Origin: Macrostomum lignano
Lineage: Eukaryota
DNA length: 64,000 bases
NCBI GenBank assembly: GCA_002269645.1
Contig: NIVC01001092.1
Coordinates: 1-64,000, forward strand
Direction of reading: 5' to 3'
The notes below the pieces were generated by a model, which was given only the letters and a program-made list of their open reading frames with translations, was not told the origin of the DNA and made no database searches. Positions 1-64,000 of the stretch are shown here, piece after piece (the first letter of the stretch is position 1; the number at the start of each line of letters is the position of its first letter). The translations under genes and the position numbers were made by a program.

Positions 1-250
1 GGAGTTCTAATCTCCATCTACTGGAACAATTCTGTGTCCTTGAGCAAGACGCTTAACTCTTGCATTGCTTCAGTTCACCCAGCTGTAAAATGGGTGCCAG
101 CATTAGCTGGGTAATTGAGGGTGTGTGTGGCGACCCCCCAGTCCTTGGACTGAACAGCCGTACGCAGCCTTCAGATGCGCGCGCAATAGCTGCGGCTAGC
201 TGTCGGTTGCACATCTAGCCCATTAGTGCAGGTGTAATCAATTACAAACA
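1..250 (+). mobile_element. CORE-type SINE copy 1 (head truncated at window edge)
   Basis: TGTGTCCTTGAGCAAGACGCTTAAC...CAGTTCACCCAGCTGTAAAATGGG resembles the MIR/CORE-SINE core. The body (GGGTGCCAGCATTAGCTGG...GGCGACCCC...CCTTGGACTGAACAGCC) recurs at ~21211 and ~52831. Confidence 0.75.
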
Positions 251-1140
251 TTGAAACACTTAAAACTGTTACCACTGCGTTGCTCTGCCATCCAGGCTTC
301 GGACTTCTCCTATGCTACTCTCTGCAGGACTCATTTTATGCTTTTTATGTTTTTTTTCTGCGACGTTGGCGACTTTTGAGCTGGAATTGTAAAATAGCGC
401 TCAATTCAAAGGTTTAAAAACTTACAGATTGGCGGCTCATTTGTCTTCTGCGATGGTAATTCGTCTTAACTTTTCACAAAATATAACTTATTTCCTTTAA
501 AACGAATAAGGCTTCGAAAAAATACATGTATGAAGTTTGAGAGCACAATTTAAGCATGTGTGATTGTTTGACTTGATTTTCAACATTTTCCGTTCCACCT
601 GCCCCGTAGCTGCGCGACAAGCGGCTCTCAAATCCGCCAACACGTTTTCCCATTAGGCCGAATTGTGCCGAAAATGAAATTTTCTTGACCCAGAATCTGA
701 CTGACTGGCGACTGCCCTCTGCCGGCGCCACCAAAACAGAAAAAATCTCGCCAAAAAATTCTCAATCAAAAACTATTTACCGCGTCCGTAGCTTCAGCAG
801 TTTTACTGTATCAAAGTATATTGTTTGAATGAGAAAACACTGGTCAGAATGATATTTTGCTGAACCAAGCGAAAGCAATGTCTGCTAGGCGCCAATGCAG
901 AGAGTCACAAAAAGCTGAAGTATCAATGAAAAAATATTGATAGAATCGAGCCTGTCTGCAGGCCAGGCCAGTCGGAGTTGGCAGGTCAAAAACGATGAGC
1001 AAAATAATAAGTTGCTTCCAATCCATCAAGCAGAGCGGAAAAATCAACATGAAGTACAAAGTAAATAAATCTTTCATTACAGCTGAAGCCAGTTGTCACC
1101 AAGTGCAAATTTCACATTGGCACCATTGCAGTCCGCAAAA

Positions 1141-4100
1141 TCAGGTTTTTGCATGTTCAAGTAAAAGTTGACCCCTTGAAGTCCGGTTCAGCTGTTCAGC
1201 TACTGGACGCAGCAGGCCCGCGAGTTTTCCACCCGGTTGATCTCGCCACTGGCTCACCAGCTGCGCGATCTTCATGCCGGCGGCCAGAGACGGGTTGGTC
1301 TCGTCCCCGGCCCCGCCGCCTCCGGCCAGTCCTTGTCGCTCCTTGTACACGGCCTCCTCCTGCCGGCTGGGCAGCTCGTTGACCACCCGCACACCAGGGT
1401 AGCGTCTGACGGGTCAGCGATCGCCAGCAGCGTCAGGGAGCCATCGATGCCGCCGCAGGCGATGGCCGCGACCGTCAAGGGCGCTGACCATCGACTTGAT
1501 CTCGGCGTGCACTTTGAAGTCGGCCAGCAGGGCGGCGTCCTCGACTCGGATTAGCCGGATAGTCTTTCTGCCGCTGTGAAAGTGCGCAATGTACTTGTCG
1601 CCCTCCGTGAATATTGTGATGCTGGGAAACACTCCGTCAGAAGTCTGCCGCCGAAGCACCCACTTGGAGTTCTGCGGCTTCCGCAAGTCGATCAGCTTCA
1701 CGCCGCCAACCAGAGGTGAGAACAGGCCGAAGCGGCCGTCGGCAGTACGCAGCCCTTGCCACTCGGGCACGGAGCGCACCAACTGCTTCTTGCGCGAATC
1801 CCAGAGCTGGCCTTTCTCCTCATCGATAAAAGCGATCCAGCCCGGCTTGTCCGGCAGGGAGACAATTTGCTTCACGGCATTGGTGCCCTCCAGCTTTGGC
1901 TTTGTCTCTCAACGAATGCGCCAGTCGCGGCGTTATAATAGGACACTATGAACTTCTCCTTGGCAGTGCAGGGTACCAACAGCTGCATGCTGTCGATGGA
2001 GAATATTGGCGGCACAAAGTCTACAAAGTAGTATTCAAATTCATATAGCAGCTGGCTGCTGGGCACTGCGTAGCAGCAGATTGCAGCCGTCTTAGAGGCG
2101 CGCTTCTCCATGCTAACGGCCAGGACTTTTGAGCCGTCCAGCGTCATCTCCAGGGCTTCGACTGGCCCGAAGTCGCGTGACAAGAGTGACCCGCCGTCCG
2201 GCAGGGACCAGAAGACGAGGCGCCGGCTGTCGGCCGACACGGCCACGCTGGCATCGTGAGAGATGAGCGCCTTGAAGATGACAGCGTTTCCACTAGCCGA
2301 AAAAGTTTTCAACAGAACGGCCCGCTGTACGTCCCACAGTCCCAGGTAGGTGCGAGCCACCGTGAGCGCCGTGCAGCCATCCTTCGACAAGGAGATGTAG
2401 TCTATCGGCTTCTCCATGTGGTGAATGTTGAACACGCGCTCCATGATATTGTTAAAGTTCCACACCTTAATGGTCTTGTCCATGGATGAGGAGACAACGC
2501 AATTCAGTGCCACGGAATTGGTCATGGAGACAATGCGACCGAAATGGGCGTCCAGCTTCTTCATCAGAGTGCCGGTCTTGCACGAGTAGGCCATGACTAG
2601 GTGGCGGACGGCGGAGATCATGAACTCATTTCCGCGACTGAAGATCAGGAGATTCTGCATTGGATTCTTATTCGGTATGTTCTGATAGCCTTTGGGCAGC
2701 GGAGCCCTGGCGCACGGACAGCCTTGCGAAGTGAGATGCCAAATTTTGAACTCAGTAGAGCATATGGCTACCAGAATCGTCTCGTCATCGCTGAGGGAGA
2801 GACCGACGAACTCGTCGCTGTTCTCTATGGACGAGTCCCAGGTGTAATTGCCGGTATCCTTGCGCCTGGAGTAGCGATGAATAGTGAAGTTCATGGAGCC
2901 GGCCTCGTCCCGCTTGGGAAGGAACATGTGCTGCCTACTGTTGCCCATGGCCATGCCAGTGTGGTACTCGATGCTATTCGCCAGGTCGTGGCTAAAGTAG
3001 ACGCGATACTCCGACGCCACCTTGGTGTTGACTGTGCAGAAGTAGAAATTATCGGAGCCGCGATATTCGAAGTGCACAATCTCTTCGCCGGAGTCCTGCA
3101 GCTCGCCAGTGCTGAGCAGTTCAGCGGCGTGGCTGAACTCAAACCACTGCCGAGCGGTAAAGGCCAAGACAACGCAACATCGGTGGTCACCAGCACACCG
3201 CGCACATCCGAGTCCTTCGGTAGGTTATAGAAGCCGTGCTCCCCAGATACTAGATTGGTGAAGACTAGCTGGTTGTTGCTGGTGAAGCTGACCGCTCGTC
3301 GGTCCTCCGAGTCGATTCGCATGCCTTTGGTGATGCCCTGCAGGCCGTTGATTGGGATGTTGCGGAAGATCTCGCCAGTCTGCAGATCCCAGATTATGAA
3401 CTGGTTTGACACGGACACAAGGTACTTGCTGTCGCTTGTCACCTGCATTCCGTAGCAGGCAAACTGGTGGCCCTCAAGCGAGTACTCCAACGGACCGCCA
3501 GGTGTGTACAGGTAGTGGTGCGCCGGCACCAGAGCGCAGTGGACCGGGGCCTCTCGATCGCACTCGTGTATGAGATGGCGAACCTTTTCAAAGATGGCAT
3601 AATAGGGCAACAGGCGGCCGCTGATCTGCGGACCGAGCATATTCGGGTCCTTAGTGATGATGCTGGCGGAGAGTCGGAGGCACTCGCTCAGGATGCGCGC
3701 GTTCCGGTCGCTGGTCTTTGCAATCATACTGTCCAGGTCGGACAGGAGCGCTTGCAAGGGGAAGGCGCTCAGCTTGGCGTGCAGGAACTGGTAGTTGAAC
3801 AGGCACTCGCTGGCCAGCTCCGCCATCCGGCCGGATTTCAACAGTTGAAAGGGCAGCTCGCTGAGCTTGCGCAGGTTGTACCGCACAGTCTTGCCGGCCT
3901 CGTTGACGAAGCGCAACGGCTGGGGCGGCACCTTGCGATCGCTCTCCGAATTCACATCTTTAAGGCCGAAGCGTTGCTTCTGCAGCTCGCTGTAAACGAA
4001 CGGCTTGGGCACACCGGCCCACTTGCCCAGGAAGTAGTCCGCCAGGTTCGAGTGGATGCCGGACTTGAAGTTGAGATTTTTGAAGTATCGCTTCTCGCAC

Positions 4101-5894
4101 ACCTGGAAGAACTGCCGGTGGTACCAGTAAACTACGTCGACACCGTCCGCTTCCTTCTCGACTAGGAAGCCGGGCAGCTCGTTGCGGATTCGCGTCCACA
4201 GCAGGGGCGGGATGCGCCGCGTCGGTGGCAGGTGGTACTGGTAGACGTCATTGAGCACCTTCTCGTCCAGTGACAGGTTGTCCTCTAGCTCGGACTCTGA
4301 TATGCCGCTTTTCGAGGCTGTGATGTAGGAAAATGCGTGAGTCACCAGTATGAGACCGTGCTGGTTCTCGATGCGCTGGAACAGCTGCATGATGCTGTCA
4401 AAGATGTTGAAGGACAGCACGTTCTTCTCCAGCGCGTCGTACGATTTCCATCGGCAGACTTCGTCGAAAACAATCTTGACAAATAGCGGCGAAGTGGACT
4501 TGGCGAGAGCTTTGTCAACCACTTGCCACTGCTGATTGGTGATGGATCGGCTCGCTGACTGCAACCACACTCGCAGAACTTCCAACGATAGCGGCTTGCC
4601 AAGATCCTCGAGCTTCAGAAAATTTTCCGCTTTGTTCACCTTGAGTTTCAGAGTTTTCAACAGGTTGAAGAAATTCGGCAAGATTGAGACCACAATTTTT
4701 ACGTTAGGCGGAACCTCGTCAGGCAGCCACAGCAGAAGGTGGGCATTGTTCTCAGGCGACAACTCCTCCAGCGAGTCCAAAAACACAGTGAGAGGCCTGA
4801 CGGCCGATGCGCAGCTCAGCAAACCCTTGAAGTGCTGGATGAGACGCGGCAGCTCCTCCGGTATTTCGGCCGGCGGCTGGTCGTACAGGTAGCAGATGTG
4901 CCGACACAGATTGGTGAGCAGCACGCCGATTGAGGAACTCTGAGGCGACGTACCGAGGAGCCGGAAGATCACATTGGGCTCGGCTGTCTTCTGCCACTGC
5001 CAGATCTGCAACCGGTGGGGGGGGTTGCGAGTAACAAAATTTACTTAAATTCTATGAGTTGGAAACTCACCAGAGAGCTGGCCTTCGCTAGCAGGGAGGT
5101 CTTCCCGCATCCGGGGTCGCCGTACAGAACGAACAGCTGGCGGTTTCTCGAGTCCTGACAGTACGCCTCTATCTGCTGGAGCTCCGCGTGTCCCTGCCTT
5201 GGAAGACCTGGTTGTAGAAATTGGGGTTGGGGTGTATCGTGGTTACTTCTTTAAAGCTTGTTCAATCAATTATCGCAAAGAACAGGGCCCGCTGACCTCG
5301 CAGAGCTTGGCGCACACGTGCAGGTGCTGCAGGATCTCCGACATGGTCACATCGTCAGACAGCAGCCGGTTGTGCTTCATGCCGCGGTCGATCAGCTGCA
5401 CAACTCTCGTGTAGAAGGTGTCGCAGAACTCGTCCACGTAACCTGAAAAGAGAAGGCCGGCCAACTAGATATCATTAATTATTAATGCGGGTGGTCAAGC
5501 AAATTGGCTTTCCCCGTTAGCGTGCTTCTTCTTTTCAGAGTTGTTTGGTCTCAGCCGGGCCAGCTTGCTCAGCGCACACAAAATCAGACTCCCGCTATGA
5601 AGGCATTGACCGATGAAGCTGCTTTAGAAGAGGCCCCTGCCAGCTTCAGGCCTGGGACAGAGGAAAACTTCTGTCAAGTGTTAGTTTTTTACTGCTTTCC
5701 CCCAGATCTTAGCCTGACAGGGGCACTCTTGCCCGCCTGCAGTTTTTTTCTACAGTTTCTCCAATACTTAGCAAGCCAGTCAACACAATTAACTGCATCC
5801 TGTGTCACTTGCATCTTGCATTTCCTTCCAGGCTGTACTGTCCTCTGCTGTACTTCTCTCCCTCCAATCTCAGTCCCGCTCACTCCTTTCTCAA

Positions 5895-5944
<50 letters not shown>

Positions 5945-8900
5945 TCTCTATTCTCAATCCCTCTCTCTCCATTCTCATTCCCTCTCTCTCCTTTCTCAGT
6001 CCCTCTCTCTCCGGCCTCAGCATCCCTCCCTCCATTCTCGCCGTTATTGTAGCATTCTTAAGTCCCTCATTCTCAAGAACCGATTCAATTGTCTCTCCAA
6101 CTCCGCGTGTCCCCAGACCCTTCTTCTCAAGGCTCGCTCACCGCGATGCGTGTCAAGGTGAATGCCGGCAGGGTCTACCCAGGGCTGCTTGTAGCGAATA
6201 ATGGAAGATGCCCGCAGTTTGCTGGGAATTTTCACGTCGCGCAGGTTGTCCATGAGGTCCTGCGCCTCCCGGTCCACCTCTGAGCCGTTCATGTCAATAA
6301 AATTTCGCGCCACACGCCAGTTTGACAGGGTGATGCCCTCCAGGTGGCGCAGGAACGCCAGCGTATGCCGACTGTTGTTTTCGGCGGTCAGGATGCCGTG
6401 AATATTCTCGCGCTCCGTCACTAAAAATTGAGGTTGGGGGTTGTGCAATAAAATCCAGCTACTTGCCACTCACTCTCTGTGACTGTTTTGAGAGGTGACG
6501 AAAACAGGCATCCTATCTCAACTGCGTACTAGTCACGATAAACTCTGCTTACCTGGCAACCCTAGTTCCAGTCGGGTTCAGCCACTCGCTGATCCATTCT
6601 CAGACTCCCTCTATGATTCCTTCTTAGAACCCCTATGCTCCATTCTCAGACTCCCTCTATGATCCATTCTCAGACCCCTCTATGCTCCATTCTCAGTCCC
6701 CTCTATGATCCATTCTCAGTCCCCTCTATGCTCCATTCTCAGACCCCTCTATGCTCCATTCTCAGTCCCCTCTATGATCCATTCTCAGTCCCCTCTATGC
6801 TCCATTCTCAGACCCCTCTATGATCCATTCTCAGTCCCCTCTATGATCCATTCTCAGTCCCCTCTATGATCCATTCTCAGTCCCCTCTATGCTCCATTCT
6901 CAGACCCCTCTATGCTCCATTCTCAGTCCCCTCTATGATCCATTCTCAGTCCCCTCTATGATCCATTCTCAGACTCCCTCTATGATCCATTCTCAGTCCC
7001 CCTCTATGTTTTCTTCTTAGAACCCCTCTATGATCCATTTTCAGTCCCTTCTATGATTATTTCTTAGAACCCCTCTATGATCCATTCTCAGTCCCCTCTA
7101 TGAATGTTTAGGGACGCTTTCATAAGACCTAAATTTCACAACGCCTAAGTTTCATATCGCCTAAATTTCACAACGCCTAAAATCTTTGCTTCTCTCCTTC
7201 ACATTCAGTTTTAGGTGTTGTGAAATTTAAGCGATATGAAGTTAAGGCGATGTGAAGTCACGTGCTTTAGGCGTTGTGAAATTTAGGTCTTATGAAGCGC
7301 CCCCATCCATTCTCAGACCCCCTCTATGATCCATTCTCAGACCCCCTCTATGATCCATTCTCAGTCCCCTCTATGCTCCATTCTCAGTCCCCTCTATGAT
7401 TCAGTCTTATAACTCCTCTATGCTCCATTTCTCAGACTCCCTCTATGCTCCATTCTCAGTCCCCTCTATGCTCCATTCTCAGACCCCCTCTATGATCCAT
7501 TCTCAGACCCCCTCTATGATCCATTCTCAGTCCCCTCTATGCTCCATTCTCAGTCCCCTCTATGCTCCATTCTCAGACCCCCTCTATGCTCCATTCTCAG
7601 ACCCCCTCTATGATCCATTCTCAGTCCCCTCTATGCTCCATTCTCAGTCCCCTCTATGATTCAGTCTTATAACTCCTCTATGCTCCATTCTCAGTCCCCC
7701 TCTATGTTTTCTTCTTAGAACCCCTCTATGATCCATTTTCAGTCCCTTCTATGATTATTTCTTAGAACCCCTTTATGATCCATTCTCAGTCCCCTCTATG
7801 ATCCATTCTCAGACCCCCTTTATGATCCATTCTCAGACACCATCTATGATCCATTCTTAGTCCCTCTCTATGATTCTTTCTGAGAACCCCTCTATGATTC
7901 ATCCTCAAACCCCCTCTATGATCCTTCTATATAGCTTATCTAAATTAAGACTTTTCGCATGGTCCACATGCATTTTCGCCATAAATTCGTGCTCATTCGT
8001 TAATTCCCTCTTTCAATTATTGAAACTGCGCGGCTCCGTGAATTCAGCGAAGCGAAAAAATTGATTGATTCCGCAGCCAGAGCCCATTGTTATGCACTGA
8101 ACTGAATGAACAATGGACTTCGGAACTTCTCTATTTATAGCTAGGAAGCCGGTTCGCTAAAAGTTTGGTAAACAGACTTTCTCCAATGGAAGAAAATTCA
8201 CGGGGAATGTAGAAGAATAGCAGATAGCTCTATTTTTAGCTGGATGAGGTTGCCGAAAATCGCGGAAGTGCGTTGTATGTTGTATCAGTACGCAACAAAA
8301 AAAGCATTCTATTCGACAGTTATAAAGAAACCCATTCTATTCATAGCTTTGTCCCATAGAATCTCCAGAATTTCAAAATCTCAAACAACCTGGCGAAAAA
8401 AGAATCATTTTAAGCGCAACTGATTCAGAGCTATGAGAGCATTTAAAGTTTAATTGCCAAGCAAACTTGAGCGAAACTTCAAGTGAGTTTTGCAATAATT
8501 GCGAGTGTTTCGTCCTGATGTGTACAGCGGCCCGGACTTTCTAATCGTCAGGCATCTACACTCTGTGCCTCTGGGGGGTTGGCCCTTGGCAGCGGTTGTT
8601 TGAGAATTTTCCATCAAAGATAGAAGCTCCCCCAATCCCGGGCTTGCTCCGGTGAGTCGGTCCATGTTTGACATTCATCTGTCTGTGCAGACAGGTATCC
8701 CATTGTTTGCTGGGCAATGAAACTAAAAGCACTCTTCCCATAGCAGCTCTGAGCGAGTCTGGTGAATGATTTGCAAACTTTTCTGTGTGCTCTTGGTGGC
8801 CGGGGTTTTGTAGCTCAGGCTAATGCAGTTCTACCGCCTAAGCACTGTCAGCTGCAGGGAGATTGTGTACCCTGCAGGAAGGATTGTTGAAGAGAGCTTG

Positions 8901-11900
8901 GTATGCAGCAATGCCCCCCCCCATTCAAACGATAATTCAACTTCTGCTCGATAGGCTCAAAATTATTGGTGGTAAAGGCTTTAACGATGAAGAATAAAGA
9001 AGTTTTGCTTCTAGCCAATAATATTATATTTATTTACCTGAAACTGCAGATACAATCTGCCTCATGATTGTGTTGCTAGGGCTATGCCGGGAGGAAAGCG
9101 GGGCTCACCTGACATAAAATAATTATGCCGCTGATCGGCGTCAATCTTCTGCTCCTGGAAGAGCCGGTCAGTTGCCTGGCGAAAGATCAGCTGCATCTTG
9201 CCCATTGTTGTCCACCACTCGTTCTGGTGGGCCTCCATCATTTTTTGCATGCCCTGTTGAAAGTTGAGAAGCAGCGGAATTTGGTTAGAAATGTTCCCCC
9301 CACCCATGCAGTGTTGAGGCTTTTATTGAGGAATCGAGGAACTCCTGGCGATCAAATATTCTCTAGCTAAAGCTCATCTTTTAGAGCCCATCATAGTTCT
9401 TTGGGGATTAAATGAGACGTACGTAAAAAAAACCGATACTCCATATGCTCCCAAGACAAAAGAACCAGCAGGAGAGATGTTCAGAAGCCATGGATAAGCC
9501 ATAGACTATAAATGGAGAATCAAAATGAGACACAGCCTATCAATATTTCTCTGTTTCTCTGTCAGTAGCGGATCATCCATTTCTATCTGCCGCTCAGATC
9601 CTTATTTTGATTATCCATTTTTTATAGTCTATGGCTTATCCATTTGGAAGCCAAAGGGCTGCACCGCAGACCATACCGAAACGGTACAAAAGCCCAGAGA
9701 TTCAAACATGTCAATGGCATCAAAAACCATTTAGGTAGTCAAAAGCGACTACCTAGCAGCACTATCTATCTTTGGCGTATTCTTCTGTAGCGGTGCCATT
9801 AGCGCCAGTGTCACCTCAAGTAAATTTCCCCAGAGGTAAATAAAGAAGCGTGCTTATCGCGTTTTATCTATATTAACTGAGTAAACAAGCACTGGAATAA
9901 ACATTACTAACGTGCTGAGCGACGAACTAGGTGCTAAAATAAATAAAAAACGTTGTGGGATACTACTACGCTACTTGTGTGTACAAATTGCCATAGTGCA
10001 CAAAACACTAATTATCGAAATGTATTCAAAATTGAATAATTGTATTTTAAATGGAACCAAATTCAGTCAAGTCTTACTTTGTCCTGAAACAATGAGACAA
10101 GAGCGGTTTCAACAATATTAAGTGTGCAATAAATTGCCGTTTGCGAATTGAGAATAAAAGCTAAATTGCTATAGATGATCAACTTAATATCGATTCAAGG
10201 CAGAGGGTTGCAATTGAAAGTAGATTTCGGGTTAGAATGAAGCACACCGAGCAGCCCAGTGACTAATTTAATCGTATAGCTTCTTGCGCTCAGTTAAATC
10301 ATTTCTGTGTCCGATTCAAGAGTCAGTGTCTGAATCCTTCTGGTGGCCAGAAACTCGCATGTCTATGGCAAAAACTTTCGTGCTTAGTTAACGAACAGAA
10401 AACCTGAGCACCCAAAGCAGTGCAGTTTTATTTTAAGACCTTATTTAGCTGAGCGCCAAAAGTTAATTATTGATTACCCATGATTTAAGGGTGTTAATGG
10501 CATATCCTTGGTTAGTGGGTTTATCGATATGCTATGCGCCATAGACATTTTTCCTTAGCCGGGCTTAGGGAAAGTGGAAGGTTTGGGGTGGAGTGGGGTG
10601 GGTGCGGGAATGGAGCCCCCGCGAGGAGAGTCTGGGGTGGGAGTGGGGTGGGTGCGGGAATGGAGCCCCCGCGAGGAGAGTCTGGGGTGGGAGTGGGGTG
10701 GGTGCGGGAATAGAGCCCCCGCGAGGAGAGTGTGGGGTGGGTGCGGGAATGGAGCCCCCGCGAGGAGAGTGTGGGGTGGGTGCGGGAATGGAGCCCCCGC
10801 GAAGAGAGTGTGGGGTGGGTGCGGGAATGGAGCCGCCGCGAAGAGAGTGTGGGGTGGGTGCGGGAATGGAGCCCCCGCGAAGAGAGTGTGGGGTGGGTGC
10901 GGGAATGGAGCCCCCGCGAGGAGAGTGTGGGGTGGGAGTGGGGTGGGTGCGGGAATGGAGCCCCCGCGAGGAGAGTGTGGGGTGGGAGTGGGGTGGGTGC
11001 GGGAATGGAGCCCCCGCGAGGAGAGTGTGGGGTGGGAGTGGGGTGGGTGCGGGAATGGAGCCCCCGCGAAGAGAGTGTGGGGTGGGTGCGGGAATGTAGC
11101 CCCCGCGAAGAGAGTGTGGGGGGAGTGGGGTGGGTGCGGGAATGGAGCCCCCGCGAGGAGGGTATGAGGCGCAGCCTCCGCTCAATGCCATAGATAAAAA
11201 TAAAAAAACAGAAAATAGTACTGTACTAAAACTCTAAGCAGAGACAACTGCGAGGCTATAAATAAATGGAAGATTTTGTTGGTGGATAATGACATTAAGT
11301 AATTTTCATATATTTTTCGCTGGTGATTGATTTGGGAGAACTTCAATAAGGGTGAACGAACTGCACTGGATGTTTTACCTTATTGTTGAAATGGATGAGA
11401 ATGGACGAGATCGGCTGCAGCACCTGCACAGGTGGTACAAGATTCTCGTCCCGCTTGTACCAGCGCTCCAGGTAGGTCGCCTCCTCAGCTGTGCCGTGCT
11501 GCCGCACGGTGTCCAGGATGAGGTCGAACTCGCTGGCGTCAATCAGGGTCGGGAAAGGCCTGTAGCCGTATTTCTGGCCTAGCAGCACCACGAAATTGGG
11601 GCCGACGCTGACACGCTGGCAGGTGCTGATCTCCTTCAGGCATAGGTACGTTGTCATGTGATCGTCCGTGGCCTCGTCTCTGACGCCCCAGCGCATGTCA
11701 ACCACCTTCGATGGGTTAAAGTTAACAATAAGCTAGTTTGGTTCTTTTGAATAGATACGAATGTTCACAAAGTCTGAGGTGTTGCAAGCTGAGTGACTCG
11801 GCATCGCCCTAGAGTGACTCAGCATAGCCATAGAGTGACTCAGCATAGCCATAGAGTGACTCAGCATAGCCATAGAGTGACTCAGCATAGCCATAGAGTG

Positions 11901-13692
11901 ACTCAGCATAGCCATAGAGTGACTCAGCATAGCCATAGAGTGACTCAGCATAGCCATAGAGTGACTCAGCATAGCCATAGAGTGACTCAGCATAGCCCCT
12001 AGAGTGACTCAGCATAGCCCCTAGAGTGACTCAGCATAGCCCTAGAGTGACTCAGCATAGCCCCTAGAGTGACTCAGCATAGCCCTAGACTGACTCAGCA
12101 TAGCCCTAAGACTGACTCAGCATAGCCCTAGAATGGCTCAGCATAGCCCTAGAGTGACTCAGCATAGCCCTAGACTGACTCAGCATAGCCCTAGACTGAC
12201 TCAGCATAGCCCTAGAATGGCTCAGCATAGCCCTAGAGTGACTCAGCATAACCCCTAGAGTGACTCAGCATAGCCCTAGAGTGACTCAGCATAGCCCTAG
12301 AGTGACTCAGCATAGCCCTAGAGTGACTCAGCATAGCCCTAGAGTGACTCAGCATAGCCCTAGAGTGACTCAGCATAGCCCTAGAGTGACTCAGCATAGC
12401 CCCTAGAGTGACTCAGCATAGCCCTAGAGTGACTCAGCATAGCCCTAGAGTGACTCAGCATAGCCCTAGAGTGACTCAGCATAGCCCCTAGAGTGACTCA
12501 GCATAGCCCTAGAGTGACTCAGTATAGCCCTAGACTGACTCAGCATAGCCCTACTGACAAGCTTCCCGCATGCAAAAACATGTCGAATATTTTCCGCACC
12601 TGAAATTCCAGCCCATGCTGCTCCCTGCAATACTCCTTGATTTTTGGGTAAATCCTCTCCATTAAAGAGTTGCGCTCGACGCCAGTATCTGAAAAGAGAT
12701 CCGCGTTTCGTTGTTTGTATTTGAATCACCCAGTAGGCAATACGTAGCGTACTGATGGCGAGGAAGCTGGCATGTGATTCACCTGTAAATGTCGAACTCG
12801 TGAAGATGCGCACAATTTTGCTTGGCATGGTCGGCAGGCCGTCCAGAAAGCCGCGGAAGATTTTGTCTACCACCGGGTGGCAGCCTCGGCTCAGCGCGCC
12901 CTCCAGAATCTCCGGCTCGGGGTCCTCCTCCTCGGGCTCCTCCTCGACCTCCGCCTCCTCCTCCGACAGCGAAGTGTAGTCCGCCGCCTCGCCCGTTTCT
13001 GCGTAGAGCTCTCCCGCTGCCGCTGCTTCCGCGTCCGGTTCTGCGCCGCCGCCTGCTTCCGGCTCCTCGCCGCCGCCGCTTCCGGCTCGTCCCGCGGGCA
13101 CCCGCACGACCATCTGCTGCCGAACCACCGGGGCTCGTCGAATCGGCGCTGCCGCTGGTGTCGCCTGAGAAGCGGCTCCGTCTGCGACCTCTTCTTCTGC
13201 AGCTGGTGCAGCAGTTGAAGCCGCCTCACCTTGCTGCGTGTACGAGGCACCGGACCGGCGCGAAGCAGCCGACGCTGTGGACGCCGCTTGCTGCTGTCTC
13301 CGCCGCTGCTGGTGCACCTGCTGGCGCTGCTGGCGCTGCAGCTGCTGTTGCTGCTGTCGCGACTGTCGCGTCGACTGCCTAGTCGGCGCCGCCTCTCCCG
13401 ACGCCATCGAGGCCGGAGTCGCCGACACCGTCGGTGCCTGTTCCTCCGAGCGCGGCGGACTCTGCGACAGGAGCTGCCGCTGTTGAAGCGGCACTTCCGG
13501 ATCGGATTCGGCGGCATCTTCGTCGTTATTGTCATCGAAGCTTTGAGGCCTGCCACCGGAAGCAGCGGTGGTGCCGGATGCCGCGGTGGCGGGCGACAGG
13601 CGGCGGCGCTGCTGCTTCCGCTGCTTCTGCTGCTGCCTGGAGTTGCGCTGCCTCGTTGGCCTGCAGATGTGGCAATCACGACAAATGCACAT
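1141..13692 (-). CDS. NWD2: NACHT and WD40 repeat protein of NWD1/NWD2 type; multi-exon, reading frame broken by 5 indels
   Basis: Exons with GT-AG borders and consistent phase: ~13692-12783, 12688-12600, 11705-11379, 9253-9109, 6420-6142, 5442-5297, 5207-5071, 5005-1141. Family motifs: RIFTSSTFTD..ERNSLMERIYPKIKEYCREQHGLEFQVVDMRWGV (N-terminal DUF4062-like region), HNYFMSVTERE, Walker A GDPGCGKT, Walker B VFLDSLEEL, and WD40 repeats (LEGHQFACYG, LDAHFGRIVS, SSSMDKTIKVWN). The start codon is uncertain, and NWD1 versus NWD2 cannot be resolved by eye. Confidence 0.85.
5895..6030. repeat. (TC)n microsatellite and pyrimidine-rich tract in an NWD intron
   Basis: Pure TC run of ~50 bp flanked by degenerate TC-rich sequence. 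Confidence 0.95.
6590..7925. repeat. ~22-23 bp minisatellite (CCCTCTATGATCCATTCTCAG) in an NWD intron
   Basis: Dozens of tandem variants, interrupted at 7111-7304 by a palindromic insert. Confidence 0.95.
7111..7304. mobile_element. MITE-like palindromic element inserted in the minisatellite
   Basis: Left end GGGACGCTTTCATAAGACCTAAATTTCACAACGCCTAA is the near-perfect reverse complement of right end TTAGGCGTTGTGAAATTTAGGTCTTATGAAGCGCCCCC, with further internal inverted copies. Confidence 0.7.
9490..9643. mobile_element. Small MITE-like inverted repeat
   Basis: ATGGATAAGCCATAGACTATAAATGGAGAATCAAAAT (9490-9526) pairs with ATTTTGATTATCCATTTTTTATAGTCTATGGCTTATCCAT (9604-9643). Confidence 0.55.
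10585..11160. repeat. G-rich 39/50-bp minisatellite with G-quadruplex potential
   Basis: Units such as GTGGGGTGGGAGTGGGGTGGGTGCGGGAATGGAGCCCCCGCGAGGAGA with several G3-G4 runs each. Confidence 0.95.
11793..12553. repeat. 20/21-bp minisatellite, ~37 copies, nearly all containing TGACTCAGCA
   Basis: Unit AGAGTGACTCAGCATAGCC(A/C)T fills most of the NWD intron between 11706 and 12599. Confidence 0.95.
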
Positions 13693-13808
13693 CTTTCAGA
13701 ATGTGTCTGGAGAGCTTCGAGGGCTAAAAAACTAACTTTCAACATCGTACTGTTGTTTTATTCAAGCGTAGATGCATGATTTCAGAGTTGAAATTTAAAG
13801 AACTAAAG

Positions 13809-13953
13809 ATTAGTGCCAGAGGCGTCAAGATTAGTGCCCGAGGCGCCAAGATTAGTGCCAGAGGCGTCAAGATTAGTGCCCGAGGCGCCAAGATTAGTGC
13901 CCGAGGCGCCAAAATTAGTGCCAGAGGCGTCAAGATTAGTGCCAGAGGCGCCA
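13809..13953. repeat. 21-bp tandem repeat, ~7 copies, in the short gap between two minus-strand genes
   Basis: Unit ATTAGTGCC(A/C)GAGGCG(T/C)CAAG. Confidence 0.95.
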
Positions 13954-14052
13954 AACTAATCCATCAGGTGCTGAAACCTGGCCTGAGGAGCTAAAAACTT
14001 TTAATCCTAAGCCCCTCAAACACCATCAAAGCCGAGGCCCACCGCGGTTGAC

Positions 14053-16415
14053 TTACCCCTCCGGCTGTGCTCCCGACAGTCGCGAATTGGCGACGGTCTC
14101 CGCTGCCTCCGCTGTTGAATCGGCGTTGTCCTCATAGCCGGAGCCGCCGGTCGCCTGCGTGTCCGGCGTTTTGGGCGCGGCAAGCGGAGTTTGCTTGGCC
14201 CGTACGCGATCTGGGCGGTCCCGCGTCTCCTGCCGGTCACCGTCCGGTCTCTCAATCCGGTCTTTTCTAGACCGATTTTTCCGACTTTTTCGGGGGACCG
14301 AGTCCTGCTGCTCTGTCGTGGGCAGCTCTGGACGGTCTGGTCTGTCGGATCTGTCTGGTCTGTCGGATCTGTCTGGTCTGTCGGATCTGTCTGGTCTGTC
14401 GGATCTGTCTGGTCTGTCGGATCTGTCTGGTCTGTCGGATCTGTCTGGTCTGTCGGATCTGTCTGGTCTGTCGGATCTGTCTGGTCTGTCGGATCTGTCT
14501 GGCCTGTCGGATCTGTCTGGTCTGTCGGATCTGTCTGGTCTGTCGGATCTGTCTGGTCTGTCGGATCTGTCTGGCCTGTCGGATCTGTCTGGTCTGTCGG
14601 ATCTGTCTAGTCTTTCAGATCTGTCTGGTCTTTCAGATCTGTCTGGTCTTTCAGATCTGTCTGGTCTTTCAGATCTGTCTGGTCTTTCAGATCTGTTTGG
14701 TCTTTCAGATCTGTCTGGTCTTTCAGATCTGTCTGGTCTTTCCGATCTGTCTGGTCTTTCAGATCTGTCTGGTCTTTCAGATCTGTCTGGTCTTTCAGAT
14801 CTGTCTGGTCTTTCAGATCTGTCTGGTCTGTCGGATCTGTCTGGTCTGTCGGATCTCTGTCGCCTTTCAGATTTATCCCGTCTGTGTGTTCTCTCAGACC
14901 TATCTGGTCTCTCAGACCTGTCTGGTCTCTCAGACCTGTCTGGTCTCTCAGACCTGTCTGGTCTCTCAGACCTGTCTGGCCTCTCAGACCGGTGCTTCCG
15001 ACCTGTAGCATCTGGCGGATCCTGCCGGGCACGCATCTCAGACTTGAGAATTTTTGCTCCGCCACTGTCAAGCTCGTCGGCAGCGGGCGCCTTCGCTTGC
15101 CAGACCTTTCCCGCCGCTGCTTGAGGGCCACCTCCGCTTCCGCCTCCGCCTCTGTCGAGTCCGCTCTCGACTCGCCCGATTCGTCAATGTCGGACTGTCT
15201 TCGACGCTTCGTCAGGCCCGTTGCTCCCGGAGTTGTCGACGTCGGCGGCAGCACGGGAAAGGCGGCCCGGCGCAGGTTGAGGCTCTCGACCGAGCCGGCC
15301 TGGCGCACCGGCTGGGCGCCCGTGGAGTTCAGGTCCGGCACGCTGCGGTAGCTCCGGCCGCCGAGACCGCCGCCAACTGCTTCGCCAGCCTCGTCGTGGC
15401 CGCGACTTGCCGACGAGTCGCTTCGGGTCGCCCGCTCCTCTTCGTCCTCGTCGAACTCGTCTTCGTCTCTGTCTGAGACGATGGACTCCGACTCCGCGGA
15501 AGATGTTGAACGACGCCGACGCTCTTCGAGTCGCTGCCGATGACGCTGCAAATTGTGCAGCTGGCGCTGCCGCTGGTACTTCTGATAGGCCTCCTGGTCG
15601 GCCAGCTGGCTGCCGATGCTGCGCAGGACTCGCTTTGTCCGCTCCTGGGACGCCTCCGAGTTGTCCAGCGCTGGCAGGCGGTACTTCGCCGCTTTGCCGT
15701 AAGGATTCTGAGCAGCTGTTGGCTTCTTCTTCGACCGCTGAAATTGCGACTGCGAGTTCTGGTGCTGCTGCTGCTGCTGCTGCTGCCGAGAGCCCGGGAA
15801 GTGCTGGACCAACGAGAATTCCGACGCCTGCATCGGAGTGAGGGAGTTCAGCGCCTTGGAGAAGCTCGGCTGCAGCGAGCGCACGCCGAGCCCGGAGGCG
15901 CCAGCCGGAGACTCAACCGGCAGCGAGCCAAAAGTCGCAGTGCCCAGCGGCCCGCCGCCCATCGTCGGCCTCTTCATGGCGGCCGCCTGGCCGATCGGCA
16001 CGAAGGCCACCTCTCCGGGCTTCAGCAGCGACTTGGTAGGGGCAGCCTCCTGGCCGCCGGCGATGCGGACGTCGAACTGCTTGCCGGAGAACACGACAAG
16101 GACGTCCGTGTCCCGGCCGGTGACCCCTGGATGGAGGCCGCCGCCACCGCCTCCAGCTGCCGTAGAAGCCGCCGCAGCCGCCGCATTGCCGTCGCTGTAG
16201 TGTAATGCCGATGGCGCCGAGGCGCTGCCGCCTCCGCCGCCGTCGAAACCGCCGCCGATGCCGTCCAGCCGCTTCTTGGCCCGCTCGATGATCTCGCGCT
16301 CGAACTGCGGCCCGGCCACTGGGATGAGGTTGGTCTTCTTCACCGTCACTGCAACCAGGCGGTGGCCGTGGCCCCGTGGACAGGACATGAGCACTATGGG
16401 CGACAGTGTTCTCAC
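14053..16415 (-). CDS. Unknown intrinsically disordered protein with a C-terminal (S[D/E]RPDR)n repeat; one probable indel near 15050
   Basis: ORF 16415-14607 is GC-rich with Ala/Gly/Gln tracts and a coiled-coil-like stretch (QEAYQKYQRQRQLHNLQRHRQRLEERRRR). Adding one A to the A5 run in GCAAAAATTCTC gives EQKILKSEMRARQDPP and joins ORF 15036-14053. No family recognised; true start uncertain. Confidence 0.55.
14330..14995. repeat. 18-bp tandem repeat, >30 copies, probably coding (SDRPDR/SERPDR)
   Basis: GATCTGTCTGGTCTGTCG and GATCTGTCTGGTCTTTCA variants arranged in homogeneous blocks. Confidence 0.95.
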
Positions 16416-17077
16416 TATTGTCTCCCAGAGACTTGCGCAGAGCTCTGACCCCGGCTCCGCTCCGCCAGCTTAAGACCCGCGGGATGCACAGCAGAGAAGC
16501 CCAACAGAGCGGCTTGGCCAAAGAGCAAAGAGAATTGTGGCTCCTCCCATTCACTCCCATTTTATTTCCCAATGTGACTTGGCGAGTTAAACATACAGTC
16601 TGCCCCCGTCTGCTCTCCGCAGGCCCTACACTGGATGAAAGTCCACTCTCGGGTTTTCTGTTCCCGCTTCAACCATTGATTGGCAGTTGAAGACACCTCC
16701 CTTTATACTTGCTCTTGTGGCAAATCAGCTGTGACTCAAGCTAAGCTATGAGTAGGCTTAGTGTGTTTGTCTTCTACTTTATTCTTCTCCCCATCATCCC
16801 TCCCAGCGCATAGCAACCAGCTGTCACACCAGATGTGAGTCAATTCTTAAGACTGTAGCATCACCCGCCGTCACGCTGCGCTCAATGCTAGTTTTATTCC
16901 ACTTTTTGCAAGCTAAACATGCGGGCCTCTTAAACGCGAAGATGGACCCGTTGGCCGCCTATGCCGGCCGGTGTTGTGTGCTTTGGCTGCGGCCGCAATT
17001 AAAAAAAGCGGCTGTAATTAGTGCTGCCATTGTCTATCACCTGTTCTTGGCTAGAACAACTCCTTGAAACTCATTAA

Positions 17078-17363
17078 CCTGTTCCAGCTATAGCTATCTA
17101 CCTGTTCCAGCTGTAGCTATCTACCTGCTCCAGCTGTAGCTTTCTACCTGTTCCAGCTGTAGCTATCTACCTGTTCCAGCTGTAGCTTTCTACCTGTTCC
17201 AGCTGTAGCTATCTACCTGTTCCAGCTGTAGCTATCTACCTGTTCCAGCTGTAGCTTTCTACCTGTTCCAGCTGTAGCTTTCTACCTGTTCCAGCTATAG
17301 CTATCTACCTGTTCCAGCTGTAGCTATCTACCTGTTCCAGCTGTAGCTTTCTACCTGTTCCAG
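17078..17363. repeat. 23-bp minisatellite, ~12 copies
   Basis: Unit ACCTGTTCCAGCTGTAGCT(A/T)TCT, containing CAGCTG. Confidence 0.95.
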
Positions 17364-18119
17364 CCCTTCCAGTTCACCCCATTTACCCTAGCAACTGCGA
17401 ACTTGACAATTCGTGTCCCAGTCCCTCACCTGGCGGAGGCATGCCACTGATGGAGACTTTCCACAGGCTCTTGGTCTGCGGGCGTGCCTTTGGTCCCATT
17501 TCCATTAGTCGTCTGGAGTTGTTTATTTGTTATTGTCATGGTGATTGCTTATTCTTATTTAAAACATAAAACTATTAAAAAGGTAAGCGTAGTATTCATA
17601 GTGAACTTTATGTATCCGTTATGATAGTGCGTATCATAGCAAAGTGTATGCATTGGATACATATTAATAAAAACAAAAACAATCCGGTAGTTCCATTGTC
17701 ATATTCTATTAATAAATCTTAGACAAAAAGTAAAAAGTACAAAAAGCAGCACTTTCTACTAACTTAGTAGTGCAGAAGGAAAGTAAGTAGAAAAAACATA
17801 ATTTAGCTCTCTCTGGATAGTACCAAAGAGAAATGTTTGTAATAAAAATGAGTAAGTCTACCTGCTCAGAAACTGGCTAAAAGGCGATTAAAAAGAGTTT
17901 CATGTTTGTTGCCGCAGAAATGAATTGGTTCTGTCAAGAATACATAAGAAAATTGGTTTTGATTCTTGAGGTTCCAAGTGTGCGGTGGGTTTCTAGAAAT
18001 TGTGTGCCCAAACGGCTAATTGCATCCGGGTCATGCGCGGCATGATCAAAGCTGAGCTGGTCTGAAATCAATTTCTTCTTTTTTCACATTACAAGTGTTT
18101 GTGTCCCTCTATCCTTATC

Positions 18120-18960
18120 TAATTTGTGATTGAATGATTCATGGAGTGTTCTTAAAACTGTGTTTGTATCCCTCTACCCTTTTGTGATTGGCTGATTCGT
18201 GGGGTGTTCTTAAACTGTGTTTTTGTCCCTCTACCCCTATCTTCTTTGTGATTGGCTGATTCATGGGGTATTCTTAAAACTGTGTTTTTGTCCCTCTACC
18301 CCTATCTTCTTTGTGATTGGCTGATTCATGGGGTATTCTTAAAACTGTGTTTTTGTCCCTCTACCCCTATCTTCTTTGTGATTGGCTGATTCATGGGGTG
18401 TTCTTAAACTGTGTTTGTGTCCCTCTACCCCTATCTTCTTTGTGATTGGCTGATTCATGGGGTGTTCTTAAAACTGTGTTTGTGTCCCTCTAGTCCTATC
18501 TTCTTTGTAATTGGCTGATTCATGGGGTGTTATTGTAGTTGTATTTGTGTCCCTCTACCCCTAACTCCTTTGTAATTGGCTGATTCTTGGGTTGCCATTG
18601 TAGTTGTACTTGTGTCCCTCTACCCATAACTCCTTTGTAATTGGCTGTTTCATGGGGTGCTATTGTAGTTGTACTTGTGTCCCTCTAGCCATAACTCCTT
18701 TGTAATTGGCTGATTCTTGGGTTGCCATTGTAGTTGTACTTGTGTCCCTCTACCCATAACTCCTTTGTAATTGGCTGTTTCATGGGGTGCTATTGTAGTT
18801 GTACTTGTGTCCCTCTACCCCTAACTCCTTTGTAATTGGCTGATTCTTGGGTTGCCATTGTAGTTGTACTTGTGTCCCTCTACCCATAACTCCTTTGTAA
18901 TTGGCTGTTTCATAGGGTGCTATTGTAGTTGTATTTGTGTCCCTCTACCCCAATCTCCTT
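18120..18960. repeat. ~65-bp minisatellite, ~13 copies, two sequence variants
   Basis: CTTCTTTGTGATTGGCTGATTCATGGGG...GTCCCTCTACCCCTAT; period of 64-65 measured at 18241, 18306, 18371 and 18435. Confidence 0.9.
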
Positions 18961-19754
18961 TGCCGTTCGATGAACTACTATGTTTTACCTTTATTTCGCA
19001 AATAGTAAAACAACTGCAGAAATGAGGTCTTAATGCTAACTATCAGAGATTACCCCAGAGAAGAATACGTCAGAGAAGAGTGTTAAATTAAGAGTGACAA
19101 TGGTTGTTCAGATCAGCAATTGATTTTGCCTTGGCAAGTCCTTGACAATGGAGGTGGGTGGTTTATGCACAACAACTGGGCTCGGAGCAGAACAAAGAGA
19201 CAATAGAGAGAGCCCAGCTGTGCTTTCGTCAGTCAGTCAGTTCAACTGCCGAACTAACAATACAATAACTATAGCTACTACTGCTATAAATAGTACATGG
19301 CCGGCTGCCGGCGCGCGTGACGTTAAGAAATGTAAGCTGGCTACGGACAAATAGAGTTAGTAATAAAGAAATAAGTAAAGCTGCCTGAGTACAGGTGTTA
19401 TAAATTTATGCCAATAAAATTTGAGGAAATGTTTCGTGCCCGACCTAGCGGTAGAGTCTGTTTGTTTCTCATCAGTGAGCAGCCTGCTCAGTAGTCATAG
19501 GCTGAGCAATGCTGGGCAGAGACTAGTTGCTATGCTTGAAATTAATTATAAAACTTTAAAACCAATTCTCTTACAATTACAGCGGCCAAGCGTCACACAA
19601 CTAAAACTAATCCTTTGCTAATCTGCCAACACTCACCTGGAGACACTGCGGCCTTTGTAAACTGCAAAAGTGTAGGGTAGATAACAAGGTACATGTATAT
19701 TACATGATTAACTGTGGTTCTTAGGAACAAATGAATCACAAGAATTTTTAGAGA

Positions 19755-20052
19755 TCACAAGATTCAGGGATCACAAGACTAAGGGATCACAAGACTAAGG
19801 GATCACAAGACTCAGGGATCACATGACTCAGGGATCACAAGACTAAGGGCTCATAAGACTAAGGGATCACAAGACTCAGGGATCACATGACTCAGGGATC
19901 ACATGACTCAGGGATCACAAGACTCAGGGATCACAAGACTCAGGGATCACATGACTCAGGGATCACAAGACTAAGGGATCACAAGACTCAGGGATCACAA
20001 GACTCAGGGATCACAAGACTCAGGGATCACAAGACTCAGGGATCACAAGACT
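19755..20052. repeat. 16-bp minisatellite, ~18 copies
   Basis: Unit (C/A)AGGGATCACA(A/T)GACT. Confidence 0.95.
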
Positions 20053-21210
20053 AAAAAATTAAGATTAATATAGAAGGTAACTAGCAGTGCATAAATGGGT
20101 CAAGAAATGCGAGGCCTTATTAACGGCATACGAAAGCAACATGCTTCCAGATGGTCAGCGGAAGTGTCCAGATGTACTTTTGAAAAGTCGCACCCAGTTT
20201 GGCAAGGAGAGAGAAGGAAAGAGTGAAACAGAGGCAGTGAGAAGAGAGTCCAGGTAAGCAATGTTGCCAAGTTTCGCCATTTTCAGCTCCCGCTTAGCCC
20301 GTGGGTGGTTGCCAGCCTCCCCGGCAACCTTCTCCTTCCTCATCTAAGCTCTCTCTACGCGTCGCTTTTTAATCAGCTTCTCCCAAAGCTTGGGCGCCCA
20401 GGAAAGAAAGAAAGGAAAGGAAAGGAAAGACTGGGAGACAACCGACGTGCGAGAGCTTGTAAAAGCAAGGCGACTGCGGGCAGAGACAGAAATGGCACTA
20501 TTTTCCACCTTTCAGGTGCTGCTTGCTGCTTCTAGTGCGTTTAGAAAAAATCTAAAATATTTAATAATCAGTTGGCGGGAGTTTGTCCTTCCTCTGCCTG
20601 TCTCGGCGCCTCCTCTGGCGTCCCCAGCAACAGCGTCTCTGCATCACGCAGGAGGCTGGGATGGGACCTTTTTTCCTCCCAATGGAGGGCTGCCGCCTTG
20701 TCGTCTATTGGTGCGCAGTCGATGTTTTCCTTTTAGCTTTCTTGGCTATGCAGGCCAAATCTGCGACTGTCCTGTTTCTCAGCTTGTTGTGCACTACTTT
20801 CGGAAATTTTCACCTTTGATTTTGCTTTTAGCTTAATAAATACACTCACTCGTTGTAAAGAAAAAGCTATTCGTTGAAATTAGCAATGGGGGCTAACTGA
20901 ACCAGATGGCCGCCAGAGAAAACATTGGCGAGATGGGAAGTACTCAGTTCCCCAATATTTCACCTTCTGGAAGCCAGTTGTGTGTTTTTAGACAGATTTT
21001 CCCCGGACCGAATTTGTCTATGGTTAAACCAATTCAGCAGCAAATCTTTGCAAAATCCGTCGAGCAAGAAAACATCGATAAAGTACATATGTACTTTGGC
21101 GCTAAATTACTCGTATAAATATAATTATATTGGTTGTTGCGCTGATATTAATAATTATTTATTTGCCTTAATGACATCTGTGTGATGACAGATCACGCAG
21201 ATCACACAGA

Positions 21211-21456
21211 GAGGGTTGTAGCCTAGTGGTAAAAGGGTTGGACTCACGACTTGAAGGTCCGGGGTTCGATTCCCGATCCCACTGGAATAATTTGTGTCCA
21301 TTTAGCAAGAAACTTAACTCCCTGCCCAGCTGTAAAATGGGTGCCAGCATTAGCTGGGGTAATTAAGGGTGTGCGTGGCGACCCCCACCCAATCCTTGGA
21401 CTGAACAGCCGTTCTGAACAATAGCTGCGGCTGAGCTGTCGGTTGCACATCTGGCC
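21211..21456 (+). mobile_element. tRNA-derived CORE-type SINE copy 2, most complete copy
   Basis: Pol III A-box-like TAGCCTAGTGGTAAA, B-box GGTTCGATTCCC, then TGTGTCCATTTAGCAAGAAACTTAAC...CCCAGCTGTAAAATGGGTGCCAGC and the shared 3' body. Confidence 0.8.
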
Positions 21457-23339
21457 GAATTGGGGAAGTGATCTATTTTTTATTGGCGTTTGTTTTCTTG
21501 CTATTTTTAAGAAGAGCTACACTGCTTAGAATCCGTTTACTTTTTTGAAACTTTTTCCTTAAGTGCAGCATCCTTTATCCTTCAGTTGTCCATCAAAAGC
21601 AGCCTTCAAAACATTTTCCGAGAAATCGAGAAAGTGTCCCGACCTACTTCTAGCGGTCCTTGAGGGCATGGATGTGCTGATCAAAACAAATGACAATTTT
21701 GCTACTAAAGACAAAATCCCAGTTATATTCAATTGTTCAAAGCAAAGCTTTTGTTCGATAGAGGATTTTGAGATACTTAGTAAGTAGTATTCTAGTAAGA
21801 GTGTATTAGTGTTCAGAACGACAAATTATGGGTCAAACCTTTTCTGAGTATTTTTACTTCAATTCTCTCCTATTATGATAGTTCAGATGCACTTAAACCT
21901 CCTGGCTAAACCTATGTTGGTCATCATGCACTAAAGTTGCTCAGATCGTGATCTGGCTTGCTTAAAATGCCTTATCCTGGCATTGGCCAGAGGTAAATCA
22001 AACTCAGTCCCGGGATTTCAGCTGAATAATAACTGCTCAGAGCCTCCCATGCAGCAGCCTCAGCACTATCTACACACTGCCACACAAATTCTCCTTCTTT
22101 ATAGTTTGCCAATCGCAAAATTTGAAGTTAGCAGCAAATCGGTTAAACAAAAAATGAACAGCATTTTGTGAATGAACTCAAGATCGCTTGCAACCTGCTG
22201 TCAAAAGCACTTTTCTGCAATAATTTTTGCAACCTGTTAGATCTGTTTCTGCAACAAGATTGTCTTTCTTTTATCCTATTTTTACAACAAAATGAAGAAA
22301 AGCACCGGTGGGATGCTGCACTGTACCGTGTCCGTTCGGGTACTGCAGTGTCATGCTGAAGGCTTATTAGTGAAGAAAAGTTTCGCTGCTCTCGCTGCTG
22401 CTTCTAAAAGCAATTGTCCCCGACGCTCAGTCAGACTCGCAGCGCTTTGGCCGTGTTGTCCTCTGCTGGCATGCGGGCGCGAGTCAGTAAGCTGTTGCTT
22501 GGCTTCTCTGCAGTTGAGTCTGTTGAGTTTGTCCGCTCTCGGTCAGTTGTATTTGAGGCAAAAAGTGACTTTAATCCTTCCCCAAATTCCCTCAGCTTGA
22601 GGGCCTGAGGAGGTGGCTGAGAGCTCCAACAAGAGGCGGCTGCAGAGCGAGCTGTGGTTGGCTGCAGCTCCGGGATTGGGGGGGGGTAGAAAATGTCCGG
22701 GGGAAAACTTTGGGGCCCGCGGTGGCGAGTTGGCATGGCAACTAGATGAGAATGAGGCCCAAGTCAAACAGTCTTATCCCCTAATGCCTGCCCACCCCCG
22801 CCTTGCCCTGCAGCTTCGCCCTGCCAGGCGCATTCAGGATTCAGGTTTGCGAGGCACAAATTTGGTGACAAATATGGAGATTAAAACTGAATTAAAACTG
22901 CTTTGATATTCATGACAATCGTGGAAGTTTAGCAGCAGAACAGGCATGAATTAGAATAAAAAATCAAAAGAGTTATTTAAAAGCTTCTCATGCAAGTGAT
23001 GCACTGAGGCATTTCTTCTGCCAGTGCAGTACAAATCAATTTTATCAGCTTATCGATTCCGGACCAAATTCTGAGAGGACCAAATCCTTTTTTTCTCTTA
23101 CCTCGGTTTTATCGCTGACTCAACGCGTAAGATGCCTAAATGAGCTCTGCAGCCGGTTTCACGCCTCAGAGCCAGATTCATCGGTGCTCCATCCTATTAA
23201 GCCAATATGTTATAAAGTGCAAGACTCTTTTGTATTAATTTATAACATCGCCAAACTGCGCACCGATCTTCGTTTCTCTTAACTTTTTTATCTTCAAATG
23301 TGTCTAAAAATGAGTGGTCTGAAAAAATAGAAAATACCC

Positions 23340-23705
23340 ATTTCTTAAGAGTATACTCCAGCTAGTTTCTAAGAAAATCGATTGAGTCGTGTTTCTAAGA
23401 GTATGCTCCAGCTAGTTTCGAAGAAAATCGATTGAGCCGTGTTTCTAAGAGTACGAGCGTATACTCCAGCTAGTTTCTAAGAAAATCGATTGAGCCGTGT
23501 TTCTAAGAGTACGAGCGTATACTCCAGCTAGTTTCTAAGAAAATCGATTGAGCCGTGTTTCTAAGAGTATACTCCAGCTCGTTTCTAAGAAAATCGATTG
23601 AGCCGTGTTTCTAAGAGTATACTCCAGCTCGTTTCTAAGAAAATCGATTGAGCCGTGTTTCTAAGAGTATACTTCAGCTCGTTTCTAAGAAAATCGATTG
23701 AGCCG
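23340..23705. repeat. 50/58-bp minisatellite, ~7 copies
   Basis: GTTTCTAAGAAAATCGATTGAGCCGTGTTTCTAAGAGTATACTCCAGCT(A/C); period of 50 measured at 23531, 23581 and 23631. Confidence 0.9.
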
Positions 23706-24090
23706 TTTTTCGACATGAATATTTCAGTTTTCCGTGTTTATAAACTGAAAATATCTGTTGTGTATGCGGCTTGTACGCCGATTAGGGTTCTTGCGTTCTG
23801 ATTGGCTGGGGGGTTGTCCATAGTCGTCTATGGGTAAAATAACTCTCAAAACAGCCAATTAAAGCGTGATAATAAAGTGTGTGATAATAAAGTCTTTGCA
23901 TTGTTTTTCTGTTTGACGATCCTAAAAACAATGCATTGTTTGTAGTAATGGATTGTTCTGCATAAAAATGTGAATAATGATCGTCAAATTGCTAAACAAT
24001 GACCGCTTCCGGCACGCTGAAATAATGGCCGCCAGACTACGCTATGCTGAAACAATGGCCTCTATGTGTCTTATAGACAATGACGTTGCG

Positions 24091-24179
24091 TAGTAGGTAA
24101 GGGACTGAAATAATGGCCATAGACACTTGTGAGCTACGCGCACTCGTGTTTGGCCATTATTTCAGTCCCTTACCTACTA
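24091..24179. other. Perfect 29-bp inverted repeat (long hairpin) with a 31-nt spacer
   Basis: TAGTAGGTAAGGGACTGAAATAATGGCCA (24091-24119) is the exact reverse complement of 24151-24179. Confidence 0.9.
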
Positions 24180-25736
24180 TTCAATCTACCATTGCTTAGC
24201 GCGGTGAGTTACTATTAAGCAGGTCCGCCTCGCTATTGAGCCAAATCCAGCAGCAGCCTCATCCCCTCTCTCGTTGCGCCCATAGATTTGAATAAAAAGT
24301 GTGTAGACAAAAGCAGCAATGACTGGTAGGTAGGCTGCAGCTTCCCCACATGCATAGTTAATCTAACTATTATAGACTTAATCGGGGAGGGGGGCGGCTG
24401 CGATCCCACTGCAGTGCAGGAAATGTTTTCGCCCGGAAACTATAGTTGGGTCAAACAGCGAGCTCCCAGGCAGGAAACTAAGGGACTAAAAAGAGTCTTC
24501 TCAATTCAAACACTGAATTCTCTGAGTATATACTGTGTGATGAGGACCCAGGCAGCCTCCCCAGACTGAGGAAGCCAAGTCCAGGTTCGTGCTCAGAAAC
24601 AATTAGCAGCGCTGGTCATGGGCAGTGAGTACAAGAAGCATCTGTAGCAGCGCCTTATCTCCTAACTCTCTCTCAATTCCTCCCAGCTCAGGAAGCCGCG
24701 AGTAGCCTGGTGTAAGGGGAAATAAGAAATCGAAGTTTTTCTTCTCCACACGCACTCACCGCTACATATGCATGGAGCAGTACACAGGAGTCAGGCTGCC
24801 TTTCTGAAGCTCTTTGGAAGAAATTGATGACTTACTTAAGTAGATCGTAATCGTGTGGAAGCTAAAAACATAAAACCGTTTCTTTAAGCTAACTCAGACT
24901 GCAGACTAACTACTCAATCTATTCAGTAGCATGATGGGTATATTCCTTAAGCTATGACGGCAGTGAAATTGAGAAAATTTCAAGGCTATGGGGTCAAACT
25001 AAAACTCGATTTTTAAAACAGCCGCCAGAGAAAGAAGCAGAGTCAAAAATCGAATTCTAAATGGGGGGAGCAGCGAGGGAGGCAACCCTTCTTGTTCAAA
25101 GTATTTTATTATTGAAAGTGAAAGCGCAACGAAAAACAAGGGGATTTAATTGAGGGAAACAAGGAAGCTGAGAGTTGCGGGGCCTTTTGTTGCCACGAAT
25201 TCAACTAAATTTCACAAAGAAGCTTGGCTTTTTTGGCGGAGGCGCAGCGCTTGGCCGACAAACAAGTTAAATTCCAAACTGGCTCGGGTTATCGACTGAG
25301 TGCGTTTTGCAGATTTTAAAGCATAGTGAAATTCTCACAGAGAAAATGTTAAAGAAACAGCTATATAGGTATTTAGAGAAGACAGGTGACAGCGCGCAAA
25401 GTTGCTGGGCAAAGAGGGACCCAATACAATTTACCAACACTAGACTGTTGCTAAGAAAATCAATCAGACGGTTTGGGGGATTCAAAGAATAACAAGGGAC
25501 AGACGGGAGGACAATGAAGCGAAAGCGGCAAAATTAATTGTCTTGCTTAACTTTTTGCAGAAAACTCAAACGCTCAAACAAAGAACTAGCGTACGGAGAT
25601 ACCAAAAAGCAAATCTAGACCGGTTGTGCCCGCTCGAGTGTTCGGCTTCCTTTTTAAACTGCATTGTTTAGGGACACTGAATTAATTGTCCACTTCTTTC
25701 TACCTTGTCGCTGTAATGAGCGACTCGATTTTGTCT

Positions 25737-27104
25737 TCAGTTGAGCACAGTGGGAGCGGCCTGGCCGGGGCTCGTCAGCATCGCCAGTCCCGCCTTGCCT
25801 CCGTTGGTTGAGGTGCCACCGGCCGCGGCAGCTGCGGCAGCGGCGGCAGCAGCGGCGGCTGCAGCAGCGGCCGACGCTGGCTTCGGGCTGCCACCTCCAC
25901 CGGACGACTTGAAAGACACCTGCAGGGTCCGGTTGCCCACTGTGTAGCCGTTGAGCGATTGAATGGCCAGCAGGGCCTCTTCGTAGTTGCTCATGGTGAC
26001 AAAGCCGAAGCCGCGGCACTTGCTGGTGCTGGGATCGCGGATCACCTTCACCGTCTGGACCGCGCCGAACGGACCAAACAGCTCCCAGAGGATGCGGTCC
26101 TCGGTCTCCGGCGCCAGGTTATAGACGAAAATGCACCAACCGCCGCTGGGCGTCATTCCGCCGTTTTGAGCCACCACAGTCTGCGCCAGCAGGGCATGGT
26201 TTTGAATGCCTCCCGTGTTCGACATCAGGTCGCCAATGTTGTTCATGCCGCTGTTCATGTGGTGGCCCTGGTACGACTTGATGTAGTTGCGGGACAGAGC
26301 GGCCAGTTGCTGGATCGGGCTGGAGATTTTGGCGGCCGCTGCAGCAGCCGGTGACGGAATGTTGCACTGCTTGAGGAAGCTGTTCACCAGGCTGCTGCCC
26401 TCCTGCCTGGCAGCGCTGGGACTGTTAGCAAACTTCACCGTGATGGCCTCGCCGCCTTCTTCCGGCTCGAAACCGTTCAACCGTTTGATGGCGTCCTCTG
26501 CCTCGCTGCGCTGGTCGAACCGGATGAATGCGACGCCGCGCGACAGGCCGGTCTTGTTGTCGTACAGAATGCGCAGCGTGATGATCTTGCCGCACTGGTT
26601 GAACAGCCGCTCCAGCTCGTCCTGAGTCATCTTCTTGGGCAGGCCGCAGATGTACAGGTTGGCCCCCTTGATCGCTTCGGAGCTGGGACGGGCGAGAGAC
26701 ACCTTGATCGTCTTATTCTGCAGTCTCAGACCGTTCAACGTCTTGATGGCCTTGTCGGCCTCCTTGGGCTGCATGTACTTGACGAAGGCGTAGCCAAGGC
26801 TCTCTCCCGTGGTACGATCGCGCACCAGCTTGCAGCTTTCAACCTCGCCGATGCTAGTGAAGAGGGCGCGCACGTCCTCCTGCGACATGGCCGGCGGCAG
26901 ATAGTTGACGATTAGGTTGGTGCGGTTCTCTGCGGATGCGTGGTACGACGAGGCGATAGCGTTATCTTGGGACTCGTCAGATCCAGCTGGGGAGATCTTC
27001 CCAACCGGATCCCCGGCTCCTGGCAAGCAGTTCAACCTACCGCTGTCGGTGATGCCGCAGGAAGAGTTATTCGTGTCCTTTCCCAGCATATCGCTCGACG
27101 TCAT
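25737..27104 (-). CDS. ELAVL: ELAV/Hu family RNA-binding protein (3 RRMs), intronless CDS, 455 aa
   Basis: RRM1 TNLIVNYLP...[12 protein letters not shown]2 ANLYICGLP...[10 protein letters not shown], hinge, RRM3 [10 protein letters not shown]...[10 protein letters not shown]...LQVSFK; all match Hu/ELAV proteins. Confidence 0.97.
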
Positions 27105-27691
27105 GCCTGGCAGTTCGGTTCAGTTTGGTTGCCAACGGTGATGTGCGCGGCCCAAGTGTAGAAAAAATGACGCGAATATTAGAAAGTGCAGCGGCCAAGC
27201 AGAGACTTTTAAAAGCTTGCTACAGCTTGAGAGAAGAAGTCGCTCAATAAGCCTAGAGCCTACTGTACTAGAGCGTAGCTTATTCCATAAACTGAAGGCT
27301 TGGCTGTTGTGTTGTCTATGGCCGAGAGCGGCTAGCAGGCTAGCAGCTGCCCAGCGCTGTGGCATCTTGATCCGATTTGTACTAATAGAGCTTTTTTATT
27401 ATGTTGGCTGAAGCTTTGAAACTAAAAGGCAAATGTGCAGTGAATTTTTCATATTCTCCCAGCAGTTGATTATATGTTCTTATTTTTCACTTTTTCGTTA
27501 TTTTTCTACACTTACTAACTGAGATGCGCTGACAGCATGCCATAAATCAAATCAGAGGTAGTAAAATACATGTAATCATGTAGCTCTTAAACTCGGAGCC
27601 AATCAAATTCGAGAAAGAAATATATATTTAAGGTTTGAAATCTAAGAGATTAAGAAATTTCCAAAGGGAGCATATCAAACGGGACATAACC

Positions 27692-29363
27692 ATGAATTCC
27701 CAGCGTCATAATGCCAGTAACAACAGCATTGCGCTTCCTTCCATCACCCCGCAGCTGGAGAACGACATCAATAGGCGGGTACTGCAGAGCCTGCTCTCCT
27801 TGAGCTGCCTTTCCGGGCTCCTGCTGCTCTACTGCCTGTACTCGCTGAGCCGCGAACAGTTCCAGCGGTACCGCCTCGGCTGCGTGCTGCTGATTCGCTG
27901 GAACTGCATCGCCGACCTCGTCTGCCTGGTGAGCCGGGCCGCGTTCGCCCAGGCGTACAGGTTCGTCGACCCCCTTCTGGTCGGGCACAAACCAGCTAGC
28001 TGGTTGTGCAAGTTCTACCACTTCTTTGAAGGACTCACCGCCTGCTGCCAGGTGTGGCTGCTGGCTCTGCTGGCGATGGAACGGGCCGCTATAAGCGTTA
28101 ATCCGCGCTTCGGCCTACGCTGGTTCAGCCGTCTGAACTTGCGCATCGGCTGCGTGCTGGCCGGCTTGATGGCGGTGGCCGCCTACCACAACTACGTGTG
28201 GATGTTCAGCATCATCGAGTTAGTGGAGCTCCGGGCCGTTGTGAACCACAGCGCCGACAGTTCCAAGTGGACACTTATCTACGTGTGCGGCGTGTCCTCT
28301 GGCTTTCATGACGTTTACCAGGTCAGCCAATTTTTTGACGTTACACAGCCGCACATTCCAGTTATTTTCTCACGCCTTCCCTGTTTTCCAAAACGTGATT
28401 TTTTCTTAGGCTTCTGTGTCTGTATCGACTCAGATACCATGGTATATGGCTTATCTATTGAAACCAGGATACTTGCTACAAGTGAAAAGCACTTGGGAGT
28501 TTCTGAATCAGTCAATCACACCAAGGACTGATAATACGAAAAATATCCAATAGAAAACTCATTGGAGATTTTAGCTAGATAAGTTCACATTTTAGGGGGG
28601 GGGCAAGTAGTCGGGAAGCGTCCGCAAACCGGAGCGCGAACCCACGGTAACTTGATGCCAGAATCAGATCAGACTCAAAGCTACTCTCGGCCTACCTTGC
28701 CACGCACAGGTGATCATGGGACTGGAAATCTTCTGCAACACGTTCTCGGCCGGCCTGATCTCCGCCTGCTGCACCGCCGTTGTCGCCTACCGCCTCGTTC
28801 GCGGTTGCAACGGCGGCGGCACCGGCGCCGGCACCGGCGCCCTGACGAATCGAAACGGCAACCAGCGGCTGAGTCGGCTGTCCTGCTCGGCCAGGTGGCT
28901 CCGGTCGGCCGATCTAGACGAATTCAACCTGCAGGTGAAGCTGCTGCAGCTCTGCTTGGCCGTCTTCTGCTATCCGCCTCTGATGGTCACCGGCCTGGTG
29001 AGGACTTACTCGTTTTGCACTCGCTCGGAGCTGTCGCAGGCGCTGCATTTCTACCTGGAAATGATGATCCAGCCGATGAAAAACATCCTAAGCTCGGTGG
29101 CTTTCACGGCTTTTATAGTCGGCCATCGGCTTTGGCTCAGCCGCAGAGTCGGCAAGCCACGCAGGCGTGTCTGCAGGGGCGGCAGAGGTCCAGGTTCGAG
29201 ACCCAGACCAGCCGTCTACAACCCAGAGGATGAAGCCCTCGCTATGGAGGCTTTCAACGTGGCGGAAGATTTCGCTAACATCGATGACGATCAATCCTCG
29301 GCTGCCGTAGGGAGCAACAGTTTGGCGGTGACGGTCGTGATTCATCGCGTCACGCAGGTCTGA
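27692..29363 (+). CDS. Divergent class A (rhodopsin-like) GPCR, two exons: 27692-28321 and 28710-29363
   Basis: Seven hydrophobic segments. TM2 CIAD (LAxAD-like); TM3 LCKFYHF...LLAMER (conserved Cys plus an E/DRY-like motif); TM6 FCYPP. Phase-0 intron CAG|GTCAGC...CACAG|GTG. Confidence 0.8.
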
Positions 29364-29419
29364 GTTGACGACGGATGGTGCACGACAGCACTGCGCCAGA
29401 GCAACCACGCCACAAACAA

Positions 29420-29962
29420 CACTTCAACAGCACCATCAACAGCACTACGACAGCGCTATCAACAGCACTACGGCAGCGCTATCAACAGCACATCAACAGC
29501 GCTATCAACAGCACTACAACAGCGCTATCAACAGCACTACAACAGCGCCATCAACAGCACTATAACAGCGCTATCAACAGCACTACGACAGCGCCATCAA
29601 CAGCACTACAACAGCGCTATCAACAGCACTACAACAGCGCTATCAACAGCACTACAACAGCGCTATCAACAGCACTACAACAGCGCTATCAACAGCACTA
29701 CAACAGCGCCATTAACAGCACTACAACAACGCCATCAACAGCACTACAACAGCGCCATCAACAGCACTACAACAGCGCTATCAACAGCACTACAACAGCG
29801 CTATCAACAGCACTACAACAGCGCCATCAACAGCACTACAACAGCGCTATCAACAGCACTACAACAGCGCTATCAACAGCACTACAACAGCGCTATCAAC
29901 AGCACTACAACAGCGCTATCAACAGCACTACAACAGCGCCATCAACAGCACTACAACAGCGC
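29420..29962. repeat. 23-bp CAA/CAG-rich minisatellite just after the GPCR stop codon
   Basis: Unit ACAACAGCGC(T/C)ATCAACAGCACT. Confidence 0.95.
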
Positions 29963-30826
29963 CGCAGAACCAGACAGCAAAAATTACCCTCGACCCTCCT
30001 AATTACCGAATTAAGAACCGGCTCATGCATATACTCATCTTCAAGTAGACAAACAGAAGTTTGTTGTGGTTCAGCAATATGATATATAAATTTATCGACC
30101 TGTTGTGATCGATCGTTGTTTTCGTCTGTAAAATGCGATATCTAATCGGATCCTGGCTTTAAAAAAAATCTTAAAAACTGCGGCACAAAATAATGTTAAT
30201 TACCTAGGGTTTTTGTTTGCCTGTTTTGTTTGTCATCTTTTTGCATTTCACAGTGGCCATTTGTTTTATTGTTTTTATGACTCTGGCAAAAATATAAATT
30301 ATTGACTACCCACTGTGTCCTAAAATTACACCAGTTTTCTAGTAGTTTCGTCAGTAGCGTTTTATGTCAGGAATTCCTGGTCATTGGTTATTAGGGGAGA
30401 AAACTCCCAGCATGCAAGCACTGGAAGGACCGTGTATTTGTCGTATCGCCCGTGCATTTGGTAAGCTCTTGATGATGACGTTTCACCAGGGACAAAATCG
30501 ATAGAGAAAATGTCTTTACACCATACTGAATGCACTGGCTGCACTATCAGCCTCCAAGCTGGTTTCTAAGAAAATCGATTTGATCAATTCGATTTGGATG
30601 ATTAACAAAACTGAACTGGTAAATACGTCAATATCGGATCGATTTCTGTTAAATGTTTCTATACATTTAATTAGCGCTTTCCGTAACTCGAGTTCGCAGC
30701 TTTCCGTAGTTTTAAATCTGTTTTACGTCGTAAAAACTTCAATTTGTTTAACTAACTCCTCCCTAACTGAGATCTGTGTTGTATAAAGGTATTTCGTGAA
30801 ATATATATTTGTGCTTCGATTCAAAG

Positions 30827-31314
<488 letters not shown>

Positions 31315-32122
31315 ATAGAAATCTGATCGAACTTAGTTATCATCGTATTCAGCACACCTTATCATTTCTTGCGAATTTTTGTCAATGAGAAAAATATTTC
31401 TTCGCTGCGTTGGCGATGGATGGGCTTCTGACGGATTTAAAGACTTTAATCAAGAATTAACACGAATGCGAGCTCCAGTAAATCCTTGTTCCTTAGTTGA
31501 CAGACAGCCTACATGTATATAATTGCTACAGACAGCAGGTTATTACAAGGCCGTTCGATCGAATCAAAAATCCGATTCTGCAATAAACTCTATAGCTAGA
31601 GCGATATCGAGAGTTCAATTTCAAGCTGGCAATACACCTTCCACGAGGTGATCGGGGCACCCGGCCTGTTAAACATACCTCATGCGCTTCATCAGCCATG
31701 GCCAGCAGCTGAGCCAACTGCTCCCGCCTTTGTCCCCGCTACAGTCTCGGGAGTCTGCCTGCAACTTGGCACATCCAATGGTCGTCCACGCGACAATCCA
31801 CCGTCCGTGGCAGCACAGATGGGCCAGCATCTCAAGTTTGCCCACCAGAAACTCAATGATTCAATCCGCTGCAGTTCAATTGGAACAGGTAGGATTTTGC
31901 GTCCTGCCTGCACCTGCTCACGTTAGAAGCACGGTTTTTCTGGGCCCAGGCTGCTGCGGTCTACAGCCCAGCCGAGGCAATGACCATGCCCTTAGGCCCG
32001 CAGATGCGGGCGAGAGAAAAGTTAAGCCATGGCGCCTACACTGTCTCTCCTTTTATTTAAAACACTGCAGAACAGGCGCGTGGGAACGGAAACTCTTATA
32101 AGCTACATAGAACAAATGCGAA

Positions 32123-32839
32123 TTACGCAGCTAGTTTTAGGTGCAGCCGTCCTTCGCAAATATGACTGCATTTTATGCAGCTCATATCCCTCCGTGGTTG
32201 AAAAAACTTCGACACCTCGAAGTATGGTTTAAAGTTGAACCGTGCTTGAGAATACCAGCCATGAGTAAAGTAATGTTGGACTCCTCCAGCCAGGTCGCTA
32301 CCATTCCTCAGTTCGCGCTGCCATAAGGGGTCAGCCTCGAAGTCCTCCACCTCGGAGACGGGCATGCAGTCCTCGTGAGGTATCTTAAGTAGCTTGACTG
32401 GCATGTCCATTGCATGCATAGATCGTGCTCCGGTCTTCCTGCCGGATGCACCGCAGATTTCCCTCACAGTCTTCTTGCTGTGGGGAGGCGACTCTTGGCC
32501 TTTGGGCCGAAACACTGCTCCGCTTTTGAGACGCATCGCCTCTCAGGGCAGGAAAATTGATCTGCATGCCGGCTGCCGAGACAGTGACGCCGGGGCTGAC
32601 TCTCTTCTTGTTGATCCATCCGAACGGCTGTTGAACACGCGTCAGTTGGGGCGGCGGCTGCACCGTGGTGGCAGTTGAACTGAACCACCGTTGTGACCTA
32701 ATGCCGTCAAGCACGCCAACGACGCAAGATGTCTTCTGGTCGCCGGATCTCGATTTGCTGATGTTGTGCTGTCCTTTAACCGGCTTCTATTCAACCCTCT
32801 GTTATCCTTCGTGACAGGAACTTCGTCTAGCAGTCTCAC
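32123..32839 (-). pseudogene. Unassigned coding-like, Cys/His-rich fragment spread over shifted frames
   Basis: GC-balanced island with overlapping minus-strand ORFs (32839-32642, 32688-32464, 32536-32123) that read like one frameshifted protein. No family recognised. Confidence 0.25.
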
Positions 32840-34140
32840 GCGGTCAGGGAACCATTGAACAGGTAATATTAGCCTAAAGAGAAAGAAAAATGGTTGAATA
32901 GGTTAGTCTCGAGCTTTCCTGAGTCGATCCCGACCGAACCATGCAATGCGCTCACTAAAGGGGTAGATTTGGCTCGCGCGCAATATGCCTTACCACCTAG
33001 TTTGTGGTCACCTTGTGTGCCACTTTCGGAAGTACCTCTTTAATATAAAGTTTCTGTGGCCAAAATATTAAACAAATTTTATTTATTTAAACAAATTTTA
33101 TTGACTGGCGCTGAAAAATGTGACTTCAAGAGTCAACTGGCCACTGTCCCACTAAATTAATGACATGCATGTCCAAATTATAAATAATTCAATAATATAC
33201 CTAGGTGCTGTGTCAGCTTTTGCTGAATTATGCGCCAGACATACATGTAATAATTGGGCAGCTATCAAGACTATCCTGGCAAAGTCCCCTAAATAACCTT
33301 TTTAGCGTGGTCGCCAAATATACGGGTCTAGCCGGCCGCTAACTAGAACCTTAAATATGAGTAATAATAACTCAAACGAGGTAGAATACGCTTAGATGGT
33401 ATAGTTTCCGATTAAGCATATAATTATATTTATTAACTGTGTTTTTAACGTTTGTATAAATAAGTAAGCTACAAGCAGGGAGAAAAAGTCTGAGACACAA
33501 CGGTATAACTAAGCTACTTGAATGCTCTTATTAATCTATTATATATATATAAATATATAAATATATAAATATCTTACGCCTATCTACTTGGTCTGAGACC
33601 AAAAAGCCAATATATATTCATAAATCCATAGTAATGGCAGTGCTCAGTCTTACCCTCCGTTCACAGCTGGTTTCTGCAGAAGCGGTCGGCACGATTTACA
33701 AACTAGTTTAAGCAATTCAGAAGTTAGTAGAGAAAGTGAAAAGAGTAAAGATTAGACATTTTAGCCCTCGCTTATTTATAATGGTAAATTCCCCGATGAA
33801 GTCCCTGTGAAACTGTCTGCGTTATCACTTCCCACGTCTCCAGATATCGTCGCAATTACATTCCGGCCGATTGTCACGGTCTCCCTGTCTCGTGCGACTT
33901 CTGAAATGTCTGTTTAAAAATGTAATTGAACCCCACCCCACATAAAGGTTACACTTAGGTTATACTATGAAAGAGATCTGTCAAATGGTTCATGCCCCAT
34001 CACAAATTTGAGGACGCCTATCTTCGACAAGAGAAAGCCTATCATAGTAACAAAACTAAGTTAAAAATGAATGAAAGAAGAATATTTATTTAGTGGGTTT
34101 TATAAAGATTAATAATATGAGAGACCACAGAGCTTTCTTA

Positions 34141-34523
34141 ACGTATCTGTTTCCCCATAGATATTCGTATTGATATTCAATTTCTAACAAATGCAACAAA
34201 ATAAACCTACTTGTACAGCTCGGATTTGCATGAAAATTTACAGAAAAATTATTACACACAAAACAAACACCTCTGTGAAACTTCAAGTCCATCAGACCAC
34301 GCAAAGCGGAATGGCAAGAGTTTTAAAGGTGCTCGTATTTATAATGCATTGTATATGCGCACAGTGTATAACATGTATGCTCATTTGCAATACTTGTACA
34401 GCTCGGATTTGCATGAAAATTTACAGAAAAATTATTACACACAAAACAAACATCTTTGTGAAACTTCAAGTCCATCAGACCACGCAAAGCGGAATGGCAA
34501 GAGTTTTTTTAAGGTGCTCGTAT
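34141..34523 (+). repeat. Left terminal inverted repeat (~70 bp terminal segment plus ~1.7 x 183-bp units)
   Basis: TGTACAGCTCGG at 34212 and 34395 (period 183); reverse complement of 42060-43009. Confidence 0.9.
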
Positions 34524-36194
34524 ATCGTATATTTATATGATGCACATATAGCTTGCTAGCTCGTAAGCGCGATGCAACGCGAAGTGCAATACCTGCATAT
34601 AGGCCCGTATATTATACATGTTACATGTACCCAGCTCATGCATGCGTGACTGCGAATTATGTCGGCACTGTTTTGGTGAGTATTCCACTCACGTTGCAAA
34701 TGTAAAATTCAATTAGCAGAATGTAATTTTCATTGCTATTAATGCAAATAGCTATTGTCCACAAACATTTCTGTTGTTAACCCTATACCAATTCAGTCTC
34801 TGATCGTAGCTGCGTAATAAGTCATAAGTCTGAATTACTAACGCGAGCCAAATATTGCATGTACATGTATAAGCCAGCCCTGTGAAGCGCAGGTGCCAAT
34901 TGTAGACTCCTCTTGGCTTGGCACGCAAGCCTAGCACAAAAATAACGCAACATTTGGCCTAATTTCTACACCACTCTATGCAACCGTTGGGATATGCAGC
35001 TTGGGTTAAAAATACAAACTTGTTTCGAAATTTTCAAAGTGCCAGTCGCTGAGAACTTTTGATGTATTTAGTATTACATGTTACGTACATGTGCATTTAT
35101 GTATATGCACGCGTGGTACTTCTAATAACATCAATAAAAGCGTGGAAAGTTTTGATGAAATGCATGTAACCAATAAAAAGGTTATAACAGGAATTTAAAT
35201 TACAACAAAGATGAATACTTAAATAGATTTACATACAAAATGTACTGAACAGTTCGGCTCATAATCGCTCTATACCAACCATTAGATCGAGCATGTGTTC
35301 CCTAATAATATTACTCTTAGTAGTCATCACGCTGTTGTCAAGCTCTCGATTAAATCGGAGCCACAAAGATCCACTGTGGCGAGAGGTCCTACTTTTAGTG
35401 TAGAAGAGGCCCGATTGAAAACCCTGAGAAGTCCCATGAAAGTTGCAAACTGAACTATTTAAATGAGCGCTGCTCCACTCTCTGAAAGAATATCGAACAC
35501 CTGCATGGGCCGCGGTTAGAGCCCCCTGTTTTGTTCGAGTGGGAATGGTTGTTCGCCTGTTCATGTCCATGTCGGTCGATCCCCAATTCGAGTGGTCCTT
35601 AGCATAAATTGATTATATTGCATTCCATGGCTCGTAATCGAACATCTGCATAGGGGGATGAAAAAAGCGGGCGAACAAACAAAAACAACGGGATGGGAGG
35701 GCGGCCATACATATTTTTCTAGTCAGAAAATTAGCAGCAAAAAGCAGCAGCCTCACGACCCTTCTGTACATGGAAGATTGGCCGTCGCGACTGCCACAGG
35801 TGCACTCAGAACCAGATCTAGAGAACCTCTTGCTCCAAAAATAAGGAACTGGAGAGATCCATTTACGAGTAATGGCGACATTCACGTACATGTACAGTTG
35901 TGTAAAAATCAAGTAACTAATGCGAAAACATGTCTTTGCACGTTGCGCAACAAAAACCTGGATCGGTCGACCCTTCGACGCATTCTGTGTGATACCAACG
36001 AAGACAGGAGGGACATTCAATCTAGAAATGAAGGGGTGAGCGAAAATTAACCGCATTATGCTGTAAGCACAACTCGACTGCATATTCGATCGACTGCATC
36101 TTAAGCTGGAGTTCAATCTGTATGACTGCTTTAAGCAATCTGCTTGGCAAAAGTGAAATTCGTAGTTAAAAAAATAAAAAAAGAAAAATTACTC

Positions 36195-37070
36195 TTATTT
36201 TACCCAATTTATGCGACGACTAACGCCCGAAGCGTCAGGTTCTGTGTTGCTACAGGCTGAGCACTCTTCCTGCGTTCCTCCATAGCTGTAGGCCTGGATC
36301 ACATTCCAGATATACTGTCTGTATCTTCCGAGAGCCGTCGGATTGTTCTTGAACCGGAGACCAGAACCAAGAGCTAATGCCCTAGCGTACAGGCATACAA
36401 ACACTCCGCAACTATGACCATCAGATTGCATTGTTCTCGACATTGTGGCCAGCTCATATGGCTTCGATGTGCTGCTGGTGAATACCGGAGCGCTTTGGTC
36501 AACAAATGCCATTATTCCATCGGAAGCCAATATGCGGCTAGAAAGTTAACAGAAATTTTACAGATTTGCCACATCAGTACTTAAGTTCACTTTTATTTAT
36601 TCTCTGGACATGTACACAAACTATTGTACTCACTTCCATTTGCGAATTAGAACATGAAACTCTTGCTTCTCTTGCGCATTACGCCGAATCGAATCCAGCA
36701 CAAAGACCTTTCGTTCAACGCCGCAAATAACGATCAAGTAAAAATGCCCGCTGTTTAAAATAGGCACAATTATTTGATTCAGGCCCTGCAACATCAAGAG
36801 AGCAAATAATTTTATACCTCAAATTGGTGCATGCGTAAGATTTTCATTGAGAATTCACTACAAGTGTACAAATTTATTTTGCATCAAAAACGACATTATT
36901 GTTTCATTAACAGAACTTGCCTTCCATCCGAGAGTTCTTCTCAGCAAGTTCTGGACTCCATCGTTGAACTCATCTCCTGATAGATTCAATATGTAGTAAA
37001 AGTCGCCCTCACTTATTACAATCCTTTGGGCGTTGTTCGATGTGATAGCAGTGCAATAGGCCAATAAAAT
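36195..37070 (-). CDS. Ulp1/SENP-like (peptidase C48) cysteine protease exons, probably the spliced C-terminus of the transposase
   Basis: Exon 36785-36634 reads GLNQIIVPILNSGHFYLIVICGVERKVFVLDS (catalytic His and Asp). A phase-2 intron leads to an exon from 36537 with QSDGHSCGVFVC (oxyanion Gln and catalytic Cys). An exon starting at 37070 (ILLAYCTAIT) follows the transposase donor at 37213. One junction near 36950-36860 is unresolved. Confidence 0.75.
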
Positions 37071-37167
37071 CTATCGCGAGTAATGCAAGAGGGACAGGAA
37101 AAGATAATGGTGAAAATAGGTCATAAGTCAACTGAATTTTCTATTGTAAGTATTTACGTATACTTAC

Positions 37168-39882
37168 TTAAGTATTTATTGTAAGTAAGTAAGTATTTAT
37201 GAAAATACTTACCGTGTAGTCTAACAGGTTGCTTCCCAACAAACTTTGACGATGCTCTTGCGTTACGGGAATATCCGTTCCAGAGCCAGGAAGGGTGAAG
37301 AGAATCTGGCTATTATCGCTTTGCACCGTTCTTCCTTTCTGCCGCGTGCTCCTCTTGCTTTGCCACCTGCTTCTACTGTTATCTGCGGTTCCATTTTGAC
37401 TGGAATTTTTATTGGGTCTGTTCCTACCAGCTGTGCATCCCGGAAGTTTTGATTTTGGGTTGCTCTGTTGGGACTGACTGCTACTCTTTTCCGTTTCGTC
37501 AGGATCGGCGACATTAGCAAAATACTGATTGCTACTAGTATCTGAGTATCTTGAACGCTTGCTATTTCTCGACCTTTTTTGCCAACCTTCAGTTGCAGCT
37601 TCTTCTGAGATTGATGACTTCCTTTTTCTGCAAAAACTTGGAGCAGGTACTTTGCTCGAGATGGTGCACTCTGAAACTCTACGAAGTACAAAGGGTACAT
37701 AATTCTCTACGAAGGTACTCAGCCTGGACTTGGTGTTAAATCGACTTTTCACAGAAGAAAACCAACTCTCCACATGAGCATTTGAGTAAAAAGACTTTGA
37801 ATTTTTAGCAATCAAATGATTCCATGTAAATATAGCCCATAGAGGGAGGATGGACAGGTATCTAAGCAAGAAAAAGTTTATCAATCGAGGGTTGTAGAAT
37901 TCATTATCTGTCAGATGCGAATGACCGGTTTTATGCGCGAGAGTATTTTGAATTGTGGTAAATTCCTTTTTAAAGTATTCGTAGTATGGAGAATTTTTCA
38001 GTATCGCGTCACCTTCCGCGTTCATACTTGCATGATCCTTGTCTTGAAGTATAAATGAGTCTTTGTTGATTGATTCGGAATACTCTGGAACATGGCCATC
38101 TCTCAGAAAATTTGCTACCCTAGTTCTAGCAGCAACGGTTTGCTCGGCATACGGAGATCCAAATATAATAAGCGTGTCCATGATGAAGTTGACGGATAGT
38201 TTTTGCGTACTGGAATACTGAATTAAAGAAAATAACTTCAAAAATAGCTGACGGCTTCGCTGGTTCAAGGAGTGTTTTTTGCAGTGGTCCGAAATTGACT
38301 TTATAATATGATTGCTACACAGAAAAACGCCATATTGAATCTCGCTAGGGGTGTCCGTAATAAAGTAATTGTAATGCATTTGGATGTACGTTGTCACGTC
38401 CGTGTGGTGGAAGTCTAAGCATGAATGAATTTGCGCCCATGAAAAGTCGGAAATAAAAAGAATATTTAGGTCAACAGAAAAAGGTGAGTTTACACAGTGC
38501 AGAATTCTATGGCGGAGGAGTTTTAGAAAGTGAGAAATGGATGCAACGTTATGGGAGTCTGTAATCATATTCCCAACTGGCGACGATGGAACAGAATCAG
38601 TAGCAGTTGTGATGACAGAATAGAGTAGAACAGGATGAGGTGAACAGTTTTTTTCTATTAACGAGCCAGTAGCGTCGATATGCAGCACTGTTGGAGTACG
38701 AGCTGACATAATTGCTCTAAGAAGCTGTATTTCAAGGTTGGACAATAATACAACACGTAGTGGATCTAAACTACGCTCCATTATGACTCCAGGAAAAATC
38801 GGATGCGGATATCGAAGTTTAAAAATGTCTTGTAGACCTCCAAGCTCAACAAAAAGAACAGAGTGTAACCTCTCGTCTTTCTCCATTTTACTTTTTAAAT
38901 TATACATCACAGTTTTGGTTTTGCACGCATCAAAGTTGCACGACAGAATGAATGGTAAATTTTCGATCGCAAGAAAGCGTCTTCTGAATGCTTCAACGGC
39001 ACCGGCCTCTTTTATATCGTCGTAAATTTCACGTTTTTCTGATTCGGTCGTTCTACGAAAACAACTAGCCGTAGCATCTTGATGGTTTAACCTTCCCGTG
39101 ATAATAACCTCCCAAGACCATGTTGTTCCGTCAACACGTGGTGGTCTTCTCATTATTAAAGCGTAATTTCTTCTGCATCCTTCAATTTTGCATTCCGCTC
39201 TAATTGTCCAAAAATTCTGCTTACTTTTTCTTGAATTCTGCTTTCGAATGTGATTATAGCCCGTCATCCTCAAACAGCACGTAGCGACTTGTCGCATAGC
39301 ACGGCAAACTGCTTCATTAAGAAAACTTTTTGAAAACGTATACTTTGGTCCAGATTGACTATCTTCCACCGATAGGTTAATTTTGCAGATATCACTCTCC
39401 GATAGTTCGATCCGATTCTCCCCAGTTTCATCAGAACTTTCCTCAACTTCTGGTGGTTGTTCGTTTGACGTCGATTGTGATGAGCTTGTAGCATTCAAAT
39501 CTACTTGTACACGCGTTGTTCTCTCTTCTCTATTCTCTGCGTTGCAAAAATCTTCGCTTTTCTGTCCATCGTCGTTTTCTACTATAGGGTCGCTGGGTTC
39601 ATAAATCGTTTTATCAGCCTGACGTCTCCCGTTTAACGTTGAATGTTTTTGGCCAGCTGTATTATATGCACGTCTATTTTTCGATCTCTGAGCTTTCTTT
39701 CCTTGGACTTTTCCAGTCGGTTTATTTTTCTTGCTCTTCTGGCTACATGCACTGTTGGAACGTCCTGCAGCATCAGTCGTCTCAGTTGACCGGGGTACAT
39801 GTAGCGACCTATTCATTAGACCCCAAAGATATACCCGCGATCGCAGTCGGTTTCGAATTTTGAGTGCCCGACATAAGAACAC
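37168..39882 (-). CDS. MULE/NOF-like DDE transposase, main exon (first ATG at 39816, splice donor at 37213)
   Basis: 904-codon open frame with LHIDATGSLI (first catalytic Asp), FISDFSWAQI (second Asp), the Mutator-type CxxH motif FLCSNH, and a candidate catalytic Glu in NAHVESWF. An upstream WTIRAECKIEGC segment looks like a DNA-binding or zinc domain. Confidence 0.85.
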   Translation of the reverse strand: MFLCRALKIRNRLRSRVYLWGLMNRSLHVPRSTETTDAAGRSNSACSQKSKKNKPTGKVQGKKAQRSKNRRAYNTAGQKHSTLNGRRQADKTIYEPSDPIVENDDGQKSEDFCNAENREERTTRVQVDLNATSSSQSTSNEQPPEVEESSDETGENRIELSESDICKINLSVEDSQSGPKYTFSKSFLNEAVCRAMRQVATCCLRMTGYNHIRKQNSRKSKQNFWTIRAECKIEGCRRNYALIMRRPPRVDGTTWSWEVIITGRLNHQDATASCFRRTTESEKREIYDDIKEAGAVEAFRRRFLAIENLPFILSCNFDACKTKTVMYNLKSKMEKDERLHSVLFVELGGLQDIFKLRYPHPIFPGVIMERSLDPLRVVLLSNLEIQLLRAIMSARTPTVLHIDATGSLIEKNCSPHPVLLYSVITTATDSVPSSPVGNMITDSHNVASISHFLKLLRHRILHCVNSPFSVDLNILFISDFSWAQIHSCLDFHHTDVTTYIQMHYNYFITDTPSEIQYGVFLCSNHIIKSISDHCKKHSLNQRSRQLFLKLFSLIQYSSTQKLSVNFIMDTLIIFGSPYAEQTVAARTRVANFLRDGHVPEYSESINKDSFILQDKDHASMNAEGDAILKNSPYYEYFKKEFTTIQNTLAHKTGHSHLTDNEFYNPRLINFFLLRYLSILPLWAIFTWNHLIAKNSKSFYSNAHVESWFSSVKSRFNTKSRLSTFVENYVPFVLRRVSECTISSKVPAPSFCRKRKSSISEEAATEGWQKRSRNSKRSRYSDTSSNQYFANVADPDETEKSSSQSQQSNPKSKLPGCTAGRNRPNKNSSQNGTADNSRSRWQSKRSTRQKGRTVQSDNSQILFTLPGSGTDIPVTQEHRQSLLGSNLLDYTVSIFINTYLLTINT

Positions 39883-40539
39883 ATAAAGTGGTGTAGAGTG
39901 ACGAAAGCCAGTTGGAGGAGGATAAATTCTACTGGCTTCTACCAGGACAGATTGAGCCTAAAATAGGAATAACCCATTTAAAATTACGGATAAAGATCCA
40001 GTTTCGACATTGCATGCATTCAGAAAGTTATGAAACTGCAAATACCTGCTCTTTTGATGGCAGTCCAAAACAGAAAGTTACTAGAATTGTGGTCAGTACT
40101 ACGAAGAAAAATACGAGTCCACGAGTCCACATATTTGAAAAATTCAATGGTCAGTTAAGTTATTGCTTATATAGAATCTAGTATTCGTTCAAGAGAAAAT
40201 GAGAAAATTTACTTAGAATTGAAATTAAAGAAGCAACTAGTAAGTGGGACGCAGGGACCAAGCGTGCAGGTCTACATTTATCAGAGATTAAACTAAAAGA
40301 GAGGGGTGGGGAGTGTGCTGATAGAAAAATAGGGGTGGGTGCGCGACTAAAGAAAGAGACGATAATAAATAGCCAATCAGAATGCAGCAAGGGAGAGAGA
40401 TAGCTGGACAGAGAGGCAAAAAACAGTAAACAGGACGAGTGCACATGAACTGAAGATAGATATAAGAAAGTAGCTACGCAATATAGGTTGTTAGACTGCT
40501 GGAGTGCAGTGGAGCTGGAGATACACAAATTCCTCTCAG

Positions 40540-40631
40540 GGCTGCAAATTGGAGGAGAAAGAAGAGAGATGAAATGAGGAGAAGAGAGAGTAGAAAGTAG
40601 AGATGAGAGAGATGAGATGAGACAGAGAGAG

Positions 40632-40694
<63 letters not shown>

Positions 40695-41780
40695 AGAGAA
40701 GAGATAGATGAGATGGGAGAGAGAGGGAAGAGGAGAAAGTAGAGATGAGAGAGAAGAGAGTAGAGATTAGAGAGTGGAGAGAGAGGAGAGAGGAGAAAGT
40801 AGAGATGAGAGAGAAGAGATTAGAGATTAGAGAGTGGAGAGAGAGGAGAGAAGAGATTGGAAGAGAGGAGTCATAAGAGGGGAAAGAAAATAGTACAGAG
40901 GAGAGATTTGAGAACATATAAGAGTAAAGATAACAGAATAGAGAGTAGAGATGATCGAGAGAGCAGATACGAGAGTGAACAGACGACAGATGGTAGAATA
41001 GAGAACAGCGGAGATAGAAGTGATAAGAGAGAATCTATTACAGACACGAAAGCAGAGAGGAGAGACAAAGGGAGAGAGAGAAGTGGAGTGAGGAAAGAGG
41101 AGAAAAGATGGGAGAGAATCGAGAGCAAAAGGGAGAGAGGGGAAAGGGAGAGACAGGGGAGAGGAGAGGAAAGAGAAGAACGGAGAGGGGAGAGAATATA
41201 GTAAGGAGATGAGAGATGGGAGAGCAGAGAACAGAGAGATGAGTGGAGAGATAAGAGCGAGGGAGAGAGAGATGGAGAGGAGAGGTGAGAGTAGTGGAGG
41301 AAGTTGAGAGAGGAGAGATGATAAAAGGAGACTACAGATCAGATAATGAGAGAGAGTATGAGGCAGGAAAGATATATTACAGAGGATTGAGACGAGAGAG
41401 GAGAGAGTAAAGAGATGATAGAAGAGATGAGAGACGAGAGCAGATCGGGGGAGAGTAGAGAGAAGAGATCGGAGAGAGGAGAGAAGTGGGAAGTGTCAAG
41501 AAAGAGGGGAGAGTGAGGAGTGAGAATTTATACAGAGGGGAGAGAGAATAGAGAGTAGAGAGCAGAGATAAATAAGAAGAGATAAGAGAGCAGAAAATAA
41601 GAAGAGAAAGGAGAGATGATAAAGCAATGAGAGAGAAGAGAGTAGAAAAACCAAAGAAAGATAAGGAGAGACAAGAAAAGATCGGGGAGAAGGAAGAAAT
41701 AAAGGAGAGAGGAAAAAAGAGATGAGATGAGATGGGAGGGAAAGGATGAGAGACGATAGAGAAGAGAGGAAACAGTAGAG
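40540..41780. repeat. GA-rich low-complexity tract inside the transposon
   Basis: Purine-rich + strand including a pure (GA)n run at ~40635-40690. Confidence 0.9.
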
Positions 41781-42059
41781 AATTGACTGAAGTTTCAAAG
41801 GAATCTAGGGACGTAGGGAGGCGCAGGGACAGAGGCCGGAGTTTGCCAATACTTGTTTTAAGACAGACATTGCCTGACATTCTTGGGCAACACCACAAGC
41901 CAACATGTGATTAATGCTTGCCTCAAATTCTAATTTTATACGAACTTATACTCCACTTTTATTTTTAACTCTATCCTATAATTATTAACAAGTTCTGTGT
42001 TTGAGTATAACTTCATATTCTGGAACACAAGCAAAAGTAGTTCCGGCTGGGATTGGAAT

Positions 42060-43009
42060 TCATATACAATGCATTATAAATACGAGCACCTTTAAAACTC
42101 TTGCCATTCCGCTTTGCGTGGTCTGATGGACTTGAAGTTTCACAAAGATGTTTGTTTTGTGTGTAATAATTTTTCTGTAAATTTTCATGCAAATCCGAGC
42201 TGTACAAGTGTTGCAAATGAGCATACATGTTATACACTGTGCGCATATACAATGCATTATAAATACGAGCACCTTTAAAACTCTTGCCATTCCGCTTTGC
42301 GTGGTCTGATGGACTTGAAGTTTCACAGAGGTGTTTGTTTTGTGTGTAATAATTTTTCTGTAAATTTTCATGCAAATCCGAGCTGTACAAGTGTTGCAAA
42401 TGAGCATACATGTTATACACTGTGCGCATATACAATGCATTATAAATACGAGCACCTTTAAAACTCTTGCCATTCCGCTTTGCGTGGTCTGATGGACTTG
42501 AAGTTTCACAGAGGTGTTTGTTTTGTGTGTAATAATTTTTCTGTAAATTTTCATGCAAATCCGAGCTGTACAAGTGTTGCAAATGGGCATACATGTTATA
42601 CACTGTGCGCATATACAATGCATTATAAATACGAGCACCTTTAAAACTCTTGCCATTCCGCTTTGCGTGGTCTGATTGACTTGAAGTTTCACAGAGGTGT
42701 TTGTTTTGTGTGTAATAATTTTTCTGTAAATTTTCATGCAAATCCGAGCTGTACAAGTGTTGCAAATGGGCATACATGTTATACACTGTGCGCATATACA
42801 ATGCATTATAAATACGAGCACCTTTAAAACTCTTGCCATTCCGCTTTGCGTGGTCTGATGGACTTGAAGTTTCACAGAGGTGTTTGTTTTGTGTGTAATA
42901 ATTTTTCTGTAAATTTTCAAGCAAATCCGAGCTGTACAAGTAGGTTTATTTTGTTGCATTTGTTAGAAATTGAATATCAATACGAATATCTATGGGGAAA
43001 CAGATACGT
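42060..43009 (-). repeat. Right terminal inverted repeat (~4.8 x 183-bp units plus terminal segment)
   Basis: TGTACAAG at 42201, 42384, 42567, 42750 and 42933 (exact period 183). Confidence 0.92.
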
Positions 43010-46000
43010 GATGTTGTAATAGAATTGTATAATATTATAGGGCCTAATCATTCCCTTTGGCCTTAGCTTTTTGTAGCCTGACCTAGGGACCTATAGATAT
43101 TTATCCACTATATAAAGCAAGTAACCTAACACAAAATAAATACCTTATTGCATATTTATCCCAACTTTTTGCATATCTAGCATTATCACTAGGCACTAGC
43201 AATGGTTTTTCGATAAACTGAAAGTGATAGATTTTTTAGATGTAATGATAGAGAATACATTGTCATTGGCACAAACACTAAAAAAGATTAGGTTTTTGTA
43301 TTATAGGTAATTAGTTTCAAATCTATTACTGTTTTTTTTATAAATATGATTGATTAAACATTATAAACAATAGCTATTAGGCCTATATTGCTAATTAGGT
43401 AATGATAGTAAAAGAGTATAATCTAGTAGATAATATTGAGTAGAGATTCAATATTGTGGCCATCTTAGTGCGTGGCCATCTTGGTCTTTGTCTTCATCTT
43501 GGTTCATCTTAAATTCATACTGGTCTATGACCTAAGCTAAGCCTAGTTTATATGTTGACCTATTCATTGGTTGTCTATTTACTTATCTCTAATCTAGTCA
43601 ATTGGCATATTTGTAGTAGTCAAATATAAAATATATGTAGGCCTAGTGCAACTCAGCCTCAGTATGATGCTGTTTTCTTCTAGGGAAATTTACTGAACAA
43701 AAAAGGGTTTCTGACTTAAATATTTGGCATAGACTCAAAAGGGTAGGCCTAGGAATGATAGGCCCTAGCCTAATATATAAAAATAGGCTTAAAGTTAATT
43801 TACAGCATCTAGGCTATATTATCAATTATCATGTAATACTGTTGAAAGATAAGCCATTTTTGGTGCAGACAGACATAGGCCTAAGCCATGGTCTAGATTG
43901 TGTAATAGTGTACCTTGGAACAAAAATCCTATCTCAGCTAAATGTATGCCAATATACACCAATTTTGGAGGTTGCGCATATATGTATGTAACCTTCTAGA
44001 GTCTGGGGCTGAGGCCTAGGGACTCTAGTAATTTAAAAAATATTTTAATTCTATTTAAAAAGTATTACTTGCAAAAATTAAATGACTCTTACTTTTTAGT
44101 TTTAGGATTTAGTCAAGCAAGAAAAGTTATATTATGAAACTTATTGTATTTAATTTTTTAATAGTTTATTTTTTGTATATTTTGCTTATTATGCATTGTA
44201 ATCATTCTTGCCCAAAAAACTTGATAATATATGTATTTAGTAAAATTAATAATGATTTTTATATAACTTAATATAATATATCCAAGATATTAGCCTATCT
44301 AGCTAAGCATTGGGTTGCCTCAGAATTCTCTTCTTTGAATTCGCTTCTTTACACTCGTAATTCTTTTCTCAAATTCACTTCTACAAACTTTGTGCCTATC
44401 AGCGCTTTGAGAGTGTGGCTAGACTTTAAATCATCCAATGGTAAGAAGTACTTACCTCTGCTGCTAATGCACTTACTTCAACTTCTTTTGCCTCAACTCT
44501 TCTCATATTCTTTATTATTTATAACCTAATATAGCTTGTATAATAGAAATTCAACAAAATAAATTTTTAAACCAAATCAATTTGATTCAAATGCTTGATA
44601 AAACTGATTCAAATACTAAATAATACTAAATATAAATATTTCAGTCAATAATATGCCTACTTTTGTACTCATTAGTCATCTGCCAATAGTGCTAATTGAT
44701 TATTAAATTAATTAATTCTAGATAATTTGGTATCAAAGCAATTCTAAATGTGGACTAACTTTCATTGTTTTATTTTCTTGAGAAAAATGACCACATAGGT
44801 ATAAGCACTTTGGTAGAGTCAAGCATTGCAATGATTAAACTTTTATAGAAATGTCTAGCTATACTCACTGTTAGAAGCATATGCTATTTAATATCCAGTC
44901 CTATACCCCTCAACTTATAGGCCTACATCTTCTTATCTAATAAAATGTGCTTTAGACCAAATTCGTCCCTATCCTTACTAAGTTTGTAGTAATCAGTGCC
45001 CCTAAATCCATGTTCTATAAACTTGATTCTTAATGTTCCATTTCTAACACTGCTAATCCTCATAAAGCCTGAGTACTCAATCTGAGCACAATGTGCTTGC
45101 AACTGCTCAAGCACTCCTGCCTTTCCATACAATATGCTATATGTTGTCCTATCCTTAATCATTAATGAGACACAAGCCCACAACCCCTAATACTTTTGAC
45201 TTCTTCAAAGGCAAATTTCTCAGTCCTTAATTTGCTAACTCCTATTTATCCCCAATTTCTTGTTTTCATTTATGAGGCACAAAGCCAATACTCAACTCTT
45301 GATCTGTTCCAAATCTTTGCCCTGCATTAAAGTGACTTTTTAGTATTTGGTTTGTCAATTTTCCAACTCCAAGTTGAACCAAATATTCTGAATATTTGTC
45401 CTATTTCTGATATATAATACTGGTACCATATTATATATTATTAGTGGTATATTGTATATTATTGGAAGCGTACTATATATTAATCGTTGCATATTGTGTA
45501 TTATGTTTCTCTTAGTCTAGGGAATCACTAGGAACTGAGGGTCACAGTTTATTCTAGTAGATATATTATAAGATGGTATCTTAAATCTAGGTGTTTAATT
45601 TCTAAATAATTTTTAATTCTTACTAATTCTTAAGCTTTTGATAATGATATTCCTATTAATTACTTAAACATAATTAAAACAGATCAATTATTAGCTAGCT
45701 TTGGCTGTTTCTATAGTTTTCTTTGTGGTTATTGTTTGCATACAAATGCTTAGGTAAAGCTGGCTTGAGGTTCTTGTTGGCAGTTTTTGTAAAATTTAGA
45801 AAGGTTTTAAAACAAATTTACATAATATTTTTAGTATTGGGCCCAGTTTAACAAGTTTTTAAAGAAACAAAAAATTCTTAGAAATTAAATTTTTCCCTTT
45901 GACATATATCAATTGACTGATATTTGGAATAAATCATTTTTAATTTATAATGTTTGCGCTAGGAATTAAGTCTCCTGATCAGCTGAAAAATGTAAACTCT

Positions 46001-46045
46001 ATATAGTGCATTGAAGCTTAGTGTTCGATCACAATTTCAGCTCAT

Positions 46046-47837
46046 ATGGGTGGCTGTTGCTGCAAGGAGGAGGCTGGCTCTGACAGTGGAGAAAGAGACC
46101 GCCTCCTGACCAATCCTGTATCAGATGATGACGATGACAATGTGTAAGTCTGATCATACTTTGTGTCTTGGAACTTTTAATTTAACCCAATTGCTTTAGG
46201 AAAATTGAATTATTATAGAACTAAATCTCAACCAATTGCTTTCTGAGGGTCTACGACTATTGAGTGCCAGTGACAATTGACAAGTGACATTTGGCAGCCA
46301 GGGACATTTGACTGCCAGTGACATTTGACTGCCAGTGACATTTGACTGACAGTGACATTTGACTGCCAGTGACATTTGACTGCCAGTGACATTTGAATGT
46401 TAGTGACATTTGACTGCCAGTGACATTTGACTGCCAGTGACATTTGACTGCCAGTGACATTTGACTGACAGTGACATTTGACTGCCAGTGACATTTGACT
46501 GACAGTGACATTTGAATGTTAGTGACATTTGACTGCCAGTGACATTTGACTGCCAGTGACATTTGACTGACAGTGACATTTGACTGCCAGTGACATTTGA
46601 CTGACAGTGACATTTGAATGTTAGTGACATTTGACTGCCAGTGACATTTGGCAGCCAGGGACATTTTACTGTCAGTGACATTTGAATGTTAGTGACATTT
46701 GACTGCCAGTGACATTTGACTGCCAGTGACATTTGACTGACAGTGACATTTGAATGTTAGTGACATTTGACTGCCAGTGACATTTGACTGCCAGTGACAT
46801 TTGACTGCCAGTGACATTTGACTGACAGTGACATTTGACTGCCAGTGACATTTGACTGACAGTGACATTTGACTGCCAGTGACATTTGACTGACAGTGAC
46901 ATTTGACTGACAGTGACAATTGACTGCCAGTGACAATTGACGGCCAGTGACAATTGACTGTCAGTGACATTTGGCAGCCAGTGACATTTGGCAGCCAGTG
47001 ACATTTTACTGCCAGTGATTATTGACTGACAGACATTTAACTACCAACCCTAGCCCTAACCCTAAACCTAATCCCTAGACCCTAACCTTAATAGTCTGCA
47101 GTAAAATGACATAAAACCGCTTCTTCTAGGGTATGAAAATTCACTGGCCTCAGAAACCTTGAGCAGCCCATTTGCTGTGCTGCAGTTAAAGAAGCGCAAT
47201 TTTAAAGTTAGGCTGCACTTGAAGCAGAAAAGACGATTTTTATGCAATATTTTATACATTTAGCTATATGGAATTATAGCTCTTGAAACAATTTAAATTC
47301 GTACAATTGATCAGCCAGCGCTGCAAGTTAAGCAGATTCGGCCGAGGTTAGTTTGCAATCAAGCTACAATTGCGACTTGTAATTAGTGCTTCAAATTTTT
47401 CTAGCCCGCAGCCCAACGGAGGCGGCGCTGGCGGTGGCCCGGGCAAGTCGGACCGGCCGGACGTGCAGGCGGCGCTGTCGCAGATTCTCGAGAACGTGGC
47501 CGTACAGGTGATTGACATCGGCCAGACCGGGCCGCAGGTTGTTGAACGCCAGGAGTACACGCAGCGGGCCAGGCAGCTGCTAAGGGCTGGCAGCGAGCGG
47601 CTGCGCGGACATCAGCAACCGAAACGGCGTCTGCCTGTTCTGGGCGTCGGTGGAAACAGCGGCGGCACCGGCGCTGCGCCGTCATTGGCCGACACTCTGG
47701 GCCGGGAGTCGCCGCCGTCAGCTACAGACTTGGCCTTGGCGGCGGAGCTGGCCAGGAGAATAGCGGAGGCGGCCCTGTCCGTGTCTGTCAGAGTGCCTGA
47801 GGATCTGCTGGTGATGTTCGGTGTGGCATCTGCTTAG
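46046..47837 (+). CDS. LAMTOR1: Ragulator subunit LAMTOR1 (p18), two exons: 46046-46143 and 47405-47837
   Basis: Exon 1, not in the ORF track, reads MGGCCCKEEAGSDSGERDRLLTNP (myristoyl Gly2, palmitoylatable Cys residues, acidic dileucine signal). Phase-2 intron GT|GTAAGT...TTCTAG|C. Exon 2 has QAALSQILENVAVQVIDI...ERQEYTQRARQ and VRVPEDLLVMF, matching LAMTOR1. Confidence 0.88.
46262..47040. repeat. 17-bp minisatellite in the LAMTOR1 intron
   Basis: Unit G(C/A)CAGTGACATTTGACT with a TGAATGTT variant; followed by degenerate CCCTAA-like repeats at ~47044-47090. Confidence 0.95.
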
Positions 47838-48261
47838 CTTCGAACTGTTGCAATATATATATATTCTATTCTGCATTAAATAGTCTAGGGATGCTGAGAG
47901 CTTAGCGGTTCTATTATGGGTTTTATGATTTCCGTAAAAATCACGATTATGCCATTAGTGAGATGGATTCGAAACATGCCAACAATTCTTTCCATGTACT
48001 TGCATAGCACAAAATTCAATGCTGCGGATACTAGAATAACTAGACATGTCAAAATTAAAGTTGTGAAAAAGCATAGCGTCTACTCTTTACTCTTCTACTC
48101 TTTTTCAGTAGTTTTCTTGGGTAGTGTCACTTAAATGTAATGTGGCAGCTAGAATTTCTTTTCCTTCAGGGTTTGTAGCCTCGGAAGCATGAGGTTAAGA
48201 ATGAACAACAAGCAGTTAATTCAATATACACAAGTGAACGCAAGACAGACGAAACTCAGTC

Positions 48262-48495
48262 TAGGGGAGCAGGCCTAATCTAGCTCAGCCAATGAGAGAG
48301 CAATAAGGAGAGAGGTCAGCCTAGGGGGCAGGCCCAATCTAGCTCAGCCAATGAGAGAGCAGTAAGGAGAGAGGTCAGCTTAGGTGGGCAGGCCCAATCT
48401 AGCTCAGCCAATGAGAGCGCAGTAAGGAGAGAGATCAGTCTAGGGGGGCAGGCCCAATCTAGCTCAGCCAATGAGAGCGCAGTAAGGAGAGAGAG
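48262..48495. repeat. 60-bp tandem repeat, 4 copies
   Basis: GGCCCAATCTAGCTCAGCCAATGAGAG at 48331, 48391 and 48451, plus a variant at ~48271. Confidence 0.9.
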
Positions 48496-50078
48496 GCCAA
48501 AGTCAGACACTAGCGGGCAAAAGGAAAGCCAAACTGTTTACCCTTTCTCTCTTGCTCGCTATGCACACGCACTGGATTTGGGCTGTTTAAGTCTACCTCC
48601 AATTTTCGGTCATTAATTTCTTTTTAAATAATTTTAAAAAGAAATTCTATCGTCGATAAAACCGAATGAAGATGCTTGCAGAAAGCCAGTTATAAATTCA
48701 AAAAAAGTTTTTTAAGTGTAAAGGAGCTTGCGAGTTTTTTCAACCAATTTGCATCCTTGTTAACTGATGAAACTAATGGTGTGGGAATTCCTCTTAAACA
48801 GTTATTTTTTTAATTTAGTCATTAAAATCACTGATTACCCGTTTTAAGCTGTTTAATTTTCAAATATTTTAAATGTCCTTTTTTGCATCCTGCCAATACC
48901 AGATAATTTCTATCATTCATGCCTGCACGAATTTATAATTATCTCTCTTTACCAGCAACAATACCTGTCATATAAAACCGCCTGTCCGCCACACCTGTTG
49001 TCCCGGTATATTATTCACTAAGCCAGGTGCATTTTTTCGTCCGCCTAAACCGTCGCGTTATTCGTCTGATTAATTCACGAGTCTCAAATCCAATATCGTG
49101 TACTTTTATCCTAGTTCTATTCGATGAACTGTTTGATTGGATGATTCACGTACTGGCCAGGCAAGTGCAACCCAGTTTGTGTTGCTGCTTTTTTTAAGTA
49201 CGGCTTTTTAGTACTTTGTGCGGATCGGAACTGTCTGCACAGTTATTTCCAATACCTATTGACTATAATCCCCTTTCCTGTTAGACCTCGTATCCCTAAC
49301 TGTTGATAATACTCGTAGATCCCTATCCTGCTGGTTGCAATCCCCATCCCTGCTGTTGCAATCATTATCCCCGCTAGTTGCAATCCTTCATCCTTACTTT
49401 TTTAATCTGTTGGTCTCAAACGGTGACTACAGAGTACAGAGTGCTGTCCCATCTTTGCAGTTTTTAATACTGTGTCCACTGTATGGATCCTATTCAGCCC
49501 AGTCACGATTCGCTATGGCTCTCGTCCATCCGCCTCAATGATCTCTGTTCGCGCTAGTATTTTCGCCCTTTTTTATTGAAGATACAGTAATTTCATTTGC
49601 ATGTGCAGTACATTATATAAAATTTCAATCGATTAAATTTCTTATGACTATTATACGCGCAAAGCACTAGATGATTGTACAGTGCAAAAATGAACAGTTG
49701 TATGCCGGCTGTGTACTGTAAAACTAAATTGTTTAAATCGATTTCAATTTCACGTTTTTCTTTTTACATTTAATCTCAATCAACAGAGACAAAAAACAAA
49801 ACTCAATATTGCAATTGTTGGCGTGAAAGAAGCGACTCACTCGATTCAAACTACTTTAAGTAGTCAGGATCGCGTGTTAGGATTGTGTAATTAAATAATT
49901 TCCGACCAAGAGCTGCAGGTCGTAAATCATGTCGTACAACTTGACCTACTGAAAGCGGATACCAATGCACCTGTTATATGTACAAAAACTGCTGAAATAT
50001 CGATAGTGAAGAAAAAATATTTCCGAAACATAGACAGTTAATGATAACTTGGGTCCTTCTGTTCTCAGTTGATCTTTA

Positions 50079-50946
50079 TTACTTAGAATTGTACGTAGCG
50101 TGTCGCTGATTCATGGGATTCTCGGGCGACTTGTCCCAGCTCTTGTGCACCAGCTGCTTCAGCTGGCTGAGCCGCATGCCCGGTAGCTCCCGCTTCAGCC
50201 TGGCCAGTTCGCGCTCCTCATAAGCCGCGTAGGCGGCCCGCATTCGCCTCTCCGGGTGCCGGTCCGATCCGGCCTCGCCGCCGAGGACTTGCAGCGCCTC
50301 CTCGACTGTGCGCGCCTGCTCGCCGTCGATGGCCAGCCGGTTGACGTTCTCCTCCAGCTCCGGCTGCTCCACTACGCGAGTCTTGGCGCTGCCTCCTGCC
50401 GATGATGCGGCGGCGGCGGCCTCCCGTCGGGCTTCGATCTCGGCGCGGGTCACCTTCTCCGGCACCTCCTGCTTGGGTGTCGCGCTCTGCATCTCCTGGT
50501 CGTGCAGGGCGCGCAGTTCGGCTTTGCGCTCCATTTTTTCGTGCACCTGTGGACGGAGGGAATAGGGAAGGCTGTTTGAATTCCCTTAGCTACACGAGTG
50601 AGTGCTGACTTCTGAGCACATTCAAGCGCACCAAGTACCAATACTGGCACATAGGCACGCACTCGTACACACGCTCACACAGGGTGTACAGCTGCCCTGA
50701 CTCAAATCGTCAGGCATGTACACTGTCTGTGCCGTGGGGGTTGGCCTTCATCGCTGTGAGCCGTCTTACCTTAGCTTCTTTCTCCGCTTTTCGCATCTGC
50801 TTCCGCGCCATTTGCTTGTCATCGTCGCGCCATTTCTCATTCTCTTCGGCTTCGGCCTTCTTCTGCCGCTCCTCCGCCTTCTGAGATTCTTTACGGGCGC
50901 GAGCAGCAGCCGCTTTGGTGTTTTCGCCTTGAAATTTCTTTGGCAT
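50079..50946 (-). CDS. CCDC124: Coiled-coil domain-containing protein 124 (Lso2 homolog), two exons: 50946-50770 and 50546-50079
   Basis: MPKKFQGENTKAAAARARK...WRDDDK, EENVNRL, ARTVEEALQVL, DRHPERRMRAAYAAYEE, and RLSQLKQLVHKSWDKSPENPMNQ. Phase-0 intron AAG|GTAAGA...CACAG|GTG. Confidence 0.95.
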
Positions 50947-50984
50947 CAATCGAAGAATGCTAGAAAATGGGAGCATGAAGTCAT

Positions 50985-51852
50985 TAACAATTCATTCTAT
51001 ACCTGCATTTGTGGGATAGATTAGCAATCCATTCTATACCTGAATTTGTGGGATAGATTAGCAATCCATTCTATACCTACATTTGTGGGATAGATTAGCA
51101 ATCCATTCTATACCTGCATTTGTGGGATAGATTAGCAATCCATTCTATACCTGCATTTGTGGGATAGATTAGCAATCCATTCTATACCTGCATTTGTGGG
51201 ATAGATTAGCAATCCATTCTATACCTGCATTTGTGGGATAGATTAGCAATCCATTCTATACCTGCATTTGTGGGATAGATTAGCAATCCATTCTGTACCT
51301 GCATTTGTGGGATAGATTAGCAATCCATTCTATACCTGCATTTGTGGGATAGATTAGCAATCCATTCTATACCTGCATTTGTGGGATAGATTAGCAATCC
51401 ATTCTATACCTGCATTTGTGGGATAGATTAGCAATCCATTCTATACCTGCATTTGTGGGATAGATTAGCAATCCATTCTATACCTGCATTTGTGGGATAG
51501 ATTAGCAATCCATTCTATACCTGCTTTTGTGGGATAGATTAGCAATCCATTCTTTAACTGCATTTGTGGGATAGATTAGCAATCCATTCTTTAACTGCAT
51601 TTGTGGGATAGATTAGCAATCCATTCTATACCTGCATTTGTGGGATAGATTAACAATCCATTCTATACCTGCATTTGTGGGATAGATTAGCAATCCATTC
51701 TATACCTGCATTTGTGGGATAGATTAACAATCCATTCTATAACTGCATTTGTGGGATAGATTAGCAATCTATTCTATACCTGCATTTGTGGGATAGATTA
51801 GCAATCCATTCTATACCTGCATTTGTGGGATAGATTAGCAATCCATTCTATA
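50985..51852. repeat. 37-bp minisatellite, ~23 copies, immediately upstream of CCDC124
   Basis: Unit ATTAGCAATCCATTCTATACCTGCATTTGTGGGATAG. Confidence 0.97.
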
Positions 51853-52474
51853 ATCATAGCAGATTCAAAGCCACTATTGCACAAACTAGTCCTTTTAAAA
51901 AAAGAAAGTCTAAAAGGCTTCTCTAAAAGTCTACACTTGACCTGTAATTTAAAAATAAGGCCCTGTAAATTATAAAAATACGTAACATAGGTAATTAGAG
52001 TTGAAAAAATCATAGTGCGCGCATGCCAACAATGTACAGCAAATGACAGCTTTCAGAACACCAGGAATACGGAGTTGGATAACCGATTAAATAGCAGAAA
52101 TGGCTAAAAAGATACGTTTTAAAGGGAAATATACAGTAGTTGTAATATTAGTTAATTAATATAATAAAAATTGCAAAGACCCTGGCTAACATGTACACAC
52201 AGATTTTGTACAATATTACCGGTATTTAATTGAATATTACTACCTAGTAGTAAATGCGGTTTTAGCTGCCGCAGTTTACAATTAATTGACGCAAATTGTT
52301 AACAAACGGAAAAATATATAGAACCACTGGGAAAAGTGCATAGATAAAAGTACACAAACAGAAAATAGCTCACTCTTTGCATAACAAAGATTGCAGCTGT
52401 TAAATGTTTAATAAACACATTTAGGGTGGGGGGGGTTAAAACACACTCGGCCGACAGACACTCCCGCACTCGGG

Positions 52475-56391
<3,917 letters not shown>

Positions 56392-56880
56392 AATGAGAGT
56401 TAACCTAGGCTAAACGGATGCCGCGGTGCAGGGAATCGAACCCGGGACCTAATTTGCCAACCTGAAAAAATAACTAGACAAGAAGAAACTAGGCAATTTC
56501 GAAACGCACTTTAAGTTTGTATATTTTCGAGCACAGACTCAAAGCAGCTGCTTAATGGACGCGGGAGGAAAACCTAAGATTTTTATATTATGAATAAAAG
56601 CCGCTGTTAACTAGCAGGCTTGCTTTAATGTACACAGCATAAGATTATGGTTTTACAGTAGTCGAACTTCGAGCAACGCGTAAAAAATAATAATTAACGA
56701 TAGTATAACTATGAATGACTAACTATAGAAACTAGTACAGCGAACAGATAAAATAATAAACAGTCATTAATTCACCGGCCGTCAGGATGTAATTAGACAG
56801 AATAAAAAAATAAACAGCTCGCTTGCAAAATATTAATGCATGATTTTATATTGTTTTAAGATGCGCGATTAACACTTGTT

Positions 56881-60059
<3,179 letters not shown>

Positions 60060-60199
60060 TCAAGTGTTGATATAATTTTAACAACAATTTGTTATTCTGG
60101 TTTGTTTCCACTGTACACGATGATGCCCAAGATGTAAAATAGGTAAAATAGGAGAGTAGCTTTCATTTTTCATTCTAAATGACTCGGGAGAGACTCCAG

Positions 60200-63100
60200 C
60201 GACTCTGAGGAGACTTTAGCGACTCTTAGTGACTGTGGGGAGACTCTAGTGACTCTGGGGCAACTCTTAGTGACTGTGGGGAGACTCTAGTGACTCTGGG
60301 GCAACTCTTAGTGACTGTGGGGAGACTCTAGTGACTCTGGGGCAACTCTTAGTGACTCTGGGGCAACTCTTAGTGACTGTGGGGAGACTCTAGTGACTCT
60401 GGGGCAACTCTTAGTGACTGTGGGGAGACTCTAGTGACTCTGGGGCAACTCTTAGTGACTGTGGGGAGACTCTAGTGACTGTGGGGAGACTCTAGTGACT
60501 CTGGGGCAACTCTTAGTGACTGTGGGGAGACTCTAGTGACTGTGGGGAGACTCTAGTGACTCTGGGGCAACTCTTAGTGACTGTGGGGAGACTCTAGTGA
60601 CTGTGGGGAGACTCTAGTGACTCTGGGGCAACTCTTAGTGACTGTGGGGAGACTCTAGTGACTCTGGGGCAACTCTTAGTGACTGTGGGGAGACTCTAGT
60701 GACTCTGGGGCAACTCTTAGTGACTGTGGGGAGACTCTAGTGACTGTGGGGAGACTCTAGTGACTCTGGGGCAACTCTTAGTGACTGTGGGGAGACTCTA
60801 GTGACTGTGGGGAGACTCTAGTGACTCTGGGGCAACTCTTAGTGACTGTGGGGAGACTCTAGTGACTGTGGGGAGACTCTAGTGACTCTGGGGCAACTCT
60901 TAGTGACTGTGGGGAGACTCTAGTGACTCTGGGGCAACTCTTAGTGACTGTGGGGAGACTCTAGTGACTGTGGGGAGACTCTAGTGACTGTGGGGAGACT
61001 CTAGTGACTCTGGGGCAACTCTTAGTGACTGTGGGGAGACTCTAGTGACTCTGGGGCAACTCTTAGTGACTGTGGGGAGACTCTAGTGACTGTGGGGAGA
61101 CTCTAGTGACTGTGGGGAGACTCTAGTGACTCTGGGGCAACTCTTAGTGACTGTGGGGAGACTCTAGTGACTGTGGGGAGACTCTAGTGACTCTGGGGCA
61201 ACTCTTAGTGACTGTGGGGAGACTCTAGTGACTGTGGGGAGACTCTAGTAACTGGGGAGACTCTAGTGACTCTGGGGCAACTCTTAGTGACTGTGGGGAG
61301 ACTCTAGTGACTGGGGAGACTCTAGTGACTGTGGGGAGACTCTAGTAACTGTGGGGAGACTCTAGTGACTGTGGGGAGACTCTAGTGACTGTGGGGAGAC
61401 TCTAGTGACTGTGGGGAGACTCTAGTAACTGTGGGGAGACTCTAGTGACTGTGGGGAGACTCTAGTGACTGTGGGGAGACTCTAGTAACTGTGGGGAGAC
61501 TCTAGTGACTGTGGGGAGACTCTAGTGACTGTGGGAGACTCTAGTGACTGTGGGGAGACTCTAGTAACTGTGGGGCAACTCTTAGTAACTGTGGGGAGAC
61601 TCTAGTGACTCTGGGGCAACTCTTAGTGACTGTGGGGAGACTCTAGTGACTCTGGGGCAACTCTTAGTGACTGTGGGGAGACTCTAGTGACTGTGGGGAG
61701 ACTCTAGTGACTCTGGGGCAACTCTTAGTGACTGTGGGGAGACTCTAGTGACTGTGGGGAGACTCTAGTGACTGTGGGGAGACTCTAGTGACTCTGGGGC
61801 AACTCTTAGTGACTGTGGGGAGACTCTAGTGACTGTGGGGAGACTCTAGTAACTGTGGGGCAACTCTTAGTAACTGTGGGGAGACTCTAGTGACTGTGGG
61901 GAGACTCTAGTGACTGTGGGGAGACTCTAGTAACTGTGGGGAGACTCTAGTGACTGTGGGGAGACTCTAGTGACTGTGGGGAGACTCTAGTAACTGTGGG
62001 GAGACTCTAGTGACTGTGGGGAGACTCTAGTGACTGTGGGGAGACTCTAGTGACTGTGGGGAGACTCTAGTAACTGTGGGGAGACTCTAGTGACTGTGGG
62101 GAGACTCTAGTGACTGTGGGGAGACTCTAGTAACTGTGGGGAGACTCTAGTGACTGTGGGGAGACTCTAGTGACTGTGGGGAGACTCTAGTGACTGTGGG
62201 GAGACTCTAGTAACTGTGGGGCAACTCTTAGTAACTGTGGGGAGACTCTAGTGACTCTGGGGCAACTCTTAGTGACTGTGGGGAGACTCTAGTGACTCTG
62301 GGGCAACTCTTAGTGACTGTGGGGAGACTCTAGTGACTGTGGGGAGACTCTAGTGACTCTGGGGCAACTCTTAGTGACTGTGGGGAGACTCTAGTGACTG
62401 TGGGGAGACTCTAGTGACTGTGGGGAGACTCTAGTGACTGGGGAGACTCTAGTGACTGTGGGGAGACTCTAGTAACTGTGGGGAGACTCTAGTGACTGTG
62501 GGGAGACTCTAGTGACTGTGGGGAGACTCTAGTAACTGTGGGGAGACTCTAGTGACTGTGGGGAGACTCTAGTGACTGTGGGGAGACTCTAGTGACTGTG
62601 GGGAGACTCTAGTAACTGTGGGGCAACTCTTAGTAACTGTGGGGAGACTCTAGTGACTCTGGGGCAACTCTTAGTGACTGTGGGGAGACTCTAGTGACTC
62701 TGGGGCAACTCTTAGTGACTGTGGGGAGACTCTAGTGACTGTGGGGCAACTCTTAGTGACTGTGGGGAGACTCTAGTGACTCTGGGGCAACTCTTAGTGA
62801 CTGTGGGGAGACTCTAGTGACTCTGGGGCAACTCTTAGTGACTGTGGGGAGACTCTAGTGACTGTGGGGAGACTCTAGTGACTGTGGGGAGACTCTAGTG
62901 ACTCTGGGGCAACTCTTAGTGACTGTGGGGAGACTCTAGTGACTGTGGGGAGACTCTAGTAACTGTGGGGCAACTCTTAGTAACTGTGGGGAGACTCTAG
63001 TGACTGTGGGGAGACTCTAGTGACTGGGGAGACTCTAGTGACTGTGGGGAGACTCTAGTAACTGTGGGGAGACTCTAGTGACTGTGGGGAGACTCTAGTG

Positions 63101-63375
63101 ACTGTGGGGAGACTCTAGTGACTGTGGGGAGACTCTAGTGACTGTGGGGAGACTCTAGTGACTGTGGGGAGACTCTAGTGACTGTGGGGAGACTCTAGTA
63201 ACTGTGGGGCAACTCTTAGTAACTGTGGGGAGACTCTAGTGACTGTGGGGAGACATCTAGTCACCCTGGGGCTTCTCTAGTGACTCTGGGGAGACACTAG
63301 TGACCCTGGGGAGACTCTAGTGACTGTGGGGAGACATCTAGTCACCCTGGGGCTTCTCTAGTGACTTTGGGGAGA
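60200..63375. repeat. ~3.2 kb satellite of 20/21-bp units upstream of RBBP4
   Basis: GACTCTAGTGACT(G/C)TGGGG(A/C) alternating with CAACTCTTAGTGACTGTGGGGA in a higher-order pattern. Confidence 0.97.
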
Positions 63376-64000
63376 CACTAGTGACTCTACGGCGCTTTTA
63401 TAATGACTATGGGCCATAGAGTCGTATCTGAGGCGTACTATAGTAGATGCAGAATCACCGAGTTGCGTCTAAAGCGCATCTGCGCCATTTTTTGAATTCG
63501 AAACGCATTTCGTTTTATAACAACTATCATGATCAGTCTACGTGACTCAACAGTCGCCTCTCCATCGGATTGCAGTCGGTTGAGTCGTTAAAAAGTCACA
63601 AGAGTCGCTCCAGAGCCGCTAGGGTCACTAGTGGGTGGTTTGCAATGACTCTTTAGCGATTCTTGTCACGGTAACTTTTCAAAACTTATCATTGGTAGCT
63701 TGCCATTTCCGATTTTTAAACTCAAATAAATAAGGATTCCCTGTTTCTAATCTGTTTACTACATTATATTAAGAGAATTATTAATTAACAGCAAAGAGAA
63801 GAGTAGGCAAATAATAATAGTTATAACGGACATACATATCAGAATGTTTGCATGTCTTTCGTGTTTTGTTTGTTCACCAAAAATATTAAGCAGCCAGCAG
63901 CAAGCAACAGAAGAAAACTGGGGGAAGGGCTCAGGGAATTTGGGTAGCGAGAGTTTTCATATCAGATTGAATAAAATAACAGGGGTCACTGGGCCCAGTG

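Follow-up and report, generated by a model that had tools for sequence, protein, structure and literature searches.

Our analysis of a 64,000-nucleotide stretch of the Macrostomum lignano genome (GCA_002269645.1, contig NIVC01001092.1, positions 1-64,000; hereafter the window) very probably identifies, at 34141-43009, an autonomous-type foldback copy of the Rehavkus group, in which one five-exon gene joins a transposase to a C48 protease and a PHD finger, with the protease–PHD module as a selected accessory. Spanning 8.9 kb, the element is a well-preserved and essentially ordinary member of this already described group. The core of a first-pass annotation of the locus, a foldback DNA transposon whose transposase is joined by splicing to a C48 (Ulp1/SENP-like) protease, is supported by the predicted gene model and by Pfam, while its terms "Mutator", "apparently intact" and "young" are narrowed below.

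Element architecture and insertion site

The long inverted ends made of 183-bp units that had been reported are present as two arms of 367 nt (34141-34507 and 42643-43009), 98% complementary with 6 mismatches, and the description of the element as young draws solely on this arm identity. Each arm consists of a unique 67-nt tip and 183-bp tandem units (about 1.6 at the left end and 4.8 at the right). The inverted repeat sets in sharply at 34141, a 32-nt tip sequence is found at exactly two places in the window where no occurrence is expected by chance, and no similarity was found between the left tip and the 183-bp unit. The parts of the element, in order of position, are:

34141..34207, plus strand: left terminal tip, unique 67 nt, starting ACGTATCTGTTTCCCC; sharp inverted-repeat start, with ACGTAT common to M. 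lignano relatives that bear target-site duplications (TSDs)
34208..34507, plus strand: left subterminal array of the 183-bp unit, about 1.6 copies, from repeat comparison
34508..35916, minus strand: non-coding interior beyond the 3' end of the gene, probably a 3' UTR or spacer; in the model, the stop codon finishes at 35917
35917..36021, minus strand: exon E, completing the PHD finger (IECPSCLRWYHTECV...FCCATC) and ending in the stop; acceptor tttctag/ATT, phase 0
36204..36537, minus strand: exon D, with the C48 oxyanion Gln at 36428-36426 and the catalytic Cys at 36410-36408 (both in QSDGHSCG), followed by the opening CxxC of the PHD finger; gene model and alignment
36634..36785, minus strand: exon C, with the catalytic residues His (36746-36744, GHFY) and Asp (36695-36693, VLDS) of C48; gene model and alignment
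36921..37070, minus strand: exon B, N-terminal half of the C48 domain; two in-frame donor options
37213..39882, minus strand: exon A, basic N-terminus, Cys3-His zinc-finger domain, DDE core, linker and C48 start; first ATG at 39816, the putative start
40555..41760, no strand: internal 1.2-kb GA/CT-rich low-complexity block between the 5' end of the gene and the right array; GC skew 0.60
42061..42941, minus strand: right subterminal array of the 183-bp unit, 4.8 copies with 99% matches, from tandem-repeat detection
42942..43009, minus strand: right terminal tip, repeating the left tip in inverted orientation, from inverted-repeat comparison

Open reading frames within 34508..35916 gave no Pfam matches, and the GA/CT-rich block may be the counterpart of the "minisatellite" reported for Rehavkus (PMC6446971). 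The 64-kb window as a whole is extremely rich in repeats.

While the coding sequence and the ends of the copy are intact, its insertion site is not. No TSD was found at the ends (GCTTTCTTA versus GATGTTGTA), the two flanks are unrelated to each other, and no second copy of the element was found within the 64-kb window. Two M. lignano relatives have tips that likewise begin ACGTAT and carry TSDs of 9 bp and 8 bp, and these common tips indicate, at the level of sequence, that the ends seen here are the true ones. "Apparently intact" thus holds for the coding sequence and the ends, but not for the target duplication, which measures 8-9 bp in the flatworm relatives and is missing here. Since there is no TSD, the flanks are not those of a simple insertion. 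Whether the copy itself is something other than a simple mobile insertion we regard as an even question: it could have arisen by ectopic recombination between two copies, for which foldback elements are known, or by an assembly join via near-identical interiors. The lack of a TSD despite true ends, the unrelated flanks, the unequal unit numbers of the arms (1.6 versus 4.8) and the repeat-rich surroundings are consistent with either origin; however, a small flanking deletion can also remove a TSD, and with the coding sequence and both tips intact the copy could still be mobilised.

A spliced transposase–protease–PHD gene

The element carries one minus-strand gene whose five exons are predicted to encode about 1114-1131 aa. 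The protein begins with a basic region and a Cys3-His zinc finger, continues with an RNase-H-like DDE domain that includes a C(2)H motif and an all-alpha insertion domain, and, after a low-complexity linker, ends in the C48 cysteine protease and the PHD finger, a chromatin-reading domain. The start of the C48 domain shares exon A with the transposase, in an uninterrupted open frame of 904 codons (37168-39882, minus strand), and in distant intronless relatives the same transposase–C48–PHD order lies in one single reading frame. All acceptors are canonical AG, and the donors are GT at introns 1, 3 and 4, that of exon A reading ACG/gtaagt and that of exon C (GTGAGT) falling within the codon for Asn in a conserved W-N motif. 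For intron 2 a GC donor (AAG/GCAAGT at 36921) is preferred over an in-frame GT alternative (TTT/GTACAC at 36870, adding 17 aa); the junction that the GC donor would create, LGWK/GLNQIIVP, aligns gap-free with INWKTVENIAVG of relatives. The exon D/E junction, INW/IEC, aligns with DKWITC of intronless relatives. Phase consistency, previously noted for the last junction, extends to all four, and each of the four falls inside a motif conserved in the intronless homologues P0002, P0003 and P0004.

A Rehavkus transposase

The 2.7-kb uninterrupted frame had been proposed to encode a transposase with DDE-like and CxxH motifs, and this is borne out by its homologues, 609 of which were found at E<=1e-3. 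D403 (38676-38674), T405, D479 (38448-38446), C522 and H525 (C522-x2-H525, 38319-38308) and E705 (37770-37768), all encoded in exon A, occupy (nearly) invariant columns of the family alignment, and C9, C37, C42 and H73 of the N-terminal zinc-finger domain are invariant. A family profile made from the window transposase and 118 homologues matched six of six published Rehavkus DDE domains (Rehavkus-1_TC, 3_TC, 1_HR, 1_DY, 1_AP and 2_NVi, taken from the supplement of PMC6446971) end to end over the whole D1-to-E span, with E values of 3e-79 to 4e-33 (120-273 bits). The window ORF alone, which is about 25% identical to these references, matched three of them (E 2e-15 to 8e-12), so that the comparison with Rehavkus in the first-pass annotation proved sound. 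By contrast, five canonical MULE domains score at most 5.5 bits against the family profile, and Pfam MULE, Transposase_mut and SWIM find no match in the window ORF or in 47 long relatives. The window transposase has no Pfam match at all, and the 47 relatives have none to hAT, KDZ or any other transposase.

Because all six Rehavkus domains are matched and the canonical MULE domains score nothing, we judge the element on its sequence to be Rehavkus and only remotely "Mutator". Rehavkus was reportedly lumped with the MULEs by Yuan & Wessler, and in that loose sense alone does the earlier label stand. Dupeyron et al. 2019 took Rehavkus as the outgroup to the MULEs. In a profile–profile comparison with MULEs, the second Asp (D2) and the C(2)H motif fall in register in a weak match (probability 19%). 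An AlphaFold2 model of aa 190-800 (pLDDT 86, pTM 0.81) finds its best solved-structure matches in Hermes (hAT) and ISCth4 (IS256 family), both at low TM-scores of 0.2-0.33; in Foldseek, Hermes has the best E value (4.5e-4) and ISCth4 a probability of 0.99-1.0, and such matches of a predicted fold do not separate hAT-like from IS256/MULE-like. For the N-terminal domain, four of the top seven fold matches are WRKY domains, at a level that is not significant (best E 0.19).

The protease and the PHD finger

Exons with the protease His, Asp and Gln/Cys motifs had been predicted and are found in exons C and D. The spliced exons match Pfam Peptidase_C48 (PF02902) above its cut-off (E=3e-9, 37.5 bits against 20.7) over profile positions 79-186 of 217 only; of the two Pfam profiles proposed as a check, C48 is therefore matched and MULE is not. 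The best PDB sequence match is SENP2, with His, Asp, Gln and Cys aligned, and the catalytic His is followed by Phe instead of the usual Trp. Across 17 sequences the His, Gln and Cys do not vary, and Q165, C171 and G172 of exon D are among the invariant positions. The C-terminal PHD finger, split between exons D and E and absent from the first-pass annotation, scores below the curated Pfam cut-off (E=0.008, 16.6 bits against 24) with an intact Cys4-His-Cys3 pattern. At least 16 representatives, including the nearest neighbours of Rehavkus-1_TC, 3_TC and 1_HR, carry a C48(+PHD) C-terminal module only 16-26% identical to that of the window. An OTU protease takes the place of C48 in 6 of 47 family members, and weak Peptidase_C57 and Peptidase_C5 matches occur among relatives.

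Discussion

The element resembles the Rehavkus group in its homologous, full-length DDE domain, its long inverted repeats carrying subterminal tandem repeats, the PHD finger, its size within the 5-18 kb range and its internal simple or minisatellite block. Published descriptions of Rehavkus elements give them 9-bp TSDs, a PHD finger and long TIRs with tandem repeats in subterminal position (PMC6446971; bioRxiv 2024.12.02.626372), neither source mentioning a C48 domain. The present copy differs in lacking the 9-bp TSD and in its flatworm host, the published hosts being arthropods and annelids (PMC6446971). Closer at hand, two unannotated M. lignano foldback elements (GCA_002269645.1, NIVC01000139.1 and NIVC01000741.1; PAA77430.1 and others are labelled "hypothetical protein") belong to the same transposase family, with 429 bits to the family profile, and share the ACGTAT tips and the tandem arrays within inverted arms. 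They differ in their length of 12-13 kb, in 1.9-kb arms that are 100% identical, in repeat units of 11/63 bp rather than 183 bp, and in having clear TSDs of 9 bp and 8 bp. In these M. lignano elements, the closest relatives among flatworms whose ends are defined, no C48 or PHD module was found; the module is therefore dispensable for the spread of such elements.

Drosophila FB-NOF (RepeatMasker class MULE-NOF), which has been linked to Rehavkus, is similar in layout, with tandem-repeat inverted ends around a large coding insert. The plant Ulp1 MULEs (KI-MULEs / VANDAL KIU, and MULEs of melon, rice and grapevine) are likewise Mutator-related elements with a C48 Ulp1-like domain, whose KIU/VANC proteins have been linked to anti-silencing (PMC13317346). 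In those canonical, often non-TIR, MULEs, however, Ulp1 resides in a separate accessory gene (VANC/KIU), whereas here C48 and, behind it, a PHD finger belong to the same predicted protein as the Rehavkus transposase. Ginger1, known from Hydra and other animals, also bears a C-terminal Ulp1 or OTU protease on its transposase, once with a PHD finger, but has an unrelated, Gypsy-integrase-like DDE domain, 4-bp TSDs and short TIRs; Ulp1 (+PHD) has in addition been noted in "MuDR-type" transposases of hydra and lancelet (Bao et al. 2010, PMC2836005). With canonical MULEs and IS256 (ISCth4, 6XGX; structural match probability 0.99) the family shares a DDE domain in which C(2)H follows the second Asp, an N..[VS]E..[FN]..K motif at the catalytic Glu and a possibly WRKY-like N-terminal zinc finger. 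It differs from them in the lack of a sequence-profile match, in TM-scores of only 0.2-0.33 and in much longer D2-C(2)H and C(2)H-E spacers.

What the module does for the element can be read in several ways. One possibility, which we hold only tentatively, is that it serves transposition itself, stripping SUMO or ubiquitin off the transposase, or off DNA-repair factors where excision or insertion takes place, or steering insertion to particular chromatin. That relatives encode it in a single frame with the transposase, as one covalently joined protein, is consistent with such a role, which Bao et al. proposed for the Ulp1/OTU domains of Ginger1, Mutator and Helitron proteins (PMC2836005); yet module-free members with perfect TSDs and 100% identical arms appear recently mobile. 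It is unlikely, in our view, that the protease is an anti-silencing deSUMOylase acting on host silencing factors at element chromatin, with the PHD finger for targeting. Catalytic residues that are intact and invariant across distant relatives and a PHD finger directly behind the protease in many of them would suit this role, the OTU substitution points to selection for the removal of ubiquitin-like modifiers as such, and the Ulp1-bearing VANC/KIU of VANDAL MULEs, with sequence-specific loss of silencing, offer a plant precedent (PMC13317346). However, the same review gives the precise function of the plant Ulp1 domain as unknown, clan CE enzymes also target NEDD8 or ubiquitin or serve as viral processing proteases, C57 and C5 matches occur among relatives, and M. 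lignano relatives spread without the module.

That C48–PHD is a functionless, passively carried fragment of a captured host gene, as in Pack-MULEs, is very improbable and already disfavoured: plant Ulp1 domains in MULEs have been described as transduplicated host sequence (PMC13317346) and the exons here have the introns expected of captured genomic DNA, but the same order recurs in those 16 or more highly divergent representatives with invariant catalytic residues, in frame with the transposase where introns are lacking, and C48 begins within the transposase exon. The copies compared for dN/dS showed too few differences to weigh on this reading. Placement of the transposase in hAT, Zisupton/KDZ, P or Kolobok, for which the Hermes E value, the missing Pfam MULE match and a C(2)H motif common to several superfamilies could be cited, is dismissed almost entirely by the end-to-end match to six Rehavkus domains, the 47 relatives free of other transposase profiles, the ISCth4 match and the weak MULE register of D2 and C(2)H.

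Our preferred reading thus remains an autonomous-type Rehavkus element with a selected protease–PHD accessory. The zinc-finger domain would bind the tip and/or the repeated subterminal units, and the DDE core would perform cut-and-paste transposition, leaving 8-9-bp duplications as in the relatives. The PHD finger may bring the protease–PHD module to chromatin, where the protease would strip a ubiquitin-like modifier, by default for C48 presumably SUMO, off host or element proteins, and this removal may benefit the transposition or the expression of the element.

Structure of the element and its gene

The foldback transposon at 34141-43009 is bounded by two arms of 367 nt each (34141-34507 and 42643-43009), which are 98% complementary, differ at 6 positions and break off sharply as an inverted repeat at both outer edges of the element. 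Each arm opens with a 67-nt unique tip that begins ACGTATCTGTTTCCCC (tip sequence ACGTATCTGTTTCCCCATAGATATTCG). The tip bears no relation to the 183-bp repeat unit and is found at exactly two places in the window, where 0 would be expected by chance. Inside the tips lie the inverted ends made of 183-bp units that the first-pass annotation had reported, with 4.8 tandem copies at 99% matches on the right (42061-42941) and about 1.6 copies on the left (34208-34507). Between the right array and the 5' end of the gene sits a 1.2-kb purine-rich low-complexity block (40555-41760; GA, or CT on the gene strand), which could be a promoter, a spacer or a later expansion.

The 2.7-kb transposase frame noted at the outset is found as an uninterrupted minus-strand ORF of 904 codons at 37168-39882, and it leads into the following gene model.

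Predicted exons of the transposase-protease gene (slashes mark splice sites)
Exon A, ending at 37213, minus strand: transposase and beginning of the C48 protease domain; donor ACG/gtaagt
Exon B, 37070-36921, minus strand: N-terminal half of C48; donor AAG/GCAAGT
Exon C, 36785-36634, minus strand: His and Asp of C48; donor GTGAGT, phase 2
Exon D, 36537-36204, minus strand: Gln and Cys of C48, first half of the PHD finger; donor TGG/gtaaaa
Exon E, 36021-35917, minus strand: second half of the PHD finger; terminates in a stop

The introns measure 142, 135, 96 and 182 nt. Exon B has a second in-frame donor, TTT/GTACAC at 36870, which would shorten the second intron to 84 nt, and the protein predicted from the first ATG (39816) is 1114 aa long if the GC donor is used and 1131 aa long if the alternative is used. 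We checked the junctions against P0002, P0003, P0004 and other homologous proteins whose equivalent C-terminal region is encoded without interruption in a single frame. Every one of the four junctions lies within a motif that these intronless distant relatives share: LLDYT/ILLAYC aligns to WLEQD/IINAFLLC at A/B, LGWK/GLNQIIVP to INWKTVENIAVG at B/C, KW-N/RILAS to TWNAFVAS at C/D, where the intron splits an Asn codon, and INW/IECPSC to DKWITCSSC at D/E. The B/C alignment is gapless with the GC donor, and the alternative donor puts 17 extra residues into it. The phase consistency claimed earlier for the last junction holds, and since the junctions lie within motifs of intronless relatives, the C48 domain begins in the transposase exon. 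At the level of sequence, the joining of transposase and protease in one spliced gene is well supported.

Protease and PHD finger

The spliced C-terminus matches Pfam Peptidase_C48 (PF02902) at E = 3e-9 over profile positions 79-186 of 217, its 37.5 bits exceeding the gathering cut-off of 20.7 and so bearing out the profile check that had been proposed; exon D by itself gives a weak match (E = 0.09). The GHFY, VLDS and QSDGHSCG motifs named by the first-pass annotation are present in the downstream minus-strand frames, where His (GHF), Asp (LDS) and Gln/Cys (QSDGHSCG) follow the order correct for C48 and align with the counterpart residues of SENP2, the best PDB sequence match. In an alignment of the window protein with 16 relatives (n = 17), the His, Gln and Cys-Gly are invariant. 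Some relatives have Asn where the Asp would stand. The substrate of such an enzyme could be SUMO, NEDD8, ubiquitin or another modifier within the range of clan CE.

Directly after the protease comes a PHD finger of the Cys4-His-Cys3 type, which intron 4 interrupts (CSAC...W/IECPSC..WYH..C...CCATC), so that the initial domain account was right about the protease and overlooked this C-terminal module. Its Pfam match in the window protein falls below the cut-off (E = 0.008), with relatives reaching E = 3e-8; exons D and E together supply the complete pattern, which aligns to the PHD fingers of the relatives.

Assignment to the Rehavkus group

The 904-aa window ORF matches no Pfam family at E ≤ 1 and no PDB sequence. 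A word-indexed protein search likewise returned nothing with the ORF; with a 59-sequence alignment it again returned nothing, probably because low-complexity words crowd the candidate list. The family was recovered by an exhaustive HMMER protein search, which gave 609 proteins at E ≤ 1e-3, 18 of them at E ≤ 1e-30, the closest being a 295-aa fragment with 48% identity; the family profile found only noise among PDB sequences. Invariant or nearly invariant in the family alignment are D403 (DATGS), D479 (TDFSWA), C522-x2-H525 and E705 (N..VENWF..VK). Transposase models of Pfam are absent from the long family members (0/47), in which the domains found include PHD (11), Peptidase_C48 (8, best E 4.6e-19) and OTU (6).

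The supplement of Dupeyron et al. 2019 (PMC6446971) provides six DDE domains of the Rehavkus group. We took these as a reference set and compared them with a profile HMM built from the window ORF and 118 homologues, with E-values calculated for a nominal database of 1e6. Each of the six gives a match that spans first Asp to Glu, with scores of 120-273 bits (E 3e-79 to 4e-33), whereas the control MULE domains, taken from the same supplement, MuDR-6_SBi, MuDR-5_OS, Jittery, MUMET1 and MUJITOS2, score at most 5.5 bits. The window ORF alone matches Rehavkus-1_TC, Rehavkus-1_HR and Rehavkus-3_TC over residues 400-712 at about 25% identity, with E-values in all of 2e-15, 6e-15 and 8e-12. A rough neighbour-joining tree, built without bootstrap, places the published Rehavkus sequences inside the family and clusters the window sequence with the C48-PHD-bearing P0002, P0003 and P0004. 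Two further Rehavkus traits are present in the element, namely long TIRs with subterminal tandem repeats, here the 367-nt arms with their 183-bp units, and a PHD finger carried by the transposase protein. Given six end-to-end matches against MULE controls of at most 5.5 bits, the element is, by its transposase sequence, a member of the Rehavkus group, and the link to this group drawn by the first-pass annotation is upheld. The Drosophila FB-NOF foldback elements may be linked to Rehavkus as well.

Zisupton/KDZ, suggested by the Ulp1 link, was dropped in view of the strong Rehavkus match and the lack of any KDZ or CxC Pfam match; hAT, the superfamily of the top structural match, was dropped in view of the same Rehavkus match.

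Distance from canonical Mutator

The Pfam models MULE, Transposase_mut, DBD_Tnp_Mut, FAR1 and SWIM are absent from the window ORF (E ≤ 1) and from 47 relatives (E ≤ 0.1), so that the MULE profile suggested as a check gives zero matches. A DDE triad, the C(2)H after the second Asp and the E motif are present, in the columns that the published alignment pairs with MULEs; a C(2)H-type motif also occurs in hAT, P and Kolobok and is therefore not exclusive to MULE. With hhalign, the family core matches five MULEs at a probability of 19% (E 1.2e-3), with D2 and the C(2)H in register.

Residues 190-800 were modelled with AlphaFold2 (pLDDT 86, pTM 0.81), and the model was compared with solved structures by Foldseek. 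For the DDE model Hermes (hAT) is best at E 4.5e-4, followed by ISCth4 of the IS256 family (E ~1e-3, probability 0.99-1.0) and, lower down, RAG1; TM-scores of the solved matches are 0.2-0.33. In the N-terminal domain a C, a C-x4-C and an H are invariant, and the model shows a four-stranded sheet (pLDDT 85) for which a PDB fold search returns WRKY domains as 4 of the top 7 matches, all non-significant (best E 0.19, probability 0.82, TM 0.53). The profile, fold and N-terminal results fit the published view of Rehavkus as a sister or outgroup of MULEs (PMC6446971). Any tie of the element to Mutator proper is remote, and of the original 'Mutator' label what survives is a possible distant relationship through Rehavkus, not membership in canonical Mutator.

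Relatives and their C-terminal modules

Family members with a named source are from M. lignano, where they are multi-copy and all recorded as 'hypothetical protein', from the sea cucumber Holothuria leucospilota and from a 'Sedimenticola sp.' MAG. The eukaryotic Rehavkus-type transposases deposited under this MAG (P0013, P0017 and P0162; MES9883988.1, MES9880808.1 and MES9881301.1) are probably host (animal) contamination binned with a symbiont.

Foldback relatives in M. lignano GCA_002269645.1
L004 (NIVC01000139.1), 5687-18590: 12.9-kb foldback element
L005 (NIVC01000741.1), 6319-18580: 12.3-kb foldback element

These two copies have 1.9-kb arms that are 100% identical and hold 11/63-bp tandem arrays, tips beginning ACGTATGAAACATT, and target duplications of 9 bp (GTACACTGT) and 8 bp (TTATTAAT); they look very recently active. 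Both encode a Rehavkus-type transposase and lack C48 and PHD. L006, which represents a second M. lignano family, sits where its contig begins and showed no informative inverted repeat.

On three metagenome contigs with P0002-like genes (L001-L003) the right boundary is sharp and a 186-bp array is present, and neither a left end nor an inverted partner was found. On L001 this array (14120-17280, about 15 units) follows the intronless P0002 gene; its 186-bp units and the 183-bp units of the window are near-equal in period and unrelated in sequence, both lying near the length of a nucleosome repeat, a proximity that may or may not be meaningful. Among the three P0002-like copies pN/pS is 0.2-0.5, the C48-PHD part being uninformative with only 3+3 differences.

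The C48-PHD module is present in at least 16 representatives, at 16-26% identity to the window C-terminal region, and carriers of C48(+PHD) include the closest neighbours of Rehavkus-1_TC, Rehavkus-3_TC and Rehavkus-1_HR; in many C48 carriers the PHD finger stands immediately behind the protease. A third C-terminal domain, marked by 'WGG...NTC.[IV]DN.L' and later by CxxxxC and 'PP[FI]L', replaces C48 in 13 of the top 150 representatives.

Carriers of the third C-terminal domain
P0008, P0009, P0011-P0015, P0017, P0018, P0029, P0031, P0074, P0099

This domain looks like a diverged USP-type ubiquitin protease. It has no match to Pfam UCH, and a DUSP domain comes after it in one protein only, P0074, at E 7.5e-6, below the cut-off. 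Judged from these domain matches, Rehavkus transposases appear to have been joined repeatedly to C48, to OTU and possibly to a USP-like domain with a DUSP domain behind it.

Ends of the element and the missing target duplication

The ACGTAT tip common to the element and its M. lignano relatives shows that 34141 and 43009 are true element ends. The nine bases flanking them are GCTTTCTTA and GATGTTGTA, and the 9-bp target-site duplication (TSD) expected for Rehavkus is absent at this copy: no 8-10-mer with up to two mismatches was found at the ends or within 6-7 nt of them, and searches for exact or near-exact 5-10-mers at or near the ends, as well as for diverged inverted repeats extending into the flanks, gave nothing convincing. 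The flanks share nothing besides a single 8/9 match in AT-rich sequence, 20-29 nt beyond the ends, which we judged to be at chance level. The relatives carry duplications of 9 and 8 bp, and the missing TSD is a property of the window copy and not of the family.

Because the ends are real, the flanks of this copy do not stem from one simple insertion. An assembly join through near-identical copies is a likely cause and, in a window very rich in tandem arrays, a realistic one; recombination between two copies and a small deletion in a flank are likely causes as well. Searches of the 64-kb window with blastn and tblastn found no further copies or fragments of the element. The early description of the element as apparently intact stands for the gene and both ends, and fails for the insertion site.

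Surroundings in the window

The window holds at least 18 separate minisatellite arrays, with 16-65-bp units and lengths of up to 3.2 kb.

Examples of minisatellite arrays
6590-7928
11791-12553
14335-14988
18181-18962
29415-29962
46260-47018
50983-51852
57305-58978
60221-63386

Several long ORFs without a Pfam match (for example 14607-16415 and 57055-58980) overlap arrays of this kind and are probable artefacts. At 30827-31314, 2.8 kb left of the element, there is a perfect (CTAT)122 microsatellite with 100% matches.

Other genes in the window
1872-5011, minus strand: two overlapping long ORFs with an NWD1-type winged helix and an NWD2-type beta-propeller (NACHT-WD40-like gene)
25737-27104, minus strand: intronless 455-aa ELAV/Hu-like protein with three RRMs
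54850-56391, minus strand: 513-aa ORF with QRICH1 and DUF3504 domains
58929-60038, minus strand: RBBP4/CAF1-p48-like ORF (histone-binding N-terminus and WD40) with an early end at 369 aa

The NACHT-WD40-like ORFs lie in different frames, which implies a frameshift or an intron. The ELAV/Hu-like protein is 83% and 78% identical to M. lignano proteins, its next named matches being mostly other flatworms; on this one gene, the host is probably a macrostomid-like flatworm. The pairing of QRICH1 with DUF3504 is linked to Crypton-derived genes. Lying between two large minisatellite arrays, the RBBP4-like ORF may represent either a retrocopy or one large exon.

Discussion

Earlier work already describes Rehavkus elements as having a PHD finger and long TIRs that bear repeats (PMC6446971; bioRxiv 2024.12.02.626372), with arthropods and annelids as reported hosts (PMC6446971), and Ulp1 (with PHD) on 'MuDR-type' transposases of hydra and lancelet, together with Ulp1/OTU in Ginger1, was reported in 2008-2010 (PMC2836005). 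New in the present case are the phylum of the host, that of the flatworms, this particular family and the spliced structure of its gene; literature searches on NOF/MULE and Macrostomum/MULE yielded nothing useful.

Drawing on what is known of DDE transposases and foldback elements, we suggest that the zinc-finger domain would bind the tip, the repeated units or both, and that the DDE core would cut and paste the element; a higher unit number may strengthen binding, an idea put forward elsewhere (bioRxiv 2024.12.02.626372). With low confidence, we further propose that the PHD finger would target the protease to chromatin and that the protease would remove SUMO or a related modifier. For such domains, Bao et al. 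suggested that they serve transposition or repair (PMC2836005), and the role proposed in the first-pass annotation is anti-silencing. Relatives without C48-PHD have spread, and the module is therefore an accessory and not a requirement. By analogy with the plant VANC/KIU anti-silencing case (PMC13317346), the fused proteases and PHD fingers might be active, chromatin-targeted deconjugating enzymes that erase SUMO/ubiquitin-dependent heterochromatin or piRNA-type silencing at their own copies, a scenario that we consider improbable. If true, it would constitute an animal counterpart of plant VANC/KIU anti-silencing, open to testing in Macrostomum.

Rehavkus-type foldback elements occur in flatworms. 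This transposase family goes wholly undetected by current Pfam models, so that its genes are deposited as 'hypothetical protein', even in a bacterial MAG. The element described here adds a clean, apparently full-length transposase-C48-PHD fusion to the known examples, and the wide recurrence of C48-PHD, or of OTU in its place, keeps alive the question of why SUMO/ubiquitin proteases reside in DNA transposons. Transgenesis and RNAi exist for M. lignano, and a Macrostomum relative of these elements is a workable system in which to address the role of the protease.
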